DNA of 64,000 bases, from positions 950,939 through 1,014,938 of the forward strand of contig CAWCLG010000006.1 of NCBI GenBank assembly GCA_963796335.1. Direction: 5' to 3'. The notes under the pieces were generated by a model. It saw nothing but the letters and a program-made list of their open reading frames with translations. It ran no database searches and had not been told where the DNA came from. How positions within the stretch are numbered: the first letter of the stretch is position 1; every line of letters starts with the position of its first letter. Below are positions 1 to 64,000 of this stretch, one piece after another. The position numbers were made by a program, and so were the translations under genes. Source of the DNA: an uncultured Gemmatimonadales bacterium (GTDB lineage Bacteria; Gemmatimonadota; Gemmatimonadetes; Gemmatimonadales; GWC2-71-9).

Positions 1-2335
1 TGCCTCGCAGGTAGGCGCCCAGCAACTCCGCAGGGAACTCCTGCCAGGAGAGGTACACCGACTCCGGGGACCTGGGCACCGTGAACGGCTGATCCAGTCT
101 ATGGCGGAGGTCAATGACCGCGGCGGTATCGAGCGGGAGGAACGGCGACGCGGTGAGTAGCGCCCGGTGGGCCAGCGCCGTGCCGGGGGAAAGCGCCGAT
201 GCTGCCGCCAGCTCGCGTTTCGCCGCCGCCCACTGCCCCCGTGCCAGCGCCAGTTCGGCGAGCGTGAGTCGCCCTCGTACCTGCGTCTCGCGTGGACGGG
301 ACGGGTCCAGCAGCATCCGCGCGAGCGCCTCCGCAACCGCGAAGTCGCGGAGATACACGGCCGCGCGCTCCGCCGCCGTGTAAACCACGACGTCCGGCTC
401 TGCCGCCAGCCGCGCCACGGCGCGCTCGATCGAGCCGGCCCCCCCAGACGTTCGGTAACGGAACACGTCCAGCCACGGCTCTCCCGCGGGCTCCGACACT
501 CGCCGGAGCAGCGAGTCCAGCTCGACGCGCTGTCCGCCGCTGGCCGACAACCCGCACCAAGTGGGAGACCGCCCTCCCGTTGGTCGGCTCGAAATCGAGC
601 ACCCGGGCGAATGGAGCGCCTGCCTCGGCGATGGATCGTCCGCGGAACGGATTCCCGTGGAACAGCACTTCGCCGAGTTGGAACCAGGCCTCCACGTCCG
701 TCGGGTAGGCGGCGAGGATGGCGCGGTATTGTTGCTCGGCATTGTCCGCATCGCCGCGGCGCCAGGCGAAATACGCCCTGAGGAGCGCCCGCTCGCGCTG
801 AGGCAACCGCTGCTGGTGCCTGACCGCTTGTTCGGCTGCGACGGGCGAGAGGTCGGTCATCGAGGCCCAGTCCGCCGCCAGGCTCAGCCGGTAGTAGGCC
901 AGCGCAAACGAGGAGTCCTCCGCCACCGCACGCTGATAGGCCGCCACCGCATCGGCATAGCGCCCGTCCAGGAACAGACCCTCGCCTGCGGCGAAGGCCT
1001 TGAACGCCGTCAGCGAGGCAGTCGCCGCGGCGCTCCGGAGCAGCCGCCGCTGCCCCTCCGGCCGAAGTTGCACCAGCAGCTCGGCGGTCAGCCGGTCGGC
1101 CAGGAGAAAAATGGAGGCCGGATCCCCGTTCGCCTCGGCCGTTGCCCATGGAGCCTCACCGCTCCCACTGGTCGGATAAGCCGAGGCGAGCAGGCGGAAG
1201 ACTCTTGGGTGCTTCTACCATGGCCCCACGAATGACCAGGTCTGCACCCATCCGGGCCGCCACGCTGCGTACTCCGGCAGAATCTTCAGCCGGCATACCA
1301 CCAAGCGCGGCTCCCGCGGCCCGGGGGTCCATCACTCTGATGCCGTCCACGCCCTCCAGCCCGCGTTGCACTAACTCGCGCAGGCCTTCCCGCAGCTCGC
1401 CATGTGGCCCGGCGCCTCGGTACTCAAAGGGCAATACCAGTACCATCATGGGCGAGACAGGAACCGGTGCCGGGGCGCTGCCACGTCGTGGTAGCACGAG
1501 GAGCGTGGCTAGTGAGACCGCCATGACGGCTGCCAGGACAAGACCCGTCGTTCGGCGGCGCGAGAGCGCCGGCACCTGGATCGGTGTCTCAGATGGCGCC
1601 GCTGCTTCCTGACGGACGGTGGACGGTGGCGCGGTGGCCGGCACTGCGCGCCGAAGCTTCTCTTCCAGCGCGGCCACAGCAGGGTCCGGATCGATGTGCA
1701 GCTCGCGCCGGACCAGCGCCGCGTGCTCTCGCGCCACCCGTAGCGCGGCAGGCGCTTGCGAGCCGGCGGCCAGCGCGCCCATCAAGCCGACCGCCGCCGT
1801 CGAATCCAGGGGATCAGCATCCAGCAGCCGGCGCCACCACCCTGCCGCGGTCGTTGGCGCCCCTTCCGCACGGACCGCGAGCTGCCGCAGAGAGTCGCGA
1901 TGAGCCCGAGCCAGCGACCCCGCTCGCTCAGTCTCCAACCACTCTTCGAAAGGGCCGGCATCAGGAAGGAAGAGCCCGTCAAGGGGTGTTCCGGTACAGC
2001 CCTACAGCTTCCTCCAGATCCCGTCGCTCCAACGCCCTTCTGAACAGGGGGAGGTCGGCAATTATTGCCGCCTCGTCCAATGCGAGGGTTTGGGATCCAA
2101 TGACGATGCGGGCCTCCCCGGTGTCCCGGCGGAGGGCGTAAACGGTCTGCTTCAGCGCGCCCCTGGCGCGTGCGTCGTCGAACTCGGGCCAGAGCAGAGC
2201 AAGGACGCGGTCACGGCTGACTCCCGTTGCCCGTGGCCCGCCAGCAGAGCGAGCAACGCCAGGGGCTTGCGCTGAGCCGCGGCACCCTGGACAGAGTGTT
2301 AGCCCCTCGTCAGGGCGGGGGTTCCGAGGGTTAAG
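1..2335 (-). pseudogene. SARP/BTAD-type regulator with TM + TolB-like + TPR sensor region, broken by several frame changes; C-terminus lies beyond the left edge
   Basis: Minus-strand translation runs through successive frames. First LRLLTLGTPALTRG, then an in-frame TAA near 2299, then RDRVLALLWPEFDDARARGALKQTVYALRRD (winged helix). Next LDGLFLPDAGPFEEWLETERA joins ORF 1156..1938 (BTAD, TM AAVMAVSLATLLVL, VLPFEY module). A shift near 1190 leads into the frame of ORF 111..1073, whose first ~165 aa are TPR-like. A further shift near 555 leads to GGQRVELDSLLRRVSEPAGEPWLDVF..., which stays open to position 1. Confidence 0.6.
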
Positions 2336-2456
2336 AGTCGAAGCGGGGCGGAAATTTGGATCTGACTGCGGTATGACCGGCGGCTGACCCCGCCGCGACA
2401 GATTCGTGGCCGCTCGGATCGCTCATACACCCGTCAACCGAAGAGAGGAGCCGACC

Positions 2457-2989
2457 ATGCGTAGATCATGGGCCTTCATCACCGCTTTCGCCATCCTCGG
2501 CCTCACTGGGGTCGCCGCAGTCACCGGTGCCGTGAGAACCGGGAACCTGGGTTTGCCGCAGCGCAAATCAGCGGCAGCGCGGAGGTGAAGTACCAGCGGC
2601 GCGACACACTGAGCGTGCCCGACGCCGCCGGGCACGAGCTGGCTGTCGGCCGAACCACGGGAAAGAACCGAAGCACCGGCAAGGAGGAGTTCATGGCGGA
2701 TGCCGACGTGGTGAACGTCGAGCTCACAGACCTGGTTCGCGGAACCGGCATCCACCAGGGTTACTACACGATGGGAAAGGGAGGCGACACCACGGTTGCC
2801 CAGTGGCAGGGCAAGGTGACGACCACGATGTCCGCCGACCAGCGCCCGATGACTTCGTTCAACGGGACCTGGAAGTACGTACACGGTGCTGGGCGGTACG
2901 CGGGTATCAAAGGCAGCGGGACCTACAAGGGACAGTTCGTCGCGGCCGACCGGTACGCCGTGACCTGGGAAGGGGGCTTTGGCGAGTGA
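2457..2989 (+). CDS. secreted hypothetical protein with one apparent frameshift near 2530-2555
   Basis: ATG 2457 follows AGAGAGGAG. The signal-like N-terminus MRRSWAFITAFAILGLTGVAAV lies in ORF 2406..2588. The body (AEVKYQRRD...GTWKYVHGAGRYAGIKGSGTYKG) lies in the frame of ORF 2468..2989. Confidence 0.5.
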
Positions 2990-3006
2990 GGAGAGGTTGA
3001 TGATGC

Positions 3007-3489
3007 GTGGCAGTGCTCATGCTGCAGACTGGCCGCGTGGCGTGGCCAGGTGACGGACCGATCGGTGGTGAGGTTGCCTCATCTGCCGCCACCTCAGAGG
3101 CCAACGCCGTCTTCGGGCTGAGCGGCTTCCAGGCTGTCATCCCGTCGGCCTATACCGACATCGTCGGAGTACGATACTGGGTGCTGGTAAGGCGGAACCA
3201 GAGTGCCTCTCTCAGGCTGATCTTTGGGGTGAACCGCCTCATGGGTCCCGGTTCGACGACGACGTACCTGCTGGAGTCTAACGTTTATTCCAGCCGGCTG
3301 ACCTATTCGGACGGTGGCTGCACCACCTGGCCCCTGCTGGGTACGTATCGGGAGGCTGAGGCGAGCCTTCGGCTCGCGATTCCTGACTACAACTACCATT
3401 TCGGGCTGACCCCCGGCATCACGACGGGAATCCTGACGCGCGAGCCCGTGGGCTACCCCGTGCAGACGTATCTGATCGACAACATTTGA
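3007..3489 (+). CDS. hypothetical protein (160 aa), no recognisable motif
   Basis: ORF track 3007..3489. The composition looks protein-like and not the R/G/P-rich type seen in GC-artefact ORFs. It lies in a visibly lower-GC patch. The start codon is uncertain (GTG 3007 or the internal ATG). Confidence 0.35.
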   Translation: MAVLMLQTGRVAWPGDGPIGGEVASSAATSEANAVFGLSGFQAVIPSAYTDIVGVRYWVLVRRNQSASLRLIFGVNRLMGPGSTTTYLLESNVYSSRLTYSDGGCTTWPLLGTYREAEASLRLAIPDYNYHFGLTPGITTGILTREPVGYPVQTYLIDNI

Positions 3490-3492
3490 AAC

Positions 3493-3983
3493 TTGTATAA
3501 GTCCGACGCGATTACCCAGCGATCACTGAACGGTCTGGTGGCTCTGGTGACGATCGAGCGGGGCGGGACCTTGACGAAGACCGGTCCGTATGCACGCTGC
3601 GGCCGTCCGCTTGAACCCGGGGTCTATCGGATCTGGACCATGCGGGTGAAGCTCCCGGATCGTCCAGCCTCGACTGTAAAGTTCGTGGTGCCGGATGCGA
3701 GCGGCAGGTTCGTGGCCCCTGGGAGACGTTGAACTTCTTCAGCGAGTTTTTGAACGGGGCGGGGGAGTTCACCGTGCAGTATTGGGACTTCGCGGTCAAA
3801 CGGGCGTCGGCGGCCGGCTGGAGCAGGCAGACCGACTTCAGCACCAGTTCGAATTACGATGGCGACGGCAGCAATTTCGGTGTACGCGTGGTAACCGTCG
3901 GAGGGCGGAAGCGGGTGGAATTAAGCAACCGTGCAGGCCTCTCGTATCTCGGCCTAAGTCAGGCATTTTCGCTGCGGAACTAG
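3493..3983 (+). CDS. hypothetical protein, either two coupled small ORFs (3493..3732 and 3729..3983, TTGA overlap) or one ~163-aa ORF split by a frameshift
   Basis: The first ORF ends ...GRFVAPGRR*. The adjacent frame reads PWETLNFFSEFLNGAGEFTVQYWDF across the junction at gcccctggg (3715-3723). The composition looks protein-like. Confidence 0.35.
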
Positions 3984-4176
3984 AGCTGCGGTAGTGCGGC
4001 TCTCGGGGCGGCCGGCGGCCCGCAGCCTCGGGGGGGCCGGCCGCTTCGTGGGCTTGTCCCAAGGCGCGGGAATTCCACCTACATTGTCACACCCCAGATC
4101 TATCCCTGCCGTTCCACAGCTGTCGCAAGCTGTGCCTGACGTGTTGTCCTTTCCTGGAGCTCAAAGGAGTCGTAGA

Positions 4177-4500
4177 ATGGCGCGCAAGCGAGGAAACGGT
4201 AGTCGTCCAAGCTCAGGGCTCCCCGGCGACCTCCTGGACGCCCCAATAGCAAACGAGCTCGACCTGCACGGTTACCGCTCGGTTGAGGTTCCACCCGCAC
4301 TCCGAGGATTTCTAACCAATTGGCAGAAGCGAGGCAGAAACCTCGTAGTCCATATCATTACGGGTCGGGCAAGCACTCGTCCAACGGCCCCGTGCTGCGA
4401 GGCCAGGTCGCCGGTCTTCTGCGCGGGGAGCTCAGGCCTCTCGTTGCCGACTGGACGCCGGACTATGACGATGCGGGGTTCATCATCAGGTTGCGTTAGC
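4177..4500 (+). CDS. Smr-domain protein (small MutS-related nuclease domain), one frameshift at the GGG run 4368-4370
   Basis: ATG 4177 follows AAAGGAG. The N-terminal part reads ELDLHGYRSVEVPPALRGFLTNWQKRGRNLVVHIITGR. With one extra G it continues as GKHSSNGPVLRGQVAGLLRGELRPLVADWTPDYDDAGFIIRLR*. The LDLHG and TGxG motifs are typical of Smr. Confidence 0.7.
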
Positions 4501-4714
4501 CCGTCAGCGGCATCCTCCGGTATCCTGGACGTCACCCGGCAGATCTTGCCGGTTTGGCGCACTCGTCTCGCCCTCGAGACATACACCGCGACTGTCACAC
4601 CGCCGCCCCAATTTGATGGCTGGACAAGGCACGGACGGAGAGGCATGCTTGGCTCTCCATCCTACACATCAATGCGGGACCCCTTTTCCCACGGACTCGT
4701 CGTCTTGGGAGCCT

Positions 4715-6243
4715 ATGCCCTCGCTTGCCCGCCTCACGCCGCTCCACGCCTTCATGGTCGCCATGACCCTCGGCGCCTGTGCGGGAACCACCACCCAGCT
4801 CGCTCCCGTGCCTCGCGAAGCCATCGAAGCCGAGGAGGAGAAGCAGCGCGGACTGGCCCTGGAGGACAACGAGCGCCAGCAGGCTCGGCTCGACAGCCTC
4901 GCCTATCCGATCCTTGCCCGCTCGACCTCGCTCTGTCCCGGTGCCACCGGTCCGCTGCTCGGACTGCGCCTGGCCACGATTCACAACTACGAGAAGGAAT
5001 GGCAGCCCGCCGCGGCCCGCGTCCTCGGCGTGAATGACACGCTCACCGTGGTCGGCGTGTTCCTGGCAGCCCCGCCTTCGCGGCCGGCCTCCGGCCCGGC
5101 GACCGGATCATGAGTCTCGGCAACACTGCCATTCCCTCGGGGCCAAAGAGCACCATTGAGTTCGCTAAGGCGCTGGAGGAACTCGCTGAGGTCCACACGA
5201 CCTCCACGACACAGATCTCCTATGTCAGAACCGGGGGTCGCCGTGCATCCGCCCTTACGTTGACTCCGGTCTGTGCCTACGGCACGGTGCTCCTCAATAC
5301 CGGTGAGCTCAATGCTTACGCAGACGGCGAGAGGATCTACCTGACCTCCGCTATGATGCGGTTCACCAGCGACGACGAGCTTCAGGTCGTGATCGCCCAC
5401 GAGCTTGCCCACAACGCCATGAACCACATCAAGGCCAGGAAAAAGAACGCGCTGCTCGGCGGTATCCTCGGCGCCATCGCCGACGTCTTCATGGCCACGC
5501 AGGGCGTGAACACCGGCGGGTACTACACCTCCCGCTACGCCAGCCTCGGCGCCCAAACCTTCTCCCAGGATTTCGAACGCGAAGCCGACTATGTCGGCAT
5601 GTATGCCCTCGCTCTCGCCGGCGGGCCGCTTGAAACGGCTCCCACGTTCTGGCGTTATATGGCCCAGGCTGACCCGAAGAGCATCCGGCTGGCGTTCACC
5701 CATCCCACGACCGCTGAGCGGTTCGTCCGGATGGAAAGGAGTCTCGCTGAGATCCGTGGCAAGCAGTCGCGACAGGTCGCGCTGCTGCCAGAGATGAAGG
5801 GAGAATCCAGGCCCGATGCTGCCGCCGCGGCTCAGTCGCTGCCTAACGTGTTCGCATCTGCGCCAGCCACCGTTCCGCCGGCTAGGCCTTCCGCGGCGAT
5901 CGCGGCGCCGACTACCCCGACGGTACCCGAGCCAGAGGCGGCGGCGTACGTCGATGGGAGCGAGGATCTGATGTCCTCGAACGAGAAGCTTCGCGAAGCT
6001 GTGGACGAGGCCATTGGGATGGGCATCATCGAGGACGTGCGGGAAGTCGAGCTTGGCCAGCTCAGTGCTATGACAGGTCCTAGGTTCGGGAGCGCCTTTA
6101 CCGACTACTATCTGGCCGGCGTCCTAACGGCCTACCTCGGCATCGGGGAAGCCGGGGCGATCGAGCTCTGGACCGGCCATGAGAAGCTCGGCGTCTACAC
6201 GGCCGGAGGGCTGACACGGGCTCATCCAGTGCCAGATCGATGA
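4715..6243 (+). CDS. M48-family zinc metallopeptidase lipoprotein with a PDZ-like insert, one frameshift at the CC run 5062-5063
   Basis: Lipoprotein signal MPSLARLTPLHAFMVAMTLGAC. The PDZ-like stretch VVGVFPGSPAFAAGLRPGDRIMSLG is restored by adding one C. HELAH (VIAHELAHNAMNH) and the downstream EREADYVG motif are present. This joins ORFs 4613..5113 and 5110..6243. Confidence 0.8.
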
Positions 6244-6489
6244 ATTCTCCGGGCTGTTCGCCGCCTTTGCCGTCACACCCCTCCAACATCTTGTGCGCGT
6301 CCCCTGATTGCACCCTTACGGGAGGCGCGGATGCGTTATTGCGTTGCATCACGGTGATGTCGCGCCAGCGGCGGCGACGGCGGGCACGAACCCGATGATC
6401 GTGCCGTCACCGGCCAGTGGAACGGCCCCATCAATACCAGCGGCGGCTCCGGCTCCCTGGCCCTCACCCTGAATGAGGCCGACGGCAAC

Positions 6490-6699
6490 GTGACTGGCAC
6501 CGGCACGCTCATCGTCCCCGGCGACGCCCTGGCCCTCACCGTGACCGGCAACTACGCCCCGCCAAACGTATCGCTACAGATGACGGCGTCGGGCTTCGAG
6601 CCGATGAACCTCTCGGGCACCTTGGGCGAGGACGAGATCGACGGCACCCTGAACGGTTCGGGCTTCGTCAATCTGGCGGTCACCCTGACCAGGCAGTGA
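6490..6699 (+). CDS. small hypothetical protein; the frame stays open upstream to about 6355
   Basis: ORF track 6490..6699. The upstream in-frame sequence reads DDRAVTGQWNGPINTSGGSGSLALTLNEADGNV with no ATG, so the true start is unresolved. Confidence 0.3.
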   Translation: MTGTGTLIVPGDALALTVTGNYAPPNVSLQMTASGFEPMNLSGTLGEDEIDGTLNGSGFVNLAVTLTRQ

Positions 6700-6856
6700 G
6701 TCGCCACTATCGCTGGGCCCCGGCCGCGCTTCTCCTGCTGATGGCCTGCACCGATCCCGGCGGGGCCGCCGATGCCCTACGCGACCTCGGTCTCGCGACC
6801 TTGTGCCCGGGCGGCGCAGTTCGCCACTTTCACCCACGCCTCCAGCTCGGCCGCCC

Positions 6857-7940
6857 ATGAACCCCCCAAGATCCAGCGCTGGATCGACCTCCTCGCCGCC
6901 CTCCTCGCGCCGCCGCTACCCGCGACCGTTCGAGGAGCTGATCCCCGACGTCCCCGCCTACGCCGCCGGCGACCAGTCGCACGAGACCCGCCGCCGGATG
7001 TTCGAGCGCGACAAGGACGAGCTCCGCGCCTTCGGCATCCCGATCGAGACGATCGACGCCGCCGAGCGAGGGCGAGCGCCAGGCTACCGGCTTCGGCCCC
7101 GCGACTTCTATCTGCCGTACCTCACCGCTCCGCGCCGACGGCCACGACCAAGGCGCCCCGGAAGATCGACAAGTACGGCTACGGCTCGCTCCCGACGCTC
7201 ACCTTCGAGCCCGAGGAGCTGGCCGCGATCGCCGAGGCCGCGGCGCGGGTCCGCGAGCTCGGCGACCCGCTGCTCGCCGAGCACGCCGAGTCGGCGATGC
7301 GGAAGCTGGCGTGCGATCTGCCGATGGACGCCGGCGACGCGCGCCGACGCCACGGGTGTCGCGCCCGCGCGGCCGCAGGCCGGCGCCGGAGGTGTTCGCC
7401 GGCGCTCGGCGAGGCGCTCGCAGCGGCCGGAAGCGGGTCACCTTCAGCTACCACACGATGGGGAGCGACGCCGACGGCCGAGCGCACCGTCGAGCCGTTC
7501 GGGCTCTTCTTCCTCAACCAGCACTGGTATCTGGCCGCGCGGCGCGCAGGGCGAGAGGCCGGTCAAGAACTACCGGCTGAGCCGGATCACCGACGCCGAG
7601 GTGAACGCGCGCCAGCCCGGCACCCCCGACTACGAGATCCCCGCCGGCTTCGACCTCCAGCGAGCACGCCCGCTCGCGCCAGGCCTGGGAGCTGGGCGAC
7701 GGCGACGCGGTCGACGGCCGTCGTCGCGCTCCGCAGCGCCGTCCGGCGCCGCCGCCGCCGCCGCACCGGCTGGGCGAGGCGGTCGAGGGCGACGCGCACC
7801 TGCCGCCGCTTCCGCGTCCGCCGGCGTGGACGCCTTCGCCCGCTGGCTCCTCTCCTTCGCCGGCGACCTCGACCCGGTCTCGCCCGCCGGCGTCGTGGAG
7901 GAATACCGCGGCCTGGTCCGCGAGACCCTCGCCACCACCA
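6857..7940 (+). pseudogene. WYL-domain transcriptional regulator (PafB/PafC-like), at least 6 frame changes
   Basis: ATG 6857 is followed by a C6 run (6862-6867). Segments in alternating frames read KIQRWIDLLAALL, RRYPRPFEELIPDVPAY...FERDKDELRAFGIPIE, YGSLPTLTFEPEELAAIAEAAARVRELGDPLL, RKRVTFSYHTMGSDADG, ERTVEPFGLFFLNQHWYLAAR, VKNYRLSRITDAEV and FARWLLSFAGDLDPVSPAGVVEEYRGLVRETL. Confidence 0.65.
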
Positions 7941-7944
7941 CTCC

Positions 7945-8914
7945 GCCTGACCGCCGACCGCCGCCGCAGCCAGCTCCGCGCGCGATCCTCCACCTCATCC
8001 CCCAGCTGGCCGACGGCGAGCCGCACTCGCTCGCCGAGGTCGCGCGCGAAGGCGGGCGTGGACCGAGCAGACGCGTGCTGCGCGACATCCAGTCGATCTC
8101 GCGAGCGGTTCGAGGCGCCGGGCGGCTTCGTCGAGGGGCTCCAGATCTACCTCGACGCCGACGGGCGTCTCGGTCCACTCGAACCACTTGCTCCGGCCGA
8201 TGCGGCTCACCCGCGGCGAGCTGCTGCGCGCTCGAGCTGGGGCTCACGATGCTCCGCCGGGAGCGTCCGCCGGAGGAGCACGGCGCGATCGACGCGCCGC
8301 TCGAGCGGCTTGCGGGAGGCGATCATCAGGCTGCCCGCGGAGGACGTCGGCGACGCGTTCAGCGCCTCGGCTGCCGGTTCCTCCGGGCGCCTGGATCATC
8401 TCCGGGCCATCCGCGAGGCCCAGCGCGAGCACCGGAAGGTGCGGCTCCACTATCGTCGAAGGGAACGAGCAGGAGGTCGTCGCACCGGATCATCTGCCCC
8501 CACGCGATCGTCTTCGCCACGGGATGTGGTTACGTGGTCGCCCACTGCGAGAGCAACGACGGGGTCCGGTTCTTCCGGCTCGACCGGATGGAGGACGTGC
8601 AGCCGCTGGAGGTCCGGTTTCAGCCTAGCCTCAGCCGGCGGTGGACGCCATCGTGCGGGACGGCCGATGCGTTTCAATCCGATGAGGCCGAGAAGCTGAC
8701 GATCAGGTACTCGCCACGGATCGCGCGCTGGATCGCGGAGCGGGAAGGGAAGACACTGGCGGCCGACGGCTCGCTGACGCTGGAACACCAGTTGGCGGAT
8801 ACCGATTGGGCCGTGCGGCACGTGCTCCAGTACGGACCTGATGCTGAGGTGATAGAGCCGGCGAGCGTCCGCCAGGCTGTGGTCGCACGGCTGAGGCAGA
8901 TCCGGAGCGGCTAA
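7945..8914 (+). pseudogene. second WYL-domain regulator (PafC-like partner), at least 5 frame changes
   Basis: Segments in alternating frames read ILHLIPQLADGEPHSLAEVAREGG, VLRDIQSIS, FEAPGGFVEGLQIYLDADGRL, LLRPMRLTRGELLRA, REAIIRLPAEDV...HLRAIREAQREHRKVRLHYRR and IICPHAIVFATGCGYVVAHCESNDGVRFFRLDRMEDVQPLEVRF. The last ~130 aa are clean and end at the stop 8912-8914. Confidence 0.65.
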
Positions 8915-9026
8915 GGCGATCGAGTCCGCGCCAACGTGCGGCAAGACGATCACACGGAAATCGGCGCTCCGTTGCACCATGGCGGATGCTCTCCCCTTGC
9001 CATCCTCCCGCCGCCGAGCCGATCAT

Positions 9027-9575
9027 ATGGGCATGGCCCTCCCCGTCTACTACACCGCCGACATGGTGCGCGCGCTCCCGGACGACGGCAGCCGCTACGA
9101 AGTGGTCTATGGCGAGCTGCTGGTGACCCCGGCGCCGCGCCCCTGGCACCAGATCCTCGTCAAACGCCTGAGCTACGCCCTCGAGAGCTATCTGCGGGAC
9201 CATCCCATCGGCGAGTTGCTCACTTCTCCGGCGGACATCTCCTGGGGACCGGACGTCCTGGTGCAACCGGACGTCTTCGTGGTACCCCCTGACGAGGCCC
9301 GCGCCCTCACTTGGAGCCGCATGCGGACCTTACTCCTCGTGGTCGAGGTGCTGAGCCCATCCTCCGCTCGGGCAGACCGCTTCACTAAGCGGCTCCGATA
9401 TCGAGAGGCCGGTGTTCCGCTCTATTGGGTGGTGGACGGAGACGACCGGTCGGTCGAAGTCTGGACGCCTGCGGCCGATTTTCCAGCGCTCGAGCGCGAT
9501 CGCCTGGCTTGGCATCCGACGGGCGCGCGCGAGCCTTTCACATTGAGTCTCGAGGAGCTGTTCCACCCGCTTTGA
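9027..9575 (+). CDS. Uma2-family (DUF820) restriction-endonuclease-fold protein
   Basis: Intact ORF. It reads MGMALPVYYTADMVRALPDDGSRYEVVYGELLVTPAP...PDVFVVP...LLVVEVLSPSSARADRFTKRLRYREAGVPLYWVVD. The D...EVxS...K nuclease core is typical of Uma2. Confidence 0.85.
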   Translation: MGMALPVYYTADMVRALPDDGSRYEVVYGELLVTPAPRPWHQILVKRLSYALESYLRDHPIGELLTSPADISWGPDVLVQPDVFVVPPDEARALTWSRMRTLLLVVEVLSPSSARADRFTKRLRYREAGVPLYWVVDGDDRSVEVWTPAADFPALERDRLAWHPTGAREPFTLSLEELFHPL

Positions 9576-9720
9576 TCCGCGCCCGCGCCTTGGCCACTCC
9601 CCCCTCTAAGCGCTGATTTCGCTCCGACGCGCGCGGCGCCGATACCCGCACCGGAGCTCTCGCCGCGCATGCTGGCCTCGTGCTGCCGGCTTGCCAATCC
9701 CCAGCGCCGAGCCGAACCTT

Positions 9721-10284
9721 ATGGCCATGCCGAACACGCTCTCGCCGATCTACTGGACCGCTGACATGGCGCGCAGCCTGCCCGACGACGGCAAGCGCTA
9801 CGAAGTGGTCCACGGCGAGTTGCTGGTGACGCCCGCGCCGCGGCTGTGGCATCAGCGGCTCGTGGTTCGCCTGGCCTTCGCTCTCCAGCAGTACCTCACT
9901 CAGCGGCCCGGATGTGGCGAGATTCTCATTGCCCCTGCCGACATCTCCTGGGGAGAGGATGTGCTGGTCCAGCCGGATGTCTTCGTGGTGCCCGTGATGC
10001 AGACGCGCGCCGGAGAGTGGGATGCGATCCGAAACCTGTTGCTGGTGGCGGAGGTGCTGAGCCCCTCCACCTCCCGCCACGACCGGTTCACCAAGCGGCG
10101 GCGGTACCAGGAGGCAGGCGTACCGCTGTACTGGATCGTGGACGGCGAGGCGAGGCAGGCAGAGATCTGGACGCCGGATGCTGTCTTTCCTCGAATCGAG
10201 CGCCACCGCCTGGTGTGGCATCCGGAAGTGCCCGGCGCGCCTTTCACCCTCTCACTCAAGGAGTTGTTCAGGCCCGTGGAGTGA
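9721..10284 (+). CDS. Uma2-family endonuclease, tandem paralog
   Basis: MAMPNTLSPIYWTADMARSLPDDGKRYEVVHGELLVTPAP...LLVAEVLSPSTSRHDRFTKRRRYQEAGVPLYWIVD. It has the same architecture and the same 5' leader as 9027..9575. Confidence 0.85.
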   Translation: MAMPNTLSPIYWTADMARSLPDDGKRYEVVHGELLVTPAPRLWHQRLVVRLAFALQQYLTQRPGCGEILIAPADISWGEDVLVQPDVFVVPVMQTRAGEWDAIRNLLLVAEVLSPSTSRHDRFTKRRRYQEAGVPLYWIVDGEARQAEIWTPDAVFPRIERHRLVWHPEVPGAPFTLSLKELFRPVE

Positions 10285-10316
10285 CCATCCGTCACGGAGC
10301 CGTCCAGCCGAACTCG

Positions 10317-11453
10317 TCAAGGGTGCAGCGGAGTTTCATCGAACAGATCCCTCGGCCTCAGGTCAAACCCTCCCCACATCAGCAACGCCACCCCGTTCCA
10401 GAACCCACTCCTCTCGATCCCATCCTCGCTTCGGGGCAGGTGGTGCACCGGCGAGATGTGCCAGAGCACCACGTCGGCGTCGGTGACGGTCTCCGCGTTC
10501 GAGACGTACGCCGGGAGCTGGTGGTAGAACAGATCCGCGGGATGATATCTCGTCACCCAGAAGTCGGCCTTGGTGAAGGCTTCATCGTGACGGGCCGTGC
10601 CTTGGCGCAACGGGATCAGGTCGTAGGCGATCGGATGCCCCTGGGCGTTCTGCATCCCCAGGTCCTGCACCCGCACCTGGGTGAACTGCGGATCGACCCA
10701 CACGGCTGAGCCCTCTTTGCCGCCGTGGAACGGGGCCGCGGTGTCGATCGCCTGGAGCGGATCACCCAGGGCAGGCTCCAGGTGGCGGACCAGCACCGCC
10801 GCATCGCGGGAGAACCCGTTGAGGTCGACGTCCAGCCGCCAGAGCGCGTTATGCATGTGGGCCACGGTCTCCATCCCCGGCAGGTTCCGGGCGGTGGCCC
10901 CGATCCGAAACGCGACCGTGCCGTCGTCTCGGAAACCGTACTGCATCACGTAGTTGTAGTTCGCCGCGTCCAGCGTCCCCCACAGCACCAGCTCCTGTCC
11001 CCGGCGCACGGCCGTGTCGTCCTTCCAGAGCGGGCCGTAGTCCCGCACTTCCTTGACCACCCGGGGCGGACTGCCCAGGAGCGTGCCGCAGCAGCCGGCA
11101 TCGGCGGGCGTCGCTTCGACCAGGTCGAACCCGAACGAGGTCAGGTCGTAGTAGCGGGGAGAGCCGACGTGGTACGGGACGAACAGCTCGGCGACGCGCG
11201 CGTCCCAGATCACCCGCATCCACGCCGAGGCCGGTGACCGCCGGAACCAGGCGCCGGTGATGTACAGGCCTTTGCCGGGTTCCGAAGCCCAGCTGACACG
11301 CCATGCCGTCTCCATGGTCCCGCCGGCAGGGAACTCCTGCACCACTTCATTGGGGGGTGTGTTCGAGGGTTGGGCCGTGAACCGCTGGCAGCAGCGACGA
11401 GCGCAGCCGGAGGCGGCGAATGCGAGGAGCAAAGCCAGGATGGCGGTACGCAT
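10317..11453 (-). CDS. copper amine oxidase catalytic-domain-like lipoprotein
   Basis: Lipobox MRTAILALLLAFAASGC. AANYNYVMQYGFRDDGTVAFRIGATA matches the TPQ site (T-x-x-N-Y-D/E-Y). VAHMHNALWRLDVDLNG matches the HxH copper ligands. VVLWHISPVHHLPRSED matches the third-His region. Confidence 0.8.
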   Translation of the reverse strand: MRTAILALLLAFAASGCARRCCQRFTAQPSNTPPNEVVQEFPAGGTMETAWRVSWASEPGKGLYITGAWFRRSPASAWMRVIWDARVAELFVPYHVGSPRYYDLTSFGFDLVEATPADAGCCGTLLGSPPRVVKEVRDYGPLWKDDTAVRRGQELVLWGTLDAANYNYVMQYGFRDDGTVAFRIGATARNLPGMETVAHMHNALWRLDVDLNGFSRDAAVLVRHLEPALGDPLQAIDTAAPFHGGKEGSAVWVDPQFTQVRVQDLGMQNAQGHPIAYDLIPLRQGTARHDEAFTKADFWVTRYHPADLFYHQLPAYVSNAETVTDADVVLWHISPVHHLPRSEDGIERSGFWNGVALLMWGGFDLRPRDLFDETPLHP

Positions 11454-11471
11454 GGCTGGATCTCCGGATGG

Positions 11472-12068
11472 CTAGCGTGGCTGGTCTTCGATCAGGACGT
11501 CCCGGGTCGAGAGGTTCACCGTGACGATCGGCCTTCGGAGGTAGTCGGGGCCGACGCGGAAGAGCAGACGAACCACGCGTTGTCCTGCCAGGGGGTCTTT
11601 CGGGTCGGAGGTGCGGAGGATCAGCGGTTCTACCACCAACCTGTCGCGATAGGGGGCCAGCTCGCGCGCCACGGCGCTGTCCAACAGCGCCAGCTCCCGC
11701 GCCTGCTCGAACTCCATCGGCGAGAGCGGGACCGGGAGATGCGCGATGGTGTCCTGCCGGATGACTTTTCTGTCTCGCAGGTTCACGAACGTCAGGATGG
11801 CAAGGTCGCCCTGGTACTGGTAATGGGTGACCAGGGCCTGCCGGGTCTCGCCTCCGGCTTCCTCTGCTGCCTTGTCCCGGAACAACTCTGCTCGGACCGG
11901 GTATATCCGCCGCTGGGCCAGCGGTCCTGCCCGGCTCAGCAGTTCTTCCGCGATCGAAGTGGCGGTTTGGCGCTCTTCCGCTGAGAGGCCGGCTTGGGCG
12001 GCGGCGAGGGACGGGCTGATGCTGCCGAGGAGCAGTACGGCGAGGGGGATGCTATGGTGCGGAGACAT
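11472..12068 (-). CDS. secreted protein resembling copper amine oxidase N2/N3 domains
   Basis: Signal peptide MSPHHSIPLAVLLLGSISPSLAAAQA. LSAEERQTATSIAEELL and VPLSPMEFEQARELALLDSAVARELAP resemble the two N-terminal CuAO domain openings. It ends 18 bp upstream of the catalytic-domain gene on the same strand. Confidence 0.5.
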   Translation of the reverse strand: MSPHHSIPLAVLLLGSISPSLAAAQAGLSAEERQTATSIAEELLSRAGPLAQRRIYPVRAELFRDKAAEEAGGETRQALVTHYQYQGDLAILTFVNLRDRKVIRQDTIAHLPVPLSPMEFEQARELALLDSAVARELAPYRDRLVVEPLILRTSDPKDPLAGQRVVRLLFRVGPDYLRRPIVTVNLSTRDVLIEDQPR

Positions 12069-12238
12069 GGTGACTCCGGCGTCTGTCAGGGGGCTGACCG
12101 GAGGAGTTTGGGGCCGGGTACAGGGCCGTACTAGGCCCTTTTTGCGACAACAGGGGGCCGAAATGCGTCAACCATGGGATCATCGGCCACTGCGGAGAAG
12201 AGCGCTCAGCCGTTAGGAGACGTGTCGTCCGCGTGGAA

Positions 12239-12267
12239 TTGATGACGGCGGTGGCCGAGCGTATTGT
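12239..12267 (+). promoter_or_regulatory. sigma70-like promoter of DUF1640-like gene copy 1 (TTGATG-N17-TATTGT)
   Basis: TTGATG at 12239-12244, a 17-nt spacer, then TATTGT at 12262-12267. The same block with TATAGT occurs at 22154-22182 upstream of the paralog. Confidence 0.5.
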
Positions 12268-12301
12268 TATCCTATCACCGGTTCAATTCGCGGAGTTTCG
12301 A

Positions 12302-12604
12302 GTGCCGGTGACCGCCAAGCTGTCCAAGCGCTTCTATGACGTCCTAGGCGAGGACGTCGCCAATGAGCTGGTCGACTGGTTCAACGCCGTGGACCTTACC
12401 TACCGTACCGACCTTCGGCAACTAAACGAGCTCAACTTCGCACGCTTCGATGCGAAGCTGGAGCAGCGCATCGCGGAACTGCGTGCTGCGGTCCACGCCG
12501 ACGTCCAGCAGGTCCGCATCGACCTGCTTCGCTGGATGTTCGGCTTCTGGGTCACTACCCTGATCGGCATCGCCGGCCTCCTGATCGCGTTACGCGGGCA
12601 GTAG
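12302..12604 (+). CDS. tail-anchored coiled-coil membrane protein (DUF1640-like), copy 1
   Basis: GTG 12302 follows GGAG. The protein reads VPVTAKLSKRFYDVLGEDVANELVDWFNAVD...coiled coil...LLRWMFGFWVTTLIGIAGLLIALRGQ, ending in a C-terminal TM. By eye it is about 90% nucleotide-identical to 22217..22552. Confidence 0.7.
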   Translation: MPVTAKLSKRFYDVLGEDVANELVDWFNAVDLTYRTDLRQLNELNFARFDAKLEQRIAELRAAVHADVQQVRIDLLRWMFGFWVTTLIGIAGLLIALRGQ

Positions 12605-12618
12605 CCTCAAAAAACCGA

Positions 12619-12657
12619 CAGGGCGGCGATCAGTGAGATATCCTGTTCGCCGCCCTG
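12619..12657. terminator. bidirectional stem-loop between convergent genes
   Basis: A perfect 11-bp stem, CAGGGCGGCGA (12619-12629) paired with TCGCCGCCCTG (12647-12657). It is flanked by AAAAAA on one side and CACTTTCT on the other. Confidence 0.6.
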
Positions 12658-12667
12658 CACTTTCTCG

Positions 12668-13258
12668 TTACTTCCCAGCTACCCCCGCTCCCGCCCTCAT
12701 CGCGACCCGATCCACCTCTGTCGCTGCAAGCTTATGAGCTTGCACCCCATTCCCGACCGCGACGTCCAGCAGCCGGTCCGCCCCCTCAGCTAGCGCCTTG
12801 CGAGCCGCTCCGTCCTGCATCCGCGACGCGAAACCCGCGAACGTCAGCGCACCGACGAGCCGCATGCCGGCGATGTCCCAAACCGGACCGTCGGGATCCC
12901 ACGGGTCAGGAAAGGGACCCCGGGGATCCGGCCCGGGCCCCGGCCACGGCCAGGGCCAGCGGCCGTTGCCGCACCATTCATCGAGCACGCTGTCGATCAG
13001 ACGCCCGGGGTTGCCGCCCGAGGCCTGGGCGGCCACCGCAGCCGCGGCGATCTCGTGGGCCACCTGGGCCGCGGCGAAGAACTGGAGCTCCTTGGGAGGC
13101 AGCGGCTGAGGGTTCAGCTCGGCCGCCACCTCGTCACGGAACACGCTGATGCGCCGCGCACCGGCCGTCTGCAGGACCGGTCCATGGGGGAAGATGAAGT
13201 CGTAAATCGCCGGATTGAGCCTGCCGAGGATGGCGGCCATTGCGGCCAGCGTAGCCAT
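12668..13258 (-). CDS. hypothetical protein with a W/P-rich segment (WPWPWPGPGPDPRGPFPDPWDPDGPVWD)
   Basis: ATG 13258 follows AAGGAG. The ORF is intact with no recognisable family motif. Confidence 0.5.
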   Translation of the reverse strand: MATLAAMAAILGRLNPAIYDFIFPHGPVLQTAGARRISVFRDEVAAELNPQPLPPKELQFFAAAQVAHEIAAAAVAAQASGGNPGRLIDSVLDEWCGNGRWPWPWPGPGPDPRGPFPDPWDPDGPVWDIAGMRLVGALTFAGFASRMQDGAARKALAEGADRLLDVAVGNGVQAHKLAATEVDRVAMRAGAGVAGK

Positions 13259-13355
13259 TGTTGGACTCCTTGCGAGGATGTCTCGCGGTTGGGGGTGACG
13301 CTTGGACCCCCACAATGGCTCCGCCGGCGTCATTCCACGGTCATGCCACCGTCAT

Positions 13356-13532
13356 CTAGTAGGGCTTGGAGGTATCGGCCGCCGCGGCGGAGTCCCCGGC
13401 CTGCACCGGGTTCGGATCCACCGCGGTGGAGTCGTTGGGACGCGCCATGCCGGTGTCCCGTTTGGCGCAGGACTGCAAGGTGAGGCCGGCGGCGAGCATG
13501 GACGCTAGGGACAACATCGTGACGGTACGCAT
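13356..13532 (-). CDS. small lipoprotein (58 aa)
   Basis: MRTVTMLSLASMLAAGLTLQSC lipobox. GAGG lies upstream of the ATG. The gene starts 3 bp after the kinase stop. Confidence 0.5.
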   Translation of the reverse strand: MRTVTMLSLASMLAAGLTLQSCAKRDTGMARPNDSTAVDPNPVQAGDSAAAADTSKPY

Positions 13533-13534
13533 GG

Positions 13535-16234
13535 TTACCTCGTGGGTTGAGATGCTGCTTTCGGCCAGTCGGACCCTGGAGCCCGATTCAGGTCGAAGGT
13601 GAACGCAAGGCCGCCGAGAGCGATATGGCTCGCGGGTATCCCTGCGGTGGACAAAGCCATTGAACGAAACTCCGCGGCGGTCTTCGAGTCGCCCAGCCGC
13701 TGGTGAGCTAACGCCACCAGGCACCGGGTCATGATGGCCGGCACTCGGTCCAGGGCCGTGGGATCGTGCTCCCCCTCCCGCGCGCTGTCGCCCAGCAGCT
13801 CGACCACGCGGGACCAGTCGCCCTTGCGCCCCGCCAGGATCGCTTCGATCGCGCGCGGGCCCTGACCTAGCCGCCCCCGGACGGCGGGCGAGAGGGCGTC
13901 GAGCCGCTTCAAGATCGCCGTAGCCTCCATCGTATCGCCCAGGAGCGCCATCCGGAGCCCTCGCTCCGTCACGGCGCCGGGCGCCGAGTCGGACTTCACC
14001 AGGGTTCCCGGGTCGATCCCCACGGCAGGAGTGGCGAACGCGAGGATGGAGCGGGCGCTCTCGTACCAGTATCGGGACGGCGGCGAGGCCTCGCGGGCCT
14101 CGCGACGCAGCAGCGCATCCGCCGCTCTCGGCGACCCCGTCGCCGCCAGCACGGCCACCCTCGCGGTCGTGGCCTCGACCCGGAGCGCCGGCGGTGTGGC
14201 GCTTCCCGCCAGCAGCGCTGCCGCCAAGCTGTCGGCCCCGCGCCAATCCGCTTCCACCAGCCGGAACCGGAGCGACGCATAGTGGGCGTACGCGCCGGTG
14301 AGGTCGCGGGCCTTGGCCCGGGCCCGGTCGAGCTGCCCCAGAGCCAGGAGCATGTCGGTCGCGTTCATGATGGCGGCCTGCGCCTCCCGGGGGCCGAACG
14401 GGCTGTTGTCGGCCGCCCCCTCGAAGTCGTCCAGCGCCGCCTGATACTTCCCCAACAGCGACAGGTAGAACCCTCGGTTGGTCCGTCCCCCGATCGAGCG
14501 CGGAGTCTCCGCCAGGTACCGGTCGTACCATTGGATCGCCTGCGGGATGTCGCGATCGAGCACGTACGCCGCGTCTCCCCGCAGCCGGTACGCCTGGCTG
14601 GTGCTGAGACGCGCCGGCCGTTTCAACGCCTCGAGGTACGCCACCCGCGCCGAGTCGAGGTTGCGCGCTTCCACATGGTTGAGGCCAATCATGGCGTAGG
14701 CTGCCGCGAAGCCGGTGTCGAGCGCGATCGCTTCCTGCAACAGATGGGTGCTGCCGGCCACGTTCCCCTGCTGCTTCTGCCCAACCGCCTCGATGTAGCG
14801 GCGGTACGCCGGCAGGGAAGGGGTGGCGATGTCGAGCAGCACCTGGTTGGCTGTCAGGTCCTCGCGGCGCTCGCCCAGGGACCGCCGCAGGTCGCGGCCG
14901 GCCCGCTCAACCGCGGGCACGAGGCTGTCTCCGCTGGCGGTGACCGTGATCGAGGCCAGGGGATCGCCGTTCTCGACGCCGACCGCCCGCACCTGTACCG
15001 AATACCCCGTCCCTCGCCGGGCGACGGTGCCGCCGATGACGACACGGATCGCGCTTCGGAACGCCAGCTCCCTCGCCAGGTCCGGGTTGACCCGGGTCGA
15101 CTCCGGCAGACCTGCGGCTCGCAGCGTGCCTGCCAGCTGCGATCGCGGCATGGTGGTCAGGTAGCGCGACTGGTTCAGCTCCGTCGTCACCAGCTCCCGC
15201 ACCGCCGTCGCCAGCGTCGGATCGCCCGCCGGGCCATCGAAATCGGAGACCAGCACCCAATCGCGCTCCCGCAGTGGCGCCGGCGATCGCCCAGCCACCG
15301 CCACACCGGCCAGCGCGGCCAGCCCCCCGACGCCCGCCACTGCCAGCCCGGTCCGCCACCATCGCGGCACCAGTCGCCGCCGGCGCCGCCGCTTGGGATC
15401 CTCCAGCGCCTGGAGAAACTCCTCGACCGACGCGAAGCGGTCGTCCGGCAACTTGGCCAGCGCCTGCTCCACGCTCGCCTCGACCGACGCCGGCAGGCCG
15501 GACCGCCGCCGGCGCAGCGGCGCGGGGATGTCCGCGGCGTGTTGCGACAGCACGGCGTGCACCGAGGAACCGTAGAACGGCGGATCGCCCGCCAGCATCT
15601 CGTACATCACGCAGGCCAGGCTGTAGAGATCGCTCCGCGGCCCTACCGTCCCTTTGCCCCAGGCCTGCTCCGGACTCATGTACTGCGGCGTGCCGACCGC
15701 CACGCCCGACTGGGTCAGCCGGCTCGCGCCGGGCTCCTCCAGCGCGAGGGCCAGCCCGAAGTCGGCGACCAGCGCGTGATCTCCCTGGAGCAGGATGTTC
15801 TCCGGCTTCACGTCGCGGTGGACCACACCCTGGCCGTGGGCATGGGCCAGCGCGGCCCCCACGTCCCGGACGATCCGGAGCGCTTCCGCGACCGGCAGCG
15901 GACCGGTCCGCTCCAGCCGCTGGCGCAGGGTCTCGCCCTCGACGAACGGCATCGTGAAGTAGAGGAGCCCGTCGGCTTCGCCCGAGTCGTGGACCGGCAG
16001 GATGCAGGGATGGTGCAGGCGGGCGGCGGTGCGGATCTCCCGGAGGAACCGGTCGGCCCCGACGACCAGCGCGATCTCCGGCCGGAGCGCCTTGAGGGCG
16101 ACCAGCCGGTCGTGCTTCAGGTCCCGGGCCAGATAGACCGTAGCGGTGGCCCCGGCCCCGAGCTGCCGCTCGATGCGGAATTCGCCCGAGACCGCCGGAG
16201 CCAGTCGCTCCAGCAGGCTTGTCGGCACCAACAC
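13535..16234 (-). CDS. Ser/Thr protein kinase with TM, periplasmic module and long TPR region
   Basis: Kinase motifs GAGATATVY, VALK, HRDVKPEN, DFG and GTPQYMSPEQ are present. TM segment WWRTGLAVAGVGGLAALAGVAVAG. TPR-like repeats run to the C-terminus. The start is placed at the GTG/TTG cluster at 16228-16234; the longer track ORF (to 16477) would overlap the divergent gene. Confidence 0.9.
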   Translation of the reverse strand: MLVPTSLLERLAPAVSGEFRIERQLGAGATATVYLARDLKHDRLVALKALRPEIALVVGADRFLREIRTAARLHHPCILPVHDSGEADGLLYFTMPFVEGETLRQRLERTGPLPVAEALRIVRDVGAALAHAHGQGVVHRDVKPENILLQGDHALVADFGLALALEEPGASRLTQSGVAVGTPQYMSPEQAWGKGTVGPRSDLYSLACVMYEMLAGDPPFYGSSVHAVLSQHAADIPAPLRRRRSGLPASVEASVEQALAKLPDDRFASVEEFLQALEDPKRRRRRRLVPRWWRTGLAVAGVGGLAALAGVAVAGRSPAPLRERDWVLVSDFDGPAGDPTLATAVRELVTTELNQSRYLTTMPRSQLAGTLRAAGLPESTRVNPDLARELAFRSAIRVVIGGTVARRGTGYSVQVRAVGVENGDPLASITVTASGDSLVPAVERAGRDLRRSLGERREDLTANQVLLDIATPSLPAYRRYIEAVGQKQQGNVAGSTHLLQEAIALDTGFAAAYAMIGLNHVEARNLDSARVAYLEALKRPARLSTSQAYRLRGDAAYVLDRDIPQAIQWYDRYLAETPRSIGGRTNRGFYLSLLGKYQAALDDFEGAADNSPFGPREAQAAIMNATDMLLALGQLDRARAKARDLTGAYAHYASLRFRLVEADWRGADSLAAALLAGSATPPALRVEATTARVAVLAATGSPRAADALLRREAREASPPSRYWYESARSILAFATPAVGIDPGTLVKSDSAPGAVTERGLRMALLGDTMEATAILKRLDALSPAVRGRLGQGPRAIEAILAGRKGDWSRVVELLGDSAREGEHDPTALDRVPAIMTRCLVALAHQRLGDSKTAAEFRSMALSTAGIPASHIALGGLAFTFDLNRAPGSDWPKAASQPTR

Positions 16235-16340
16235 TCCGTGACGGAAGAGGTTCGGTGATGCTAGCACCCGGGTGGGAGCCGGACAAGGATACCAGCGCTC
16301 CGGCGGCCGTTCTATGTTCCGTCTCCCCACTGGAGACGGC

Positions 16341-17951
16341 ATGCTCCGATTGACCACGTTCGGCGGGGTGGAGCTCCGCGAAGACGGGGCCCCCCACCTC
16401 GGCGCCGCGACCCAGCGCCGCCGCCTCGCGCTCCTCGTCCTGCTCGGCAGCGCTCGCGCGCCGGTGGCGCGGGACAAGCTGGTCGCCTGGCTCTGGCCCG
16501 ACCATCCGTCCGAGCAGGCCCGTCACTCCCTCCGCCAGGCACTGCACACCCTCCAGCGGTCGCTGCCCGGCGTGGTGCTGGTCAGCGGTGAGAACCTGGC
16601 GCTCGATCCCGCGCGCATCGCCACCGACGTGGGAGAGCTGGAGGACGCGGCGTTGGCCGGGACGGAGGACGCGATCGTCACGCTGTACCGGGGGCCGTTC
16701 CTCGACGGGTTCTTCCTGAACGACGCGCCGGCCTTCGAGCGGTGGGCCGATGGCCAGCGGGTCCGCTACGCCGGCCTCTTCACCGCGGCCCTGGAGTCGG
16801 TGGCCGGGCGCGCCGGCCGCGCCGGCAATCATGTCGAGGCGATCGGATGGTGGCGCCGGCTCACCGGCGAGGACAGCCTGAACGCCCGCTACGCCCTCGG
16901 CCTCATGCGAGCCCTTGCCGACGCTCAGGACCGCGCCGGCGCCCTCCGCTATGCGGGAGTCTATGCGGGGATGATGCGGCAGGAGCTGGGAGCCGCGGTG
17001 GATCCGGCCGTCGAGGCGTTCGCCCGCCGGCTCCGCGAGGCCGAGCCCGAGAGCGCGGAGGCCTCGACTCCGGCGCCGCTGGTCCAGACGCGGGAGCGAG
17101 CCCGGCATCGCCAGCGAACCTGGCTCGAGCGCACCTTCGCCGACCGCTACCTGCTGGCCCCGTCGTCTTCCGGGGGCACCGCCGTGGTTTCCTACCGGGC
17201 GCGACGGCTCGAGGCCGGGGACGAGGTGGAGATTCACCTGCTCGATCCCGGGCTGTCCGTCGCGGCCGATCCCGACCGGCTGCTGGCCTCCCTCGAACGA
17301 GTCGCCCAGATGCGCGCGCCGCGGATGGGACCGCTGCTCGAGGTCGGCAGTGCCGACGGCGTGGTCTACTATGTGACGTCGCGCCCGCCGGGGGAGACGT
17401 TGCGCGAGAAGCTCGGTCGAGAGCGGCAGCTGCCGTTGCCGGAGGCGGTCGCCATCACCGATGGGATCGGGGAGGCACTGGAGGCGGCCCACGCTGGGGG
17501 CGTCCGGCACGGGGACCTGCGGCCGCGGCACGTGCACGTGAATGACGGAGACGTCGTCGTGGCCGGCTTCGGGATCGCGGACGCCTTGCTCGACGCGACC
17601 CGGTCCGACCGGTCGTCCGCCATGCTCCGGTTCGGGTCGCCAGCCTATCAGAGTCCGGAACAGCTCGCGGGCGACCCACGCCTTGACGAGCGGTCCGACC
17701 TCTACAGCCTGGGCTGCATTCTTTTTGAGATGCTGGCCGGCGAGGTGCCGTTCGCCAGCGCCGACCGGCCGGCCCTGATCCACGGCAAGCTCACCGGCGG
17801 CGCCGCGTCGGTGCGCCCGCGCCGCGATTCCGTGAGCGACGCGCTCGACCAGGTCGTGAGCCGCTGCCTGGCCCGCTCTCCGGCCGACCGGTTTCCCTCC
17901 GCCACCGCTCTCCGCGCCGCGCTGCATGCCGCCACCCATCTCCCGGCCTGA
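16341..17951 (+). CDS. SARP (winged helix + BTAD) regulator fused to a degenerate kinase-like (pseudokinase) domain
   Basis: The N-terminal part reads MLRLTTFGGVELRE...QRRRLALLVLL...LYRGPFLDGFFLNDAPAFERW...YALGLMRAL. In the C-terminal domain the beta3 Lys position is VEIHLL, the catalytic loop is HGDLRPRHV and DFG is replaced by GFG. SPAYQSPEQ and DLYSLGCILFEML are retained. An alternative ATG lies at 16314. Confidence 0.85.
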   Translation: MLRLTTFGGVELREDGAPHLGAATQRRRLALLVLLGSARAPVARDKLVAWLWPDHPSEQARHSLRQALHTLQRSLPGVVLVSGENLALDPARIATDVGELEDAALAGTEDAIVTLYRGPFLDGFFLNDAPAFERWADGQRVRYAGLFTAALESVAGRAGRAGNHVEAIGWWRRLTGEDSLNARYALGLMRALADAQDRAGALRYAGVYAGMMRQELGAAVDPAVEAFARRLREAEPESAEASTPAPLVQTRERARHRQRTWLERTFADRYLLAPSSSGGTAVVSYRARRLEAGDEVEIHLLDPGLSVAADPDRLLASLERVAQMRAPRMGPLLEVGSADGVVYYVTSRPPGETLREKLGRERQLPLPEAVAITDGIGEALEAAHAGGVRHGDLRPRHVHVNDGDVVVAGFGIADALLDATRSDRSSAMLRFGSPAYQSPEQLAGDPRLDERSDLYSLGCILFEMLAGEVPFASADRPALIHGKLTGGAASVRPRRDSVSDALDQVVSRCLARSPADRFPSATALRAALHAATHLPA

Positions 17952-17957
17952 AGAGGA

Positions 17958-18542
17958 TCAAAGAGGCTCGATCGTCGTGATCGCCCTGACATCGTTGAAG
18001 CGGAAGTCCGCGCCGACCGACGAGAACAGCATCTCGGTGGTGATGGCCGTGTCGAACCCGATCGAGAACTGAACCCCGACGGAGATGCCGATCGAGTAGA
18101 GAAAGGGCTGTCCCAGCGGGAGCTCCCAGGTGTTCTGCGCCGAGACCCCGCCGCTGTGATCGCCTTTCGCGTTGAGGCTGTCGAACGTCTTGATCCGCTT
18201 GGGCCCGTCGTAGATGTGGACGTTCCGGATCTCCGCGTTGTCGGCGCGGTAGAGCACGAAGACCCGCTCGAGCCTGGGCCGGTTGCCATCCACCAGCACC
18301 GGCGTGGGAATCGCGACGTGAAACCAGGTGAACGCGCCTGGCCGGCCGTTGAACGACGTCCCCCAGCCGACCCGCCTCATATCGTTCACAGCGGTCGGAT
18401 CCTCGAGCTGGAACGCCGTGCCGTGGATCCAGCTGGCGCTGAGCCCTTCCGCTCCCTTGGTCTTGGGCGCCGCGACGTCAGCCAGATAGGTCGCGCCGAG
18501 CAGGCCCATTCCGGCCTGCCCGACCCATGCTCGCCGTTTCAT
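17958..18542 (-). CDS. secreted hypothetical protein (possible Tat signal)
   Basis: ATG 18542 follows GGAGGA. N-terminus MKRRAWVGQAGMGLLGATYLADVAAP. The ORF is intact. Confidence 0.6.
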   Translation of the reverse strand: MKRRAWVGQAGMGLLGATYLADVAAPKTKGAEGLSASWIHGTAFQLEDPTAVNDMRRVGWGTSFNGRPGAFTWFHVAIPTPVLVDGNRPRLERVFVLYRADNAEIRNVHIYDGPKRIKTFDSLNAKGDHSGGVSAQNTWELPLGQPFLYSIGISVGVQFSIGFDTAITTEMLFSSVGADFRFNDVRAITTIEPL

Positions 18543-18708
18543 TTCATCCTCCGTATTGGCAAACCGGCGATTCAAGCCGGTTGATAGGCCCCTTGAGTGC
18601 GTACAGGTTAGGCGGCTGCCGTCATGCCGCTGTCATCAGGCCGTCACCTCGTGTCACGATTCCCATCTTGTGCCGCGCGGGACGGCTCGCCACCTTCAGC
18701 CACCTTCC

Positions 18709-21700
18709 ATGCGGTTTCTCGCTGACGGCACGTTTCGGTATTCCCCCCACGACCTGGTCGCCTTCCTCGACGGCGACTTCGCCGCCTGGTGCGAGCGAAT
18801 GCTCGCTGAGCGCGGGCGCGCCGGGGGCGCCGGCCCCAGCTCGCTCGGCTGGGCCACGCCCGACGAGGGTGACGAGGAGGTCGCCCTGGCCAAACGAAAG
18901 GGCGACGAGCACGAGCAGCGCTATCTCGCCGGCCTCCGCGAGAAGTACCCCAAGCTCCTCGCCCTCGAGCGCGACGACCCCGACGGCCTGGCCAGGACCC
19001 TCGCCGCCATGCAGGCCGGCGATCCCGTCATCTACCAGGGCCACCTGGTGGCCGACGGCTGGGGCGGCTTCCCCGACTTCCTCTTCCGCTGCGAGGGGAA
19101 CGACGGCTGTAAGGGCTGGCATTACACCCCGTGGGACACCAAGCTGGCTCGCAGCGCGAAGCCCGCCTTCCTGGTCCAGCTCTGCGCCTACGCCGACATG
19201 CTCGAGCTGCTGCACGGCCACCTGCCGGGCGAGCTGGTCTTCGTCTTCGGCGGCGGCGAGCAGCGCCCGTATCGCACCCACGACTACTTCCACTACTACC
19301 GCCGGCTCCGCCGTGCGTTCACCGCGTTTCAGAGCGGCTGGAGCGCGGACCGCGCTCCCGAGCCCGGGCTGGACGAGAGCTGGGGTCGCTGGGAGAGGAC
19401 CGCCGAGAAGCTGCTGGAGCAGTCCGATCACCTGAGCCTGGTCGCCAACATCACCCGCGGGCAGGTCGCTCGGCTGAACGAGGCCGGCATCGCCACGCTG
19501 GCCGACCTCGCCTGGTGCGAGCCCGGTAGGCGGGTGTCGAAGGTGTCGGACGAGGTGTTCGAGCGACTCCGCGCCCAGGCCGAGCTCCAGGTCGCCTCCC
19601 GCGATCTCACCGTGCCGCTGTGGCGACTTCGCGAGCTGAGCGCGGACGAGCCGCGCCGCGGGCTCGCCATGCTGCCCGAGCCGTCCGACGGCGACGTCTT
19701 CTTCGACATGGAAGGCTTTCCCTACGCCGAGGGCGGGCTGGAGTACCTCTTCGGCGCTGTGACCGTCGGCGACGACGTGGTCCCTGTGTTCCACGACTGG
19801 TGGGCGCACGATCCGGCTGGGGAGCGCGCGGCATTCGAGGGATTCATCGACTGGCTGGTCGAGCGGCGGCGTCACCATGCCGAGCTCCACGTCTATCACT
19901 ACGCCTCGTACGAGGAGTCGGCGGTCAAGCGCCTGGCCGCCAAGTACGCCACCCGCGAGCTGGAGGTGGATGACCTGCTGCGCGGCGAAGTGTTCGTGGA
20001 TCTCTACAACGTCGTCCGCCAGGGGTTCATCGTCGGTACCACGAGCTACTCGCTGAAGAAGATCGAGCGGCTCTACCAGCAGCAGCGTGAGGGCCAGGTC
20101 GTCACTGCCGGCGGCTCGGTGGTGGAGTACCAGAAGTGGATCGACAGTGGGGAGCCTCGTCGGTGGGTCGCGTCCCCCACGCTGAAGGGAATTCGCGACT
20201 ACAACGAGAAGGACTGCGAGTCGGTCTGGGGGCTCCGGAGCTGGCTGCTGGAGCGGCAGCGGGAGAACGGCATCGCCTACCTCTCGCCGGCGCCCGCTGT
20301 GAAGAGCCCAAGCGGCCCGCGGCGCCAGAGCGGGCGGAGGCCGAGGCGATCGCGGTCCGCCTCCGCGGACGGGCCACCCTCGACACCGGCGACGATGAGC
20401 GATCCCGCCTGGACGAGCTCCTCGGCTGCCTGGTCGAATACCACCGGCGAGAGGATCGACCCGAGTGGTGGGCCCTGTTCGAGCGGCACGACCGGATGAC
20501 GGTCGAGCAGCGGTTCGAGGACGCGGAGTGCCTCGCCGGATTGGTGCGGACCGCCACGCCGCCGGTGGCGATAAAGAAGTCGTGCGGGCTGGAGTACAGC
20601 TTCAATCCGCAGCAGGAGACCAAGCTCCACGCCGGTTCCAAGTGCCAGATCGCGGGCGACAAGAACGCGACCTACGAGATCACCCGGTTGGACGAGGATG
20701 CCGGCCTGGTGGAGATCAAAGTCGGGCCGAGCAAGTCGCCCGACGACCGGATCTGCCTGATCGGCTTCGACCGCTACGACGAGAAGGAGCAGAAGAAGGC
20801 GATTCTGCGATACGCGTCGGCGTGGGAGCGCGGCACCATCCTGTCGCCCGCGGTGGACGACCTGCTGCGCCGCCGGCCGCCCCGGATCCGAGGCCATGCG
20901 GGCGGGCCGCTGGTTCGTGAGGGAGAGGACACGGTCGAGCGCGCCCGCGAGCTGGTCACCCGGCTCGACGGAAGCACGCTCTGCCTCCAGGGGCCGCCGG
21001 GCACAGGGAAGACCTACACCGCGGCCGCGATGATCGTGGCGCTGCTCCGTGAGGGCGCCAAGATCGGCGTCAGCGCCCAGAGCCATAAGGTGATCGGGAA
21101 TGTGCTTAAGGCAGTCGTGGGGGAGATGAAGCGCACGGGCGTCTCCGGCAGCCTCTTCAGGAAGAGCGACGGCGAGGACGATGGGCTGGCGAAGGGTGTG
21201 GTCCGCGAGGTGGGGAACGACGACGTCCTCGCGGCGATCTCCGGTGGCTCGGCAGTCGTCGGCGGCACGTCGTATCTGTTCAGCCGCGAGGAGATGGCCG
21301 GCGCGTTCGACTACCTCTTCATCGACGAAGCCGGCCAGTTCTCCCTCGCCAACGCCGTCGCGGTCGGGCAGGCCGCCCGTAACCTGATCCTGGTGGGCGA
21401 CCAGATGCAGCTCGCGCAGGTGACCAAGGGGGCGCATCCGGGGGACACCGGTCTCTCCTGCCTGGAGTACTACCTCGACGGGAAGGCCACGGTGCCGCCG
21501 GAGCTGGGAATCTTCCTCGAGCGTACGCGACGGATGCACCCTGATGTCTGCAGCTTCATCTCCAAGGCGATCTACGAATCCAGGCTCAGTCCGATTCCGG
21601 AGACGGCGCGGCGCCGCGTGCTTCGCGGTCCTGACACGGTCTTGGTGCCGGCGGAGACCGGGATCGCCTGGGTTCCCGTGGACCACGACGGCCGCACCCA

Positions 21701-22151
21701 GTCGAGCGACGAGGAGTGCGAGCGGATCGTGGCCATCGTCGAGGAGCTGCGGCGGCGGCGGGTGGTGGATAAGGACGGCGTGGAGCGCGCCCTCACGCCC
21801 AATGACATCATCGTGGTGGCCCCGTTCAACCTCCAGGTGCGCTGTCTGCGGCAGCGCCTTGATTCCCGGATCAAGATCGGCTCGGTCGACAAGTTCCAGG
21901 GCCAGGAGGCGCCGGTGGCGATCGTCTCGCTATGCTCCTCCACCCTCGCGGACGCTCCCCGCGGCGCGACGTTCCTGCTGAGCCCCAACCGGCTCAACGT
22001 CGCGATATCACGGGCGCAGGCGCTGGCAATCGTGGTGGGGTGTCCGGAGCTGATGGATGTGCGGTGCCACTCGCTGGAGGAGATGCGGCTGGTGAACCTG
22101 CTCTGTCACCTGGTGGACTACGCTGAGGTAGCGGGTGCCCGGTCTGCGTAG
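18709..22151 (+). CDS. three-domain fusion of a PD-(D/E)xK RecB/Cas4-like nuclease (TM0106-type), an RNase-H-fold exonuclease and an SF1B (Upf1/Dna2-like) helicase; one frameshift near 20300-20315
   Basis: Nuclease motifs GFPDFLF, WDTKLA and VQLCAYADML. Exonuclease motifs DVFFDMEGFP, LHVYHYASYEESAVKRL and SYSLKKIERLY. Helicase motifs GPPGTGKT, FIDEAGQ, LVGDQMQL, RMHPDV, VDKFQGQEAP and LNVAISRAQ. This joins ORFs 18556..20499 and 20136..22151. Confidence 0.85.
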
Positions 22152-22153
22152 AA

Positions 22154-22182
22154 TTGATGACGCTGTCCGCCGAGCGTATAGT
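22154..22182 (+). promoter_or_regulatory. sigma70-like promoter of DUF1640-like gene copy 2 (TTGATG-N17-TATAGT)
   Basis: TTGATG at 22154-22159, a 17-nt spacer, then TATAGT at 22177-22182. It starts 3 bp after the helicase stop codon (22149-22151). Confidence 0.55.
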
Positions 22183-22216
22183 TATCGTATCACCGGTTCC
22201 TTCAGCGGAGTTCTGA

Positions 22217-22552
22217 GTGCCGGTGACCGCCAAGCTGTCCAAGCGCTTCTATGACGTCCTTGGCGAGGACGTCGCCAACGAGCTGGTCGACTGGTTCAAC
22301 GCCGTGGACCTGACCTACCGCACAGACCTACGCGAGCTGAACGAGCTCAACTTCGCGCGCTTCGACGCGAAGCTGGAGCAGCGTATCGCTGAGCTGCGTG
22401 CGGAGTTCCGCACTGAGCTACAGCAGCTCCGCCTCGATTTCCGCAGCGACCTTCAGCGAGTCCGTATCGAGCTGCTTCGCTGGATGTTCGGCTTCTGGGT
22501 CACCACTCTCATCGGTATCGCCGGCCTGCTGATCGCGTTGCGCGGCCAGTAA
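22217..22552 (+). CDS. tail-anchored coiled-coil membrane protein (DUF1640-like), copy 2
   Basis: GTG 22217 follows GGAG. It carries an extra 11-residue coiled-coil unit relative to copy 1 (EFRTELQQLRLDFRSDLQRVRIELLRW versus AVHADVQQVRIDLLRW). The C-terminal TM is identical. Confidence 0.75.
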   Translation: MPVTAKLSKRFYDVLGEDVANELVDWFNAVDLTYRTDLRELNELNFARFDAKLEQRIAELRAEFRTELQQLRLDFRSDLQRVRIELLRWMFGFWVTTLIGIAGLLIALRGQ

Positions 22553-22587
22553 ACTCCGCCCCTGCCTGACATCGGCCAACCCTCGAT

Positions 22588-22953
22588 CTACAGATCCACC
22601 AGCGTCTTGAACCCTCCGTACGACATGCGCTTCATGTCGAACTGCTTCACCGCCGGATCCGACATCATCTTCGTCATCCGGGGGTCCTTCATAACCTTCG
22701 CGTTGACCCGGTCCCGGTGCGCCCGCGACTTGTAGACGATCCAGGAGAACACCACGGTCTCGCCGGGCTTGGTCCGCACCCGGCGAGGAAACGTGATCCC
22801 CATTCCTTTGATGTTGAGATCGTCGCCCACGCACTCGCGATACTCCAGCGCGCCGTGCTTCTTCCACAGGTTGGCCGAGGTCCGCGCTATCCGTCGGTAG
22901 ATCGAGAGTTTGCGCCGGGGTATCGGCAGCAGGAAACCGTCAACGTACGCCAT
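22588..22953 (-). CDS. DUF1428-family protein
   Basis: MAYVDGFLLPIPRRKLSIYRRIARTSANLWKKHGALEYRECVGDDL...MSYGGF is typical of DUF1428. The ORF is intact. Confidence 0.8.
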   Translation of the reverse strand: MAYVDGFLLPIPRRKLSIYRRIARTSANLWKKHGALEYRECVGDDLNIKGMGITFPRRVRTKPGETVVFSWIVYKSRAHRDRVNAKVMKDPRMTKMMSDPAVKQFDMKRMSYGGFKTLVDL

Positions 22954-23085
22954 GATTCCGCTCCGTGAATGCGAGTGAAATGATCGCTGTCCGCCAGCCC
23001 CTTGGTAACGCGAGCCGGTACAGAGCTAACGGTAATAGCGACGCGCATTTTACTGGAGGTCAGCGGGGCGTGGTCGGCGGACGGT

Positions 23086-23149
23086 GTCATCCTGAGCGAA
23101 GCGAAGGAGACCATGTCGATCTCCGCTCCTTCGCTTCGCTCAGGATGAC
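23086..23149. repeat. REP-like palindromic element (24-bp arms, 16-nt loop)
   Basis: GTCATCCTGAGCGAAGCGAAGGAG (23086-23109) pairs with CTCCTTCGCTTCGCTCAGGATGAC (23126-23149), a perfect inverted repeat. It lies in an intergenic region between two minus-strand genes. Confidence 0.85.
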
Positions 23150-23176
23150 ATGCGCTTAGGATGATATTAGCGACGC

Positions 23177-24673
23177 TTACGGCGTCCGCTCGATCTGCAC
23201 GAACACCGTATAGTTCCCCGCGAGATCGTTGTTGTCGGTGTACTGCACCGGAATGATCGTGGCGCTGGCGGCCGGCCCCAGCGCGCGCTCGATCCTCTCC
23301 CGCGTGAGCACCAGCCCCAGCGGCGCGAGCGAGTTCCCATTCGGTTGGCTCACGAACATGAGCGACAGCGGGTTGATCCCGATCGGCCGGTCCATGCCCT
23401 GACCCGGATTCATGCCGGGCTGGAACGGAAAGCCGCTCTCGTCCCGGTAGCCGAGCCACACCGGAGTGATCGGTGCCAGCCCTTGGTTGGCGTAGGCCAC
23501 GTCTCGCAGAATCGCCCCGCCGTTCGGCGAGCTCCACCAGCTCACCCAGCCCGGCAGATTCCCGGTGTTGTTCCGGTCGCTTTCCCAGATCGTCGGGTTG
23601 ACCACCACCAGCTGGCCGCTGTCCTGCAAGGTCCCCTGCCACACCAGGAGTGGGAACCGGTCCGGATAGGCCGGCGCCCCCGGCTGCGGGACGGGCTGGA
23701 ACCCCGCCGGGATCGCGTCTCCCGACATGATGCCTCCCATCGGGCTTCCGGAGCCGGCCTGGATCCGGTAGGTCGCCTGGTTGACGTCGCCGTAGATCCG
23801 CGTCTGGACCTGGGCATACGCCAGCGGCTTGTCCCGCCGGTACGGCAGCGCCACCCAGTACGCGGCCGCGTAGATCTCGTCCCGCTTGCCGTCGAAGTCG
23901 AAGGGGTCGTCCCGCGTTTCGCGCTGCGATTTTATGCCGGTGAGCAGGACGCGATACCCGCCGCTCGTAGTCCGCACGGGGGCGATGGTGGTGGCCACGC
24001 CGCTGATCCCTGCCGCGTACCGCGTCGCGATGGAGAAGGTGTGATGGCCCGGGTTGAGGCCGGTGATCACCTGGCTCGTGCCATTCACGTCGAGCCCCTG
24101 CGCCGGCAGCGTCGGGCCGAACAGGCGGTAACCGATCGCCGCCGGGATCTGATTCCAGGTCAGCTTCGCGGCTCCGGCGCTCCAGTGCCCGCCGGCGAAG
24201 CCGCCCGGCGGCGCCGGCTGTGGCGGATCGGCATAGAGATAGTCGGCGCTGCCCCGGGTGTTGTCGGGATACATCGCGACCACCCGGTAGGTCGTGCTGG
24301 GCGCCACGAAGGTGCTGTCCATGTACGCCCGGTAGCTCAGCCGGTCCGCGACCAAGACTCCCCCGGGATTCTGCTGGTTGATCTTGTAGACCTGGTAGTA
24401 GGACACGCCGTGCACCCCGTCCCAGTTCCAGGTCAAATGGTGCAGACCGGGATTGAACGTCGTCATGGCGAGTTGGACGGGCGGCGGTCCGGGCGGCGGC
24501 AGGTTCACCGGGAAGTTTCTGGGGACTCCGGACTTGTTCAGCGGGGCGGGCCCATTCACGGTCTGGATGGTGGCGCCAGAGTCCCTCGCGATTCTCTGCG
24601 CGGCGGCGGGCGAGATCGCCATCGTGACCAGGGCGGCGGCCATCCAGGCCGCGTGTCGGGGCGTCGCGGGCAT
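23177..24673 (-). CDS. secreted protein with two FN3-like domains and a C-terminal domain of unknown function
   Basis: Signal peptide MPATPRHAAWMAAALVTMAISPAAAQ. FN3-like stretches LTWNWDGVHGVSYYQVY and LTWNQIPAAIGYRLF. The ORF is intact to its stop codon. Confidence 0.65.
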   Translation of the reverse strand: MPATPRHAAWMAAALVTMAISPAAAQRIARDSGATIQTVNGPAPLNKSGVPRNFPVNLPPPGPPPVQLAMTTFNPGLHHLTWNWDGVHGVSYYQVYKINQQNPGGVLVADRLSYRAYMDSTFVAPSTTYRVVAMYPDNTRGSADYLYADPPQPAPPGGFAGGHWSAGAAKLTWNQIPAAIGYRLFGPTLPAQGLDVNGTSQVITGLNPGHHTFSIATRYAAGISGVATTIAPVRTTSGGYRVLLTGIKSQRETRDDPFDFDGKRDEIYAAAYWVALPYRRDKPLAYAQVQTRIYGDVNQATYRIQAGSGSPMGGIMSGDAIPAGFQPVPQPGAPAYPDRFPLLVWQGTLQDSGQLVVVNPTIWESDRNNTGNLPGWVSWWSSPNGGAILRDVAYANQGLAPITPVWLGYRDESGFPFQPGMNPGQGMDRPIGINPLSLMFVSQPNGNSLAPLGLVLTRERIERALGPAASATIIPVQYTDNNDLAGNYTVFVQIERTP

Positions 24674-24796
24674 CGTTCGTCCTCCTGCGTGAGTCGGCGC
24701 GGTAGCTCCAAGACCTGGATCTACATTGCGCCGGACCCGCGAAAACCCCGTCAATCGTGGTGTCAAAGTGCTGATTCTGCGGTAGTTGCCCTCCTG

Positions 24797-25369
24797 TCAG
24801 CCGGCGACCAGCGTGGCCCCTCCCGCCAGGATCAACCCGATCGCCCAGAGCAAGTCGAGATTGATCCACGCCCGCCGCAACAGCCCCACGCCGAAGATCT
24901 CGAAGACCGCTAGCGCGACGAGCCCCAGGACCAGGAACATCGCCAGCGTGTGGATGCCGAGCAGGGCCAGGCCTCGACCGAAGCCGCCCGGCCCGGACGC
25001 CAGCGCGACCGGGGCCAGCATCAGCCCGGCTCCGTGCGCGGTGCTCATGAGGAAGGACCACAGGGTGAGATCGCGGAAGCCGACCCGCATGCCGACCCAG
25101 CGGGGATGGGCCCACGGCCGGGCCAGCCGAAAGAGGCCGAACCCGACCAGCACCGCCGCCGCCGCGGTGCGGAGAGCCCCGACGGGAATCGCGAGCCGCG
25201 CCGCGTCGAGCGTCAGGAGCACCGCGCCCACCGACAGCGCGTGGCCCAGCGCGAGAGGGACCAGCGCCGCGAACACCGCCCCGCGCCTTCCCTCCTGAAG
25301 TCCCAACCCGACCGCAAACAGCCACCCCATCGCGGGGTTGATCCCGTGAAAGGCACCCAGCGCCGCCAC
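24797..25369 (-). CDS. polytopic membrane protein, family not recognised
   Basis: Five to six hydrophobic spans (AMGWLFAVGLGL, AVFAALVPLALGHALSVGAVLL, AAAAVLVGFGLF, LTLWSFLMSTAHGAGLML, ALLGIHTLAMFLVLGLVALAVF, LLWAIGLILAGGATLVAG). The GTG start at 25369 is provisional. It lies 24 bp downstream of the SBP gene. Confidence 0.55.
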   Translation of the reverse strand: MAALGAFHGINPAMGWLFAVGLGLQEGRRGAVFAALVPLALGHALSVGAVLLTLDAARLAIPVGALRTAAAAVLVGFGLFRLARPWAHPRWVGMRVGFRDLTLWSFLMSTAHGAGLMLAPVALASGPGGFGRGLALLGIHTLAMFLVLGLVALAVFEIFGVGLLRRAWINLDLLWAIGLILAGGATLVAG

Positions 25370-25392
25370 GGTGATGCCCGGCCATCCCGGGC

Positions 25393-26790
25393 TCAGGGGA
25401 AGCAATACGAGTCCGAGGAGGCGTCGCCGCCCTGGAGGCGGACCTGGTGCGGCCGCTCGCCGGAGAACTCCAGGAAGAAGTTGGGATCGGGCGTGATGCC
25501 GCCGCCGGGCTTCACGTCGACCTTGGTCATCCAGCCCTTGATCCCCTCGGGATAGAACTGCTCGTCCCACGGGATGTAGAGCGAGTTGGTGAAATACACC
25601 CGGCGGCCGTCCCGGCTCACTTCCACCATCTGGGGTCCGCCGTTGAGCGGCCCCGACGCGGGGTGCGCCGCGCGGCGAACGATGCCGCCCAGATGCACGC
25701 TGCCGGTCTGCCGCGGCTGGGCGGGGTCGCTGACGTCGTACTGGCGCAGCTCGCCGGTGCCCCAACAGGCGGCGTAGAGGAACTTGTCGTCCACCGAGAG
25801 GTCGATGTCCGACAGCAGCGGCGGCACCGCCTTGAACGGCTTGAGCGCCGGGGGCAGCAGGTCGGGATCGGCCGGCTCGGCCGGAATCTCGATGACCTTG
25901 CGGATCCCCCACTTGCCGTTGTCGCGGCTCCACATCCAGATGGACGACGACAGGTCCTTCAGGCTGATGACCACTCCCACGAAGCCGTAGCTCTTCCGCG
26001 GGTCGTGCGCGGGGCGCAGCTCGAGCACCATCTGGTCGTCCTCACCGACGGAAAGCGCCTGGAGGTGCTTCCGCCGGCGCAGGTCCCACACGTGCATCTG
26101 CCGGCCGTACTTCTTGGCCATCAGCGCTTCGGGGACCAGGCCGTTCTCCACCAGGTCGGGCGTGCCCCATTCGCTGGTGAGCATGATGTCCTGCGTCAGG
26201 TGCCACCAGGCGTCGTACGCCAGGTACTGGGGGCCCCGGTCCTTCTCCCATGGGCCGATGATATCGAAGGTGGTGTGATCCATCAGGAACACGCCGCCCG
26301 GACCGCCGCCGTCGCGCGAGCCGAGTGCGGTCACGTAGATCCCCTCGGGGCCGCAATGAATGGTGTGGGGCCTGGTGTAGCCCGACTTGCGCGCCACTTC
26401 TTCGGGCTCGATCACCTTCACGATCTTCGGCTTGGCCGGATCCGGCTTGGTGTCGAGGATGTAGATCCGGGACGACCGGAGTCCCGGCACGATGAGGAAG
26501 CGCCGCTCCATGTGCGGGTGGGGGTTCGCGGGGCAGAGCGCGGAGCTGCAGGCATTCCAGCCGAAGTGGTGTAACTCATCGCCCGGGTGCAGCATGTCGA
26601 CCCGGCCGACCGTCTTGCCGAACGTTTTCGATCCCACCTCGACGTCCACCACGACCAAGGCGTCCGGCTTGGTCCGGGTGGGATCTATGGTGACGGCGTA
26701 CGCCAGCGTCTCCGGCGGTGCCTTGGCGGCCTGGCTAGGAGAGGCATAGAAGGTGGGATCGGGGAAGACGGTGGGAGGAGAGGCGACCAT
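25393..26790 (-). CDS. selenium-binding protein (SBP56) / methanethiol-oxidase family
   Basis: PDPTFYASPSQAAKAPPETLAYAV...HHFGWNACSSALCP...RRFLIVPGLRSSRIYILD...PHTIHCGPEGIY...LYFTNSLY. The family signature runs the full length. ATG 26790 follows GAGG; the track start at 26823 is an alternative. Confidence 0.9.
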   Translation of the reverse strand: MVASPPTVFPDPTFYASPSQAAKAPPETLAYAVTIDPTRTKPDALVVVDVEVGSKTFGKTVGRVDMLHPGDELHHFGWNACSSALCPANPHPHMERRFLIVPGLRSSRIYILDTKPDPAKPKIVKVIEPEEVARKSGYTRPHTIHCGPEGIYVTALGSRDGGGPGGVFLMDHTTFDIIGPWEKDRGPQYLAYDAWWHLTQDIMLTSEWGTPDLVENGLVPEALMAKKYGRQMHVWDLRRRKHLQALSVGEDDQMVLELRPAHDPRKSYGFVGVVISLKDLSSSIWMWSRDNGKWGIRKVIEIPAEPADPDLLPPALKPFKAVPPLLSDIDLSVDDKFLYAACWGTGELRQYDVSDPAQPRQTGSVHLGGIVRRAAHPASGPLNGGPQMVEVSRDGRRVYFTNSLYIPWDEQFYPEGIKGWMTKVDVKPGGGITPDPNFFLEFSGERPHQVRLQGGDASSDSYCFP

Positions 26791-26869
26791 GGGAACCTCG
26801 GTGTAAAGGGACGGATGTCCCATTGTCGAACTCGGGTATGGCTATGTCAAGGAAGCAGCGCCCGGCCGC

Positions 26870-28342
26870 TCAGCGGATGTACCTGAGATCGAGGTCCGTC
26901 TCGCTCCGATACAGGACGTGCAGCCGCCCCGAGCCGTCCAGCGCCGCCGAGGTCCAGGTGCCGACGTCGCCCGCCTGGTCCACGGCCACCGATCGCCAGC
27001 TCGCCCCGGCGGTACAGACGGCGGTGCAGGTGGCATACTTGAGATCGCCGTTGCTGGCGTCGCGGTACACCACGTGTAGTCGGCCGTCGCCGTCACGGGC
27101 GAGCGAAGTGTACTGGCCCACGTTACCGGGCTGATCCACCGCCAGCGAGGTCCAGTTGGTCACCGTCCCGCACTGCGCGGCGCACGTCGCGTAGGTCAAG
27201 TCGCCGTTGCTGTTGTCGTAATAGCTGAGGTGGACTCCGTTGCTCCCGTCGAGCGCCATGGACGGGTTCGACCCGGCGCCCTCGTCCACGGTGATCTCGC
27301 TCCAATTGGCCGCGGTCGTGCATCCGGCGCCGCACGTCGCGTAAGCCAGGGTGGTATTGAAGGCGCGCGGCCAGGCCGCGTGAACCCGGCCGGTGCCGTC
27401 CACCGCGATGACGGCCTTCTGCGCCCCGGGTCCCAGATCGCCCAGGAGGGCACTGGTCCAGGCTTCAGGTGTGGCGCACTCCGCCTCGCAGGTGGAGTAC
27501 TTGAGGTTGAAGTTGGTGAGGTCGAAGTAGGCCGCGTGGAGCCGCCCGCCATCGTCCGCCGTAAGCGACCCGAAACCGGTGACGTTGCCGACGCTGTCGA
27601 CCGTCGCCGCCGTCCAGCTCGCGGGAGTGGTGCACGCCGCGGTACAGGTGGCGTACCGCACGTCGAGGTTGTCGATGTCGGCGTAGATCACGTGCAGGCC
27701 GCCTTCCGGGTCGATCGCCAGCGAGGCTGACTGCCCCACGTTCCCGTCCTCGTCCACGGTGATGGCCGTCCAGTTGGCGGCGGTGGCGCACTCCGACTCG
27801 CAGGTGGCGTACCGGAGATCCTCACCGGCCCCGTCCCAATAGACCGCATGCAGCCGCCCGTTCGCATCCACCGCAAGCGAGATTGCGCTGCCTTCGCCGC
27901 TCAGTTGGTCCACGGCACCCGCCTGCCAGGCCCTCGTGGTGAAGCTCCACCCCTCCGCTTCCGAGAGTGGTTCCCCTTCGTCGTCGGTGATCCCGGTCGT
28001 CAGCTCGGCCTGATACAGGGTGGCCGGCAGGAGCGGACCCACCAGCCGCGCGGTGCGGCTCCCGGCGTCATAGGTGACCGCCGTGGGGAGCGGGCTGCCG
28101 CCGGCGCGGAGGACGAAGGTCTCGGTAGTCACCGTCGCGCCGATGACGTCGCGATTGAACGACGCGGTCAGGGGGACGCCGGTCTCGACATCGTCCGCGG
28201 CATCCGCGGGGCTTACCGCCGTGACAGCAAGGGGGTCCGGCGTCGGGGAGGGATCCTGGGTGTCGTCGCCACAGCCCAGCAGGCACAGCCCCAACAGCCA
28301 GAGAGATCGGCCGGCTGAGGCGGTTGTCGTCGTGGTGGTCAT
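26870..28342 (-). CDS. lipoprotein with an Ig-like N-terminal domain and six ~45-aa YATC(x3)C...NW repeats (predicted beta-propeller)
   Basis: Lipobox LWLLGLCLLGC. Ig-like stretch LAVTAVSPADAADDVETGVPLTASFNRDV. Repeats LRYATCESECATAANW, VRYATCTAACTTPASW, LKYSTCEAECATPEAW, LAYATCGAGCTTAANW, LTYATCAAQCGTVTNW and LKYATCTAVCTAGASW, with a terminal LRYIR. Confidence 0.8.
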   Translation of the reverse strand: MTTTTTTASAGRSLWLLGLCLLGCGDDTQDPSPTPDPLAVTAVSPADAADDVETGVPLTASFNRDVIGATVTTETFVLRAGGSPLPTAVTYDAGSRTARLVGPLLPATLYQAELTTGITDDEGEPLSEAEGWSFTTRAWQAGAVDQLSGEGSAISLAVDANGRLHAVYWDGAGEDLRYATCESECATAANWTAITVDEDGNVGQSASLAIDPEGGLHVIYADIDNLDVRYATCTAACTTPASWTAATVDSVGNVTGFGSLTADDGGRLHAAYFDLTNFNLKYSTCEAECATPEAWTSALLGDLGPGAQKAVIAVDGTGRVHAAWPRAFNTTLAYATCGAGCTTAANWSEITVDEGAGSNPSMALDGSNGVHLSYYDNSNGDLTYATCAAQCGTVTNWTSLAVDQPGNVGQYTSLARDGDGRLHVVYRDASNGDLKYATCTAVCTAGASWRSVAVDQAGDVGTWTSAALDGSGRLHVLYRSETDLDLRYIR

Positions 28343-28369
28343 GCGGAGCCCCGGGGTAAGTGTCGAGCC

Positions 28370-28426
28370 AAGATGCCGGTAGGGCGTCCCCGGACCGCCT
28401 CTTGCCCGTCACCCGGGAGGTGACGA
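28370..28426 (-). promoter_or_regulatory. conserved promoter block with GTCAC-N7-GTGAC palindrome (copy A)
   Basis: In gene orientation it reads CGTCACCTCCCGGGTGACGGGCAAGAGGCGGTCCGGGGACGCCCTACCGGCATCTT. It lies 27 nt upstream of ATG 28342. The order and 38-nt spacing match copies at 54604-54660 and 61351-61407. Confidence 0.45.
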
Positions 28427-28445
28427 CATCGTGGCTACCATAGCT

Positions 28446-28519
28446 ATCCCCAGCGCAGCGAGGGACCTTGCCTGGACGGTTCGAGCCATCCGGGCAAAGT
28501 CCCTCGCTGCGCTCGGGAT
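28446..28519. repeat. REP-like palindromic element
   Basis: ATCCCCAGCGCAGCGAGGGACCTTGCC (left arm) pairs with GGCAAAGTCCCTCGCTGCGCTCGGGAT (right arm). It lies between the groEL stop and the upstream region of 26870..28342. Confidence 0.8.
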
Positions 28520-28534
28520 GAAGCGGCAGTGCCG

Positions 28535-30178
<1,644 letters not shown>

Positions 30179-30201
30179 TCACTCCCTTTGAAGCGGCCGC
30201 C

Positions 30202-30516
30202 TCAACCGATCTTGGCCAGAATGTCGGACGCCTTGATGATGATCAATTCGTCATCCCCCACCTGATACGGCGTCCCGCTGTACTTGCCGTAGATCACTCG
30301 ATCGCCGGCCTTGACCTCCATCGGAATCCTCACGCCCTTCTCGATTCGCCCGGGTCCGACGGCGAGGACCTCGCCCTGGGTGGGCTTTTCCTTGGCCGTA
30401 TCCGGGATGTAGAGCGGGCCCCGCATGGTTACCGCTTCCTCGGCCGGCAGGATCACCGCGCGGTCCTCGAGGGGATGGAGCTTGATCTTGGGTCTGGCTC
30501 TGGTCGCAGTGGTCAT
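30202..30516 (-). CDS. groS: co-chaperonin GroES (Hsp10)
   Basis: IKLHPLEDRAVILPAEE...KPTQGEVLAVGPGR...GDRVIYGKYSGT. It lies 29 bp upstream of groEL. Confidence 0.97.
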   Translation of the reverse strand: MTTATRARPKIKLHPLEDRAVILPAEEAVTMRGPLYIPDTAKEKPTQGEVLAVGPGRIEKGVRIPMEVKAGDRVIYGKYSGTPYQVGDDELIIIKASDILAKIG

Positions 30517-30630
30517 CGGTGCCTCTTGACGGATCAGGGGTCTGCTCGCTTCAACGGGACTGCGGCGGCGGGGACATGAAGGGACCGGCCGCTGCCGACC
30601 CCCCCAAAACTCCGAGCCTGCCGGCCGGAC

Positions 30631-30945
30631 CTAGGCCTGCGAGGCGATCTTGTGGAAGGTCGAATTGCCGACCTCGTACGCCTGCACTTCGGGCGTGCCT
30701 TCGACCAGGCTGTTGAGGCCCTTGAGCACCTGGGGATAGGTGTCGCGGCCGTACCGCTCCGCGCTCTCCTTGCCATCCCACAAGCTGATGGCGACGGCGT
30801 CTCGCCCGGTCTCGTTCACGAACGTGATCTCATCCTTGAAGCCCTCCTGCTTCCGCAGCAGCGGCAGGATGTCCTTCTCGAACGTCTGGGTGAACTCACT
30901 GACGCTATTGGGCTTCAGATGGATCGTGACGTTGCGTGCGTACAT
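30631..30945 (-). CDS. ABM (antibiotic biosynthesis monooxygenase)-like small alpha/beta protein
   Basis: 104 aa. MYARNVTIHLKPNSVSEFTQTFEKDILPLLRKQEGFKDEITFVNETGRDAVAISLWDGKESAERY shows the ferredoxin-like ABM pattern. Confidence 0.6.
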   Translation of the reverse strand: MYARNVTIHLKPNSVSEFTQTFEKDILPLLRKQEGFKDEITFVNETGRDAVAISLWDGKESAERYGRDTYPQVLKGLNSLVEGTPEVQAYEVGNSTFHKIASQA

Positions 30946-31104
30946 TTGAACTCCTTGACTTATAGAGACTTATATGCGCTTAACCAGTATGGTTGCAGAC
31001 TCGCATACTAGTCGGTTGTACTACTCTTGTCAAGTTAATCATACAGTTGCGAGAAATAGGCTCCATACTTTACTATTCGCGGTCAATGAGATCCTGGAGC
31101 CCCA

Positions 31105-31962
31105 ATGGACGTGTCATTCGTAATCCGGCAGCGGCTGGAAGAGTTCGGCCTGGACCAGCGCGAGCTCGCGCGGGCCGCCCAGGTCACCGAGTCCTACATC
31201 TCGCAGCTGCTGACCCGGAAGAAGGCGCCTCCCGCTCCGGGCCGCACCGACATCTATGACAAGATGGACGAGTTCCTGAGACTGCCGAGCGGGGAGTTGG
31301 CGAGGCTGGCCGGGATTCAACGGAAGGCGGAACTGAAGCGCGAGCTGGGGGAAGAGCCGGTCCCCCTCTTCGGGGAAGTTCGCGAGCTGATCCTCCGCAA
31401 GTGTCAGCCTGACAGGGAACGGCACGTCCGCGCGATCTTCGAGGGGCAGCCGTTTGGCGAGCTCGAGCGGCTGGTGACCCAGCGGCTGCTCGATGTCCTC
31501 ACGGCGGTGGCCAAGGACGAATTGGGCAACGAGTACTGGCTTCGCAGGGTCGCCGAGCTCAGTGGCCGCAGCTTCGAGGAGATGCGCGTCCTCGTCCTCG
31601 ACTTTCTGGACACCGACATCTTCCATCTATCCCGGGATCACTGCATCGCCTTCCTGGAGCCGCTGATCGAGTCCTGGGACATCGATCTCACGACATTTGC
31701 CCTGGATATCGCTCTGAACCCGAGGGTCGTCTCGGGCCACGTCAAACGGTTCGAGTTCATCGAGCGGGATCCCAGCCAGTCGGCCGGCGATGAGCCCGGT
31801 TTCGTCGAATTCCTTCAGGATCCCGCCCTCAGCGGCACGGCCGCCGAGGACGAAGTCGCGTTGCTCAAGCGGCTGAGGTTCCCCGGCAGGAAGCCGACGG
31901 CCCTCTACTACTACCGGGAGCTGCAGAGTCTCAGGGACCCCCTGCATTTTCACGCGGGATGA
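31105..31962 (+). CDS. XRE-type HTH protein with a ~220-aa C-terminal domain of unknown function
   Basis: IRQRLEEFGLDQRELARAAQVTESYISQLLTRKK is a classic Cro/C1 HTH. The remainder is not recognisable. The ORF is intact. Confidence 0.7.
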   Translation: MDVSFVIRQRLEEFGLDQRELARAAQVTESYISQLLTRKKAPPAPGRTDIYDKMDEFLRLPSGELARLAGIQRKAELKRELGEEPVPLFGEVRELILRKCQPDRERHVRAIFEGQPFGELERLVTQRLLDVLTAVAKDELGNEYWLRRVAELSGRSFEEMRVLVLDFLDTDIFHLSRDHCIAFLEPLIESWDIDLTTFALDIALNPRVVSGHVKRFEFIERDPSQSAGDEPGFVEFLQDPALSGTAAEDEVALLKRLRFPGRKPTALYYYRELQSLRDPLHFHAG

Positions 31963-31980
31963 AAGACCTGGAGGGGGGAC

Positions 31981-32508
31981 CTACAGTGCGGAGAGAGGCG
32001 CCGCCTCTTTCGTGGGCCACGCCATGATAGTGCCGGTGGACAACAGGGGCAGGAGCGGCCGCACGGCACCCCGCAGCACGTCGGCGGTGAATGGCTCGCG
32101 GAGGATCGCGACGTCGGCAGGCAGGCGTACCTCCAGCGATGGTCTCCACCGCAGGGTATCCACCAGGCAAAGGATTGGAATGCCGGGCATGCGCCCGCGG
32201 AGCTCGTCGATCAGGCCGATCGCCCGCCGGGCACCGATGCCGGACCCGCAGATGAACAGGTGGCAGTCACGGAACGCCAGGTCCGAGATGGCCGACCAGG
32301 TGTCGCCGACGTGAGAGACACGGTGGCCGTCCTCGCGAAGTGCATCGATGACGAACGCGCTCGTCGCGGAAACATCGTCGGCCACGACGATGCGTTGGCG
32401 GCTGAAGTCGAAGCCTGGTCCGGATACCACGGTGGGCCTTAAACCCGAAAGCATTCGGGGGCGGCGGGAAGGTTCGGTAAGCTGCATGCAACATAACCTG
32501 TCGCCCAA
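31981..32508 (-). CDS. stand-alone receiver-like (degenerate REC) domain protein
   Basis: RIVVADDVSATSAFVIDALREDGHRV...HLFICGSGIGARRAIGLIDELRGRMPGIPILCLVD...AILREPF. The fold pattern is REC, but the phospho-acceptor Asp position reads C/G and the conserved Lys-Pro reads Glu-Pro. The start is uncertain (ATG 32508, 32487 or 32454). Confidence 0.55.
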   Translation of the reverse strand: MGDRLCCMQLTEPSRRPRMLSGLRPTVVSGPGFDFSRQRIVVADDVSATSAFVIDALREDGHRVSHVGDTWSAISDLAFRDCHLFICGSGIGARRAIGLIDELRGRMPGIPILCLVDTLRWRPSLEVRLPADVAILREPFTADVLRGAVRPLLPLLSTGTIMAWPTKEAAPLSAL

Positions 32509-33011
32509 GCCGGTGCTGCTCGCTATTGGCAGTACCGCCTGCTAGGTTGCGCTCACCCTCCTCGCACTTCGGGATGAGGCGCGGTTCCCTCCACCGAAGG
32601 TCGCGAATCCATGACCGATCCCGTCCTGCTCGCCTGCCTCGCGGTAGCGCTGTCGATACCGGTCGCCGCCGCCACGTATCGTGGCCTCTCTCTCATTCGC
32701 GCCAGGCGCCGCACGGCAAAGGCGCTGGATCGGGCCAAGTAGTGCGCGGATTACGCCGGCGTTAGGCGACTCGCGGTGCCCACCTGCGCGGATGACGGTT
32801 ACCCGATGGTTCCGATACGCGACAGCGGCACGAGCGGCCTCGCGTGGGGGTGCACCAATGCGTGGCATCCTCGAGCCCCAGGACCCTGTCCGGCATGCGG
32901 ACACGCCGGCCGCCCGCGCAGCTCCGCGGACGGAGGGACTCAAGTAGCGAGCTGCCAGTCCTGCCGGCACCGGTGGGTTCCGGCGTGACGCTCGCGTAGC
33001 TCGGACTGCGG

Positions 33012-33352
33012 TCAACTGCCGGTCAGTGTCCCGTCTGCGGTCACCTGCACCTCGGGGAGCAGGCAGCGAGCCTGCCAGCTTGTCGGTTTCCGGGCCACTC
33101 CACCCTGAAAATCGAAGTGCGCATCGGACAGCACCCGCCCCTCGGCTTCCCACTGGGGTCCACCCCTGCGAAGCTGAGAGAGCGCCATCTCGCGCGTCCA
33201 CAGCGCGTGATGCCACTTGTCGGGTGTGATATTCGGGTAGCAACTGCTGAAGGATGGGCGCAGCCGCGCCTGCCGGGGGAGCATATCGACCTCGAGTGTG
33301 GCGAGGAGCGGCAGGGCCGCAAGAGATTGCGCTGTACGTCACCATACCACAT
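33012..33352 (-). pseudogene. small ORF downstream of the Cro-like gene, split by a frameshift; function unknown
   Basis: ATG 33352 (MWYGDVQRNLL) sits in one frame. AALPLLATLEVDMLPRQARLRPSFSSCYPNITPDKWHHALWTREMALSQLRRGGPQWEAEGRVLSDAHFDFQGG...* sits in the frame of ORF 33012..33284. A TGGTATGGT -10-like sequence lies just upstream. Confidence 0.25.
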
Positions 33353-33378
33353 TTACCCGGTGACTGCGGTGGCAACCG

Positions 33379-33618
33379 TCACATTGCCGCGCGAGCCCGC
33401 TTGGACCGCTTCGCTGGAGTGTACCGCAGCAGCTCTCCGGGTTGCACCTTGAAGAACGCACAGAGCCGGTCGAGCGTGTCGGAATGCAAGCGCCCGAATC
33501 CCCCGGCGGAGCGGGAGAGGCGGTACGCGCTGGGATAGCTCAGCTGTGCGCCGCGGCTGAGCGCGTACGCCGTGATGCCACGCCGCGCCATGAGCTGGTG
33601 AACTGTGAGGCGGACCAT
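33379..33618 (-). CDS. Cro/XRE-type small HTH regulator (79 aa)
   Basis: MVRLTVHQLMARRGITAYALSRGAQLSYPSAYRLSRSAGGFGRLHSDTLDRLCAFFKVQPGELL. This pattern matches stand-alone HTH_26/Cro-like proteins. Confidence 0.7.
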   Translation of the reverse strand: MVRLTVHQLMARRGITAYALSRGAQLSYPSAYRLSRSAGGFGRLHSDTLDRLCAFFKVQPGELLRYTPAKRSKRARAAM

Positions 33619-33644
33619 TGGGCCTTTCGGGAGGGACCGCGTAG

Positions 33645-33686
33645 CTGCAGGATATGTAGCCTTGCGATATGTAGCGCTGCAGTATA
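33645..33686 (-). promoter_or_regulatory. putative promoter/operator of the Cro-like gene
   Basis: CTGCAG (33645-50), GATATGTAGC (33651-60), CTTGC, GATATGTAGC (33666-75), G, CTGCAG (33677-82). The minus-strand -10 TATACT is the complement of 33681-33686, so the repeats cover the predicted start site and leader. Confidence 0.4.
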
Positions 33687-33800
33687 GCCTCCGATTGCCC
33701 CGGTGCCTATAGAGCAGGCGCCCTTGCATCACTCCTATTACTCCGCCCCACCTCAGGGACCCAGCGATTCGAGTGCCCACCTTCTCCCGGAGGTGCCCTC

Positions 33801-35420
33801 GTGGTCCTGTCGCCCGTTCGCACCCTCAGCGCAGGCTCCCGTCCCCGCCGTCGCCGCATCGGCATCGTAGATCTCGTCACCAAGAATCCCCGCCGCAGCC
33901 TGTACGGCCGCATCATGAATGCCAACCTCGCCAGCATCATGCCCCAGGTGCTGGCCGTCTGGAGCGAGGAGGCGGGGCACGATGTGCGCTACGTCTGCTA
34001 CACCGGCGCTGAGGATCTGCTCAGCGAGCTTCCGATTGATATAGACCTGCTCTTCATCGGCGCCTTCACCGAGGCGGCGCAGCTGGCGTATGCCTTGAGC
34101 AACCTCTTCCGGCAGCGGGGCGCGGTCACGGTCCTGGGCGGGCCCCACGCGCGCTGCTATCCCGAAGACGCTCAGCGCTTCTTCGACTATGTGTTGGGCT
34201 TCACCGACCGCCAGGTTCTCGACGAGGTGCTGGCCGAGTGCGAGCCGTCTCGACCCATCGGCCGAGTGATCGCCGCCGCCCGCCACCCTACCGACCTGCC
34301 GAGCCTGGCGGCGCGGTGGAAATTCGTCGAGGCGACCCTGGCGAAGTCGCCGGCCATCAAGATCGTGCCGATGATCGGGAGCCTGGGCTGCCCCTACACC
34401 TGCAGCTTCTGCATCGATTCGACGGTCGACTACCAGCCCCTCGGCTTCTCGGCGATGAGCGAGGACCTCGGCTTCCTGCTGACCAAGATGAAAAATCCGA
34501 TCGTCGGCTGGCACGACCCGAATTTCGGCGTGCGGTTCGACGATTACATGGACGCCATCGAGGCGGCGGTGCCGCCGGGACGCATGCGGCACATCGCGGA
34601 GAGCAGCCTCTCGCTGTTGTCGGAGCCGCACCTCCAGCGGCTCCGCCGCAACGGCTTTCAGGCGCTGTTGCCGGGCATCGAGTCGTGGTTCGCGCTGGGG
34701 AACAAGTCGAAGACCCGGCACACCGGGATGGACAAGGTGCGGCAGGTCGCCGACCACGTGAACCTGCTGCTGCGCTACGTGCCCTACGTGCAGACCAACT
34801 TCGTATTGGGGCTCGACAGCGACGAAGGGCCGGAGCCGTTCGAGCTGACCAAGCGGTTCCTGGATCTGGCCCCCGGCGCCTTTCCAGCCTATTCGCTGTT
34901 GTCGGCGTTCGGCCGCGCCGCGCCGATGAACCTGGACTACCAGCGCGCGGGCCGAGTGCTGCCGTTTCCGTTCACGTTCCTGAACAACAACCACGCGATG
35001 AATGTCCGGCCGGCGAACTATTCGTGGGTCGAGTTCTACGATCGGCTGGTGGACCTGACCAGCTACTCGTTTTCCTGGCGCGCGATCCGGCGGCGGCTGG
35101 GCGCCACCCCGGCGATGATCCCTCGCTGGATGAACGTGGTGCGCGCGATGTCGTCGGAGGGATGGGGGCGGATCGAGTACCACACGACCATCCGGCGGCT
35201 GCTCGGGACCGACCAGAGCGTGCGGGGATTCATGGAGGGGACGGAGCAGGAGCTTCCGGAGTTCTACGGCGCTCGCATTCAGCGGGATCTCGGCGAGCTG
35301 CACCGGCATCTGCCGGCCGGGGCGATCATGCACGACCCCAACGCCTACCTGAAGAGCGCCGGCGAGGCACCGGTGATTCCGCTGCAAGGCGGCCGGCGCC
35401 CGCGTGCCGCGGCTATGTGA
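33801..35420 (+). CDS. B12-binding-domain radical SAM enzyme
   Basis: The N-terminal Rossmann-like part reads RIGIVDLVTK...LLFIGAFTEAAQLAYALSNLFRQRGAVTVLGGPHA. The CxxxCxxC motif is GCPYTCSFC. The ORF is intact at 539 aa. Confidence 0.85.
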   Translation: MVLSPVRTLSAGSRPRRRRIGIVDLVTKNPRRSLYGRIMNANLASIMPQVLAVWSEEAGHDVRYVCYTGAEDLLSELPIDIDLLFIGAFTEAAQLAYALSNLFRQRGAVTVLGGPHARCYPEDAQRFFDYVLGFTDRQVLDEVLAECEPSRPIGRVIAAARHPTDLPSLAARWKFVEATLAKSPAIKIVPMIGSLGCPYTCSFCIDSTVDYQPLGFSAMSEDLGFLLTKMKNPIVGWHDPNFGVRFDDYMDAIEAAVPPGRMRHIAESSLSLLSEPHLQRLRRNGFQALLPGIESWFALGNKSKTRHTGMDKVRQVADHVNLLLRYVPYVQTNFVLGLDSDEGPEPFELTKRFLDLAPGAFPAYSLLSAFGRAAPMNLDYQRAGRVLPFPFTFLNNNHAMNVRPANYSWVEFYDRLVDLTSYSFSWRAIRRRLGATPAMIPRWMNVVRAMSSEGWGRIEYHTTIRRLLGTDQSVRGFMEGTEQELPEFYGARIQRDLGELHRHLPAGAIMHDPNAYLKSAGEAPVIPLQGGRRPRAAAM

Positions 35421-35423
35421 TGC

Positions 35424-36023
35424 TCAGTCGGGTCTGGGCCGGCGGCTCACGTCGCGGAGGGACCAGCGGACCCGATAGACCGAGCGGTCGCCGTGGCGGA
35501 CCACGGCCGCGGTCAGCGCCAGGGAGAACGGGGCCCGGTCGGCCGACACCGCCTCCCCGATCCATTCGGCATCCCAATCGCGCAGCTCGAAGGCGCTGAT
35601 CGCCGCCTGGAGCGTGGCGCGATGGTTCTCGTGAACCAGGGACGGGAGCTGCTGACCCACCAGGTCGTCGGCGCTGCAGGCGAACAGCTCGCCGGCCAGT
35701 TGGTTGGCCCGCAGGATCATCCCGTCGGGATCGGTCACCAGGTAGCCGTAGGGGCCTCCCTCGAACAGCTCCTGGTACGACCGGCGCTCGATCTCCAGGG
35801 CCTGATGCGCCGCCTCAAGGCTTGCCGCCTGGAGGTAGAGCTCCTCGACCGCGACGTCGAGCGCCCCGACGGCGGTGGCCAGATCCCGGGAAATCGAGGC
35901 GGCCAGGCGACCCCGGCCGTTGGGCCATGAGGTAGGGCTTCCTTCCAGGACAGGCCGAAGGCGGCGAATGAGTTGGTGGATCTCACTGGCGAACGCATCG
36001 ACCCTCTCCCGCCCGTGCTTCAT
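35424..36023 (-). CDS. PAS-domain protein
   Basis: YQELFEGGPYGYLVTDPDGMILRANQLAGELFACSADDLVGQQLPSLVHENHR...SLALTAAVVRHGDRSVYRVRWSLRDVS is a typical PAS fold sequence, preceded by a coiled-coil N-terminus. Confidence 0.7.
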   Translation of the reverse strand: MKHGRERVDAFASEIHQLIRRLRPVLEGSPTSWPNGRGRLAASISRDLATAVGALDVAVEELYLQAASLEAAHQALEIERRSYQELFEGGPYGYLVTDPDGMILRANQLAGELFACSADDLVGQQLPSLVHENHRATLQAAISAFELRDWDAEWIGEAVSADRAPFSLALTAAVVRHGDRSVYRVRWSLRDVSRRPRPD

Positions 36024-36237
36024 ACTGCAGGGCCCCGCATGGTGGGGCCTTCTTTCGATGGATGGCGAGGCGGCAGGCTCGGAGGAGGCGCCCGGGACGA
36101 GCGCGGCGATGCCGCACTCGGAAAACCTACACCCGCGGCATGGGCTGACCTGCCGTAGCTTGCCGTTTGGGGCTCAGTTGGGTACCTTAGCGCTGTATTC
36201 GGAGTTGGGCTGTACCGAATCCAACGTGATCAGGCAG

Positions 36238-36266
36238 GGGGCTGGCGTTGATGCCGGCCCCTTTTT
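36238..36266 (+). terminator. intrinsic terminator with no upstream plus-strand CDS
   Basis: A 9-bp stem, GGGGCTGGC (36238-36246) paired with GCCGGCCCC (36253-36261), with one G-U pair and a 6-nt loop GTTGAT. It is followed by TTTTT (36262-36266). The reverse complement has no T tract. Confidence 0.6.
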
Positions 36267-36402
36267 GTATGTGGGGTGTCGTTCCTGGCGCAGACAGCGC
36301 CGCGGCACCCGAGCCACGCGCGGAGGCGAAATCCGCGCAAATCCGTAGTCGGTCGTGTGGCATGTCCCCACTCCGATTACACCATTTCAAGGAGTAGGAA
36401 AG

Positions 36403-36609
36403 ATGCGCACCACCGGCACGGTCAAGTGGTTCAATGACGCCAAGGGCTTCGGCTTCATCACCCCGGAGAACGGCGAGAAGGACTGCTTCGTCCATCATTC
36501 GGCGATCCAGGCACAGGGCTTCAAGAGCCTGGCCGAGGGTGACCGCGTAGAGTTCGACATCGTTCAGGGCCAGAAGGGCCCGGCGGCGGAGAACGTGTTG
36601 AAGCTGTAA
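36403..36609 (+). CDS. cspA: cold-shock protein, CspA family
   Basis: [65 protein letters not shown] contains the RNP1/RNP2 motifs. AAGGAG lies upstream of the ATG. Confidence 0.95.
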
Positions 36610-36722
36610 GCATGGTGTAATGGCGGCGGCCGGCTCGTCTTCGGACGGGCCGGCCGTTGCAGCCTCCGCCGGGACGAGTTCCGCAGTGTCAGCGCAGGGA
36701 CAGGCTCACCAGGAGGTCAGTC

Positions 36723-36875
36723 ATGGGAATCCTCGCGGTCATCCAGCAAAAGCTCCAATCCATCTTCGGTCGATCTCAGAAGGACGGGCAGCCTGACGCG
36801 GCCCGCGTCTGCAAGTACGGGCACGCGGTGTTCGCGGGCAACAATCTGTGCAATTACGGACATCACGCCGCCTAG
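36723..36875 (+). CDS. small Cys/His protein (50 aa), unknown function
   Basis: ATG 36723 follows AGGAGG. MGILAVIQQKLQSIFGRSQKDGQPDAARVCKYGHAVFAGNNLCNYGHHAA carries a duplicated C-x-Y-G-H motif. Confidence 0.45.
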   Translation: MGILAVIQQKLQSIFGRSQKDGQPDAARVCKYGHAVFAGNNLCNYGHHAA

Positions 36876-39149
36876 CTACGCCGGCACGCCCTCGTCCGTA
36901 AACCGCTGGTGCCGCTCCCGCGCGAACGCCATCAGCTCTCCGAACCGCGGCGTCGCCCGCACCCGCTCGAGAAACCGGTCGAACTTCGTGAAATAGACGT
37001 AGTCCACCCACCCCCGAACCCGGACCGCGTGCTCCAGCCAGCCTAGCGCCTGGCCCGTCTCCCCGACCAGCGCGTACGCCGCCGCCATCAGGTACGACCA
37101 GTACTCATCCGACTCCGCCATCGCCCGCTCCGCCGCGCTCGGCGGTGACAGCACGGCCGCCCCGATCCCCGTCAGCCCCCGCTTGAACCGCATCCCGATC
37201 GCCGCGAGGTTGTCGTCCGGCGGCTGGCGCTCCAGCCACTGGAAGTGCGTCGCCGCCTCCGCCTCGCGTCCCGCCGCCACCAGCGCGACCGCCGCGCAGA
37301 CCCGGCAGATCGTGCTCCGCGAATCCAGCTCCACCGCCCGGGCATGCGAGGGCAGGGCACCGGCGGCGTCGCCGCCGAACAGGTAGCTGAGCCCCAGCAG
37401 GCAGTGGTTGCTGGCCGTGAGCGGGTCCATCTCCACCAGCCGGGTCAGCACCTCCCGCATCGGCCCGATCCGGCCACCCAACAGGTACGCCCCCGCGAGC
37501 TGGTGCATCGCGTCGGGGTTGTTGGGGTCGGCCGCGCAGGCCTGGCTCAGCAGCCGGACGGCCTCGCCCGCCTGCCCTCGGCGATATGCCACCTGTCCCA
37601 TGATCGAGAGGCCCTGCGCCGAGCCCGGGTTCAGCTCGAAGGCGCGCCGGGCGCAGGCCTCCGCCTCCCGCAGCGTGGTCTCCTCGTCGGCGCCGATGAA
37701 CACCGGCGACCAGGCATAGACGGTCCCCAGGATCCCGTAGAGCGCCTCGTTGGGGCCGACTACGCTGAGGCCGTGCTCCGCCAGCGCTTTCGCCGCCTGG
37801 ATCCCCTCGGAGCTCTGCCGGTAGTACTCTTGCCGCGCGCGCTGGTAGTACTCGAACGCCCTGACGTCCGCCATCGGCCGGTCGGCGAGGTCGCGGTCCT
37901 CCGGCGGGGTGAGGGTGATCCGGAGCGCCTCCACGATCCTTCGCGAGAGCTGCTCCTGGAGGTCGAACACGTCCTCCACGGTGCCGGCGTACTTCTCCGA
38001 CCACAGGGGCGCGTCGGTCTCGATGTCGATCAGCTGGGCCGTGATCCGGAGCGCAGAGCCGGCCCGGCGGACGCTGCCCTCCAGCGCGTAGCGCACGCTC
38101 AGCTCGCGCCCCATCCGGCGGAGGTCCCAGCCGGTGTCCTTGAGCTTCGCGGACGAGGTGCGGGAGATCACCGTGAGCGCCCGGACCCTTGAGAGGTCGG
38201 CGATCACCTCTTCCATCAGGCCGTCGGCGAAATACGCGTCGCCCGGATCGGGGCTCAGGTTGGCGAACGGCAGCACCACGATCGCCTTCTTCGCCGGCGC
38301 GGCCTCGACGTCCGGGGCCTCCAGCGCCGCGAGGAACTCCGGGATCGCCGCGTAGCGGTCCGCCGCCACCTTGGATAGCGCGCGTTCCACCGCTCGCCGT
38401 ATCGATCCGGTCACGCCCGGCCGCAGCGTGGTGATCGGCGGCACCGGGTCGAGCACCTGCCGCGCCAGCACCGCGCCGGCGGTTGGTCCGGTGAAGGGCG
38501 GCTGCCCCGCGAGCAGCTCGTAGAGGACGCAGGCGAGGCCGTACTGGTCTGCCCGGCCATCCACATCGCGGCCGCCCTCGGCCTGCTCGGGACTCATGTA
38601 CGCCGGCGTGCCGAGGCCCACGCCGGCCTGGGTGAGCTGATGACCGGCCGCGTCGCCGACCGCGCGCGCGATCCCGAAATCCGCCACCAGGGCGTGCCCC
38701 TGGGAGAGCAGCACGTTCTCCGGCTTGACGTCGCGATGGATCAGCCCCTGGCCGTGGGCGTAGTGGAGCGCTTCGCCGATCTCCCGCACCAGGCGCAGCG
38801 CCTCCGGCATCGAGAGCGGGCCCTCGCGGGTGAGCCGCTGCCGCAGCGTCTCGCCCTCGACGAAGGGCATGACGTAGTACGGCCTGGGGGAGGCTTCGTC
38901 GGTGGCGCCGGAGTCGAGCAGGGCGAGGATGTTCGGGTGCTGGAGACGGGCCAGGATCTGGATCTCGAGCAGGAAGCGCTGGGCGCCGGCGCCGACCACG
39001 ATCTCCGGACGCATGACCTTGATGGCGACGGGGCGGTCGTGCTTGCGGTCGCGGGCGAGATAGACCACGGCCATCCCGCCCCGGCCCAGCTCGCGGTCCA
39101 GCGCGTAACGGTCCCCTAGCGCGAGGTCCTGGTCGGCAGGGTGTAGCAT
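36876..39149 (-). CDS. Ser/Thr protein kinase with a TolB-like module and TPR sensor region
   Basis: Kinase motifs GRGGMAVVY, VAIK, HRDVKPEN, DFG and GTPAYMSPEQ. Then AIVVLPFANLSPDPGDAYFADGLMEEVIADL...LRITAQLIDIETDAPLWSEKY, followed by TPR repeats. Confidence 0.9.
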   Translation of the reverse strand: MLHPADQDLALGDRYALDRELGRGGMAVVYLARDRKHDRPVAIKVMRPEIVVGAGAQRFLLEIQILARLQHPNILALLDSGATDEASPRPYYVMPFVEGETLRQRLTREGPLSMPEALRLVREIGEALHYAHGQGLIHRDVKPENVLLSQGHALVADFGIARAVGDAAGHQLTQAGVGLGTPAYMSPEQAEGGRDVDGRADQYGLACVLYELLAGQPPFTGPTAGAVLARQVLDPVPPITTLRPGVTGSIRRAVERALSKVAADRYAAIPEFLAALEAPDVEAAPAKKAIVVLPFANLSPDPGDAYFADGLMEEVIADLSRVRALTVISRTSSAKLKDTGWDLRRMGRELSVRYALEGSVRRAGSALRITAQLIDIETDAPLWSEKYAGTVEDVFDLQEQLSRRIVEALRITLTPPEDRDLADRPMADVRAFEYYQRARQEYYRQSSEGIQAAKALAEHGLSVVGPNEALYGILGTVYAWSPVFIGADEETTLREAEACARRAFELNPGSAQGLSIMGQVAYRRGQAGEAVRLLSQACAADPNNPDAMHQLAGAYLLGGRIGPMREVLTRLVEMDPLTASNHCLLGLSYLFGGDAAGALPSHARAVELDSRSTICRVCAAVALVAAGREAEAATHFQWLERQPPDDNLAAIGMRFKRGLTGIGAAVLSPPSAAERAMAESDEYWSYLMAAAYALVGETGQALGWLEHAVRVRGWVDYVYFTKFDRFLERVRATPRFGELMAFARERHQRFTDEGVPA

Positions 39150-39161
39150 GCCCGAAAACTA

Positions 39162-39247
39162 CTTCATCCCGAGCGCAGCGAGGGATCTTGCCTGGGGACG
39201 GTTCGAACCGTCCACGGGCAAGGTCCCTCGCTGTGCTCGGGATGAAG
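39162..39247. repeat. REP-like palindromic element (31-bp arms)
   Basis: CTTCATCCCGAGCGCAGCGAGGGATCTTGCC (39162-39192) pairs with GGCAAGGTCCCTCGCTGTGCTCGGGATGAAG (39217-39247). It belongs to the same family as 28446-28519. Confidence 0.85.
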
Positions 39248-39254
39248 GTGTGGT

Positions 39255-40388
39255 CTACTTCCGGTTAGCCAGCCGGCGAGCCCGGGCCAGGTGCTCCCGA
39301 ATCATCGGCAGCTCCTCCTCCGCCAGCTTCCGCGCCCCCGCCGGCCGCACCCGCTCTCCCTCCTTCTGGAAGTACGGCACCACCGACGCCAGGTGGTCGG
39401 CTACGATCTCGGCGTAGGTCCGGTCGAGATTCCGTTTGGACGCCTTCTCCAGCTTCTCGATCTTCTGCCCGTGGTTCTTGCCCAGATGCGAGGGCTCCTT
39501 GATGTCGTACCGGCCTGCCAGGTTCTCCCAGCGGTCCGACCAATCCTCGAAGTCCTCCTCCATCTCCTTCGCGAACTTGCGGATCTCGTCGCTCTGGCCC
39601 TGGCGCTGCGCCCGCTCCGCCAGCCGGATATGCATCTCGTGGTCCTGCAGCACGTTCTGGATGAACGCGCGGTCTTCTGCCCGCAGCGCCGCGCGGTCGC
39701 CCTTGCGGTCGTCGCGATCGTTGCCGGATGTGCGGTCGGTCGTAGTGCGCCGGCGGTCGTCGTTATTCGGCGAGGTCCGGAAGGTGTCACTGCCGACCCG
39801 TCCCGCGGTCGTCGAGACGCCCACCTGGCTCCCAACCTGCCGCGCGAGGGTCAGGTGGTCCCGAACCGTCGATGAGCTGCTGGTCGCCAGCGCCCGCAGG
39901 TCGGACGAGCGGGACGAACTCCCGATCCGCTGGAAGTCGGCCAGGGCCTGCTCGTGCAGCCGGATCATCTCCGACATGTAGGCCTGATCGAACTCCGCCC
40001 CGCGGAGGTCCTCGAACCGGTCGTTGGCCTCTTTCCCGGCCTGGGTGATGTCGTCGAGGCCGAGCTTCATTTCGTTCTTCTTGGCGAGATCGCCCCACTG
40101 GTCATTCATCTCGTTGTGGTCCTCGACCATTCGCTCAGCGAAGTCCTTCACCGCGGAGTTCTCGGTGCGGGATTCCGCCGACCGGCCGAGCCCGACTTCG
40201 ACGTAGTTGCTGTGGATGACCTGGCGGATGAACGCGGTGTCGGAGGCTTGCGAGGTGGGGGTGACCTTCCCCGCGCCCGGCCATGGATTATTGACCGGTT
40301 CCCTATTGGAGGTCACTTGGGCAAACGCGTTTGGGACGGTGATGAGCGCCGCGGCCAGCGCGGTTGTGATCGGTATCACTTTTCGCAT
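39255..40388 (-). CDS. secreted protein with two DUF4142 domains
   Basis: Signal peptide MRKVIPITTALAAALITVPNAFA. Two copies of the F(I)xxV...E(V/I)xLxxxA...FAxxMxxDH pattern occur, separated by an R/D/T-rich linker. Confidence 0.75.
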   Translation of the reverse strand: MRKVIPITTALAAALITVPNAFAQVTSNREPVNNPWPGAGKVTPTSQASDTAFIRQVIHSNYVEVGLGRSAESRTENSAVKDFAERMVEDHNEMNDQWGDLAKKNEMKLGLDDITQAGKEANDRFEDLRGAEFDQAYMSEMIRLHEQALADFQRIGSSSRSSDLRALATSSSSTVRDHLTLARQVGSQVGVSTTAGRVGSDTFRTSPNNDDRRRTTTDRTSGNDRDDRKGDRAALRAEDRAFIQNVLQDHEMHIRLAERAQRQGQSDEIRKFAKEMEEDFEDWSDRWENLAGRYDIKEPSHLGKNHGQKIEKLEKASKRNLDRTYAEIVADHLASVVPYFQKEGERVRPAGARKLAEEELPMIREHLARARRLANRK

Positions 40389-40543
40389 ATGACTTCTCCT
40401 CAGCAAAGGCCTGAGATCCTTGGACGTGGTCCAGAGATCGGAACAGGCGGTATGCTGAAGCAGCATCCGTGCCTGCTGGACCGAGGTGGCTCCAGGAGTT
40501 TATGGGGAAAGTCGTTACGGCGATGTGGGCGCCAGCACAATGG

Positions 40544-41419
40544 CTACTGGCCTCGGCGCGCGGCGATCCGGGCCTCCGCACCGGCCCATCCCGCCTCGAA
40601 CGGATGACCCGGCGCATCGATGTCGATCACCAGCGGCGCATGGTCGGATGGGATCGGCTTGCCCTTCCGCGCCTCCCGGTCGATCTCCGCCCCCACCGTT
40701 CGATCCGCCACGGCCCGCGTCACCAGCAGGTGATCGATCCGCATCCCGAAGTTCTTGTGGAACGCGCCCGCCCGATAATCCCACCAGGTGTAGCGGCCGG
40801 GCTCCGGGTGCTTCAGCCGATAGGCATCCACCAGTCCCCACTCCCGGAGACGGGAGAACGCCTGGCGCTCCGCCGGAGACACGTGGGTCCCGCCGTGGCA
40901 GCGCGCCGGATCCCACACGTCCTCGTCGGCCGGGGCGACGTTGAAGTCACCGCCGAGCACCAGCGGCTCGGCGGGATCGCTCGCGGTCTCCAGCCAACGG
41001 GCGAGCCGGGCGTACCACCCCAGCTTCGCCTGGTAGAACGTCGAGCCGACCGACCGGCCGTTCGGCGCGTAGAGCGACACGACCCGCACGCCGCCACACC
41101 TCGCGGCGACCATCCGGGCTTCGGCCAAAGGCTCGTCGTCCCCCGTCTCCGAAGTCTGGGCCGGACGCAGGGGCTCGCCGAAGTTGGCTATGACGTCCTC
41201 AATGCCGACACGGCTCGCGACCGCCACGCCGTTCCACTGGCCTTCGCCATGATGGGCCAGCTCGTAGCCGGCCTCGCGGAACGCCGCGACCGGCGCCTCG
41301 GCGTCCGCCAGCTTGGTCTCCTGCATCAGGAGCACGTCCGGCCGCGCCCGCTGTAGCCACCAGGTGACTTTCTCGAGCCGCGCCTTCAGCGAGTTGACGT
41401 TCCAGGTAGCGATCCGCAT
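40544..41419 (-). CDS. xth: exodeoxyribonuclease III (AP endonuclease, Xth family)
   Basis: MRIATWNVNSLKARLEKVTWWL...PDVLLMQETK...GDFNVAP...WWDYRAGAF...GMRIDHLL...PSDHAPLVIDI. Confidence 0.9.
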   Translation of the reverse strand: MRIATWNVNSLKARLEKVTWWLQRARPDVLLMQETKLADAEAPVAAFREAGYELAHHGEGQWNGVAVASRVGIEDVIANFGEPLRPAQTSETGDDEPLAEARMVAARCGGVRVVSLYAPNGRSVGSTFYQAKLGWYARLARWLETASDPAEPLVLGGDFNVAPADEDVWDPARCHGGTHVSPAERQAFSRLREWGLVDAYRLKHPEPGRYTWWDYRAGAFHKNFGMRIDHLLVTRAVADRTVGAEIDREARKGKPIPSDHAPLVIDIDAPGHPFEAGWAGAEARIAARRGQ

Positions 41420-41548
41420 TTGCTGGAAACTTATCACGTCGGTGGCGGGAGACTCAGCCGCGCGAAAAGGATGATGGGTAGGGTGCTCCTCAGCCGTACT
41501 GTGACAGGTGGTTTCCCCTTGCCAAGCTCCCACCGCCGAGACGAACGT

Positions 41549-42090
41549 ATGGGTATGGCAGCTCCGATCTACTACACGGCCGACATGGCCCGGGCGATGC
41601 CGGACGACGGCAATCGCTACGAAGTCGTGTACGGCGAGCTGCTGGTGACGCCAGCGCCGCGTGCCTGGCACCAAGTTCTGGTCTTTCGTCTCCAGCTTGC
41701 GCTCAACGCGTACCTCGAGCACGAGACCTCGGGCATCGTTCTCGCCTCGAGGAAGCGAAGACGTTGGAATGGAGCCGGATGCGTACGCTTCTGCTGGTGG
41801 CCGAAGTGCTCAGTCCGTCGACGGCCCGGAACGACCGGTTCCTGAAGCGCCTGCGTTACCGGCAGGCCCGCGTACCGGTGTATTGGGTGGTGGATGGTGA
41901 CGAGCGTGCGGTCGAGGTCTGGACACCGGGGGACGATTTTCCACTGGTGGAGCGGGAGCGGCTTGTTTGGCAGTCGGCGGGTGCGCTCAATCGCTTTGAG
42001 CTGAGTCTCGACGCCCTGTTCCGGCTGCTGTTGCCGGTCAACGAGTCACCCTTTCGCTGCCAGCACCCCAGCCAGCCCCGCGATCAGTAG
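41549..42090 (+). pseudogene. Uma2-family endonuclease with an internal deletion and frame change
   Basis: The N-terminus MGMAAPIYYTADMARAMPDDGNRYEVVYGELLVTPAP...EHETSGIVLAS jumps directly to EEAKTLEWSRMRTLLLVAEVLSPSTARNDRF in another frame near 41745-41760. The SPADISWG...PDVFVVP segment seen in the two intact paralogs is missing. Confidence 0.7.
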
Positions 42091-43194
42091 CCCAGCCAGC
42101 CCGATGATCGCCACGCCCGCCCGAAGCGTCAGCACCTCGCCGATCATCCCGATCAGCGGCGGTCCGGCCACGAAGCCGGTGTAGCCGATCGATGAGACCA
42201 GCGCGATCGAGCTCGACGCCGGCGCGCCCGGCGTCCGCCCCGCTGCCGCCACGAGCGTTGGGTAGATCGACGACAGCCCCGCGCCGACCAGCCCGAATCC
42301 GGCCACCCCGGCCCATGGCTCCCGGTGCAGCACCGCCAGCGCGATCCCCGCCGCCGCCATCGCACCGCCCAGGCGGACCAGCCGCGCCGGGCCGAGCCGC
42401 ACGGTCAGCCCGTCGCCGACGAAGCGGCCGGCGGCCATCATCAACGAGAACGCCGCGTAGCCTGCCGCCGCTTCCGCGGGCCGCGCGCCGGCCGCGTCGC
42501 GCAGGTAGATCGTGCTCCAGTCGGCCACCGCGCCCTCGCTGAACAGCACGCAGAAGGCCAGCACGCCGAGGAAGATCAAGGGACGGGCGAGCGCCGCGCG
42601 GCCTTCGTGCGGGGACGAGGGCTCGGCTCCGGACTCCAGCAGAAACGGCCCGGTGGCCAGCGCCAGCACGGCGACCGCGAGTCCCGCGACGCCCAGATGC
42701 GTGGCGCCCCCTATCCCCGCCTCGGCGACCAGGCCTCCGAGTCCCGCGCCGATCAATCCGCCGAGGCTGAACAGGGCATGCACTCCGGCCATGATCGGGC
42801 GACCCAGCTGGCGCTCTACCTCGGAGGCCTGGGTGTTGTACGAGACGGCCATCACGCTGCCGGCCATGCCGAGGACCAGCAGAACCAGCGCGAGGAGGAA
42901 CGGTGTCGGCGCGTGGGGCGGTGCAGCCAGGGCGAGACCGACGCTGAAGAGCGCGCCGAGCCCGACGCGGCGGCTGCCGAACCGGGCGATCAGCGCGGCG
43001 GAGAGCGGGAAGGCCAGCAGGCCTCCGACCGCCATGCCGAGCAGGGTGACGCCGAGCTCTCCCTCGGAGAGGGCGAGGCGGCGCTGCGCGTCGGGGATGC
43101 GCACGACCCAGCTGGCGAAGCCGACGCCGAGCAACAGCAGGCCGGCGCTGATTGCCGCGCGCGCGGCTGGAACTTTCGGTGGGGTGGCGCTCAA
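42046..43194 (-). CDS. MFS-type transporter
   Basis: 382 aa with about 12 hydrophobic spans and a GxLxxRFGxRR-like loop (ARFGSRRVG). The ORF is intact. Confidence 0.8.
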   Translation of the reverse strand: MSATPPKVPAARAAISAGLLLLGVGFASWVVRIPDAQRRLALSEGELGVTLLGMAVGGLLAFPLSAALIARFGSRRVGLGALFSVGLALAAPPHAPTPFLLALVLLVLGMAGSVMAVSYNTQASEVERQLGRPIMAGVHALFSLGGLIGAGLGGLVAEAGIGGATHLGVAGLAVAVLALATGPFLLESGAEPSSPHEGRAALARPLIFLGVLAFCVLFSEGAVADWSTIYLRDAAGARPAEAAAGYAAFSLMMAAGRFVGDGLTVRLGPARLVRLGGAMAAAGIALAVLHREPWAGVAGFGLVGAGLSSIYPTLVAAAGRTPGAPASSSIALVSSIGYTGFVAGPPLIGMIGEVLTLRAGVAIIGLAGLLIAGLAGVLAAKG

Positions 43195-43244
43195 GGTTTG
43201 GGAGTGAGGGTTGTGCGAATATGCCCTCGGCGCCCTCGCCTTGC

Positions 43245-44282
43245 CTAGTCGGTCAGCTCCGCGTAGCGGTCGTAGGTCGTGGGATCGTCGCTCCGGCCCC
43301 GGAACTCGAACGGATAGAACTGGTTCTTCCGCTCCAGCATAAGGCCGTAGGACGCGCCGGCCTCTACGCTGGCCTCCGCGGCGGCAGCGGCGGAGGACCC
43401 GGTGCGGTCGTCCTCATTGCAGACGATGGGCTTGCCAGGGTGTTCCCGCTTCAGCGCCTTGATACGGCCGGGTATTTCCGAGAGGGACAGGTTATTGAAG
43501 TGGACCAGGATGAAATCCGCGGCATCGGCTACCCGTTGGGTGACGTCGCCATTGCGCATCCAGCTGGCCGACACCTGAAGCGAGGGATGCCGGTTCTTCG
43601 CCAGGCGGATGAGGCTCGCCACGCCGGCGTCGGTCCGGAGGATGCCGTGGTCGAAGCCCTGGTGCCCGTACTCGTTAACGACCTCCAGGATCACGTTCTT
43701 GTACCCGCGCTTGCGGATCCAGTCCACGGCGTTTTCGACTCCGGAGCGAACGGCCTCGTCGCCCGACAGCTCCTCGTCCTGGCGCTGGTAGAAGAGACTC
43801 AGGATGATAACGGCTCCGACTTCGTCGGCCTCTTCGATGACTCGCTCCACCCTATCGAGGTAGGAGGCCTTCAAGTCGCCATTCTTCAGGAACGCGGAGT
43901 TCCGAGCGCCTTCGTAGCCCGGGTAGCCGCCCTGGAGCGAGACGGTGAAGGCACGGACGCCATGGGACACATACTCGTCCATCCGGCCTACGAACTCACC
44001 TGTATTGCGCTCGGGGTCGAAAGCGGATCGTTCGGAATCCTCGAAGACCGAGTTCACCATGCGCACGTTCATGAGCCCGCCCTGGGCCGCCGCGCCAGGA
44101 TAGGTAACGGCACCATTGATCTTGAACCGGTCGCCATCGATCGTGACGCGCGTCCGCCCTATCGAGCTCGCCAGGGGTCCGGAGTCCTGGATGCCTTCCT
44201 TCCCATCGTCCGGCCGCGTCGGCTCAGCGCAGGACGCAAGAAGCGCGATGCCGAGCAGTCTGGTGCTTCGAGTGGACAGCAT
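43245..44282 (-). CDS. lipoprotein, TIM-barrel glycoside-hydrolase-like (GH5/cellulase-like)
   Basis: Lipobox LLGIALLASC. ILEVVNEYGH resembles the GH5 acid/base NE motif. The family call is tentative. Confidence 0.5.
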   Translation of the reverse strand: MLSTRSTRLLGIALLASCAEPTRPDDGKEGIQDSGPLASSIGRTRVTIDGDRFKINGAVTYPGAAAQGGLMNVRMVNSVFEDSERSAFDPERNTGEFVGRMDEYVSHGVRAFTVSLQGGYPGYEGARNSAFLKNGDLKASYLDRVERVIEEADEVGAVIILSLFYQRQDEELSGDEAVRSGVENAVDWIRKRGYKNVILEVVNEYGHQGFDHGILRTDAGVASLIRLAKNRHPSLQVSASWMRNGDVTQRVADAADFILVHFNNLSLSEIPGRIKALKREHPGKPIVCNEDDRTGSSAAAAAEASVEAGASYGLMLERKNQFYPFEFRGRSDDPTTYDRYAELTD

Positions 44283-44285
44283 GGA

Positions 44286-45575
44286 TCAACCTCCGTTGAC
44301 GACGGTGCCGTCGCAGGCCACGTAGCGCTCGGTTACCGCCGCGAAGAGTCGCTCCAGCGACTCCCGATCGACCTCGGCGCGCTTGGAATCGGGGGTGCGG
44401 CCGTTGAAGGAGAGCAGCAGGTCCAAGGAAGGGACCACCAGCACCCAGTTCAGGCCGGAGCCGGTGGTGCGGTACATGTCGGCCGGGTACTTCTTGCCCC
44501 AGTGGCAGTCGCGGTTGCCGCGGATGTTGGGATACGAGGTGGACTGGGTGAAGCGCCGGAGCCACGAGGCGGCGAAGATCCGCCGGCCGTTCCACACGCC
44601 CTCGTTCAGCATGAGGTAGCCGACCCGCATGAAGTCGCGAGCGCCTAGGAGCGCGTTGCCGGCCGCGGCGAACCTGGTGTCGCCCATGCCGCCGCTCATC
44701 TTGTAGGCCGTGCGCCCGACGCCGATGGGCTTGAACAGCGCCTGCTCCAGGTAAGCGCCGGCCTCTTTGCCGGTCACGTTGCGGAAGATCAGGCTGAGAT
44801 GATTGAAGGCGACGCTGGAATACGCGCTGCCCTTGCCATAGGACGACGTCTGGCCGGGCGAGTAGGCGAGCTGCGCGCTCTGCGGCCATTGAGCGTCCTT
44901 CCCGACGGTGAACGGCTCGAAGTTCCAGCTCGATTCGGTCTGCACGGCCCCGGACGCGATCTGGTGCTGGCTCTCGGGGATGATGCCTGAGGCGTGCCGG
45001 AACACGTGGTCGAATGTGATCGCCGTCTTCCTGCTGTCGGTGAGCGGAAAGCCCTGCGGCAGCCAGCGCTGGTCGTAGAGCTTATCCGTGGCGGTGATGC
45101 CCAGCTGGGGATAGCTCTGCGCCATGTGGCCGGCGAGCAGCATGGCGAACGTCTTGCCGTTCGACGCGGTGTAGTAGAGCGCCTTGTTGGCGCCGGCCTC
45201 GTTGTAGTACTCGCCGACGACCCAGCCGCCCTTCACCACGATGGCGGCCTTGTTGGACGCCTTGAAGCCGCTCACGCCCGTGGAGTAGTTCTGGTAGGGC
45301 AAGGACATCAGGTAGTCGCCCAAATCATCGAGCCGGCTGGGATCGATGCCGAGGTCCTCGACTCGGGCGTCGCTGGTCGTGGCGCGCCAGCCTCCGCTGC
45401 TCTCGGGCGGCGGGTAGTAGCTGGAGGCTGCGGCGGCGGTGTGGCGATTCGGGCCCTCGGTCGGCTCCAGGGGCCGCTGTGGCTCGCATGCGAGGAGCAG
45501 CATGGTGGCACAGGAGGCGAGTGCCGGGCGAGCCGCGGGGGCCACGGATGAGGACGTGGGGGGCATAGACTCCAT
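44286..45575 (-). CDS. beta-lactamase-family serine hydrolase (lipoprotein)
   Basis: The SxxK motif is YYTASNGKTFAML. The signal/lipobox reads ALASCATMLLLAC. ATG 45575 follows AAGGAA. The stop lies 3 bp from the start of the next gene. Confidence 0.75.
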   Translation of the reverse strand: MESMPPTSSSVAPAARPALASCATMLLLACEPQRPLEPTEGPNRHTAAAASSYYPPPESSGGWRATTSDARVEDLGIDPSRLDDLGDYLMSLPYQNYSTGVSGFKASNKAAIVVKGGWVVGEYYNEAGANKALYYTASNGKTFAMLLAGHMAQSYPQLGITATDKLYDQRWLPQGFPLTDSRKTAITFDHVFRHASGIIPESQHQIASGAVQTESSWNFEPFTVGKDAQWPQSAQLAYSPGQTSSYGKGSAYSSVAFNHLSLIFRNVTGKEAGAYLEQALFKPIGVGRTAYKMSGGMGDTRFAAAGNALLGARDFMRVGYLMLNEGVWNGRRIFAASWLRRFTQSTSYPNIRGNRDCHWGKKYPADMYRTTGSGLNWVLVVPSLDLLLSFNGRTPDSKRAEVDRESLERLFAAVTERYVACDGTVVNGG

Positions 45576-45841
45576 TCCTTGATTTCGGCAGGAGTCATCC
45601 CCGGCGTTACGCCCGGTATGGAACTCCGCAGCGAGTGGAGGGGGCAAAGTCGGGGATCGGATGGCATGGAGCTATGATGGGGATCACCAAAGCCGGGCTT
45701 TTCACCGAATTCACCCGCCAGGGAGCAAATGCCCGCTTGACACCGGCTTGACAGCCGCGTCCCACTCTCCTCTCTTGGGGCCACTCCCGCACCCACATCT
45801 CATCCCAAGACCGTGCCCCGCCCACGCGAGGGAAAGTCCAG

Positions 45842-47902
45842 ATGCGCCGCCCGCTCCGCACCGCCGCCGCGCTTGCCGCCACGCTGGTCGCCGCCGGTCT
45901 CGTGGTCCAGGCCTGCCAGGATCAGGCGGCCATGGCGCCGTTCGAGCCTGATTTGGCCTCCGTCGTCCGGCGAACCCTCAAGGTCACTGGCGGCGGCACC
46001 GGCAGCGGCAGCATCACCGCGCCCGCCAAAGGCGGGGCCCCAGCGCTGAGCTGCGCGGTCTCGGGCGGCAGCTTCGATCCCGACGACTGCACCCTCCGTT
46101 ACAACAACAACACTTCGCTGATCCTCACGGCCAATCCGGCGCCGGGGAGCAAGTTCAAGGAGTGGCGGAACGCCTGCACCGGGACCAGGACGACCTGCAC
46201 CGTGGCCATGGGCCAGAACCGGACGGTTCGGGCGGTCTTCCAGCGCACCACCGCCCCGTCCTACCGGCTCAACCTCACCGGCGGCGGAGACGGCGGCGGC
46301 AGCATCGCCAGCCAGACCGGGCTCGCTCCGGCGATCGCCTGCAGCCTGAACGGCGGGGCGACCCCCGCGGGCACGTGCAGCGCCAGCTACGCCGGCGGAA
46401 CCGCCGTGACGCTGACCGTCACCCCCGCCGCGGGTCACACCTTCACCGGCTGGAGCGGCGACTGCGGCGGCAGCGGCCCCTGCACCCTGGCGATGGGCGC
46501 GAACCGATCGGCCACCGCGAACTTCACGGCGCCGCTGGGCCCTGAGGCCGAGGTGGGTCGGTGGAGTGCTCCGAAGAGCACCCCGATCGTGGGCCTCCAC
46601 TTGACCCTGCTCCGCAATGGCAACGCTCTGTTGTGGGGACACGACGGCGAGGCGCAGGTGTGGAACGCCCAGGGCGAGAACTTTACCCAGGTCGCGAACA
46701 CTGTGTGCAACGATCCGCTGGGATGCGAGCTGTTCTGCAGCGGCCACACGACCCTGTCCGACGGGCGGGTCCTCGTCGCCGGCGGCCACGACGAAGCCCG
46801 CGGGAACACGTACGGCATCACCCAGTCGAGCACCTTCGACATCAACGGCGGATGGCAAGCATCCGGGGCGATGAGCTACGCCCGCTGGTACCCGACCCTG
46901 GTCACTCTGGGGGACGGCAAGGTGGTGGCGCTGTCGGGCAGCCAGGTGGCGGGCCAGAATGCGTCGATTCCTGAGCGCTGGGACGCTGGCGTCTGGACGG
47001 CGCTCACCGGCGCAGATCTCAAGCTCTCCAACTACCCAAGGGCCTTCGTCGAACCAAAGGACGGACGCGTTTTCGTCGTGGGCGACAACATCGTCCAGAT
47101 CCTGGATCCCAATGGCAACGGGTCCTGGTCTCCCGGCCCGGCCCGGCGGGTCGCCAACCGCAACTACGGGGCGGCCGTCATGCTCGACAGCAAGGTGCTC
47201 TACGCCGGCGGTGGCGGGAAAGCGTGCCCGGCCATGCCGGAGCGGAGCGCCGAGATCATCGACTTGGCCGACGCGTCGCCCTCGTGGGCGTTCACCGGGT
47301 CCATGGCGATGGCGCGCCGGCAGGTCAATCTCACGATCCTGCCGGACGGCACCGCGCTGGCCACCGGCGGCACCAGCACCTGCGGACAGAGCGACGAGGC
47401 CGGCGCGGTCTTCTCGGCCGAGCTGTGGGATCCGGGGACGGGGCAGTGGAAGACGCTCGCGAGCGCGGGCGTGGTCCGGGTGTATCACTCGACCGCCATG
47501 CTGCTGCCCGACGCCAGGGTGCTCTCGACCGGCGGCGGCGACGGCGGTGGCGTGACCCCGCAGCGGAGCTACGAGGTCTTCTCGCCCCCGTACCTCTTCA
47601 AGGGCGACCGGCCATCCTACGATCTGGCGTCCACCGATATGCGCTACGGCCAGCCGTTCGCGGTGAGCACGGTGGACGCTGCCTCGATCCGCAAGGTCAC
47701 CATCATTCGGCTGCCATCGACGACCCACGCCGCCGACATGAGCCAGCGGCTGAACACGCTCCAGTTCCAGGTGGCAGGCGGCGGATTGACCCTCACACCG
47801 CCGGCGGACGGGCGGACGGCGCCGCCGGGACCCTACATGCTGTTCCTGGTGAACGAGGCCGGCGTGCCGTCGGTGGCGCAGACGGTGATGCTGTCGAACT
47901 GA
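45842..47902 (+). CDS. galactose-oxidase/glyoxal-oxidase-like lipoprotein (Kelch propeller + C-terminal E-set) with two N-terminal B-repeat domains
   Basis: Lipobox GLVVQAC. B-repeat stretch FTGWSGDCGGSGPCTLAMGANRSATANF. Propeller stretches LFCSGHTTLSDGRVLVAGG, RWYPTLVTLGDGKVVALSG and RVYHSTAMLLPDARVLSTGGG. DUF1929-like tail IRLPSTTHAADMSQR...APPGPYMLFLV. Confidence 0.8.
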   Translation: MRRPLRTAAALAATLVAAGLVVQACQDQAAMAPFEPDLASVVRRTLKVTGGGTGSGSITAPAKGGAPALSCAVSGGSFDPDDCTLRYNNNTSLILTANPAPGSKFKEWRNACTGTRTTCTVAMGQNRTVRAVFQRTTAPSYRLNLTGGGDGGGSIASQTGLAPAIACSLNGGATPAGTCSASYAGGTAVTLTVTPAAGHTFTGWSGDCGGSGPCTLAMGANRSATANFTAPLGPEAEVGRWSAPKSTPIVGLHLTLLRNGNALLWGHDGEAQVWNAQGENFTQVANTVCNDPLGCELFCSGHTTLSDGRVLVAGGHDEARGNTYGITQSSTFDINGGWQASGAMSYARWYPTLVTLGDGKVVALSGSQVAGQNASIPERWDAGVWTALTGADLKLSNYPRAFVEPKDGRVFVVGDNIVQILDPNGNGSWSPGPARRVANRNYGAAVMLDSKVLYAGGGGKACPAMPERSAEIIDLADASPSWAFTGSMAMARRQVNLTILPDGTALATGGTSTCGQSDEAGAVFSAELWDPGTGQWKTLASAGVVRVYHSTAMLLPDARVLSTGGGDGGGVTPQRSYEVFSPPYLFKGDRPSYDLASTDMRYGQPFAVSTVDAASIRKVTIIRLPSTTHAADMSQRLNTLQFQVAGGGLTLTPPADGRTAPPGPYMLFLVNEAGVPSVAQTVMLSN

Positions 47903-48009
47903 GCAGTTGAGAACCAGTTGAGATCAGAGTGAGCGGGTAACCGTAGCATCCGGGCCAGAACACGACGCCGCGACGACGGCGATCCACTTCTCACCGCCCG
48001 GAGGTTCCG

Positions 48010-49098
48010 ATGTTCCGCAGCCCTGCTCGCCGAGGCACCCGCGCCGTTGCGCTGGCGCTCCTCACGATGGCCGCCCTCTTCGCCGGTGCCTGCGGCAAGG
48101 ACGGCAGCGGCGGTCCGACCGATCCCATCCCGAATGACCCCGATCCCTCCGATCCGACGGGTCCCGCCGAGTGGCCGGCGCCGGTCGGCTACACGGTGTA
48201 TGCGGTCGATATCCGGAACAACTTCCTCACCTTCGGCACCGAGAGCTTCGACGTGCTGAGCGGTGCGGAGCGGATCTCCGGGCTTCCGATCCTCAAGCGG
48301 ATCATCGGCATCGTCTATCGACCGTCGGACGGCAAGCTCTATGGCGTCGGCAACGACAGCCGGGTCTACACCATCAATCCGGCGACCGCCGTGGCGACGC
48401 CGGTCAGCGAGACCCAGTTCTCGCCCAAGATCGTCGATTTCTTCGAGGTCCACTTCGCGATGGCGCTGGAGCCCAACGGCAACCGGGTGCGCCTCATCTC
48501 CACCGAGGGCGGCGGGAGCTGGTCGATCAGCCTCGACGACGGCACCGCCACCGAGCGCGCACCGATGCAGTTCGTCGCGGGTGACCCGCACGAGGGCGAG
48601 ACGCCGCACATCGCCGCGCTGATGTTCGTGACGGCGCCCGCGGGCGTCCGCATGGCGGGCTCGATGTCGGATCCCTGCACCGAGACGATGTACATGATCG
48701 ATCCCGACATGGCGGAGTACATCGGGTCCTGCGGGGACACGGGCGACCTCGGCTCGCTCGGGCCGCTGCCCGAGACCTGGGCCCGCTGCATGGAGACGCT
48801 GGTCAACCCCGATGGCTCCGTGAATCCTTCGGAGGGCAATCCCTACGGCTTCGGCGGCTCGTTCGTGGCGGCGATGCGGGGGGTGGACGAGGTCAACAGC
48901 TGGGGCACCGTGAACGACGACGGCACCGTGACCTGGCACGGGATGACGAGGGGCGAGGCGATCCAGACCGCGACGACGGTGCCGAGCGGCACGTCTGACC
49001 TGGCTTGGCCGAGCTCGAAGAAGCGGGTGCAGTACGAGCCGCAGCTGTCGGTGGCCGAGGGCAGCGATCCTCGGGCCCGGTGCGGGGGAGGGAGCTGA
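48010..49098 (+). CDS. DUF4394-domain lipoprotein
   Basis: Lipobox ALFAGAC. IIGIVYRPSDGKLYGVGNDSRVYTINPATAVATPV matches the DUF4394 repeat signature. Confidence 0.7.
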   Translation: MFRSPARRGTRAVALALLTMAALFAGACGKDGSGGPTDPIPNDPDPSDPTGPAEWPAPVGYTVYAVDIRNNFLTFGTESFDVLSGAERISGLPILKRIIGIVYRPSDGKLYGVGNDSRVYTINPATAVATPVSETQFSPKIVDFFEVHFAMALEPNGNRVRLISTEGGGSWSISLDDGTATERAPMQFVAGDPHEGETPHIAALMFVTAPAGVRMAGSMSDPCTETMYMIDPDMAEYIGSCGDTGDLGSLGPLPETWARCMETLVNPDGSVNPSEGNPYGFGGSFVAAMRGVDEVNSWGTVNDDGTVTWHGMTRGEAIQTATTVPSGTSDLAWPSSKKRVQYEPQLSVAEGSDPRARCGGGS

Positions 49099-49102
49099 GC
49101 GC

Positions 49103-49642
49103 TCAGCTCCCCGGGCGTGCCGGAGTGATCAATGTTGATTGATGAGCGTAGCCCATCACTTCTCCCTCGAGCGCGACTCGGTACCACCCGCGCTCGAGGG
49201 AGTCGGCATAGACGGTATCGCCGGGGGTGAGCACGGCTTCGAGCGCGGCGTCCTTGCTGCGGCTCTGGCGCACATGGGTCCAGGTGGGTGCGACGAGATA
49301 TCCGCCGACGATCACCGACGTGTCCGGATGCGACGTCAACGGCGCCGCGGCGGTACCGGCGTAGGCTACCTCGGAGTATGCGGCGGCGGAATCCGCCGCG
49401 GTCTGGCTGGAGAGCTGGTCGGGGGCAGGGCCGCCCGGGAACAGGTCAATGGCGGCGAGAGCGATCACGACGACGGCAAGCACCACCGGCAGGTTGGGCG
49501 ACACGAAACGACGCAGGTCGGGGACCGGACTGTCCTCCGGCTCTTCGGGGAGCGGGAACGGCCGGCCGCAGCCGGGGCACCTGGTGGCGATGGACAGCGC
49601 CCGCTTGCCGCACTCCTCGCACTGCTTGTAGGACCCGCCCAT
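49103..49642 (-). CDS. zinc-ribbon / single-TM / SH3-like domain protein
   Basis: CEECGKRALSIATRCPGCG (CxxC...CxxC), TM segment NLPVVLAVVVIALAAIDLF, and a C-terminal SH3_3-like stretch LTPGDTVYADSLERGWYRVALEGEVMGYAH. Confidence 0.6.
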   Translation of the reverse strand: MGGSYKQCEECGKRALSIATRCPGCGRPFPLPEEPEDSPVPDLRRFVSPNLPVVLAVVVIALAAIDLFPGGPAPDQLSSQTAADSAAAYSEVAYAGTAAAPLTSHPDTSVIVGGYLVAPTWTHVRQSRSKDAALEAVLTPGDTVYADSLERGWYRVALEGEVMGYAHQSTLITPARPGS

Positions 49643-49782
49643 CAACGCCGCTCCGCTCCTGTTGCGCCCAGACCCGGCCGGCCGGGCGTAAGTGCCCGGC
49701 CGCGGGTCCCTCGGAACCATGAAGGCTGGTGGATGGAGGCGGGAGAGGCAAGTCAGGTGCCAGGGTAGAAGCCCCTTGCGGG

Positions 49783-52122
49783 CTATCGCCCCACCTTCCG
49801 TCGCAGGGACTCGAATCGCTGGTCTCCTTGCAGCGGATCGAGCTGGGGATCGACGGCCAGAAACGCCATCGAGTGCGCGCGCTCGCCGTACGCCCGGTCC
49901 AGCCAATCCATGGCCGTCTGCCGGTCACCCACGGCCAGATACGCCTTCGCGATCTCATAGGAGGGCACGTAGTGCTCCCCCGGCTCGGCCAGCCTGGTGA
50001 GGATCGCCCGCGCCGAATCGCGCTGCCCGGCCGTACCCAGCACATGGGCCAGGGCCACCCGGGTAAGCGGGGTACCCCTGGAGAGCCGGACGGCCTGGTC
50101 GATCTCGGCTCGCGCCGAATCCATCTGACCGAGCTGCTCGAACGCCTGTCCTCTCCAGAGGTGCGCCAGCTCGAAGTCGGGATTCAACTCGAGCGTGCGG
50201 CTGAACTGCGCGGAGGCCTGGTGGAACTCACGGGCGTAGTAGAGGCTCCAGCCCAGGGCGGCGTTGGCGATGAGGGATAGCGGATCGCGCTCCTGTGCCT
50301 CTCGCATTTGGGCGACGGCTTCGGAGAAGCGGCCCATCGCAGTGAGGTGATTGCCGTACCATTGGTGCGCCGTGGAGTACGCGGGATCCAGCGCGATCGC
50401 GCGGCGAAACTCCTCCTCCGCCGCGGCCCAGCGCCAGTCGTAATAGAGGTGGACGTAGCCCAGTGTCGCATGGGGAGCCGCCAGCCCCGGGTCCAGCTCC
50501 AGGGCGCGGCGCGCGGTGCGCTCCGCCGCCGGAAACGCTTCGCGCGGGGGCAAGTAGTCGTAGAAGCCGGAGACCGCGTAGGCGTCGGCCAGCCCGGCGT
50601 GGGCTCGGGCCCAATGCGGCGCGCGCTTGGCGGCCTGACGCAACAGATCGACCGCCGTCAGCAGGCTGGCGGCCGTCCGCCGGTGCCAGGCGTAGCGGCC
50701 CTTGAGATAGAGATCGTAGGACTCGGCATCGGGTGCGGCCCCGCGTTCGACCTCGGGAGCCGCGATGCCGGCGCCGAGGTTCCCTCGGAGCCGCGCCGCG
50801 ACCTCCTCGGCGATCGCCTGCTGCACCGCGAAAGCATCCTCGAAATCGCGCTCGTAGGTCTCGGACCAGAGCTGGTAGCCCTGGGCGGTCTCCACCAGGC
50901 GAGTGGTGACCCGAAGCCGCGGCCCCATCTTCCGCACGCTCCCCTCCAGCACCGCGCCGACACTCAGCCTGCGGCCGACTTCCCGCACATCGACCCGCTG
51001 GCCCTTGAAGGAGAAGGCGGAGGTGTGCGCCGCGACCCGGAGCCCTTCCATCCGGCCGAGGGCGGCGCCGATCTCCTCGGTGATCCCGTCGCTCAGATAT
51101 TCCACGTCGGCGTCGGCGCTCAGGTTCTCGAAGGGAAGCACGGCCATCGTGGTGATGGGCGCCGCCGGTTCGGCGGCGGTGTGCAGCCGACTGAAGACGA
51201 CGAGGGATGCGACGGTGATGGCGGAGGCGGCGGCGATCAGCGGGAGCCGACGGTGAGGGGCGGCGGAAGCGGCGGAAGCGGCGGTTGCGGCGGTTGCGGC
51301 TGTTGCGTGTGTGGCTTTGGCTGATTCTACGAAGGTCGGGATCGCGGCGTCCGCCGTAACCACCGCAACCGCCGTATCCGCCGTAACCGCCCCCGCCGCC
51401 TCCGGCGGCAGGAGCGGCGCCGTCAGCATCTGATGAGCCAGCGCGGTCACCTCGGGATCGGGCGGGGCGGCAAGTTCCAACTGCAGCAGCCTGCCGTGCA
51501 GGCCGGCGTGCTGGATCGCCGCGGGCCGGTCGCCGGAGCGCTCCAGTGCCCGCATCAGGCGCAGGGCGATCCGGGAGCTGAACCGGTCGTGCGCCGAAAC
51601 CCGACGCCACCAGCGCACCGCCCCTTTCCACTCACCCGCCCGCTCGGCCGATTCCGCCAGCCGTTCGACCGCGGCCCCGAACTCGTCGGCGAGCCGCCGC
51701 CGCTCGCTCTCGATCCACCGCTCCAGCTCTTCGCCCTCCGGCACGAAGAACCCGTCCAGGAACGGACCGGCATAGAGCGCGACCGCCGCCTCGTCCTCGC
51801 CCCGGGCGATGGCATCCTCGAACTGGCCTACGTCGGAGGGAAGGTCGGGGGAGAGCCGGAGCCCGTCCCCGGCGGCGAGGATGGCTTCGCGCTCGAGGGC
51901 CTGATTGATCCGGTAGACCGAATCGGACAGGAGATGGCGGGCGCGTTCGGCATCGGCCTCGGGCCAGAGGTAGGCGAGCAGCTTGTCGCGGCTCATCCCC
52001 CGGTCCCGGGCCGACGCGAGCAGGGCGGCGAGCGCCAAGCGCCGGCGCTGGACCGCCCGCCCGGTCATCGGGCCCGCGGGCGACACCAGGGCCGCCCCAC
52101 CGAACAGCTTGAGACAAAACAT
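49783..52122 (-). CDS. SARP/BTAD regulator with TM, TolB-like module and TPR region
   Basis: MFCLKLFGGAALVS...QRRRLALAALLA...LYAGPFLDGFFVPEGEELERW...IALRLMRAL, then the TM, then AVLPFENLSADADVEYLSDGITEEIGAAL...LRVTTRLVETAQGYQLWSETY, followed by TPR repeats. The ORF is intact at 779 aa. Confidence 0.85.
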   Translation of the reverse strand: MFCLKLFGGAALVSPAGPMTGRAVQRRRLALAALLASARDRGMSRDKLLAYLWPEADAERARHLLSDSVYRINQALEREAILAAGDGLRLSPDLPSDVGQFEDAIARGEDEAAVALYAGPFLDGFFVPEGEELERWIESERRRLADEFGAAVERLAESAERAGEWKGAVRWWRRVSAHDRFSSRIALRLMRALERSGDRPAAIQHAGLHGRLLQLELAAPPDPEVTALAHQMLTAPLLPPEAAGAVTADTAVAVVTADAAIPTFVESAKATHATAATAATAASAASAAPHRRLPLIAAASAITVASLVVFSRLHTAAEPAAPITTMAVLPFENLSADADVEYLSDGITEEIGAALGRMEGLRVAAHTSAFSFKGQRVDVREVGRRLSVGAVLEGSVRKMGPRLRVTTRLVETAQGYQLWSETYERDFEDAFAVQQAIAEEVAARLRGNLGAGIAAPEVERGAAPDAESYDLYLKGRYAWHRRTAASLLTAVDLLRQAAKRAPHWARAHAGLADAYAVSGFYDYLPPREAFPAAERTARRALELDPGLAAPHATLGYVHLYYDWRWAAAEEEFRRAIALDPAYSTAHQWYGNHLTAMGRFSEAVAQMREAQERDPLSLIANAALGWSLYYAREFHQASAQFSRTLELNPDFELAHLWRGQAFEQLGQMDSARAEIDQAVRLSRGTPLTRVALAHVLGTAGQRDSARAILTRLAEPGEHYVPSYEIAKAYLAVGDRQTAMDWLDRAYGERAHSMAFLAVDPQLDPLQGDQRFESLRRKVGR
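51260..51307. repeat. tandem 9-bp repeat (5 units) inside the SARP linker
   Basis: GCGGCGGAA x2, GCGGCGGTT x2 and GCGGCTGTT encode TAATAATAASAASAA on the minus strand. A second 9-bp array lies at about 51351-51390. Confidence 0.7.
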
Positions 52123-52246
52123 GTTGGAAGATGGCGAGAGGCAGCCGACGACCCGGCGAGAGCCGGGCGACGGACGACTCCTATTCTACCCCCGCGATCC
52201 GCCGGTACAAGCGCGGATCCGTTCCCCACATCACGGAGGTAGGTCC

Positions 52247-52795
52247 ATGTCTTCCCGTTCTCGTGTCCTCCGCGCCCTGGCGGCGGTCCTGGTCCTGGGC
52301 TGCGGCGAGGCCGCCGGTCCGCAGCCCCAAGAGTCCGCGGCGCTCATCCCCGCGACCGCGCTGGACGACGCCAGCACTCAGGGCTCGATCAGCATCAAGC
52401 TGGACCGGCTGCGCGAGCTCCTCGCCCCGTTCCACCGGTTCGAGGCGGCCCGGGCCGCCGGCTGGTCGGAGCAGATCACCGGCTGCCTGGCTGATCCCCA
52501 GCTCGGCGGGATGGGATTCCACTACGGGAATCCCGGCCTGATCGACGGCAAGGTGAAGCTGATGGAGCCGGAGCTGCTGCTGTACCAGCCGCTGGATAAC
52601 GGTCGCTTCAAGCTGGTGGCGGTGGAGTACATCGTGCCGTTCGACGCCTGGACCCGTCCGGGACCGCCCCGGCTGCTCGGCCAAGTGTTCAAGCGCAACG
52701 AGGCGTTCGGAATCTGGGCCCTGCACATCTGGCTCTGGGGCCACAACCCGAGCGGGCGGTTCGCCGACTGGAACCCCCACATCCACTGTCCCTGA
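52247..52795 (+). CDS. lipoprotein, unknown function
   Basis: ATG 52247 follows GGAGG. Lipobox LAAVLVLGC. The ORF is intact. Confidence 0.6.
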   Translation: MSSRSRVLRALAAVLVLGCGEAAGPQPQESAALIPATALDDASTQGSISIKLDRLRELLAPFHRFEAARAAGWSEQITGCLADPQLGGMGFHYGNPGLIDGKVKLMEPELLLYQPLDNGRFKLVAVEYIVPFDAWTRPGPPRLLGQVFKRNEAFGIWALHIWLWGHNPSGRFADWNPHIHCP

Positions 52796-52811
52796 GTCTC
52801 TCGCGGATCAA

Positions 52812-53120
52812 TTGAAAGGGGTGTCTCCAGTGCGCAGGTATCTGATCGAGCGGACCATTCCCGGAGCCGGCCAGCTCACCGCGGCCGACCGGCAGGTGAT
52901 CGCCCGGAAGTCGTGCGACGTGCTGCTGCAGCTCGGCCCGGAGATCCAGTGGGTCGAGAGTTACGTGACCGACGACCGGTTCTTCTGCGTCTATCTCGCT
53001 CGGGACGCGGAGATGATCCGGGAGCACGCCAGGCGTGGCGGGTTCCCGGCCGACCGGATTCAGGAGGTGTACACGATCGTGGATCCCACGACGGCGGAGG
53101 CCGAGATCCCGGTCGCCTGA
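52812..53120 (+). CDS. DUF4242-family protein
   Basis: RRYLIERTIPGAGQLTAADRQVIARKSCDVLLQLGPEIQWVESYVTDDRFFCVYLARDAEMIREHARRGGFPADRIQEVYTIVDPTTAE. An alternative GTG start lies at 52830. Confidence 0.65.
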   Translation: MKGVSPVRRYLIERTIPGAGQLTAADRQVIARKSCDVLLQLGPEIQWVESYVTDDRFFCVYLARDAEMIREHARRGGFPADRIQEVYTIVDPTTAEAEIPVA

Positions 53121-54566
53121 TCACTCCAGGTAGCGGAGGTCCATGTCGTCCTGGCCCTGGTACGCCACCGCCACCCGGCCGGTTCCATCGACCGCGATGG
53201 AGGTGTACTGCCCCACCTGGCCGTTCTGATCCAGCCCCGCGGTCTGCCAACCGCCTTCGGTTGTGCAGGCCGCGGCGCAGGTCGCGTACATGAGGTCGGC
53301 GTTGGTGTCATCGTAGTAGCTGATGTGCAGACGGCCGCCGTCATCCAGCGCGAGCGACGCGAATCTGCCCGCATTCCCGGTCCCGTCGACGATCACCGAG
53401 GTCCAGTTGGCCTCGGTGGTGCACTCTGAGGCGCACCCGATATATCGGAGCTCGTCGTTACGGCGGTACGCGATGTGAATCCCGCCGCTGGGATCCGCCT
53501 TGAGACTGGAATAGATGCCGAGGTCGTCGATAGTGATGGCCGTCCAGTTGGCGTCGGTGGTGCATCCGGCGGCGCACGTGGCGTACTTGAGGCTCGCGGC
53601 GGTGAACTCGTGGTAGCCGATGTGGAGGCGTCCCGTACCATCGATCGCGATCGAGGCGGAAAAGCCGCCCCCGGCGGTCAGGTCGATCCCGCCGGAAGTC
53701 CAGTTGCCGGCGTCGGTGCACTCCCCGCCGCAGGTGGCGTATTTGAGCTCACCGTTGTCGAGGTCGTAGTAGCTCGCGTGGAGTCGTCCGTTCGACCCGA
53801 TCGCCAGCGTTCCGTAGAGTCCGACGTTGCCCGGTTCATCAACCGCCACGGTGGTCCAGTTGGCCGCGTTGGTGCAGTCGGCGGCGCAGGTGGCGTACTT
53901 GAGATCCTCGTTGATTCCATCCACGTAGGTCACATGCAGCCCGCCGTTCGCGTCCGCCACGATCGACGGGTTCAGGCCCACGATTCCGTCCTCGTCCACC
54001 GTGACTCCCGACCAGCTGGCCGCGGAGGTGCAGTCCGCGCTGCAGGTCGAGTATCGCAGCCGGCTGCCGATCTGCTCGTAGTGGGCGACGTGACGCACGC
54101 CATCGCCGTCCAGCGTCAGGGAAGCCGTGAATCCCGCGGATCCATCCGCTTCCGCCGCGACTGCCTGGGGCGCCCCGGTGGTGAAGGTCCATTCCTCCGG
54201 CGCCGACAAAGGACCGCCGTCCTCATCGGTGATGCCCTCCGCCAGGTCGACCTGGTACTGGCCCAGCGGCAGCAGCGGAGCCACCAGGCGCGCGGTGCGG
54301 GTCGCGTCGTCGTAGGTCACGCCGGCCGGGAGGGGATTCCCGCCGGCCCGGAGCCGGAAGGTCGCCGCGTTCAGCGTCGCGGGATCGAGCGGCCGGTTGA
54401 AGGTGGCCGTGACGGAGACGCCGAAGGGGACCGCGTCGGCGCCGTCGGCTGGGCTCACGGCGGTCACCGCCAGCGGGTCGGGCTCCCCGGGATCGTTCGA
54501 GTCGCTGCCGCAGGCGGGCAGGAGGCTTAGCAAAAGACAGAACAGCAGGTTGGCGATCCGTCGCAT
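53121..54566 (-). CDS. paralog of 26870..28342, a lipoprotein with an Ig-like domain and six YATC(x3)C...NW repeats
   Basis: Lipobox LLLSLLPAC. Repeats LRYSTCSADCTSAASW, LKYATCAADCTNAANW, LKYATCGGECTDAGNW, LKYATCAAGCTTDANW, LRYIGCASECTTEANW and LMYATCAAACTTEGGW, with a terminal LRYLE. Confidence 0.8.
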   Translation of the reverse strand: MRRIANLLFCLLLSLLPACGSDSNDPGEPDPLAVTAVSPADGADAVPFGVSVTATFNRPLDPATLNAATFRLRAGGNPLPAGVTYDDATRTARLVAPLLPLGQYQVDLAEGITDEDGGPLSAPEEWTFTTGAPQAVAAEADGSAGFTASLTLDGDGVRHVAHYEQIGSRLRYSTCSADCTSAASWSGVTVDEDGIVGLNPSIVADANGGLHVTYVDGINEDLKYATCAADCTNAANWTTVAVDEPGNVGLYGTLAIGSNGRLHASYYDLDNGELKYATCGGECTDAGNWTSGGIDLTAGGGFSASIAIDGTGRLHIGYHEFTAASLKYATCAAGCTTDANWTAITIDDLGIYSSLKADPSGGIHIAYRRNDELRYIGCASECTTEANWTSVIVDGTGNAGRFASLALDDGGRLHISYYDDTNADLMYATCAAACTTEGGWQTAGLDQNGQVGQYTSIAVDGTGRVAVAYQGQDDMDLRYLE

Positions 54567-54603
54567 GGACGAACTCCGGTTGGAGATGCGGGACTACGGC
54601 GCC

Positions 54604-54660
54604 AGTATGCCACGCCGCCGTCTCCGCAACGCCCCCTGCCCGTCACCCCGGAGGTGACGG
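54604..54660 (-). promoter_or_regulatory. conserved promoter block with GTCAC-N7-GTGAC palindrome (copy B)
   Basis: In gene orientation it reads CCGTCACCTCCGGGGTGACGGGCAGGGGGCGTTGCGGAGACGGCGGCGTGGCATACT. It lies 37 nt upstream of ATG 54566. Confidence 0.45.
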
Positions 54661-54823
54661 AATGGTGGAACGGTAGAAGCGTTCATGCTGAGCGGGGTAC
54701 GTCCTCCACTCCGAACCGAGTGGTGATGGGGTACTCCGCTTGTCCGTCCGCCTTGCGTGACCCAGCCGCGCCGTCGTATTCGTTCCCCAACCTTCCAATC
54801 CTCCCTACATCCCGGCCGGGTCG

Positions 54824-55753
54824 ATGCTGAACTACATCTGGGCAGGGCTCATCGTCGCCAGCTTCGTGTTCGCACTCGGCTACGACGTCCGCGATCTCGC
54901 GGCGGACCGGTATCGCAACGGGCGGCCGCTCCCCGTGGAGCTGATCTACCCCGAAGGCAACGACCCCGCCGCGCGCCGGGTTCCGGTCGAGATACGCATC
55001 CCGCAGTTCGCGACCTTCTATGGCACGGCCGACACGGCAACCGGCTACGCCGGCTACATCCTCCGCACCCGGGACGCACAGCAGATCCGATTCGACGCCG
55101 AGGCCAAGCTTCCCGAGCCGCTCGCCAGTATCGCCAAGGTCTCCAAGTCCCGCGACGACGAGCTGCAGGGACGGCTGGTCGGCTCGGGAGTGGTCTTCGA
55201 GCCGGTACGCTTCGTCAAGCTGAATGCCATCGCCTCCGCGGCTATCGACTTCGCGAAGACCGGCGCCGAGATCGCCCTCGGACTCATCGGCGTGCTCGCG
55301 CTCTTTCTCGGCCTCCTCAAGATCGCGGAGGACGCCGGCATCGTGTACGCGCTGGTGAAGCTGGTCCGTCCGATCCTGCGACCGCTGTTTCCCGATGTGC
55401 CGCCCGATCATCCCGCGCTCGGCATGATCGCCCTCAATCTCACGGCCACGCTCTTCGGCCTGGGCAACGCCGCCACGCCGTTCGGGATCAAGGCGATGGA
55501 GGAGCTCCAGAAGCTGAACCGGTCGACGGACACCGCGACCAACTCGATGGTCATGCTGCTGGCGATCAACACCGCCGCGCTTCAACTGGTCCCGCCGGTG
55601 CTGCTGCTGGCGCTGATGGGCACCCAAATCAACACGCTCATCTTCCCGATCCTCACCACATCGGTTCTCGGACTCATCGTCGCCATACTCGCCGCGAAGC
55701 TGCTGGGACGCCTGCCCGGCTATCGGGCCTCCGACCCCAACCGGAAGGTCTGA
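54824..55753 (+). CDS. nucleoside-recognition-domain membrane protein (SpmA-like)
   Basis: MLNYIWAGLIVASFVFAL...LGLIGVLALFLGLLKIAEDAGIV...LNLTATLFGLGNAATPFGIKAMEEL. Confidence 0.8.
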   Translation: MLNYIWAGLIVASFVFALGYDVRDLAADRYRNGRPLPVELIYPEGNDPAARRVPVEIRIPQFATFYGTADTATGYAGYILRTRDAQQIRFDAEAKLPEPLASIAKVSKSRDDELQGRLVGSGVVFEPVRFVKLNAIASAAIDFAKTGAEIALGLIGVLALFLGLLKIAEDAGIVYALVKLVRPILRPLFPDVPPDHPALGMIALNLTATLFGLGNAATPFGIKAMEELQKLNRSTDTATNSMVMLLAINTAALQLVPPVLLLALMGTQINTLIFPILTTSVLGLIVAILAAKLLGRLPGYRASDPNRKV

Positions 55754-55763
55754 GGGCGATCCC

Positions 55764-56306
55764 ATGGAGACCGTGCGCAACGCCATCAGCCTTCTCTCGT
55801 ACTTCGTCCTCCCGCTGATCCTGGTGGGGTTCCCGCTCTACGGCCTGGTCAAGCGGGTGCCGGTCTATGAGAGCTTCGTGGAAGGTGCGAAGGACGGATT
55901 CAACGTCGCGGTCCGGATCATCCCGTATCTGGTCGCGATCCTCTTCGCCATCGCCATGTTCCGGGCCAGCGGCGCGATGGAGGCGCTGACCCGGGCGCTG
56001 GATCCGATGCTCGGCCTGATCGGATTCCCCGCCGAGCTGCTGCCGATGGCGATCATCCGCTCGCTCTCGGGCTCGGGCTCGGCCGCGCTGGTGGTCGACA
56101 TGATCAACCACTACGGGGAGGACTCGGTCCTGGTGAAGATGGCGGCCGTGATGTACGGCTCCAGCGAGACGACCTTCTACGTGATCGCGGTCTATTTCGG
56201 AGCCGTGGGGATCAAGAAGACCCGCCACGCGGTGCCGGCGGGCCTGCTGGCCGATGCGGCGGCGATGCTCATCGCGGTGTGGACCGTGCGGCTGCTGTTC
56301 GGCTGA
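55764..56306 (+). CDS. SpmB-like membrane protein
   Basis: It starts 10 bp after the SpmA-like gene. VPVYESFVEGAKDGFNVAVRIIPYLVAILFAIAMFRASGA...SLSGSGSAALV...YGSSETTFYVIAVYFGAVGI. Confidence 0.8.
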   Translation: METVRNAISLLSYFVLPLILVGFPLYGLVKRVPVYESFVEGAKDGFNVAVRIIPYLVAILFAIAMFRASGAMEALTRALDPMLGLIGFPAELLPMAIIRSLSGSGSAALVVDMINHYGEDSVLVKMAAVMYGSSETTFYVIAVYFGAVGIKKTRHAVPAGLLADAAAMLIAVWTVRLLFG

Positions 56307-56395
56307 ACTGTCAAACTGGCGGCCTCCGGTATCGGGTCGTATGTTCTCGCCGACCCCACCTGCACAATCCAGGTAGTCCTCTTCAAGGAGGAACC

Positions 56396-56875
56396 ATGCG
56401 TCGCCTCACGCTCTGCTGCTGCGCGGCCGTTCTCGCCGCCTGCGGTCCCAAGGACGAGCCGCCGAAGGACGAGACGGCCGACGCTACCGCCGCCGCGCCT
56501 GCGCCCGAAGCGCCCGCCGCGATCGCCCTGTCCGATGTCGCCGGCACCTGGAAGGTGAACGTGTTGTCCGAGAGCGGCGACACGACCTACTTCACTTTCG
56601 ACATGGTCGCCACCGATAACAAGGATGGCTGGTCGTTCAACTTCCCGAAGAAGAAGCCCGTCCCGGTGAAAGTGGTCGCGGTGGAGGGAGACAGCATCGT
56701 CACCGAGGCCGGACCGTTCGAGAGCATGATACGGAAGGGTGTGACCGTGACCCTGTCACGTAGCGTCAACCGAATCCAGGACGGCAAGCTGGTGGGGCTC
56801 ACCACCGCGCACTACGAAACCAAGGGTCCTGATTCGATGACCGTCGTGCGATTCGAGGGCACCCGCGCGCCCTGA
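56396..56875 (+). CDS. lipoprotein, unknown function
   Basis: ATG 56396 follows AAGGAGG. Lipobox CCAAVLAAC. Confidence 0.6.
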   Translation: MRRLTLCCCAAVLAACGPKDEPPKDETADATAAAPAPEAPAAIALSDVAGTWKVNVLSESGDTTYFTFDMVATDNKDGWSFNFPKKKPVPVKVVAVEGDSIVTEAGPFESMIRKGVTVTLSRSVNRIQDGKLVGLTTAHYETKGPDSMTVVRFEGTRAP

Positions 56876-56885
56876 ATCCCGGAGC

Positions 56886-56945
56886 GTCACCCTGAACGCA
56901 GCGAAGGGGACCATGCGGATATGGTCCCCTTCACTTTAAGATTCC
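56886..56945. repeat. degenerate REP-like element
   Basis: The left arm GTCACCCTGAACGCAGCGAAGGGGACCAT resembles the family. Only the inner 12 bp (GAAGGGGACCAT / ATGGTCCCCTTC) still pair. The right arm has decayed to CACTTTAAGATTCCG. Confidence 0.5.
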
Positions 56946-57047
56946 GTCGTCCCCAACCAGACCCAGCCTATCCCCAGCCTCCGCGACACCCTTCAGCACA
57001 CCCTCGCCGGCAGCTACACCATCGAGCGCGAGCTCGGCGGCGGCGGG

Positions 57048-59396
57048 ATGTCCACGGTCTATGTCGCCGAGGAGACGGCGCTCGGTCGCCGGGTGGTGAT
57101 CAAGGTGCCGCCCGCGGAGCTGGCCCAGGCCATGAGCGGCGAGCGGTTCCGGCAGGAGATCCGGTTCGCGGCCAAGCTCACCCATCCGCACATCGTCCCC
57201 TTGCTCACGGCGGGCGAGAGCAACGGGGTGCCCTGGTACACCATGCCGTACGTCGAGGGCGAGTCGCTTCGCATGCGGCTCGCCCGGGGACCGCTGCCGC
57301 TCGCCGAAGCGGTGAGCCTGTTGCGCGACGTGGCCCGAGCCCTGGCTTACGCGCACGAGCACGGCGTGGTCCACCGCGACATCAAGCCCGACAATGTCCT
57401 GCTGACCGGCGGCACCGCGATGGTGACCGACTTCGGCGTCGCCAAGGCATTGAGCGCGGCGACGGACGCGGGGCAGGGGGCCACCACGACCCTCGGTGTG
57501 GTGCTGGGCACGCCCGCTTACATGGCGCCGGAGCAGGGCGCCGGCGATCCGGCCACCGATCACCGGGCCGACATCTACGCCTTCGGCTGCCTCGCCTACG
57601 AGACGCTGACCGGCGCGCCGCCGTTCACCGGACGCCCGCCGGCCGCGCTCCTCGCCGCCCACGCGATCGAGTCTCCCGAGCCGGTGGCGCGGCGTCGGGC
57701 GGAGATACCGCCGGCGCTGGCGGCCCTGGTGATGCGCTGCCTGGCCAAGCGCCCGGCCGACCGGCCGCAGACCGCGGCCGAGATCTTCAGTGCGCTCGAC
57801 GGCGTGCCGGTCAGCGCGGGGATACGGCGGAAGCCACTCGCGATCTTCGCGGGCATGCTGGCGATCCTGCTGGGGCTCGGCGTGGTCTTCTCCTCCCGCC
57901 TCGGCCGCGGGCCGAGTGCCGGCGCCGGTCCGGCCGCCCCGAGCCCGCTCCACTCGGTCGCGATCATCCCCTTCGTCAACACCGGCGGCAACCCGGAGGA
58001 CGAATACTTCTCCGACGGCATGACCGACGAGCTGGCCCACGCCATCGCCGGGCTCTCCGACATCCGGGTGGCTGGTCGCACCTCCTCCTACGCCTATAAA
58101 GGAAAGCCGGCCACGGTCCAGGACATCGGACGGGCGCTCGGCGTCAAAGGCGTCATCGCCGGCACGGTCCGGCGGTCCGGCGACCGGCTCCGGGTCACCG
58201 TGCAGCTCTCCAGCGCCGACGACGGGTTCCAGCGCTGGTCCCACGAGTACGAGCGGCAGGCGTCGGATGTGTTCGCGCTCCAGGACGAGCTGACCCGGGC
58301 GATCGTGGTCGAGCTGGAGCCCGCGCTCCGCGGGACGGCGGCCGCGGTGGCGACGGAACGGCGAGGCACCGATGACGCCGAGGCGTACGAGCACTATCTC
58401 CGGGGCCGCTACTTCTTCGCCCGGCGTGGCACACCCGGCCTGCTGAAGGCGCTGGAGGAGTACCGCGCCGCCATCGCCCGCGACTCGGCGTTCGCTCGGG
58501 CCTGGGCCGGGATCGCTCTAGTCCATGTGGTCTTCCCCTCATACGAGTCGGTGAACGCGGATTCGGTCAACCAGCTCGGCATCGCGGCGGCGAAGCGGTC
58601 GCTGGCGCTGGACTCGACCGTTACGGAAGCCCATCTCGCCTTGGCCAACGCGCTGGCGAACCAGATGCACCTGGCGGAGGCTGACGCCGAGTTCCGCCGG
58701 GTGCTGGCGATCTCGCCGAACGACGCGATGGCGAATCAGTGGCACGCCTCGATACTCCAGGCGCAAGGGAGAATGGACGAGGCGATCCAGGCGTCCCGCC
58801 GCGCGGTCGCCCTGGAGCCGCTCTCGGCCGTCACCAACACTGACCTGGCCGTCGTGCTGCTCTCCTTGCGGCAGTACCCCGAAGCCTTTGAACAGGCCCG
58901 GAGGGGATTGGAGCTGGATTCGACCTATACCTACAGCCGGGTGGCGCTCGCCTGGCTGCACGGCGTCACCGGACAGCCGGACAGTGCCCTGGCTCAACTC
59001 GGTCTCGATCGGCCGGCCGAAGACGGGCTCTTCTGGCGGGGCGCGGGCTGGCGCGGGCTGGCGGCATGGGCGTACGGCCTCGCAGGGCGACGGAAGGACG
59101 TCGAGCGGATGCGGAACGAGATCATGCGTCAGCCGGGTGGTCCGGTCGGCTACGATCAGGCGATGGCGGACCTGGCGCTGGGGGATCTCGAGGGAGCGGT
59201 GCGTGGGCTGGCGCGGAGCCTCGAGCGGCATGAGCTGCTGGGGATGGAAGCGAATCCCGGCTGCACGCCGGTGTTCGACCGGCTTCGGGCGCTGCAGAGC
59301 TACCAGAAGCTGATGAAGGAGTACGGCATTCGGGTCTGCGAGCCCCCGCGCGCCTCTGCCATGCCTCACCCCTCCACCCCGCCGACATTGTCCTGA
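57048..59396 (+). CDS. Ser/Thr protein kinase with TM, TolB-like module and TPR region; the 5' end is probably mis-set
   Basis: Kinase motifs VVIK, HRDIKPDN, DFG and GTPAYMAPEQ. Then AIIPFVNTGGNPEDEYFSDGMTDELAHAI...LRVTVQLSSADDGFQRWSHEY, followed by TPR repeats. The in-frame upstream sequence PSLRDTLQHTLAGSYTIERELGGGG (the Gly loop) has no start codon back to TAA 56936. Confidence 0.85.
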   Translation: MSTVYVAEETALGRRVVIKVPPAELAQAMSGERFRQEIRFAAKLTHPHIVPLLTAGESNGVPWYTMPYVEGESLRMRLARGPLPLAEAVSLLRDVARALAYAHEHGVVHRDIKPDNVLLTGGTAMVTDFGVAKALSAATDAGQGATTTLGVVLGTPAYMAPEQGAGDPATDHRADIYAFGCLAYETLTGAPPFTGRPPAALLAAHAIESPEPVARRRAEIPPALAALVMRCLAKRPADRPQTAAEIFSALDGVPVSAGIRRKPLAIFAGMLAILLGLGVVFSSRLGRGPSAGAGPAAPSPLHSVAIIPFVNTGGNPEDEYFSDGMTDELAHAIAGLSDIRVAGRTSSYAYKGKPATVQDIGRALGVKGVIAGTVRRSGDRLRVTVQLSSADDGFQRWSHEYERQASDVFALQDELTRAIVVELEPALRGTAAAVATERRGTDDAEAYEHYLRGRYFFARRGTPGLLKALEEYRAAIARDSAFARAWAGIALVHVVFPSYESVNADSVNQLGIAAAKRSLALDSTVTEAHLALANALANQMHLAEADAEFRRVLAISPNDAMANQWHASILQAQGRMDEAIQASRRAVALEPLSAVTNTDLAVVLLSLRQYPEAFEQARRGLELDSTYTYSRVALAWLHGVTGQPDSALAQLGLDRPAEDGLFWRGAGWRGLAAWAYGLAGRRKDVERMRNEIMRQPGGPVGYDQAMADLALGDLEGAVRGLARSLERHELLGMEANPGCTPVFDRLRALQSYQKLMKEYGIRVCEPPRASAMPHPSTPPTLS

Positions 59397-59480
59397 CAGG
59401 TGGCACCCCGGCGGATGTCACATCGGGAAGTTGCGGGATGCTCCTAGAGCATCTCCCTCACCCGCGCCGCGGAGGGTCTT

Positions 59481-60248
59481 ATGCCGATCAGCCACGTATT
59501 TCCCGCGCCCCTGTCGCTGCTTCTCCTTATGAGCCTTTCGGCTTGCGACAAGCCGACAGCCCCCACCAGAACCGACGCCGAGCAGACCGCTCCCACCGGC
59601 GACCTCGAGCTCTCGGCGGCGGAGTCGGCCGATGCCGAGGTCTCCGCCGCCGCCGCCCCGTTCGCCGACGCCGAAGTGTTCTTCGAGCTGAACGCGACGG
59701 ACGACGACCTTGGGTTCCAGCTCTTCCTCGATTCCGACGACCCGTGGAAGCGGGTCAGAGTGCTGGATCCCGACCTCAGAGACATCCTCGTCTTTCAAAC
59801 CGCGGGCAGACTTTCCCGTCTGGGACTCACCGAGCTGCGGTTCGAGAGCGCGGAGCCGTCGCCCGCTGCAGTGCTCGCGCTGTTCCCGGAGGGCCGGTAC
59901 CGCTTCCGCGGCCGCACAGTCGGCGATCGGCAGCTGAACAGCGTAGCCACGCTGTCGCACGACTTCCCCGCCGAGCCGACGTTGTCGCCGTCGGGCGGGC
60001 AGGTCGTGGATCCCCGCAATGCGGTTGTCGAGTGGAATACGCCGGGCGCGGAGCGGGTCGAGCTGATCATCGAGCAGGACGAGCTGGAGCACTTCTTCGA
60101 CGTCACCGTCTCGGCCTCGACTAGGCGGATGCGGATTCCGCCCCAGTTCCTCACGCCGGGGACGGATTACAAGATCGAGATCCTATCGATCGGCGAGAAC
60201 GGCAACCGGATCATCGTGGAGAGCACGTTCCGCACCGCGGAACCCTGA
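59481..60248 (+). CDS. lipoprotein, unknown function
   Basis: Lipobox LLLLMSLSAC. The ORF is intact at 255 aa. Confidence 0.6.
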   Translation: MPISHVFPAPLSLLLLMSLSACDKPTAPTRTDAEQTAPTGDLELSAAESADAEVSAAAAPFADAEVFFELNATDDDLGFQLFLDSDDPWKRVRVLDPDLRDILVFQTAGRLSRLGLTELRFESAEPSPAAVLALFPEGRYRFRGRTVGDRQLNSVATLSHDFPAEPTLSPSGGQVVDPRNAVVEWNTPGAERVELIIEQDELEHFFDVTVSASTRRMRIPPQFLTPGTDYKIEILSIGENGNRIIVESTFRTAEP

Positions 60249-61284
60249 GCGATCCGCAGGTACGGGTCATCCGCCACTGCCCGCGGATCCGGTACTGGCC
60301 CCGCTGGCCGGTGAAGGTGAACTGGCCGATGGCCCCCGCGACCTCGTTCCCCAGCACTGCGTCGGCCGCGAGCCGCGGATCGAGCCCGGCGAAAGCGAGT
60401 CCCGGCGGGAAGACATCCTCGTCGAACTCGTCCCGCAGCCAGCGGACGAAGCGGTCGAGCACCGAGCCGGCGGCCTGGGAGATGGTCGCCGGGTGGACCC
60501 CGGCGATGCGCCGCTCGACCGTTTGACGCAGGATCGGGCTGGCCTTCGCCCAGGCGCCGGCGAGGGCGTCCGCGAAGCCCGCCCGATCCGCCACCTCCAG
60601 AAACGCCGCCGCGCCGTATGTCAGCGACTGCTCGCCTAGTGTCTCGGGCACCGGGAACTCGCAGAATTTCCTCCCCGGAACGCCGTACTCCTTCCGCACT
60701 CCGTTCCCGAAATCGTGGCGCACCAGGAACCGTCCGACCGGGGCGACATCGCCGCCGGCATCGAGGGCCAGGCCGCCGACCGCGATCTCCTCGCCCTTCG
60801 GCGCATCCGCCGTGCGGTCGAGGCAGCTGACGTCGGTGATGTAGAGGGCGAGGGTGGTGCGGGACAGCCGGGTCGGGGACTGGGCGGCGGCGCGCGGCGG
60901 AGTGGTTTTGCTCGCCGTGGCCCTCCGCGGCACGCGGAATCCGGCCTCCACGGGCGGGAGATGCCGGGCGGCGATGGCGAGTCCGCCGCAGGCGAACTCC
61001 TCGGCGCCGAACTGGCCGTACCGGCCGAACATCGCCCGGCGGCTCAGGGCCGGAGCCATGGCGATCCGTCGGGCCCGCGAGTGATAGACCCAGCGCTGCT
61101 CCACCGGCCGGAGGCTGATGGCCCCCTGAAACGCCTCTTCCAGGCTGCCGAACGGCAGGCGGATCTCGGGGTGCGCCGCGGCCGAGACGAAGGAGTATTG
61201 CAGGCCCTGGAGCAGGTCGGTGGCGACGGCCTCCAGCTCACGATCCAGCGGGGGTACCTGGCCAAGGGCGATGGAGGGGGTCAT
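60211..61284 (-). CDS. hypothetical protein, no recognisable motif
   Basis: ATG 61284 follows GAGGAA. The track start at 61350 is a GTG inside the promoter block. The 3' end overlaps the convergent lipoprotein gene by 38 bp. Confidence 0.5.
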   Translation of the reverse strand: MTPSIALGQVPPLDRELEAVATDLLQGLQYSFVSAAAHPEIRLPFGSLEEAFQGAISLRPVEQRWVYHSRARRIAMAPALSRRAMFGRYGQFGAEEFACGGLAIAARHLPPVEAGFRVPRRATASKTTPPRAAAQSPTRLSRTTLALYITDVSCLDRTADAPKGEEIAVGGLALDAGGDVAPVGRFLVRHDFGNGVRKEYGVPGRKFCEFPVPETLGEQSLTYGAAAFLEVADRAGFADALAGAWAKASPILRQTVERRIAGVHPATISQAAGSVLDRFVRWLRDEFDEDVFPPGLAFAGLDPRLAADAVLGNEVAGAIGQFTFTGQRGQYRIRGQWRMTRTCGSLRVPRCGTCSPR

Positions 61285-61350
61285 GGCGGTTCCTCGGTGT
61301 TGGGCGGATTGCGCGGCCCGACCCGCGCGCCTACCGTAAGAGACCGGCAC

Positions 61351-61407
61351 AGTATGCCGGTCCCCCGTCTCCGCATCGCCCCCTGTCCGTCACTCGGCAG
61401 GTGACGT
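61351..61407 (-). promoter_or_regulatory. conserved promoter block with GTCAC-N7-GTGAC palindrome (copy C), in a divergent intergenic region
   Basis: In gene orientation it reads GACGTCACCTGCCGAGTGACGGACAGGGGGCGATGCGGAGACGGGGGACCGGCATACT. The palindrome lies about 50 nt upstream of the divergent SARP-AAA-TPR gene. Confidence 0.45.
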
Positions 61408-61454
61408 CTTGAGCGCAGAGCCAGCAGTGGCCGGGCTCGTCCGGGTCCGGACCC

Positions 61455-64000
61455 TTGGTACGATTGACGTTCGACGCGCGCATGGCCCCGAGGCCGGGGT
61501 CCGCGCGGTCGTGTCCCAGCCCAAGCGGTTCGCCCTGCTGGCCTACCTCGCCGCCGCCACGCCCCACGGCTTCCACCGCCGCGACACCCTCCTCGCCCTG
61601 TTCTGGCCCGAGCTGGACCTGGCCCAGGGGCGCCATGCCCTCCGGCAGAGCCTCCACTTCCTCCGCCTCCAGCTCGGCCCGGTCGTGGTCCGCCGGGGTG
61701 ATGAAGACGTCGGGCTCGACCCGGCGATGCTCTGGTGCGACGTCCCCGCCTTCGAGCAGGCGCTGGAACAGGGACAGCCCGAGACGGCGCTGGACCTGTA
61801 CGCCGGCGATTTCCTCCCCGGCTTCTTCGTCTCCGGCGTGTCGGCGGAGTTCGAGCAGTGGCTGGATATCGAGCGGGCCCGACTCCGCGCCGCCGCCGCG
61901 CGGGCCGCGTGGTCGGTCGCCGATCGGGCGGAGGGGGAAGGCCGGGGGCCGGACGCCGCTCACTGGGCCAGGCGGGCGGTTGCGCTGGCGCCCGACGACG
62001 AGGGCGGCGTGCGCCGTCTCATGGCGCTGCTCGACCGGTTCGGCGACCGGTCCGGTGCGCTCCGGGCCTACGAGCAGTTCGCCGAAGGGCTGCGCACCGA
62101 GTTCGCCGCCGATCCGGCGCCCGAGACCCAGGTGCTGCTGGAGGCGGTGCGCCAGGGGCGGAGCGCGCCGGCCGCCGTGCCTCCGCCGCCCTCGCCACTG
62201 AGCACGGACACGCCGCTCCCGGTCCGCTCCACGACCGATCCCGATTTCGACCAGCTGGTCGGCCGCGACCACGTCCTCCAGCTCCTGCGGGCCGAGCTCA
62301 AGCGGGCGCTGGCCGGCGGTTGCGAGCCGGTGCTGGTGCTGGGCGAGGCGGGTATCGGCAAGACTCAGCTCGCGAGGTACTTCGCGCGGCTGGCGCGGTC
62401 CGAAGGGGCGCGCTGCCTGGTCGCCCACTTCTTCGACTATCAGGGCAGCCGGCTCGCTCCTTACGAAACGCTGCTCGACGTCCTCGCCTCCGCCCTGGAG
62501 GACGACGACACGGATCTCGCCCCGTCGCTCCCGGAGCGGGTGCAACAGCGGCTCGGCGTGACGCTGCCGCCCGAGCTGCGCCACGCCGCCGACGGCGGTC
62601 CCGTCCGGGCGCCGGCCGACTCCGGGCACGTGAGCGCGGTCCTGGGCCGCTGCTTCCGCCGGCTGAGCCGGGAGCGCCCGCTCGTCCTGCTCCTCGACGA
62701 TCTCCAGTGGGCGGACGAGGCGAGCCGCCAGGTGATCGGCTACCTCATGCGGACCGCGGTCGCCGATCCCCTGCTCATCGTCGGACTCGCCCGGCTGGAG
62801 GAAGCGGAGGAGCAGACCCACCCGCTGGCCGCCTGGCTGCGGCAGGAGGCGGCGGCGCGCGGGTTCACCAGCGTGCGACTGCGCACGCTGACCGACACGG
62901 AAGTCGGCATCGAAGTCGCCAGGGTGTTCGCCGCGAGCGGAGGAGTGACGCTCCCGGCCGCCGTCCCCGCGACGCTGCACAAGCTCACCGGCGGCAATCC
63001 CTATTTCCTGGTCGAGACCATCCGCTTCCTGCTGGAGCACGGGCTCTTGATCCGGGTCCCCGGCTCGGGCTGGACCTGGCACGACCCGGAGGGGCTCTTT
63101 GCCGGCGGGATCGCGGGCGGCCGTTCGGCCGGCAACACCGCGGAGCGGCTGGTGCTCCCCGCCTCCCTCGCGGCCGCGGCCGGCGCGCGACTGGACCGGC
63201 TCTCGGCGGAGGTGCGGGAGGTGGTGGAAACCGCGGCGGTGATCGGCGAGGAGTTTCGCCTGCGGACGCTCGCGGCGGTGGATGGACGGGACGAGGCCGC
63301 GCTCGAGCCGCTGCTCGCCGCCGCGGTCCGCGCCGGCGTGATCAGCGAGAGCGGGCTCTCAGCCGGCGAGGATGCCCGCTTCGCACACACGCTCCTGCGC
63401 CGGGCCTGCTATGCGGCGGTGCCGTCGCGCCGCCGCCGGCGGCTGCACGAGCAGGTGGCCCGGGGGCTCGAGCGCATCTACCGCGACGGGCTCGACCGCG
63501 TGGCCCCCGCGATCGCGGCCCACCTGGCCGCCGCGGCCCAGCCCGGCGAAGCCCTGCTCTGGTTCCTCCGCGCGAGCCGGGCGGCCGCCGCGCGCGGACA
63601 GTGGCGCGAGGCGCTGGAATCGATCGAGCGCGCGCGAGCGGTGGAGAACGAAGCCGCCAAGGCCGGCGTCGAGGTGGATGGCGCCATCCTGCCGGCGCTC
63701 CGCTTCGCCGAGGGCGAGGCGCTGCTCGCCGCGGGTCGGCTGCGGGAGTCCGCCGCGGCTCTGACCGACGCCGCGCGGCTCGCCCTGGCGGGTGGACCGG
63801 CGGGCGGCCCCCAGAGCGCCGAGCAACGGTCGCTGGAGGCGCTGGCGATGCTGCGGCTCGCTCGCGCGCGGGCGAGCATGGCCGAGTACGCCGAGGCCCG
63901 CGCCGCCGCCGAGTCGGCGCACGAGCGGTTCCGCGCGCTGGGCGACGCCGCGGCCGCCGCGGCCGCGCTGGTGCAGCTCGGCGAGATCGACACCGCCCTC
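61455..64000 (+). CDS. AfsR-like regulator (SARP winged helix + BTAD + AAA/NB-ARC-type ATPase + TPR); partial because it runs off the right edge; one frameshift near 61478-61484
   Basis: This gene is absent from the ORF track because it has no stop in the window. TTG 61455 gives LVRLTFDAR, then a frame change leads to GPEAGVRAVVSQPKRFALLAYLAAA...LFWPELD...LYAGDFLPGFFVSGVSAEFEQW...RRLMALL. Walker A is LVLGEAGIGKTQL and Walker B is LVLLLDDLQWAD. TPR-like helices continue to position 64000. Confidence 0.8.

Follow-up and report, generated by a model that had tools for sequence, protein, structure and literature searches.

A SARP-family regulator with a conserved pseudokinase domain, encoded divergently from an active receptor kinase in a Gemmatimonadales bacterium

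Introduction

In Mycobacterium tuberculosis, the kinase PknH phosphorylates the SARP EmbR via its C-terminal FHA domain, and promoter binding is thereby stimulated (PMC4601284). PknH is a single-pass membrane receptor kinase, and EmbR joins a SARP module, composed of an OmpR-type winged helix-turn-helix (wHTH) and a BTAD, to a C-terminal domain for Ser/Thr-kinase signalling. The gene embR presumably adjoins pknH. In Streptomyces, a SARP is likewise under Hanks-type kinase control, as AfsK phosphorylates AfsR, a protein with an ATPase (NB-ARC/AAA) and TPR region.

Pseudokinases fused to effector domains have been described as well. The PknB-like pseudokinase domain of MviN (ActPs3) from M. tuberculosis does not bind ATP; PknB phosphorylates it, and it dimerises back-to-back (PMC12599244). 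MviN itself is a membrane flippase-like protein, and its family has a deletion of ~40 residues in the activation loop and lacks the HRD Asp. In eukaryotic MLKL, the C-terminal pseudokinase, whose activation loop is the substrate of the partner kinase RIPK3, restrains or frees the N-terminal effector.

Here, a divergent gene pair from a 64-kb window (the whole stretch of DNA analysed, from an uncultured Gemmatimonadales bacterium) was compared with these systems. One gene encodes a SARP module fused to a kinase-fold domain, and the other a receptor kinase. No description of such a SARP-pseudokinase fusion paired with a kinase was found in the literature searched, in agreement with the first-pass annotation, which knew of no characterised example.

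Results

Architecture of the divergent pair

The two genes had been placed about 105 bp apart on opposite strands, and the measured gap is 106 bp (Table 1). The minus-strand gene, whose reading frame stays open beyond the GTG start as far as 16477, matches Pfam Pkinase with an E of 6e-44, with TPR matches besides. It had been credited with every catalytic motif, and VALK, HRDVKPEN and DFG were all located; the canonical signature AKEHRDKNDFG is complete. A poly-Arg stretch, KRRRRRRLVPRWWR, stands just before the predicted transmembrane helix and, under the positive-inside rule, assigns the kinase domain to the cytoplasm. The outer TPR-like region is presumed to be a sensor. Its TPR_9, TPR_16 and TPR_2 matches all fall under the curated Pfam cut-offs, as its match to an NCBIfam TIGR04510 region (E 2e-34) falls under its own. 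Homologues of this region are confined to the orthologous partner kinases and to long SARP proteins, which have it in their C-terminal halves (L043, L044, L064).

The fusion protein begins with MLRLTTFGG, a start kept in its homologues, and matches Pfam BTAD (E 2.5e-8; PF03704, 34.9 bits vs a cut-off of 22.1) and Pkinase (E 3e-22). A winged helix had been proposed together with the BTAD. Pfam Trans_reg_C is not significant on the fusion (E 0.18), and the winged helix was instead recovered by a profile search against the PDB (AfsR, E 3e-7; EmbR, E 5.6e-7) and by its fold. The N-terminal AF2 model (pLDDT 93.3) has a beta-beta-alpha3-hairpin topology, and Foldseek against the PDB returned only AfsR and EmbR (E 4.6e-11 to 5.5e-9), the next match having an E of 9e-3. 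The best values were E 4.6e-11 for AfsR (8k60/8hvr; structure in PMC11301090) and about 1e-9 for EmbR (2fez/2ff4; TM 0.66-0.68 over the N-terminal 235 aa). As modelled, the first ~235 aa of the fusion thus fold like the wHTH and BTAD of AfsR and EmbR. The C-terminal modules differ, being an FHA domain in EmbR, an ATPase and TPR region in AfsR and a kinase fold here, and the Pfam search gave no FHA match in the fusion. A separate AfsR-like paralogue (BTAD + AAA_16) lies at 61409->64000 of the window.

Table 1. Features of the divergent pair and their positions in the window
Feature	Position	Strand	Evidence or detail
Active Hanks-type Ser/Thr receptor kinase gene	13535..16234	-	899 aa, GTG start at 16234
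Extracytoplasmic C-terminal region, ~580 aa, TPR-like repeats	13538..15289	-	Pfam TPR_9, TPR_16, TPR_2
Single predicted TM helix, aa 296-315, GLAVAGVGGLAALAGVAVAG	15290..15349	-	Kyte-Doolittle mean 2.04 over 19 residues
Kinase domain, cytoplasmic, aa ~10-290	15365..16207	-	
Kinase activation loop TQSGVAVGTPQYMSPEQ	15665-15715	-	
Kinase DFG, aa 158-160	15755-15763	-	
Kinase HRDVKPEN, aa 139-146	15797-15820	-	
Kinase VALK, aa 45-48	16091-16102	-	
Divergent intergenic region, 106 bp	16235..16340	.	
SARP-pseudokinase fusion gene	16341..17951	+	536 aa, soluble, no TM helix
OmpR-type wHTH DNA-binding domain, aa 1-95	16341..16625	+	AF2, Foldseek, PDB profile
BTAD (bacterial transcriptional activator domain), all-helical, TPR-like, aa 96-233	16626..17039	+	Pfam PF03704
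Linker: low-confidence aa 237-245, then long helix aa 246-266 into kinase-like N-lobe	17040..17135	+	AF2 full-length model
Pseudokinase domain, aa 266-536	17136..17948	+	PknB alignment, Foldseek, Ka/Ks
VEIHLL, Glu297/His299 at PknB Ala38/Lys40	17226-17243	+	
HGDLRPRHV, aa 390-398, aligned with HRDVKPANI	17508-17534	+	
GFG, aa 409-411, aligned with DFG	17565-17573	+	
Activation-loop Ser425/Ser426	inside 17610-17627	+	
P+1/APE-like SPAYQSPEQ	17637-17663	+	
alphaF DLYSLGCILFEML	17697-17735	+	

The pseudokinase domain

The C-terminal domain of the fusion matches PknB in sequence (E 1e-26), and PknB kinase domains stand on top in Foldseek (E 1e-17). The MLKL pseudokinase also appears among the sequence matches (6vbz, E 4e-15), alongside many other kinases; this is generic kinase-fold similarity and no specific relationship, so that MLKL resembles the fusion in logic only, as an effector domain with a pseudokinase switch.

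Residues were mapped by HMMER alignment to PknB structures. In PknB numbering, the changes are Lys40 to His, HRD to HGD, Lys140 to Arg, Asn143 to His and DFG to GFG. The domain is called dead because the beta3 Lys, the catalytic-loop Asn and the DFG Asp are lost and the Gly-loop is degenerate. The His, GFG and HGDLRPRHV substitutions on which the first-pass annotation had based its dead kinase are confirmed, and so is its statement that SPAYQSPEQ and DLYSLGCILFEML are kept; the catalytic-loop Asp (Asp392, the HRD Asp), however, is retained. A displaced catalytic Lys, the mark of an atypical but active kinase, was sought in beta2, beta3 and the Gly-loop, and none was found. Judged from these residues, the domain cannot carry out canonical phosphotransfer and probably does not bind ATP.

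The ATP pocket has become polar, with loss of the Gly-loop glycines and replacement of Val25 by Ser/Thr, Ala38 by Glu/His/Asp and the gatekeeper Met by Thr. The substituting residues are conserved in turn, and this suggests a pocket that was remodelled, not simply inactivated. The domain has kept its activation segment and P+1 loop, GxPxYxSPEQ is invariant, and a Ser/Thr dyad persists in the family at the position of PknB Thr171/173; the window protein has Ser-Ser in this loop, whereas most relatives carry a conserved Thr. Counterparts of Arg10 and Asp76, the salt-bridge pair of the back-to-back PknB dimer, are also present. On sequence grounds, the kept features are those expected of a partner or substrate of a kinase domain. 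In comparison with the MviN family, both the activation loop and the HRD Asp are kept, and the output is a DNA-binding domain.

Conservation and origin of the family

The SARP-pseudokinase fusion is a large Gemmatimonadota family. Among 120 homologues with 44-97% identity, the Lys40 position is His in 103 and Lys in none, HGD occurs in 109, Asp138 is kept in 119, Arg replaces Lys140 in all 120, His replaces Asn143 in 109, and the DFG Asp is present in a single one. Against a relative with ~95% DNA identity, the pseudokinase domain has a Ka/Ks of 0.088 and the SARP domain one of 0.10. The catalytic substitutions are a conserved family trait under purifying selection, not decay.

The same phylum has uncharacterised SARP fusions with canonical kinase domains (for example L022 and P0121-P0240). 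They share the architecture and length (~520 aa) and are 36-40% identical from end to end, and 112/120 retain all catalytic residues, AK..HRD[KR]..N..DFG. Automatic annotation calls them 'protein kinase' or 'DNA-binding SARP family transcriptional activator'. In the tree, the pseudo-fusions are one clade nested beside these active fusions, their sister clade, and derive from SARP fusions whose kinase domain was fully active. By their residues, the active fusions would be one-protein kinase-transcription factors, whereas the window protein would need a separate enzyme.

Genomic coupling to an active kinase

A phylogenetic survey, set beforehand as a test of the pairing, spoke for it, and the fusion recurs widely. 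Of the pseudo-fusions, 19/24 have an active kinase within 500 bp, compared with 1/13 of the active fusions and 3/34 of the SARP-only paralogues (Fisher p = 3e-9, without phylogeny correction), and the pairing is above chance. The kinase neighbour comes in three clade-specific layouts, namely divergent, downstream with an ATGA overlap, and upstream. In the largest clade, the fusion stop overlaps the kinase start as ATGA at 9/12 loci, and the partner kinases of one clade consist of a soluble kinase domain alone, lacking a sensor. Four other genomes (L001, L077, L079, L080) share the window's divergent layout, and in them the kinase is orthologous over its full length at 55-59% identity, the fusion is 51-56% identical, and no neighbour besides the pair is conserved.

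The kinase neighbour proposed earlier is therefore enriched across the family, but 5/10 members of the window's own subclade lack it (L002, L003, L004, L081, L082) in the flanks fetched, about 3.6 to 10 kb per side. On the L082 contig, the fusion protein is 97% identical, with ~95% DNA identity across the shared stretch, and the kinase is absent; DNA synteny ends exactly at codon 2 of the fusion, where a truncated amidase fragment abuts it. Partner kinases of the three layouts belong to three distinct kinase clades, and their sensor domains differ or are missing, so the partnership is not one ancient co-evolving pair. Kinases and SARP paralogues abound in this genome, the window alone having three active kinases and four SARP modules in 64 kb, and such abundance raises the background chance of adjacency.

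Within the intergenic region, a block GGACAAGGATACC at about 16279-16291 recurs in L001, L077 and L079. Neither a sigma-70-like promoter nor SARP-like direct repeats of 11/22 bp were found in the window's 106-bp copy.

Discussion

From the observed domain identities, conserved substitutions, purifying selection, origin from active fusions and conserved genomic coupling, we infer a physical docking, a phosphorylation, its site and an effect on transcription. The minus-strand product would be a single-pass membrane receptor kinase with a large outer TPR-like sensor and an active cytoplasmic kinase domain, and the plus-strand product a cytoplasmic SARP-family activator whose kinase-fold domain may act as its receiver or docking module. 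This domain could pair with the kinase domain of the receptor via the interfaces that PknB-like bacterial kinases use for dimerisation and trans-autophosphorylation. The receptor may then phosphorylate the kept activation loop, at Ser425/Ser426 here and in most relatives at the Thr equivalent to PknB Thr173. Phosphorylation would alter the oligomeric state or domain packing of the SARP module and so, perhaps, how the module binds promoter DNA and RNA polymerase. Such a two-gene wire, running from a receptor kinase to a transcription factor and using a pseudokinase instead of FHA as its docking or receiver module, is favoured by a little over even chances. Against it stand the kinase-free half of the subclade, the L082 break, the Ser-Ser loop, the three kinase clades, the missing direct repeats and the crowded genome. 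The first-pass interpretation as a whole is partly supported.

A fairly unlikely reading is that the pseudokinase is an autonomous part of the SARP, serving dimerisation or sensing a small ligand or metal in its remodelled pocket, and that the kinase is a target or co-regulated gene. The conserved replacements (beta3 Glu/His, the HGDxR(K/R)H catalytic loop and the polar pocket) suggest a new binding function, and the domain stays intact in the half of the subclade without a kinase neighbour. SARPs classically switch on adjacent genes (PMC10972967), and the intergenic region shared by the divergent genes would suit autoregulation of the two. This reading, however, leaves unexplained why kinase adjacency tracks the loss of catalytic residues (19/24 vs 1/13), why the largest clade has translational coupling by ATGA overlap, and why the activation segment and Ser/Thr dyad are kept.

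Signal flow might also be reversed, with the pseudokinase activating the neighbouring kinase allosterically or serving as its scaffold, in the manner of STRAD with LKB1, HER3 with HER2 or EmbR2 with PknH, and the SARP module localising or titrating that kinase. The equivalents of the N-lobe dimer residues Arg10 and Asp76 would suit this arrangement, the bare soluble partner kinases of one clade would need an activator, and EmbR2, a non-phosphorylatable SARP, inhibits PknH (PMC4601284). We consider it improbable, since the SARP module is conserved as strongly as the pseudokinase and has the complete AfsR/EmbR fold, which argues for transcription as the output, and the partner kinase in the window comes with a large sensor and all motifs of a self-sufficient receptor kinase.

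It is more doubtful still that the domain is an atypical active enzyme, using the kept Asp and basic residues to coordinate ATP, as proposed for ULK4 or DLHK-type proteins, or catalysing another reaction. The near-invariance of Asp138, the unusually basic HGDLRP(K/R)H loop and the metal-independent ATP binding proposed for some families without a beta3 Lys (review PMC12599244) speak for it; yet the search for a displaced Lys was negative, the DFG Asp and catalytic-loop Asn are both gone, the Gly-rich loop is degenerate, and the Ser/Thr, Glu and Thr now at Val25, Ala38 and the gatekeeper are hard to square with nucleotide binding. Mere coincidence of neighbours, for which the kinase- and SARP-rich window and the L082 contig could be cited, is very improbable and already disfavoured by the comparative data, namely the low adjacency of both control gene sets, the ATGA overlap in the sister clade and the orthologous pair, which five genomes share at 50-60% identity with no other neighbour in common.

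For the favoured wire from receptor kinase to SARP, the nearest parallel is PknH-EmbR, from Actinobacteria rather than Gemmatimonadota. A pseudokinase in place of FHA would mean docking of kinase domain on kinase domain instead of phosphothreonine on FHA. The circuit without an FHA intermediary that had been suggested varies the known theme of PknH-EmbR and is no new principle. If the wire reading is true, the pair would perform the function of PknH-EmbR or AfsK-AfsR, with a pseudokinase replacing the FHA or NB-ARC domain.

An active kinase and a SARP regulator with a pseudokinase domain

The first-pass annotation had described an active Ser/Thr kinase (the partner) paired divergently with a SARP regulator fused to a kinase-like domain (the fusion). 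Both open reading frames and their motifs were recovered, with a gap of 106 bp between them. The window has a G+C content of ~68%, and the nearest relatives all come from Gemmatimonadota metagenome-assembled genomes. The features discussed here are collected in the table.

Features of the window discussed in the text
Feature	Position	Strand	Description
Fusion gene	16341-17951	+	536 aa, ATG at 16341; no hydrophobic segment
Partner kinase	13535-16234	-	899 aa, GTG at 16234; ORF open from 16477
Partner outer region	13538-15289	-	homologous to C-terminal halves of long SARPs
BTAD fragment	1156-1938	-	260 aa
703-aa ORF	6803-8914	+	C-terminal WYL and WCX domains
Copper amine oxidase-like domain	10317-11453	-	few genes beyond the partner, on its strand
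Small gene, left copy	12227-12603		direct copy; ~120-aa protein with C-terminal TM helix
Small gene, right copy	22142-22551		direct copy; in-frame stop near 5' end
DUF6623 gene	17958-18575	-	downstream of fusion, convergent to it
RNase_H_2-superfamily (RecB-like) nuclease ORF	18556-20499	+	overlaps next ORF
AAA_11/AAA_12 SF1-helicase ORF	20136-22151	+	
Active kinase+TPR gene	36876-39149	-	
BTAD+TPR protein	49783-52122	-	779 aa
Active kinase+TPR gene	57048-59396	+	
AfsR-like BTAD+AAA_16 protein	61409->64000	+	runs off the window end

The N-terminus of the fusion, MLRLTTFGG, is kept across homologues. Pfam BTAD (PF03704) scores 34.9 bits against a cut-off of 22.1 over aa 107-232, the region also spanned by the fold matches to AfsR and EmbR. 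The winged helix proposed along with BTAD is not significant by Pfam Trans_reg_C on the fusion alone (E 0.18), a match that is pre-computed for several homologues; it was recovered by profile and fold. A profile from 20 N-terminal regions aligns aa 2-236 with AfsR aa 45-285 (E 3e-7) and with EmbR aa 14-262 (E 5.6e-7), spanning the entire wHTH and BTAD length. The AlphaFold2 model of aa 1-245 (pLDDT 93.3) shows an OmpR-type strand/three-helix/hairpin arrangement and, after it, a domain made up of helices only. Using this model, a Foldseek search of the PDB returned only AfsR (8k60, 8hvr) and EmbR (2fez, 2ff4), with E values of 4.6e-11 to 5.5e-9 and TM scores of 0.63-0.70, the next match having an E of 9e-3. 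These matches show that the N-terminal half is a bona fide SARP module. Unlike EmbR-type SARPs, the fusion has no C-terminal FHA domain (Pfam E <= 0.01) and carries a kinase fold instead; unlike AfsR-type SARPs, it has no ATPase. By fold and domain content the fusion is a member of the SARP family.

The C-terminal half matches PknB structures by sequence with an E of 1e-26 and Pfam Pkinase with an E of 3e-22, and in the full-length model (pLDDT 84.5) it superposes on the kinase domains of PknB, PknA and Stk1 (Foldseek E ~1e-17; target TM 0.75-0.85 for PknB). This domain has the Hanks kinase fold, yet it fails three catalytic-residue tests, those of the beta3 Lys, the catalytic loop and the DFG Asp. 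By HMMER alignment to PknB and family alignments, the beta3 Lys (PknB Lys40) is replaced by His299 and Ala38 by Glu297. The catalytic loop reads HGDLRPRH where kinases have HRDxKxxN, so that HRD is HGD with the catalytic Asp392 kept, Lys140 is Arg394 and Asn143 is His397. DFG is GFG (aa 409-411), and the Gly-rich loop is degenerate. Retention of the alphaC Glu is ambiguous, with a conserved Glu two residues off register from Glu59. In the family alignments Val25 is replaced by Ser/Thr and the gatekeeper Met by Thr; ATP binding by the pocket would be unlikely, because adenine-pocket residues are replaced by polar ones.

A displaced catalytic Lys, which would point to an atypical but active kinase, had been raised against this reading. 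None was found in beta2 or the Gly-loop in the PknB alignments or the family alignments of 120 homologues, and a displaced Lys or Asp in the fusion was ruled out on these alignments. Judged by its residues, the C-terminal domain is a pseudokinase by the usual operational definition, under which at least one of the VAIK-Lys, HRD-Asp and DFG-Asp is missing (bioRxiv 10.1101/2025.01.12.632604). Two of these three, the Lys and the DFG Asp, are missing in essentially all 120 homologues. The description "catalytically dead" holds for the lost beta3 Lys, Asn and DFG Asp and does not extend to the catalytic-loop Asp. The activation segment is intact and of full length, and its P+1/APE-like GxPxYxSPEQ is invariant in the family. 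A Ser/Thr dyad occupies the site of the activating Thr171/Thr173 of PknB (Ser425/Ser426 in the fusion; Thr in 23 of 27 relatives), and the residues matching PknB Arg10 and Asp76, which form the salt bridge in its back-to-back dimer, are kept.

Conservation and origin of the pseudokinase fusions

A search with the fusion protein returned more than 1,300 matches, and residues were counted in the best 120. These are all ~540 aa with BTAD and Pkinase, at 44-97% identity and 95-100% coverage, and the named hosts among them are Gemmatimonadales or Gemmatirosa. Within this best 120 the Lys40 position is His in 103 and Lys in none, HGD is found in 109 and the catalytic Asp in 119, Arg stands at Lys140 in 120 and His at Asn143 in 109, and the DFG Asp position is Ser in 55, Gly in 54 and Asp in one. 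Since the replacement residues are conserved, the pocket appears to have been remodelled, not abandoned. Compared with L082, a related locus of ~95% DNA identity, the pseudokinase domain has a Ka/Ks of 0.088 and the SARP domain one of 0.10; purifying selection on the pseudokinase domain is strong and equals that on the DNA-binding module. Recent decay into a pseudogene is ruled out by this ratio and by the conserved substitutions. A fusion confined to one genome, another outcome considered in the first-pass annotation, is likewise ruled out, as homologues occur in other Gemmatimonadota genomes.

A scan of a genome collection provided 76 Gemmatimonadota loci, in which every kinase-like ORF was typed by its PknB-equivalent residues. 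Typing gave three groups: active fusions, in which the SARP is joined to a fully canonical kinase domain (e.g. L022-L031, L051, L073), two intermediates, and pseudo-fusions, in which the kinase domain has lost catalytic residues. A further protein search, with L022 as its seed, showed the active fusions to be a large Gemmatimonadales family, 112 of 120 being canonical. These proteins (e.g. L022:10001-11569; homologues P0121-P0240) are ~520 aa long, lack both a TM helix and a sensor domain, and in most cases have no kinase neighbour. They are presumably active kinases and would be one-protein kinase-transcription factors; no description of active SARP-kinase fusions was found in the literature searched. 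In the intermediates (L011:5281-6951 and L033:6669-8324) the beta3 Lys is Arg and DFG is NLG, with HRDxKxxN intact, and both group with the active fusions; they may capture the change from kinase to pseudokinase midway. An active kinase lies 150 bp downstream of the L011 intermediate. The neighbour-joining tree places the pseudo-fusions in one clade, apart from the active fusions and intermediates, and its simplest reading would be that an ancestral SARP-kinase fusion lost catalysis once.

The partner kinase and its association with the fusion

The partner matches Pfam Pkinase with an E of 6e-44, its TPR-type matches falling under curated cut-offs. VALK, HRDVKPEN and DFG are all present, and the full catalytic set of Gly-loop, VAIK Lys, alphaC Glu, HRDxKxxN and DFG (PknB-equivalent signature AKEHRDKNDFG) bears out the claim of an active kinase. 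The kinase domain starts ~10 residues past the GTG, with equal spacing in the orthologue at the related locus L001, which makes the 899-aa gene the sensible one. A single strongly hydrophobic segment (aa 296-315) after a poly-Arg stretch, along with the complete kinase motifs, predicts a receptor kinase that crosses the membrane once, with its kinase domain in the cytoplasm and ~580 aa outside. The outer region is homologous to the C-terminal halves of long SARPs from other Gemmatimonadota, L043:9713-12955, L044:10001-12643 and L064:9095-12784 (E 2e-23 to 7e-12), which suggests one sensor module joined either to a kinase or straight to a SARP. A further similarity of the outer region is to part of NCBIfam TIGR04510 (E 2e-34, under the cut-off).

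An active kinase lies within 500 bp of 19 of the 24 assessable pseudo-fusions, against 1 of 13 active fusions and 3 of 34 SARP-only paralogues (Fisher p = 3e-9, uncorrected for phylogeny and resting on effectively three independent clades); the three paralogues look like frameshifted fusions. Fusions that have lost catalysis thus tend to have an active kinase beside them. This association is the best argument for a functional partnership, with the caveat that kinases and SARP modules are abundant in the window. The phylogenetic survey proposed with the first-pass annotation therefore found the fusion recurring with a kinase beside it, and the comparison supports a functional kinase/pseudokinase-regulator pair.

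The layout is clade-specific. Members of the largest clade have the kinase just downstream, with the fusion stop and kinase start overlapping as ATGA in 9 of 12 loci, and in this clade the trees of kinase and fusion mirror each other. In the second clade a bare, soluble kinase domain is encoded just upstream in the orientation of the fusion, and the window's clade has the divergent arrangement. This divergent pair is also present in four other loci, L001, L077, L079 and L080, with orthology along the whole of the kinase (55-59% identity, against 51-56% for the fusion) and similar rates of divergence in all four domains. No further conserved neighbours were found around the pair in the orthologous loci; only the kinase and fusion are kept, which ruled out shared gene content as a hint to the regulon. 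The partners of the three layouts sit in three different kinase clades, with sensor regions that differ or are absent. A single ancient co-evolving partner is thereby ruled out, and the partnership appears to have been re-established several times or rearranged.

Within the window's subclade, L002, L003, L004, L081 and L082 have no kinase in the fetched flanks (~3.6 to 10 kb per side). The L082 fusion protein is 97% identical to that of the window, and the DNA of the two contigs shows synteny at 94.7% that starts at 16344. When L082:9741-10004 is compared with window 16341-16346, homology ends exactly at fusion codon 2. There a truncated 87-aa amidase fragment abuts the fusion, its stop overlapping the TTG start of the latter, and the 10 kb upstream lack the partner kinase. 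The break reflects either a genuine rearrangement or chimeric assembly of the metagenome contig.

Intergenic DNA and gene surroundings

SARPs are activators of transcription whose binding sites, close to the -35 region, are direct heptamer repeats with ~11-bp periodicity. The window's 106-bp intergenic region has no 7-mer direct repeats spaced 10-12 or 21-23 bp apart, and a scan for sigma-70-like promoters and terminators found nothing. A block GACAA[CG]G[ACG]TA[CT]C is common to four divergent intergenic regions (window ~16279-16291, L001 ~9926-9990, L077 ~5910-5925, L079 5900-5925), and in L079 its core ACGACAACGC is in tandem at a 12-bp period. This recurring block could be a promoter element or the binding site of the regulator, and the GGACAAGGATACC block, with the intergenic DNA at 16235-16340, is a candidate DNA target of the fusion. 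Directly before the fusion ATG, at 16320-16340, lies a perfect 8-bp inverted repeat, CCGTCTCC-CCACT-GGAGACGG, spanning the GGAG Shine-Dalgarno. It was rejected as an RNA structure, as its folding is no better than that of shuffles (z -1.15) and the orthologues lack it. In the sister clade with co-directional kinase (L005, L013, L035, L042 etc.) a conserved block AGTAGCCnTTCCCGC-N8-10-GTAAGTTTCCCCCAtCATG extends from ~45 bp upstream to the start codon (e.g. L042:9955-10000), and the position of its TAAGTT, no more than ~12 nt ahead of the ATG, hints at a transcript that is leaderless or has a very short leader.

The two copies of the small gene, 80% identical over ~400 bp, flank a ~9.5-kb segment that holds a 221-aa ORF, the kinase, the fusion, and the DUF6623 and nuclease-helicase genes; a weak CCDC90-like match was obtained for the small gene in L082. 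The DUF6623, nuclease and helicase genes are syntenic with L082. A few genes beyond the partner in L077 and L079 there is a tyrosinase gene (L077:1325-2263, L079:1611-2585), where the window has the gene with the copper amine oxidase-like domain; the proximity of copper-enzyme genes may be coincidence, because the enzymes are not homologous. Regulators with WYL and WCX domains, like those of the 703-aa ORF, are often linked to DNA-damage or defence loci. PADLOC PD-T4-6 models match both proteins of the pair (E 9e-51 and 8e-86, in no stated order) across the generic kinase domain only, NCBIfam MAD6 and PglW matches are far under cut-offs, and no defence-system partner genes were identified.

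Relation to described families

Bacterial Ser/Thr kinases and pseudokinases are sorted into 42 families by the two latest surveys, and seven of these are pseudokinase families (ActPs1-3, GLW, CP1, DYD, DLHK). The families are centred on Actinobacteria, Proteobacteria, Firmicutes, Cyanobacteria and Myxococcota, and there is no mention of BTAD, SARP or Gemmatimonadota in either survey. Compared on published descriptions only, the fusion does not fit the hallmarks of the seven. GLW replaces HRD in the GLW family, whereas the fusion has HGD; ActPs3 has a ~40-residue activation-loop deletion, whereas the segment is full-length here. DLHK keeps the catalytic-loop Asn and carries helicase/DNA2 domains, whereas the fusion has His for Asn, and CP1 is linked to COG3899, whereas wHTH and BTAD are the fusion's only extra domains. 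By hallmark the seven are actinobacterial or proteobacterial, and the fusion family is found in Gemmatimonadota. In databases the homologues bear unspecific names ("protein kinase", "DNA-binding SARP family transcriptional activator"), and full-text searches, which covered few subscription-journal papers, gave no relevant report of a SARP/BTAD-kinase or -pseudokinase fusion or of a Gemmatimonadota kinase family. The pseudo-fusions are apparently an undescribed bacterial pseudokinase family.

Proposed wiring and its alternatives

Known routes from Hanks kinases to transcription are FHA domains, response-regulator cross-talk and direct phosphorylation of DNA-binding domains. For PknH-EmbR, the C-terminal FHA domain of the SARP is needed for phosphorylation, which stimulates promoter binding (PMC4601284). 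The pseudokinase domain of MviN, a PknB substrate, forms a back-to-back dimer (PMC12599244). We think that the present pair probably follows the PknH-EmbR / AfsK-AfsR logic, with the pseudokinase as adaptor. From these precedents and the retained activation segment, P+1 element, Ser/Thr dyad and Arg10/Asp76 equivalents, we infer that the pseudokinase domain is probably the docking and receiver module of the fusion for the receptor kinase. Phosphorylation or heterodimerisation would then switch DNA binding and RNA polymerase recruitment by the SARP module.

The pseudokinase domain might instead be an autonomous ligand, metal or dimerisation module with the kinase as a co-regulated target. The conserved polar pocket, with Glu-x-His in beta3, HGD-x-R-x-[KR]-H and Ser/Gly-Phe-Gly, may be occupied by a metal or by a ligand that is small and anionic. 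Beside the retained activation segment and the kinase adjacency we consider this alternative unlikely. That the domain activates or scaffolds the partner kinase agrees with the retained dimer residues, and is decidedly unlikely given a partner with its own sensor region and full catalytic set. An atypical enzyme acting through the retained Asp is very unlikely, with the Lys and DFG Asp gone. Chance adjacency, in a window rich in both gene types, is scarcely credible beside the counts across loci.

Returning to the docking and receiver reading, Hanks kinase-to-SARP signalling is already known, and what is new here is the pseudokinase-bearing version, a transcription factor that carries a disarmed kinase-fold domain and is kept beside an active kinase. 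It is doubtful, as a joint proposal, that the Hanks fold serves as a receiver-like domain for Gemmatimonadota transcription factors and that its polar pocket also holds a ligand; were a ligand bound, the regulator would integrate a cytoplasmic cue with the extracellular signal of the kinase. There may be a phylum-wide "receptor Ser/Thr kinase -> SARP-pseudokinase" class doing the job of two-component systems, to which the one-protein versions with an active kinase would be ancestors. If the wiring is true, a pseudokinase-mediated docking/receiver principle would be added to bacterial Ser/Thr signalling, along with an eighth pseudokinase family whose output, DNA binding, is assayable. The series from active fusion through intermediate (Lys to Arg, DFG to NLG) to pseudokinase with partner would offer a natural case of pseudokinase origin and partner gain, and the wiring would help to explain gene regulation in the poorly studied, kinase-rich Gemmatimonadota.

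What the first reader, a model, noticed from the sequence alone, without database searches (positions are those of the whole stretch)
18709..22151. 1147-aa PD-(D/E)xK nuclease + RNase-H-fold exonuclease + SF1B helicase fusion as a candidate single-gene nucleic-acid surveillance factor
One polypeptide, with a single frame break near 20300-20315, combines three modules. The first is a Cas4/RecB-like nuclease (GFPDFLF, WDTKLA, QLCAY). The second is a YprB-like 3'-5' exonuclease (DVFFDMEGFP, HYASYE). The third is an Upf1/Dna2-like helicase (GPPGTGKT, DEAGQ, GDQMQL, FQGQE, NVAISRA). The logic of a nuclease coupled to an SF1 helicase in one protein is shared with known anti-phage proteins of the nuclease-helicase type, such as Nhi. 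That is an analogy, not a homology claim. The gene sits in the repeat-bracketed block and looks slightly less GC-rich than its neighbours around 20500-21100. The TM0106-type family is widespread but, to my knowledge, functionally uncharacterised.
Basis: partly seen in the sequence, partly recalled or inferred. Interest (0 to 1): 0.55.

Follow-up and report, generated by a model that had tools for sequence, protein, structure and literature searches.

The report
Frameshifted TM0106 nuclease–exonuclease–helicase fusion gene
The window really does carry a 3.4-kb gene joining two DNA-cutting modules to a DNA-unwinding motor; it belongs to a large, catalogued but never-tested family, is broken by one missing base here, and in related bacteria sits behind a DNA-damage-type switch, so an anti-virus role is possible but unproven.

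Summary
Positions 18709-22151 (+) encode a 1147-aa protein, interrupted by one 1-nt-deletion-type frame break at about 20296-20301. Its modules are a Cas4/RecB-like PD-(D/E)xK nuclease, an HhH motif, a DEDDy RNase_H_2 exonuclease, a stalk plus beta-barrel, and a Upf1/Dna2-like SF1B helicase.

It is a clear member of the catalogued but uncharacterised TM0106/COG2251 family (TIGR03491, 218 bits). Full-length relatives of 1130-1175 aa occur patchily in at least 539 species and on 70 plasmids, and none were found on phages. There is no universal partner gene and synteny is rarely conserved.

The defence reading is neither shown nor refuted. PADLOC matches only the helicase core. Five of 11 plasmid contexts examined for neighbours lie in defence- or TA-type islands, and one lies in a DNA-damage island. 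This window has no canonical defence system nearby.

One new result emerged. WYL/PafBC-like regulators are the commonest neighbour. In 8 of 15 Gemmatimonadota orthologous loci, TGTCAC-N10-TANNNT lies 22-98 nt upstream of the gene. This has the same geometry as the mycobacterial PafBC promoter.

Best reading: an accessory, ssDNA/damage-induced, Dna2-like DNA-end processor. In this window it is either pseudogenised or mis-assembled.

The parts
18709..22151 (+). Whole gene for the 1147-aa TM0106-family nuclease-exonuclease-helicase, with ATG at 18709 and TAG at 22149-22151. It is read in two frames because of one frame break.
   Evidence: ORFs; translations; corrected protein; colinear alignment to full-length homologues.
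20296..20301 (+). Frame break of the 1-nt-deletion type (frame 1 to frame 3) inside a non-conserved Pro/Ala/Glu-rich linker. As assembled, frame 1 runs on to a stop at 20497-20499, giving a 596-aa product.
   Evidence: Sequence; alignment A1 columns 530-550. The 596-aa product is on record as P0121, from a 1,822,882-bp NCBI/ENA contig.
18709..19413 (+). Cas4/RecB-like PD-(D/E)xK nuclease domain (aa 1-235). Catalytic residues are D123, D143-x-K145 and Q157...Y161. There is no conserved 4-Cys Fe-S cluster.
   Evidence: TIGR03491 hit; invariant residues in 58-sequence alignment A3; AF2 model pLDDT 92.4; best Foldseek match Cas4 8d3l, E 7.6e-4, then Dna2 5ean and ACE1; Cys positions 28, 128, 134, 159 only.
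19450..19512 (+). Helix-hairpin-helix-like DNA-binding motif (ITRGQVARLNEAGIATLADLA, aa 248-268) between the two nuclease domains.
   Evidence: Sequence; helices 250-258 and 264-268 in the model. The assignment as HhH is by motif pattern and is an inference.
19696..20247 (+). DEDDy-type 3'-5' exonuclease domain (Pfam RNase_H_2, aa 330-513). Exo I is D333-x-E335, Exo II is HYASYE with E402, and Exo III is Y498-x3-D502. D431 is also invariant.
   Evidence: Pfam PF13482, 82 bits; invariant columns. The family is placed among PolB-like 3'-5' exonucleases by Majorek 2014.
20325..20828 (+). Helical stalk (C-half aa 10-66) and beta-barrel (aa 78-156) that precede the helicase core, as in Upf1/Dna2-like helicases.
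   Evidence: AF2 model pLDDT 91.2, secondary structure; Foldseek alignments of 650-730 columns to IGHMBP2, Dna2 and Upf1.
20961..22067 (+). SF1B (Upf1/Dna2-like) helicase core. Walker A is GPPGTGKT (K768 of the full-length protein), Walker B is DEAGQ, and GDQMQL, FQGQE and NVAISRA are also present.
   Evidence: Pfam AAA_11/AAA_12; PDB sequence hits IGHMBP2 1e-20, Upf1, Dna2; Foldseek IGHMBP2 3.5e-28 and Dna2 5.2e-28 with TMq 0.64.
18620..18673 (+). Upstream region with four phased (C/T)GTCA(C/T) hexamers at 18620, 18631, 18642 and 18652. The last is TGTCAC followed by GATTCC-CATCTT. This is a degenerate copy of the TGTCAC-N10-TANNNT promoter motif seen in orthologues, with a spacer of 6 instead of 10.
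   Evidence: No exact motif is present in the window.
6803..8914 (+). PafB-PafC-like (wHTH-WYL-WCX) regulator ORF about 10 kb upstream. It is the likely trans-regulator of the gene. The PafC-like part (7979-8911) is intact. The PafB-like part changes frame near 7120 and again near 7550.
   Evidence: tblastn with PafBC-like proteins of L002, L010 and L046; Pfam HTH_PafC/WYL/WCX on the L002 and L010 proteins.
22142..22556 (+). Copy B of a small C-terminally membrane-anchored protein gene, immediately after the stop codon. Its paralogue, copy A, lies at 12227-12608. Copy B carries a CGA>TGA change at codon 20.
   Evidence: Repeat families D4 and D11; DNA alignment; translations. A homologue ends about 190 nt upstream of the orthologue in L004.

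Best explanation
The gene encodes a member of the TM0106/COG2251 nuclease-helicase family. This is a single-chain, Dna2-like DNA-end and flap processor.

**Inferred mechanism.** The C-terminal SF1B motor, with its Upf1/Dna2-type stalk and barrel, loads on single-stranded DNA and moves 5'->3'. The N-terminal Cas4/RecB-like PD-(D/E)xK nuclease, which lacks an Fe-S cluster, cuts the tracked 5' strand. The inserted PolB-like DEDDy exonuclease trims 3' ends. One polypeptide could therefore resect or destroy both strands from a DNA end, nick or flap.

**Regulation in this lineage.** In Gemmatimonadota, the lineage of this window, the gene is transcribed from a PafBC-type promoter: a -26 element TGTCAC, 10 nt, then TANNNT. 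It is often physically linked to a PafB/PafC-like WYL regulator pair. It would therefore be switched on when single-stranded DNA accumulates, through DNA damage or foreign DNA replication.

**Evolutionary status.** It is an accessory, horizontally moving gene, not a core repair gene.

**State in this window.** The copy is broken by a 1-nt deletion, its promoter spacing is off, and the PafB-like regulator has two frame breaks. The module is either decaying or the assembly carries indel errors.

**Shown versus inferred.** Shown: architecture, family membership, intact catalytic motifs, distribution, WYL linkage and the promoter motif. Inferred: substrates, polarity, induction and the biological role.
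For: **Architecture and family.** Domain and family hits. Colinear full-length homologues. All catalytic residues are invariant in 58-sequence alignments.

**Structure.** AF2 models have pLDDT 92.4 and 91.2. Foldseek places the N half with Cas4 (E 7.6e-4), Dna2 and ACE1. It places the C half with IGHMBP2 (3.5e-28), Dna2 (5.2e-28, TMq 0.64) and Upf1.

**WYL linkage.** WYL/WCX is the most frequent nearest-neighbour family, at 9-10 of 146 nearest neighbours. WYL genes lie within 10 kb in 15 of 83 loci. A divergent WYL gene sits 50-62 bp upstream on Novosphingobium, Rhizobium and Sphingomonas plasmids.

**Operon and promoter layout.** In L002 and L046 the gene is followed on the same strand by PafB- and PafC-like genes, separated or overlapping by only a few bases, which fits one operon. 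In L010 a divergent PafBC-like pair and the gene have back-to-back copies of the motif.

**Promoter motif.**
- The exact pattern TGTCAC-N10-TANNNT occurs 16 times in 1.50 Mb of loci. Eight of these are on the + strand, 22-98 nt upstream of the gene, in Gemmatimonadota loci.
- Two more loci have TGTCACAC-N8-CAYCTT.
- Chance expectation in the window is 0.06 per 64 kb.
- The PafBC consensus is tGTCgg(N10)tA(N3)T, with a strictly conserved GTC (PMC8635444).
- PafBC, DriD and CapW are activated by ssDNA (PMC11804915, PMC9186387, PMC11662680).

**Damage-island context.** One plasmid copy lies with SRAP, AlkB, DinB and DnaE2. L002 has Lhr and Endo_dU nearby.

**Accessory status.**
Against: - No member of the family has been tested, so substrate (DNA or RNA), polarity and nuclease activities are all inferred from homology.
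- Upf1-like helicases include RNA enzymes.
- The motif was found only in Gemmatimonadota. Looser versions occur on three alpha-proteobacterial plasmids. It was absent from Legionella, Binatia, Obscuribacterales and a Rhodococcus plasmid.
- I could not show the motif upstream of recA or other canonical repair genes in this phylum.
- WYL regulators also control defence systems (BrxR, CapW), so the regulation does not separate repair from immunity.
- The window's own promoter copy has the wrong spacing, and the gene is frameshifted.
- Most loci (68 of 83) have no WYL gene within 10 kb.
Confidence: 0.5

Rival explanations
1. The gene is a stand-alone anti-phage or anti-plasmid effector. The helicase loads on replication or recombination intermediates or free ends of invading DNA, and the two nucleases degrade them, by analogy with Nhi, Hna or RecBCD-type restriction. 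Where WYL regulators are present, they act as BrxR/CapW-like switches.
For: - It is a single-gene unit with no universal partner.
- Its distribution across phyla is patchy.
- Synteny is lost even within Legionella.
- It is on 70 plasmids, 25 of them conjugative.
- Several plasmid copies sit in defence-type contexts. These are BREX-1 plus a TrlF ATPase on Vibrio p123; type I R-M plus McrBC plus a toxin-antitoxin system (TA) plus an integrase in Acaryochloris; SIR2 plus an ATPase in Piscirickettsia; dGTPase, a methyltransferase, a multiubiquitin/ThiF/DUF6527 module and RmuC in Rhizobium; and TA plus NurA/ATPase in Picosynechococcus.
- WYL repressors of defence systems sense ssDNA (PMC11662680).
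- Known nuclease-helicase defences exist (PMC10732053).
Against: - PADLOC gives no hit for the nuclease/exonuclease half and only helicase-core hits to MkoA, MkoC and DpdJ.
- NCBIfam gives no anti-phage name.
- Chromosomal contexts, including this window, are mostly unremarkable.
- Apart from WYL proteins, only a handful of the 146 nearest neighbours match PADLOC defence models, and no family is matched by more than 5 of them. No background control was run.
- The heterodimeric PafBC-like pairs and the -26/-10 activator-type promoter are so far known from DNA-damage regulons, not from defence.
- One copy sits in a mutagenesis/repair island.
- Plasmid contexts are biased towards accessory genes anyway.
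Confidence: 0.3
2. In this genome the gene is a recent pseudogene, part of a decaying regulator-effector module. It has no present function. The reverse possibility is that the break is only an assembly indel and the gene is intact.
For: - The 1-nt frame break is present in the public assembly. The 596-aa truncated product P0121 is on record from a 1.82-Mb contig.
- The PafB-like regulator 10 kb upstream has two more frame breaks.
- The promoter spacer is 6 instead of 10 nt.
- Copy B of the adjacent small gene has a nonsense codon.
- All other long ORFs in the window look intact, so the breaks are concentrated in functionally linked genes.
- Another family member is visibly disrupted, by IS5, on a Picosynechococcus plasmid.
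Against: - Both halves keep coding-type GC3 of 0.87 and 0.85.
- The sequence shows 0 unique deviations at 106 near-invariant columns in the N half and 3 of 110 in the C half, which is within the range of intact homologues. Any inactivation is therefore very recent.
- Single-base indels are typical of long-read-only MAG assemblies.
- No reads were available to check.
- I did not verify the other genes against homologues, so hidden breaks elsewhere are possible.
Confidence: 0.4
3. The protein is an RNA-directed surveillance enzyme. In this reading a Upf1-like RNA helicase is coupled to ribonucleases, as proposed for some Upf1-like defence helicases such as CoCoNuT CnuH and Mokosh MkoA.
For: - The closest solved helicases by sequence and fold are the RNA helicases IGHMBP2, Upf1 and Sen1.
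- PADLOC's best hit is the helicase core of MkoA.
- The Upf1-like clade acts on RNA or ssDNA (PMC11090510).
Against: - Dna2, a DNA enzyme, matches equally well and over both halves.
- The Cas4/RecB-type nuclease and the PolB-like DEDDy exonuclease are DNA enzymes in all characterised relatives.
- There is an HhH-type DNA-binding motif.
- The linked regulators sense ssDNA.
Confidence: 0.05
4. The gene serves the mobile elements that carry it. Possible roles include processing transferred or replicating plasmid DNA, or attacking competing elements. In this reading it does not serve the host cell.
For: - It is on 70 plasmids, 25 of them conjugative.
- Integrases, transposases and TA modules lie next to it on several plasmids.
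- Chromosomal positions are variable.
Against: - No conserved link to relaxase, replication or partition genes was seen in the 14 plasmid contexts read.
- No phage carries it.
- Most copies found are chromosomal, without flanking mobility genes.
- No tRNA, integrase or element ends lie around the gene in this window.
Confidence: 0.1

Closest known systems
TM0106 family RecB-like putative nuclease (NCBIfam TIGR03491; COG2251), long form fused to AAA_11/AAA_12 helicase domains
   Same: The protein is a direct member. It scores 217.7 bits against a cut-off of 97.45. Full-length homologues are 38-74% identical with the same 1130-1175-aa architecture, and RefSeq names them this way. The PD-(D/E)xK + PF13482 + tandem AAA architecture was described computationally in 2014.
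   Different: Nothing differs except the frame break. The family itself has no tested function. Short TM0106-only forms of about 515-520 aa also exist, for example on Pseudarthrobacter plasmids.
Eukaryotic Dna2 nuclease-helicase (PDB 5ean, 5eaw, 5eax)
   Same: The order of modules is the same: an N-terminal RecB/Cas4-type nuclease, then a stalk and beta-barrel, then an SF1B helicase. Foldseek matches both halves: prob 0.77 for the N half; E 5.2e-28 and TMq 0.64 for the C half.
   Different: There is no 4-Cys Fe-S cluster. An extra HhH motif and a whole DEDDy exonuclease domain lie between the nuclease and the stalk. Sequence similarity is limited to the helicase. The protein is bacterial, accessory and WYL-linked, not a replication factor.
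Cas4 and the Argonaute-associated Cas4-family protein ACE1
   Same: Cas4 is the best structural match for the N-terminal domain (8d3l, E 7.6e-4; ACE1 9iab). The D...DxK...QxxxY motifs are shared.
   Different: There is no Fe-S cysteines pattern. No CRISPR or Argonaute genes lie nearby. Here the domain is one module of a 1147-aa helicase fusion.
MrfB/YprB exonuclease of the MrfAB mitomycin-C repair pair (Bacillus subtilis)
   Same: The exonuclease domain falls in the same Pfam family, RNase_H_2 (PF13482), and a helicase is paired with a 3'-5' exonuclease.
   Different: MrfB is a DEDDh enzyme that works with the separate SF2 3'-5' helicase MrfA. Here the domain is DEDDy-type and is fused to an SF1B helicase and a second nuclease. 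phmmer against PDB chain sequences, with the N half as query, returned no exonuclease chain at E <= 1.
Nhi, Hna and other single-protein nuclease-helicase anti-phage systems
   Same: One polypeptide couples nuclease and helicase activities. These systems respond to ssDNA/SSB-type replication intermediates.
   Different: No homology was detected outside generic helicase motifs. None of the PADLOC hits is to a model named Nhi or Hna. No protection data exist for this family.
PafBC regulon of Actinobacteria (RecA-NDp / -26 element promoters)
   Same: Orthologues in Gemmatimonadota carry TGTCAC-N10-TANNNT at 22-98 nt from the start codon. The PafBC consensus is tGTCgg(N10)tA(N3)T. PafB/PafC-like gene pairs lie in the same operon or are divergently transcribed.
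   Different: The phylum is different and the bases after GTC differ (AC versus gg). No ChIP or expression data exist. The pair is linked to this nuclease-helicase rather than to the Pup-proteasome locus. The motif is not intact in the window itself.

Membership tests
TM0106 family RecB-like putative nuclease (TIGR03491 / COG2251) | Score above the curated NCBIfam cut-off over the nuclease plus RNase-H-like module | tested here: met
   217.7 bits against a cut-off of 97.45, aa 87-513 matching profile positions 54-462 of 462.
TM0106 family RecB-like putative nuclease (TIGR03491 / COG2251) | PD-(D/E)xK catalytic residues and RecB-type QxxxY motif conserved | tested here: met
   D123, D143, K145, Q157 and Y161 are invariant in 58 sequences.
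TM0106 family RecB-like putative nuclease (TIGR03491 / COG2251) | Long-form architecture: colinear fusion to an AAA_11/AAA_12 SF1 helicase | tested here: met
   99-100% query coverage by 1130-1175-aa homologues. RefSeq products of 1110-1170 aa carry this name on plasmids.
Dna2 nuclease-helicase | RecB/Cas4-type nuclease N-terminal to an SF1B helicase with stalk and beta-barrel | tested here: met
   Foldseek: 5ean prob 0.77 for the N half; E 5.2e-28 and TMq 0.64 for the C half.
Dna2 nuclease-helicase | Four-cysteine Fe-S cluster spanning the nuclease domain | tested here: not met
   The domain's only Cys residues are 28, 128, 134 and 159. There is no C-terminal CxxCx5C, and the positions are not conserved across the family.
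Dna2 nuclease-helicase | Sequence-level orthology over the whole protein | tested here: not met
   PDB sequence and profile searches match Dna2 only in the helicase.
Known anti-phage systems in PADLOC-DB v2 (Mokosh, Dpd, Hhe, Nhi and others) | Full-length match to a system's protein model | tested here: not met
   The N half has 0 hits. The C half matches MkoA positions 759-1096 of 1112, MkoC 768-953 and DpdJ 64-470 of 2112, which is the helicase core only. I did not verify whether the library holds an Nhi model.
Known anti-phage systems in PADLOC-DB v2 (Mokosh, Dpd, Hhe, Nhi and others) | Presence of the system's partner genes (for example the Mokosh PLD nuclease or the dpd cluster) | tested here: not met
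   Neighbours in the window are kinases, DUF6623, DUF1428, SBP56 and GroEL. No conserved partner was found across 84 loci.
Defence-island gene (guilt by association) | Significant enrichment of known defence genes among neighbours | tested here: inconclusive
   Five of 11 plasmid contexts examined for neighbours hold defence-type or TA-type gene sets. Among the 146 chromosomal nearest neighbours, apart from the WYL matches (10 proteins), no PADLOC family is matched by more than 5 proteins, and no background control was available.
PafBC-type (WYL, sigma-adaptation) regulon member | 22-nt bipartite motif: GTC-containing -26 element, 10-nt spacer, TANNNT | tested here: met
   Met in orthologues: 8 exact and 2 near matches in 15 Gemmatimonadota loci, against 0.06 expected per 64 kb. 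The consensus is from PMC8635444. Not met in the window itself, where the spacer is 6.
PafBC-type (WYL, sigma-adaptation) regulon member | Induction by DNA damage that depends on the WYL regulator | not testable with these tools
   This needs expression data or reporter assays.
MrfAB-type repair pair | RNase_H_2 exonuclease partnered with a YprA/MrfA SF2 helicase (DUF1998) | tested here: not met
   The exonuclease family matches, but the helicase is SF1B of the Upf1/Dna2 type, not YprA-like.

The most novel reading that the evidence does not exclude
The TM0106 nuclease-helicase may be the effector of a previously unrecognised, cross-phylum, ssDNA-triggered module. In this module a WYL regulator switches on a one-protein, dual-nuclease DNA shredder and resection machine. 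The regulator is a PafBC-like heterodimer with sigma-adaptation-type promoters in Gemmatimonadota, and a single divergent WYL protein in alpha-proteobacteria. That would extend PafBC-type promoter logic outside Actinobacteria. It would also define a new inducible system on the border between DNA repair and immunity against mobile DNA, and the enzyme's own ssDNA production could feed back on its regulator.
Probability: 0.3. Interest if true: 0.7.

Novelty: new member of a known kind. Interest (0 to 1): 0.45.

Why it matters
The family is large. With the nuclease/exonuclease half as query, it matches 6090 clusters at 50% identity, 1466 of them at E <= 1e-30. It is spread over many phyla and plasmids. 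It combines three nucleic-acid enzymes in one chain, yet I found no experiment or structure for any member.

If the WYL/PafBC link holds, there is a direct, cheap experimental handle. That handle is damage-inducible reporters, plus nuclease and Walker A mutants in the intact Vibrio, Rhizobium or Sphingomonas copies. These experiments could decide whether this is a repair factor, an immune effector or both. The link would also show that PafBC-style -26/-10 promoters are not confined to Actinobacteria.

For this particular window the practical message is more modest. The gene is annotated in public data as a truncated 596-aa protein because of a single-base frame break, and it should be treated as a possible pseudogene or assembly error.

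Tried and rejected
**Literature.** Searches for TM0106, COG2251, Upf1-like with Cas4-like, Dna2-like with anti-phage, Nhi and Rv1251c found no functional study of the family. [quoted passage not shown] I could not test its membership.

**Source contig.** It could not be retrieved, either with the exact 596-aa product or with P0121.

**Mobile-element explanation for the 'repeat-bracketed block'.** Rejected. The repeats are paralogous small genes. There is no tRNA, integrase or Rfam hit.

**GC anomaly.** Rejected.

**Second WYL gene broken.** I first thought the second WYL gene (PafC-like) was also frameshifted. tblastn without composition filtering shows it is intact.

**Ser/Thr kinases as partners.** They are near the gene in several Gemmatimonadota loci, and MkoA combines kinase and helicase. 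However, orientation is convergent or variable, and this phylum appeared kinase-rich in the loci I read, so I did not adopt this.

**Canonical PafBC motif in Actinobacteria.** A search upstream of the Rhodococcus and Pseudarthrobacter plasmid copies found nothing.

**One-mismatch motif hits in the window (4085, 4593).** These are not above chance.

**Foldseek on the two-domain N half.** It gave only weak hits for the RNase-H-like domain.

Full report
**1. The observation**

The + strand between 18709 and 22151 holds two long overlapping ORFs. One runs 18556..20499 in frame 1 and the other 20136..22151 in frame 3. Both have coding-type third-position GC of 0.87 and 0.85.

Joining window:18709-20298 to window:20298-22148 gives a 1147-aa protein. 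It aligns over 99-100% of its length with 1130-1175-aa proteins at up to 74% identity. The junction falls in a poorly conserved Pro/Ala/Glu linker (YLSPAPA | EEPKRPAAPERA). The frame change, from frame 1 to frame 3, is what a single missing base near 20296-20301 would produce.

Two side remarks are not:
- The stretch 20500-21100 has 0.687 GC, against 0.688 for the gene and 0.684 for the window.
- The 'repeat bracket' is a pair of paralogous small genes for a protein with a C-terminal membrane anchor. They lie at 12227-12608 and 22142-22556 and are about 85% identical. The second copy carries a nonsense codon.

**2. Anatomy**

- **Family and domain hits.** NCBIfam places aa 87-513 in TIGR03491, 'TM0106 family RecB-like putative nuclease' (217.7 bits, cut-off 97.45). 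Pfam finds RNase_H_2 at aa 330-513, and AAA_11, AAA_12, AAA_30 and AAA_19 in the C half.
- **Conserved residues.** In 58-sequence alignments the following are invariant or nearly so: the PD-(D/E)xK residues D123, D143, K145, Q157 and Y161; the exonuclease residues D333, E335, E402, D431, Y498 and D502; and the helicase motifs.
- **N-half model.** The AlphaFold model has pLDDT 92.4. Its best solved-structure matches are Cas4 (8d3l, E 7.6e-4), Dna2 (5ean, prob 0.77) and the Argonaute-associated Cas4-family protein ACE1.
- **C-half model.** The model has pLDDT 91.2. It shows a long helical stalk, a beta-barrel and two RecA-like domains. It matches IGHMBP2 (3.5e-28), Dna2 (5.2e-28, TMq 0.64), Upf1 and Sen1. 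Sequence searches of the PDB agree for the helicase and find nothing for the N half.
- **No Fe-S cluster.** The Cas4/Dna2-type four-cysteine cluster is absent.
- **HhH motif.** An HhH-like motif (aa 248-268) sits between the two nuclease domains.

The overall plan is Dna2-like, with an extra DEDDy exonuclease inserted.

**3. Family, distribution and literature**

- **Size of the family.** Using the N half alone, 6090 clusters at 50% identity match at E <= 0.001, and 1466 match at E <= 1e-30. Most of the best 150 are about 1100-1170 aa long.
- **Taxonomic spread.** They include Gemmatimonadota (the closest, so this is the likely source phylum), Planctomycetota, Binatia, Obscuribacterales, Verrucomicrobiota, Dehalococcoidia, cyanobacteria, many Legionella, Acinetobacter and Bacteroidota. 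Identity ranges from 38 to 66%.
- **Plasmids and phages.** Seventy plasmids carry the family, 25 of them conjugative. No phage record does.
- **Prior description.** Majorek et al. [quoted passage not shown]
- **No functional work.** I found no functional paper and no structure.

**4. Genomic context**

Across 84 loci there is no universal neighbour. Synteny is mostly absent between species. Only 3 of 36 Legionella/Coxiellaceae locus pairs and 22 of 120 Gemmatimonadota locus pairs share even one neighbour family within 6 kb. The sampled Binatia and Acinetobacter loci do share neighbours.

In this window the neighbours are two Ser/Thr kinases, DUF6623, the small membrane protein, DUF1428, SBP56 and GroEL. 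PADLOC finds only generic kinase hits and a Uma2-type candidate (PDC-S03) about 8.5 kb away.

On annotated plasmids the picture is mixed:
- Vibrio p123: BREX-1 plus a TrlF ATPase.
- Acaryochloris: type I R-M plus McrBC plus TA plus an integrase.
- Piscirickettsia: SIR2 and a DEAD helicase.
- Picosynechococcus: TA and NurA/ATPase modules around an IS5-split copy.
- Rhizobium: dGTPase, a methyltransferase, a multiubiquitin/ThiF/DUF6527 module and RmuC.
- Novosphingobium: SRAP, AlkB, DinB and DnaE2.
- Legionella: plain accessory DNA.

PADLOC itself gives no hit for the N half and only helicase-core hits (MkoA, MkoC, DpdJ) for the C half.

**5. The WYL/PafBC link (new here)**

The most frequent nearest-neighbour family is WYL/WCX, at 9-10 of 146 nearest neighbours. 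WYL genes lie within 10 kb in 15 of 83 loci, and about ten of these are adjacent.

- **Plasmids.** On Novosphingobium, Rhizobium and Sphingomonas plasmids a WYL gene is divergently transcribed 50-62 bp upstream.
- **L002 and L046.** In these Gemmatimonadota loci the gene is followed on the same strand, with gaps or overlaps of a few bases, by two WYL genes. One of them carries HTH_PafC.
- **L010.** Here a PafBC-like pair is divergent.

Inspection of upstream regions showed a shared motif. The exact pattern TGTCAC-N10-TANNNT occurs only 16 times in 1.50 Mb of fetched loci, counting both strands. Eight of these lie on the coding strand 22-98 nt before the start codon, in L002, L003, L004, L005, L006, L010, L046 and L083. 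L001 and L014 have TGTCACAC-N8-CAYCTT. L010 has a second copy on the other strand facing the PafBC-like pair. The window-based chance expectation is 0.06 per 64 kb. The spacers differ in every locus, so it is the motif that is conserved, not the flanking sequence.

The mycobacterial PafBC consensus is tGTCgg(N10)tA(N3)T. It comprises a -26 element with a strictly conserved GTC plus a -10 element, read by 'sigma adaptation' (PMC8635444). PafBC, DriD, SiwR and CapW are all switched by ssDNA.

Looser versions, TGTC(A/G)C-N10-(T/C)A, occur on the Sphingomonas, Rhizobium and Haematobacter plasmids. Nothing comparable was seen in Legionella, Binatia, Obscuribacterales or a Rhodococcus plasmid.

**6. 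State of the copy in this window**

The truncated 596-aa frame-1 product is on record exactly as encoded here. It comes from a 1.82-Mb NCBI/ENA contig, so the break is in the public assembly.

- **No sign of long decay.** The sequence shows 0 unique deviations at 106 near-invariant columns in the N half and 3 of 110 in the C half, which is within the range of intact homologues.
- **Promoter.** The window has no intact promoter motif. TGTCAC at 18652 is followed by a 6-nt rather than a 10-nt spacer, and it is preceded by three more phased GTCA hexamers.
- **Regulator.** The fused PafB-PafC-like ORF at 6803-8914 has two frame switches in its PafB-like part. The PafC-like part is intact.

Other long ORFs in the window look intact, so the breaks are concentrated in functionally linked genes. 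This favours real decay. Long-read indel errors cannot be excluded without the reads.

**7. Interpretation**

Shown:
- the architecture, family membership and intact catalytic motifs;
- the patchy, partly plasmid-borne distribution;
- the absence of a fixed partner gene;
- the recurrent WYL linkage;
- a PafBC-geometry promoter motif in the window's phylum.

Inferred:
- a 5'->3' ssDNA motor feeding a 5'-strand nuclease, with a 3'-5' exonuclease trimming the other end;
- induction by ssDNA;
- the biological role.

I rank the readings as follows:
- An ssDNA/damage-induced accessory DNA-end processor: 0.5.
- A dedicated anti-phage or anti-plasmid effector: 0.3. The two overlap mechanistically.
- A mobile-element-serving role: 0.1.
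- An RNA-directed role: 0.05.

Independently of these, there is about a 0.4 chance that the copy in this window is a true pseudogene.

**8. Verdict**

This is a correct and careful observation of a member of a known, catalogued but uncharacterised family. The defence idea remains open. The WYL/PafBC-type regulation is the most useful new lead.

Novelty: new member of a known kind. Interest: 0.45.

Noticed in passing
window 12227-12608 and 22142-22556: A small gene (123 aa, coiled-coil-like with a C-terminal membrane anchor, no Pfam hit) is duplicated at about 85% DNA identity on either side of a roughly 10-kb block. Copy B has a CGA>TGA nonsense codon at codon 20 and an 11-codon insertion. A homologue ends about 190 nt upstream of the nuclease-helicase in locus L004.
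   Followed up: partly
window 6803-8914 (+): A fused PafB-PafC-like wHTH-WYL-WCX ORF. The PafC-like part (7979-8911) is intact. The PafB-like part switches frame near 7120 and back near 7550. It lies about 10 kb upstream of the nuclease-helicase that such regulators flank in other genomes.
   Followed up: partly
window 18620-18657: Four (C/T)GTCA(C/T) hexamers are spaced 10-11 nt apart, one per helical turn, just upstream of the gene. No such array is apparent in the upstream regions of the orthologues, which show a single TGTCAC-N10-TANNNT instead.
   Followed up: no
window 9042-10284 and 41489-42029: Three paralogous Uma2-family ('putative restriction endonuclease') genes form repeat families D3, D6, D8 and D14. 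One of them matches the PADLOC candidate system PDC-S03. A Uma2 gene also lies near the orthologue in L001.
   Followed up: partly
window 23085-23150, 28446-28523, 39162-39247: Related REP-like palindromes, with core CATCC(C/T)GAGCG(C/A)AGCGA(G/A)GGA, are placed directly after the stop codons of minus-strand genes, one of them GroEL. They are probably terminators or a repetitive extragenic element family.
   Followed up: no
window 28367-28434, 54601-54668, 61348-61415: A shared 68-nt element containing the hairpin CGTCACC-N5-GGTGACG lies at the 5' end of three minus-strand genes. Two of these are paralogous Big_5/BNR repeat proteins. It may be a common leader or regulatory element.
   Followed up: no
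window 26968-27817 and 53219-54059: Repeats with a 156-nt period occur inside two paralogous genes (26870-28342 and 53121-54593, minus strand; the first has Big_5/BNR hits). They indicate tandem domain repeats with conserved Cys and Trp codons.
   Followed up: no
window 13535-17951; L001, L002, L003, L010, L011: Ser/Thr kinase-TPR genes lie within a few kb of the nuclease-helicase in the window and in five other Gemmatimonadota loci. The PADLOC MkoA model combines an N-terminal kinase with the helicase core that this protein matches. Orientation is variable, and this phylum appeared kinase-rich in the loci I read, so this may be coincidence.
   Followed up: partly
L002, L004, L005, L006, L046, L073 (20-60 nt upstream of the start codon): A conserved GGTTACCTTGG block sits in the 5' leader of the orthologues, downstream of the TGTCAC motif. 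In L046 it supplies the -10 element. The window has CCACCTTC twice instead.
   Followed up: no
window 4085-4106 and 4593-4614 (+): Two one-mismatch matches to the motif (TGTCACACCCCAGATCTATCCC and TGTCACACCGCCGCCCCAATTT) lie upstream of ORFs and an M48-peptidase gene that precede the PafBC-like ORF. Their number is not above chance (2 found, 2.4 expected).
   Followed up: partly
L088 (Picosynechococcus plasmid); L095 and L097 (Pseudarthrobacter plasmids): One family member is split by an IS5 insertion into separately annotated nuclease and 'AAA domain' genes. Actinobacterial plasmids carry natural TM0106-only forms (514-522 aa) without the helicase.
   Followed up: partly
window 54761-56306 (+): Two overlapping ORFs in different frames each carry a Gate (nucleoside recognition) domain. 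They could be two adjacent genes or another frameshifted gene. This bears on the indel quality of the assembly.
   Followed up: no

Follow-up and report, generated by a model that had tools for sequence, protein, structure and literature searches.

Among proteins of solved structure, the closest fold to the two proteins described here is that of the Photorhabdus "bangle" lectins (PLL, PHL and PLL2-5; 8Q82, 8Q81, 6RG2 and 5MXH). These are seven-bladed propellers built from seven regular, contiguous A-B-C-D blades of ~47-48 amino acids with a conserved Trp at the blade junctions, and this regularity, together with the junction Trp, makes them the natural reference for multivalent binding between blades. 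In PLL, the fucose pocket is formed by two Trp and Thr located between adjacent blades (PMC5584973). The BNR_4 propellers are likewise seven-bladed and four-stranded. They comprise GH145 (BT3686, 5MUK/5MUL; BACCELL_00856; BACINT_00347; 4IRT), the PL42 enzyme FoRham1 and the PL24/PL25 ulvan lyases, enzymes that have irregular blades as well as long insertions and whose single, asymmetric active site uses blade-specific His, Arg and Tyr. GH145 and PL enzymes depend on such blade-specific residues, namely His48 in BT3686 and His85, His105, Arg166 and Tyr202 in FoRham1 (PMC8377490). A further group to be considered is the "PDIAV motif-containing lipoprotein" family of NCBIfam (NF053835), whose members are also lipoproteins and have a matching multi-blade region.

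The window that we analysed, a continuous stretch of 64,000 nucleotides, contains two genes, A and B, whose products are 50% identical over 467 amino acids (E=7e-156). The initial annotation had described them as real paralogs, each composed of a lipobox, an Ig-like domain and six YATC-x3-C...NW repeats, and our analysis confirms this. The explanation that best fits them as a whole, to which we give slightly better than even confidence, is that both are stalked and stapled seven-bladed lipoproteins of a high-GC bacterium, probably one of the Gemmatimonadota, and act as non-enzymatic multivalent binding modules. Their features are the following:

26870..28342, minus strand: ORF A, predicted 490-aa lipoprotein with signal peptide and lipobox, Big_5 domain and seven-bladed propeller
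28271..28342, minus strand: signal peptide of A, residues 1-24, with the predicted lipobox L-L-G-C24 at its end (direct reading of the sequence; pLDDT <50 for residues 1-21)
27935..28234, minus strand: Big_5 bacterial Ig-like domain of A, the putative stalk, residues 37-136 (Pfam PF13205)
27818..27937, minus strand: first blade unit of A, Cys-less, residues 136-175 (W139..VD / SLAVD / RLHAVY; blade HMM positions 13-52, i-E 2.7e-12; strands 141-146, 152-158 and 164-170)
26873..27817, minus strand: residues 176-490 of A, six L(K/R)YATC-x3-C..NW units of 50-52 aa, followed by the terminal DLRYIR strand
Cys pairs of A: residues 181/185, 233/237, 285/289, 337/341, 387/391 and 439/443, all either invariant or with a conservation of 90% or higher across the alignment of 94 sequences
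53121..54566, minus strand: ORF B, 481-aa paralog of A with identical domain order
54510..54566, minus strand: signal peptide of B, residues 1-19, ending in L-P-A-C19 (Pro at -2 non-canonical; helix at residues 2-14)
54177..54479, minus strand: Big_5 Ig-like domain of B, residues 30-130 (Pfam PF13205)
53124..54167, minus strand: seven-bladed propeller of B, residues 134-481 (7 blade-HMM matches; 28 strands; Foldseek versus PLL3 E=4.6e-18)
Cys pairs of B: residues 175/179, 227/231, 279/283, 331/335, 378/382 and 430/434

The N-terminus of A consists of R12, a hydrophobic core and L-L-G-C24, and that of B of RR, a hydrophobic core and L-P-A-C19. Both end in a Cys of the kind expected from the lipobox of signal peptidase II ([LVI][ASTVI][GAS]-C), the Pro at -2 in B being non-canonical, and lipidation is predicted for both. 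A lipobox-type Cys is also found in 79 of the 94 relatives, mostly as LAAC, ALAC or ALGC followed by Gly. The signal peptide would be cleaved and the lipobox Cys lipidated, yielding an extracytoplasmic lipoprotein. In such a protein, the Big_5 domain, which matches the full-length Pfam model with 54.2 bits in A and 58.8 bits in B (cut-off 23.6), would serve as a stalk bearing a nearly perfectly pseudo-symmetric seven-bladed propeller.

Six C-x3-C motifs, CESEC, CTAAC and CAADC among them, are present in each protein, and the C-termini read LRYIR in A and LRYLE in B. The consensus first drawn for the repeat agrees with that of 76 blades, LKYATCAxxCTxAANWxxxxVDxxGxVGxxxSLAVDxxGRxHVxY. The two halves of the A propeller are 46.5% identical (E=5.5e-43) and align with 128 bits, whereas none of 200 shuffles exceeded 25.8 bits, so that the repeats lie far beyond chance. 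Their period, previously estimated at ~45 aa, is actually 52 aa, with intervals of 47-52 in A and B and of exactly 52 in 309 of the 508 intervals measured in the family. Upstream of the first repeat lies a seventh, partial unit, initially overlooked and devoid of the YATC-x3-C segment (residues 136-175 in A and 134-165 in B). A blade HMM built without the repeats of A and B themselves recognizes this unit with i-E values of 2.7e-12 and 1.2e-07, respectively, and the blade HMM counts seven units in both A and B, as it does in 92 of the 94 relatives. The partial unit thus brings the count to seven blades and six Cys pairs. The initial annotation had instead proposed a six-bladed propeller closed by a velcro strand, with one Cys pair per blade and a possibly undescribed repeat. 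Both proteins do contain six YATC-x3-C motifs and end in an LRY strand, and no Pfam repeat family passes the threshold for A or B. However, the seven HMM units, the 28 strands in both structural models, nearest folds that are without exception seven-bladed, a blade belonging to a BNR_4-linked superfamily and a loop-length pattern that leaves no strand to spare make that architecture extremely improbable, and the six Cys pairs sit in six inter-blade linkers. What has stood from the first description is that the lipoprotein bears a closed beta-propeller on its Ig-like stalk, with strictly spaced Cys pairs that resemble disulfide or metal sites.

The AlphaFold (AF2) models of A and B (pLDDT 91.9 and 93.3; pTM 0.89 and 0.90) contain 28 strands each. 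Three of the connections between strands are short (4-5 aa), those leading from NW..VD to SLAxD, from SLAxD to LHVxY and from LHVxY to LRYATC, and the sole long one (~10 aa) is the C-x3-C linker that follows the Cys strand. This pattern of three short connections and one long linker suggests that each blade is a contiguous run, in which case all 28 strands would be used and none would be left for exchange. The structural blade would be a contiguous meander of four strands (NW-x4-VD, S-L-A-x-D, G-R-x-H-V-x-Y and L-K-Y-A-T-C), and the terminal LRY strand, judging from DSSP, probably forms the outer strand of blade 7 instead of a velcro strand. Velcro closure thus appears unlikely and was probably a misreading, since the loop lengths in the models favour contiguous blades.

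The 52-residue blade of A and B, with its Cys pair, is a variant of a BNR_4-like blade that is very common but has been poorly catalogued; the two proteins belong to an uncharacterised family and do not represent a new fold. With the BNR_4 propellers they share the pattern S-(I/L)-x-(V/L)-D-x-x-G-x-(L/I)-H-(V/L)-S-(Y/F/W)...L-x-Y-A. BNR_4 (PF15892) scores 27.2 bits in A and 22.6 bits in B against a cut-off of 27.3. It is matched at E<=1e-3 by 51 of the 94 relatives, the best being P0030 (54.2 bits) and others P0015, P0021 and P0077 (37-38.5 bits), whereas the Cys-free relatives P0196 and P0212 reach 90.8 and 72.3 bits. These Cys-free relatives belong to a superfamily with a 47-aa blade, WxxxTVDSxGxVGxYTSLALDxxGxPHISYYDxTNxDLKYAxxxGxx, which corresponds position for position to the blade of A and B. 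Its blades also occur in multiples of seven, although its linker is shorter by five residues and has no Cys pair, and some of its members mix both linker types. It is largely unannotated and resides mostly in giant multi-propeller surface proteins, in contrast with the ~490-aa lipoproteins to which A and B belong. The blade profile finds matches in 24,098 clusters defined at 50% identity (14,045 of them at E<=1e-10), and the proteins of this superfamily hold from one to five seven-bladed propellers each. When compared with PDB sequences, the Cys-free blade profile matches four blades of GH145 structures (E=1.3e-6), while searches of PDB sequences with A, the family profile or a Cys-free relative gave either nothing or weak GH145 matches. 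Matches to designed TIM barrels obtained with a Cys-free propeller and with the A5 profile were discarded as repeat-versus-repeat periodicity artefacts. The suspicion that the repeat was undescribed is therefore only partly justified: the C-x3-C variant has no curated model, but BNR_4 is matched by more than half of the relatives and GH145 by the profile. A confident match to a well-described Pfam repeat family, which had been named in advance as the finding that would speak against novelty, was half obtained, A lying just below the BNR_4 cut-off and B further below. The exclusion of Kelch, PQQ, WD40 and NHL was borne out. The Asp-box of BNR repeats and sialidases (S-x-D-x-G-x-T-W) is not matched by the blade either, which reads S32-L-A-V-D36-x-x-G39-R-x-H42, with different S-to-D and D-to-G spacings and no T-W.

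The blades would be of BNR_4 type, with GH145 propellers as their kin in sequence and the PLL/PHL lectins as their closest relatives in overall geometry. One possible function is that of a single-site carbohydrate-active enzyme, comparable to the GH145 rhamnosidase or the PL24/PL25/PL42 lyases. GH145 structures are indeed the only solved relatives detectable by sequence, BNR_4 and the NCBIfam BT3686 model are weakly matched in 51 of 94 members, and Foldseek finds GH145 and PL42 folds at E~1e-12 (5MUM 4.8e-13, 5MUL 1.0e-12 and 7ESK 2.5e-11 with the model of A; 5MUK 1.4e-12 with that of B), behind the PLL/PHL lectins. Nevertheless, the family alignment contains no residue that reaches 80% conservation in just a single blade. 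Blades of the same protein have an identity of 0.47, and blades of different proteins one of 0.44 when same-numbered and 0.43 when different-numbered. The positions aligned to His90 and His110 of BT3686 (blade positions 28 and 48) are Gly and variable in the family, not His, and the NCBIfam rhamnosidase model AlphRhmnaseBT3686 scores 28.3 bits where its cut-off is 700. Unlike the BNR_4 enzymes, A and B have near-identical blades, no private residues and C-x3-C in every linker. The absence of private blade residues argues against an active site of the GH or PL type and in favour of a pseudo-symmetric module, so that the propeller is most likely a non-enzymatic binding module, and we regard an enzymatic role as improbable.

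The PLL/PHL lectins are the best Foldseek matches of both models (E 1.3e-17 and 4.6e-18), with TM scores of 0.74-0.78 on the target and an RMSD of ~4 Å over ~345 columns. Sequence identity to A and B is only 15-21%, and PLL lectins are absent from all profile searches of PDB sequences. The NCBIfam model beta_propeller_lectin (cut-off 200 bits) gives 9.1 bits for B (E=0.63), leaves A unmatched and is weakly matched by 13 of the 94 relatives (best E=7.9e-6). In the family alignment, W16 is the only conserved Trp column per blade, and a second one was not found; compared by sequence columns, A and B thus have one invariant Trp per blade where PLL sites have two per pocket. The single invariant Trp and the low score of the PLL model are observations that count against a lectin. 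PLL lectins also differ in being soluble, without lipidation, Ig stalk or C-x3-C, and their Cys make inter-subunit bridges. Despite being the best NCBIfam match of A (E=3.2e-11), the PDIAV lipoprotein model scores only 43.3 bits in A and 28.3 bits in B, far below its equivalog cut-off of 90, and is matched by 31 of 94 relatives, which indicates that the family of A and B differs from the PDIAV lipoproteins. Literature searches on PDIAV, on the motif strings and on propeller lipoproteins of Gemmatimonadetes returned nothing relevant. The propeller would most likely mediate lectin- or adhesin-like multivalent binding at the cell envelope, and not act as a glycosidase or lyase.

The distinctive feature of the family is the C-x3-C linker, for which there is no dedicated curated model. 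All 565 aligned blades have Cys at positions 6 and 10, exactly six Cys pairs are counted by HMM in 88 of 92 proteins, and exactly 12 propeller Cys occur in 86 of the 94 family members. In a wider set of 247 proteins, 1,110 linkers have no Cys, 855 have two and 94 have one, and 798 of the 855 two-Cys linkers have the C-x3-C spacing. Linkers of this type are five residues longer than the common Cys-free inter-blade linker YATNxSGxW, and some proteins contain both types inside a single propeller. This both-or-none pattern, the fixed spacing, the even number of Cys and the extracytoplasmic location suggest that the two Cys of each linker most likely form a local disulfide, stapling the linker in an oxidising compartment. 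Such staples would be carried by the six links that lead from one blade's outer strand to the inner strand of the following blade. The absolute invariance of both Cys would also suit functional metal-binding or redox sites (e.g., Sco-like, Cys2 plus His) in place of structural disulfides. Moreover, His42 is conserved one hairpin away, in 79-87 of 92 proteins for all blades but the last, where the figure is 54 of 92 and where, alone among the blades, no C-x3-C follows. Some neighbouring genes have metal-related roles as well, with SBP56 and a SCO4226-like protein encoded in the window, a CsoR-like repressor, a P-type ATPase and Nramp near P0048 and a Cu-oxidase near P0098. Yet His42 of the preceding blade is about equally conserved before Cys-free linkers (81%) and C-x3-C linkers (87%), the two linkers are interchangeable within one propeller and no neighbouring gene recurs across loci. 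Linker positions 7-9 and 11-14 vary greatly, with no third or fourth ligand conserved in the loop, and an even Cys count in an extracytoplasmic protein is typical of disulfides. We therefore consider metal or redox sites improbable. A ring of six Sco-like Cys2 plus His sites, metal-binding or redox-active, on one face of the propeller seems slightly less probable still. The drop of His only in the blade without a following C-x3-C would be its footprint, and this blade-7 drop still counts for a Cys2His site, which the co-variation test mostly rejected. If real, this ring would define a previously unknown class of multivalent metal- or thiol-reactive lipoproteins.

Compact lipoproteins of this family come chiefly from Gemmatimonadota, and relatives occur in archaea of the Poseidoniales (Marine Group II) as well as in Nitrospirota and Omnitrophota, a list derived from a genome scan with a 19-sequence alignment and a pattern including the Cys motif, and hence biased towards bearers of C-x3-C. 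Several paralogs are encoded per genome, some of them in tandem. In the archaeal and Nitrospirota relatives, the propeller is part of giant proteins with He_PIG, RibLong, CarboxypepD_reg and RCC1 domains. The frequent lipobox Cys and these giant surface-type relatives provide a surface or adhesin context that counts for a binding role. Gene neighbourhoods are not conserved. The order GroES-GroEL-A-SBP56 recurs only in one contig that is 94% identical, and other homologs lie in unrelated gene contexts. A tblastn comparison of all window neighbours with 36 loci revealed a single shared gene, a BTAD/TPR regulator in L034, beside which the small ORFs are unrelated. Among the homolog loci compared, we found neither a conserved partner gene nor a glycan-utilisation context, so the neighbourhoods do not corroborate a glycan-related role. 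The lack of such a context agrees with the propeller being a structural or protein-protein platform of the cell envelope without glycan ligand, either an accessory lipoprotein similar to BamB or TolB or a surface-layer component. The same can be said of the predicted lipoprotein nature of A and B, of their perfectly symmetric blades with conservation confined to core positions and of the several, sometimes tandem, paralogs per genome. Nonetheless, a platform would sit uneasily with the lack of a conserved partner gene and with nearest folds that are lectins, and outward-facing binding is more natural for a propeller that ends giant multi-Ig surface proteins in archaea and bacteria. We consider a platform unlikely, although less so than an enzyme or a metal site, and favour the multivalent binding module.

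Nothing in these proteins overturns current understanding. They do reveal a very large and poorly annotated superfamily, which Pfam covers only in patches, through BNR_4, and for which a dedicated blade model would improve the annotation of many environmental genomes. The interchangeable stapled and unstapled linkers offer a natural case for studies of propeller stability. Should A, B and their relatives prove to be lectins or adhesins, they might account for the attachment of abundant, poorly cultured soil and marine lineages to polymers or cells.

The window, which has a GC content of 68.4%, encodes two predicted lipoproteins 25 kb apart:

26870..28342, minus strand: ORF A, 490 aa
53121..54566, minus strand: ORF B, 481 aa

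Judged from their sequences, A and B are clear paralogs (50% identity over 467 aligned residues, E=7e-156). They have the domain order described in the initial annotation, namely a hydrophobic N-terminal signal closed by a cysteine (LLGC24 in A, LPAC19 in B), a Big_5 Ig-like domain above the Pfam cut-off (54.2 and 58.8 bits, respectively; cut-off 23.6) and six regularly spaced C-x3-C motifs, and their C-terminal ends read LRYIR or LRYLE. The lipobox cysteine is present in 79 of the 94 sequences of our family alignment. Family members frequently have paralogs in tandem or in clusters on their contig:

L001, 1378-3856: two family members
L003, 4721-7359 and 12184-13356: three family members
L035, 5739-8275: two family members

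The repeats of A are not due to chance, since the two halves of its propeller align at 128 bits (46.5% identity, E=5.5e-43), whereas shuffling the second half 200 times gave at most 25.8 bits. The consensus initially proposed agrees with that derived from 76 blades, LKYATCAxxCTxAANWxxxxVDxxGxVGxxxSLAVDxxGRxHVxYxDxxNxD. The period, however, is 52 aa instead of ~45 (47-52 in A and B; exactly 52 in 309 of 508 family intervals), and the propeller has seven blades, not six. A blade HMM from which the repeats of A and B were left out recognizes seven units in A, seven in B and seven in 92 of 94 relatives; the first unit (residues 136-175 in A, 134-165 in B) matches HMM positions 13-52 or 17-48 only and thus lacks the YATC-x3-C segment. 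The same count emerges from AlphaFold2 models computed from deep alignments (pLDDT 91.9 and pTM 0.89 for A; 93.3 and 0.90 for B), both with 28 strands beyond the Ig domain, that is, seven blades of four. In both models, connections of 4-5 residues lead from NW..VD to SLAxD, from SLAxD to LHVxY and from LHVxY to LRYATC, and a ~10-residue connection with a helical turn follows the strand ending in the first cysteine. The natural reading of these models is that the structural blade would be the contiguous run NW..VD / SLAxD / LHVxY / LRYATC, with the C-x3-C segment as the outer-to-inner linker between blades. This would use all 28 strands and make the C-terminal LRY strand the outer strand of blade 7 and not, as first supposed, a velcro strand. 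Contiguous blades have also been described for the closest fold, that of the Photorhabdus seven-bladed PLL-family lectins (A-B-C-D W-motifs W1-W7; PMC6943638).

The expectation of one cysteine pair per blade does not hold either: there are six pairs for seven blades, and they lie in the linkers. All 565 aligned blades of the 94-member family have Cys at positions 6 and 10, with exactly six pairs in 88/92 proteins and exactly 12 propeller cysteines in 86/94. Across 247 proteins of the broader superfamily, linkers carry no cysteine (1,110) or two (855), rarely one (94), and the spacing is C-x3-C in 798 of the 855 two-Cys linkers. Three proteins from our searches (P0128, P0135 and P0141) combine Cys-free (YATDKSGSW) and C-x3-C (YATCSSSCSSASSW) linkers within single propellers, so that both types are structurally interchangeable. 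This free interchange, the both-or-none pattern, the even cysteine count and the predicted extracytoplasmic location fit a local disulfide staple. We also considered a Cys2His metal site, as only one tight hairpin separates the His of G-R-x-H-V-x-Y from the Cys strand that follows, but this residue is equally kept near Cys-free (81%) and C-x3-C (87%) linkers and is therefore a general blade feature. Units 1-6 retain His42 in 79-87 of 92 proteins, but unit 7 (A residues ~472-480), the only blade without a following C-x3-C, does so in only 54 of 92; its other conserved positions show no such drop.

A homologue search with the A propeller retrieved 450 relatives, nearly all metagenomic, the named ones being Gemmatimonadales. 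The repeat, initially considered possibly undescribed and not placed in a named family by eye, does fall below the Pfam BNR_4 (PF15892) cut-off of 27.3 bits in A (27.2) and B (22.6), but 51/94 relatives match this model at E<=1e-3, several of them well above the cut-off (e.g., P0030, 54.2 bits). NCBIfam yielded only sub-threshold matches (PDIAV_lipo, 43 bits vs 90; BT3686 rhamnosidase model, 28 vs 700; beta-propeller lectin model, 9 vs 200). Searched against 1.84 billion representative proteins, the 52-aa blade profile matched 24,098 clusters at E<=1e-3, of which 14,045 remain at E<=1e-10. Counts of matched stretches (P0121-P0247) peak at 7, 14, 21, 28 and 35, implying giant proteins in which as many as five seven-bladed propellers are arranged in tandem; in P0121 (3511 aa), Cys-rich spacer modules separate the 35 blades. 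In most matches, this blade comes with a Cys-free linker of reduced length (LKYATNxSGSW) and a period of 47 aa vs 52 aa in C-x3-C blades; among 127 new top matches, 101 lack C-x3-C, 15 use it consistently and 11 combine both types in one propeller. Pfam coverage of this superfamily is patchy: BNR_4 scores P0196 at 91 bits and P0212 at 72 bits, and the propellers of P0138, P0146, P0128, P0144 and P0182 have no meaningful Pfam match. The Cys-free blade profile reaches the GH145 structures 5MVH, 5MUM, 5MUK and 4IRT (E=1.3e-6 to 1.8e-5, four blades each) but not the PLL lectins, whereas the fold order is reversed, both models matching PLL/PHL lectins best (E=1.3e-17 and 4.6e-18; TM 0.74-0.78 on target, 15-21% identity), followed by GH145, PL42, sialidases and the CV39L lectin. 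Together, these links make the blade a BNR_4-type one in a regular, lectin-like form, of which the window repeat is a variant with a 5-residue-longer, Cys-bearing linker. De novo designed TIM barrels (HMMER E down to 2e-5) were rejected as relatives; they are repeat-periodicity artefacts of highly periodic propeller queries, a pitfall to bear in mind when this superfamily is annotated automatically.

Outside Gemmatimonadota, the C-x3-C propeller occurs in Poseidoniales/Marine Group II archaea (L019-L022, L024, L025, L027, L028, L030), Nitrospirae (L026) and Omnitrophota (L023), a taxon list biased by the Cys motif included in the genome search pattern. The archaeal examples (1654-2397 aa) combine an RCC1 propeller with as many as 14 He_PIG domains, and the Nitrospirae one (1841 aa) has CarboxypepD_reg repeats.

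The surroundings of A and B comprise:

25393-26823, minus strand: SBP56 (selenium-binding protein / methanethiol-oxidase family; 618 bits), separated from the upstream ORF A by 46 bp
26822-26850, minus strand: strong sigma-70-like site in the 46-bp A-SBP56 gap, TTGACA-17-GACAAT, 10/12 matches
49783-52122, minus strand: BTAD + TPR regulator-like protein, ~1 kb from ORF B
14907-17939, 22887-25385, 33753-35387, 45800-47728 and 61331-63082, all minus strand: five long ORFs, 544-1010 aa
36876-39149, minus strand, and 57048-59396, plus strand: two Ser/Thr kinase + TPR proteins
6803-8914, plus strand: WYL-WCX protein
10317-11453, minus strand: ORF whose match is confined to the C-terminal half of copper amine oxidase (positions 203-405 of 407)

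The order GroES-GroEL-A-SBP56 recurs only in one 94%-identical contig and other homologues have unrelated neighbours, making genomic context uninformative on function. As the sigma-70-like site ends 1 nt before the annotated SBP56 ATG, it suggests a leaderless transcript or a true start 11 codons further on, at a Met. In L031 (9521-10953), the 94%-identical metagenome contig, SBP56 is called as two ORFs (310 and 167 aa), apparently through a frameshift or an error of assembly, when compared with the intact 476-aa window gene; L031 also has a stretch 88% identical to the 832-aa member of the five long ORFs. A homologue of the BTAD + TPR protein lies ~0.8 kb from a family member in L034 (3947-6157; 36% identity, E=7e-136); none turned up in the other 34 loci, so the adjacency is probably local synteny, not a functional link. 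The five long ORFs have no Pfam match at E<=1e-5, and some may be wrong-strand calls in this 68% GC genome, given overlapping long ORFs on the opposite strand.

GH145, PL24, PL25 and PL42 enzymes need blade-specific His, Arg and Tyr (PMC8377490). An enzyme of this type is unlikely here because no residue is conserved in a single blade only and His90 and His110 of the GH145 rhamnosidase BT3686 align to non-conserved blade positions. Blade identity is 0.47 within a protein and, between proteins, 0.44 for same-numbered and 0.43 for different-numbered blades. The propeller would rather be a multivalent, lectin- or adhesin-like binding module, as suggested by its pseudo-symmetry, position entropies that show variable loops on an invariant scaffold, the stalk domain and predicted lipid anchor, and the same propeller in giant Poseidoniales and Nitrospirota proteins near He_PIG, RibLong, CarboxypepD_reg and RCC1. 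PLL lectins bind sugars between blades via conserved Trp (PMC5584973), but their two-Trp pocket is not conserved in this family, where a single Trp per blade is invariant. Independently, a cluster overlapping with BNR_4 has been suggested as a potential adhesive domain of fibrillar adhesins (PMC9210967).

A and B thus belong to a real, well-defined protein family, whose BNR_4-like propeller is highly regular, sits on an Ig stalk and is stapled by putative disulfides; this is not a new propeller class. The main value of the family lies in the annotation of a very large, under-described repeat superfamily, and it also offers a tractable candidate surface lectin or adhesin in Gemmatimonadota and Marine Group II archaea.
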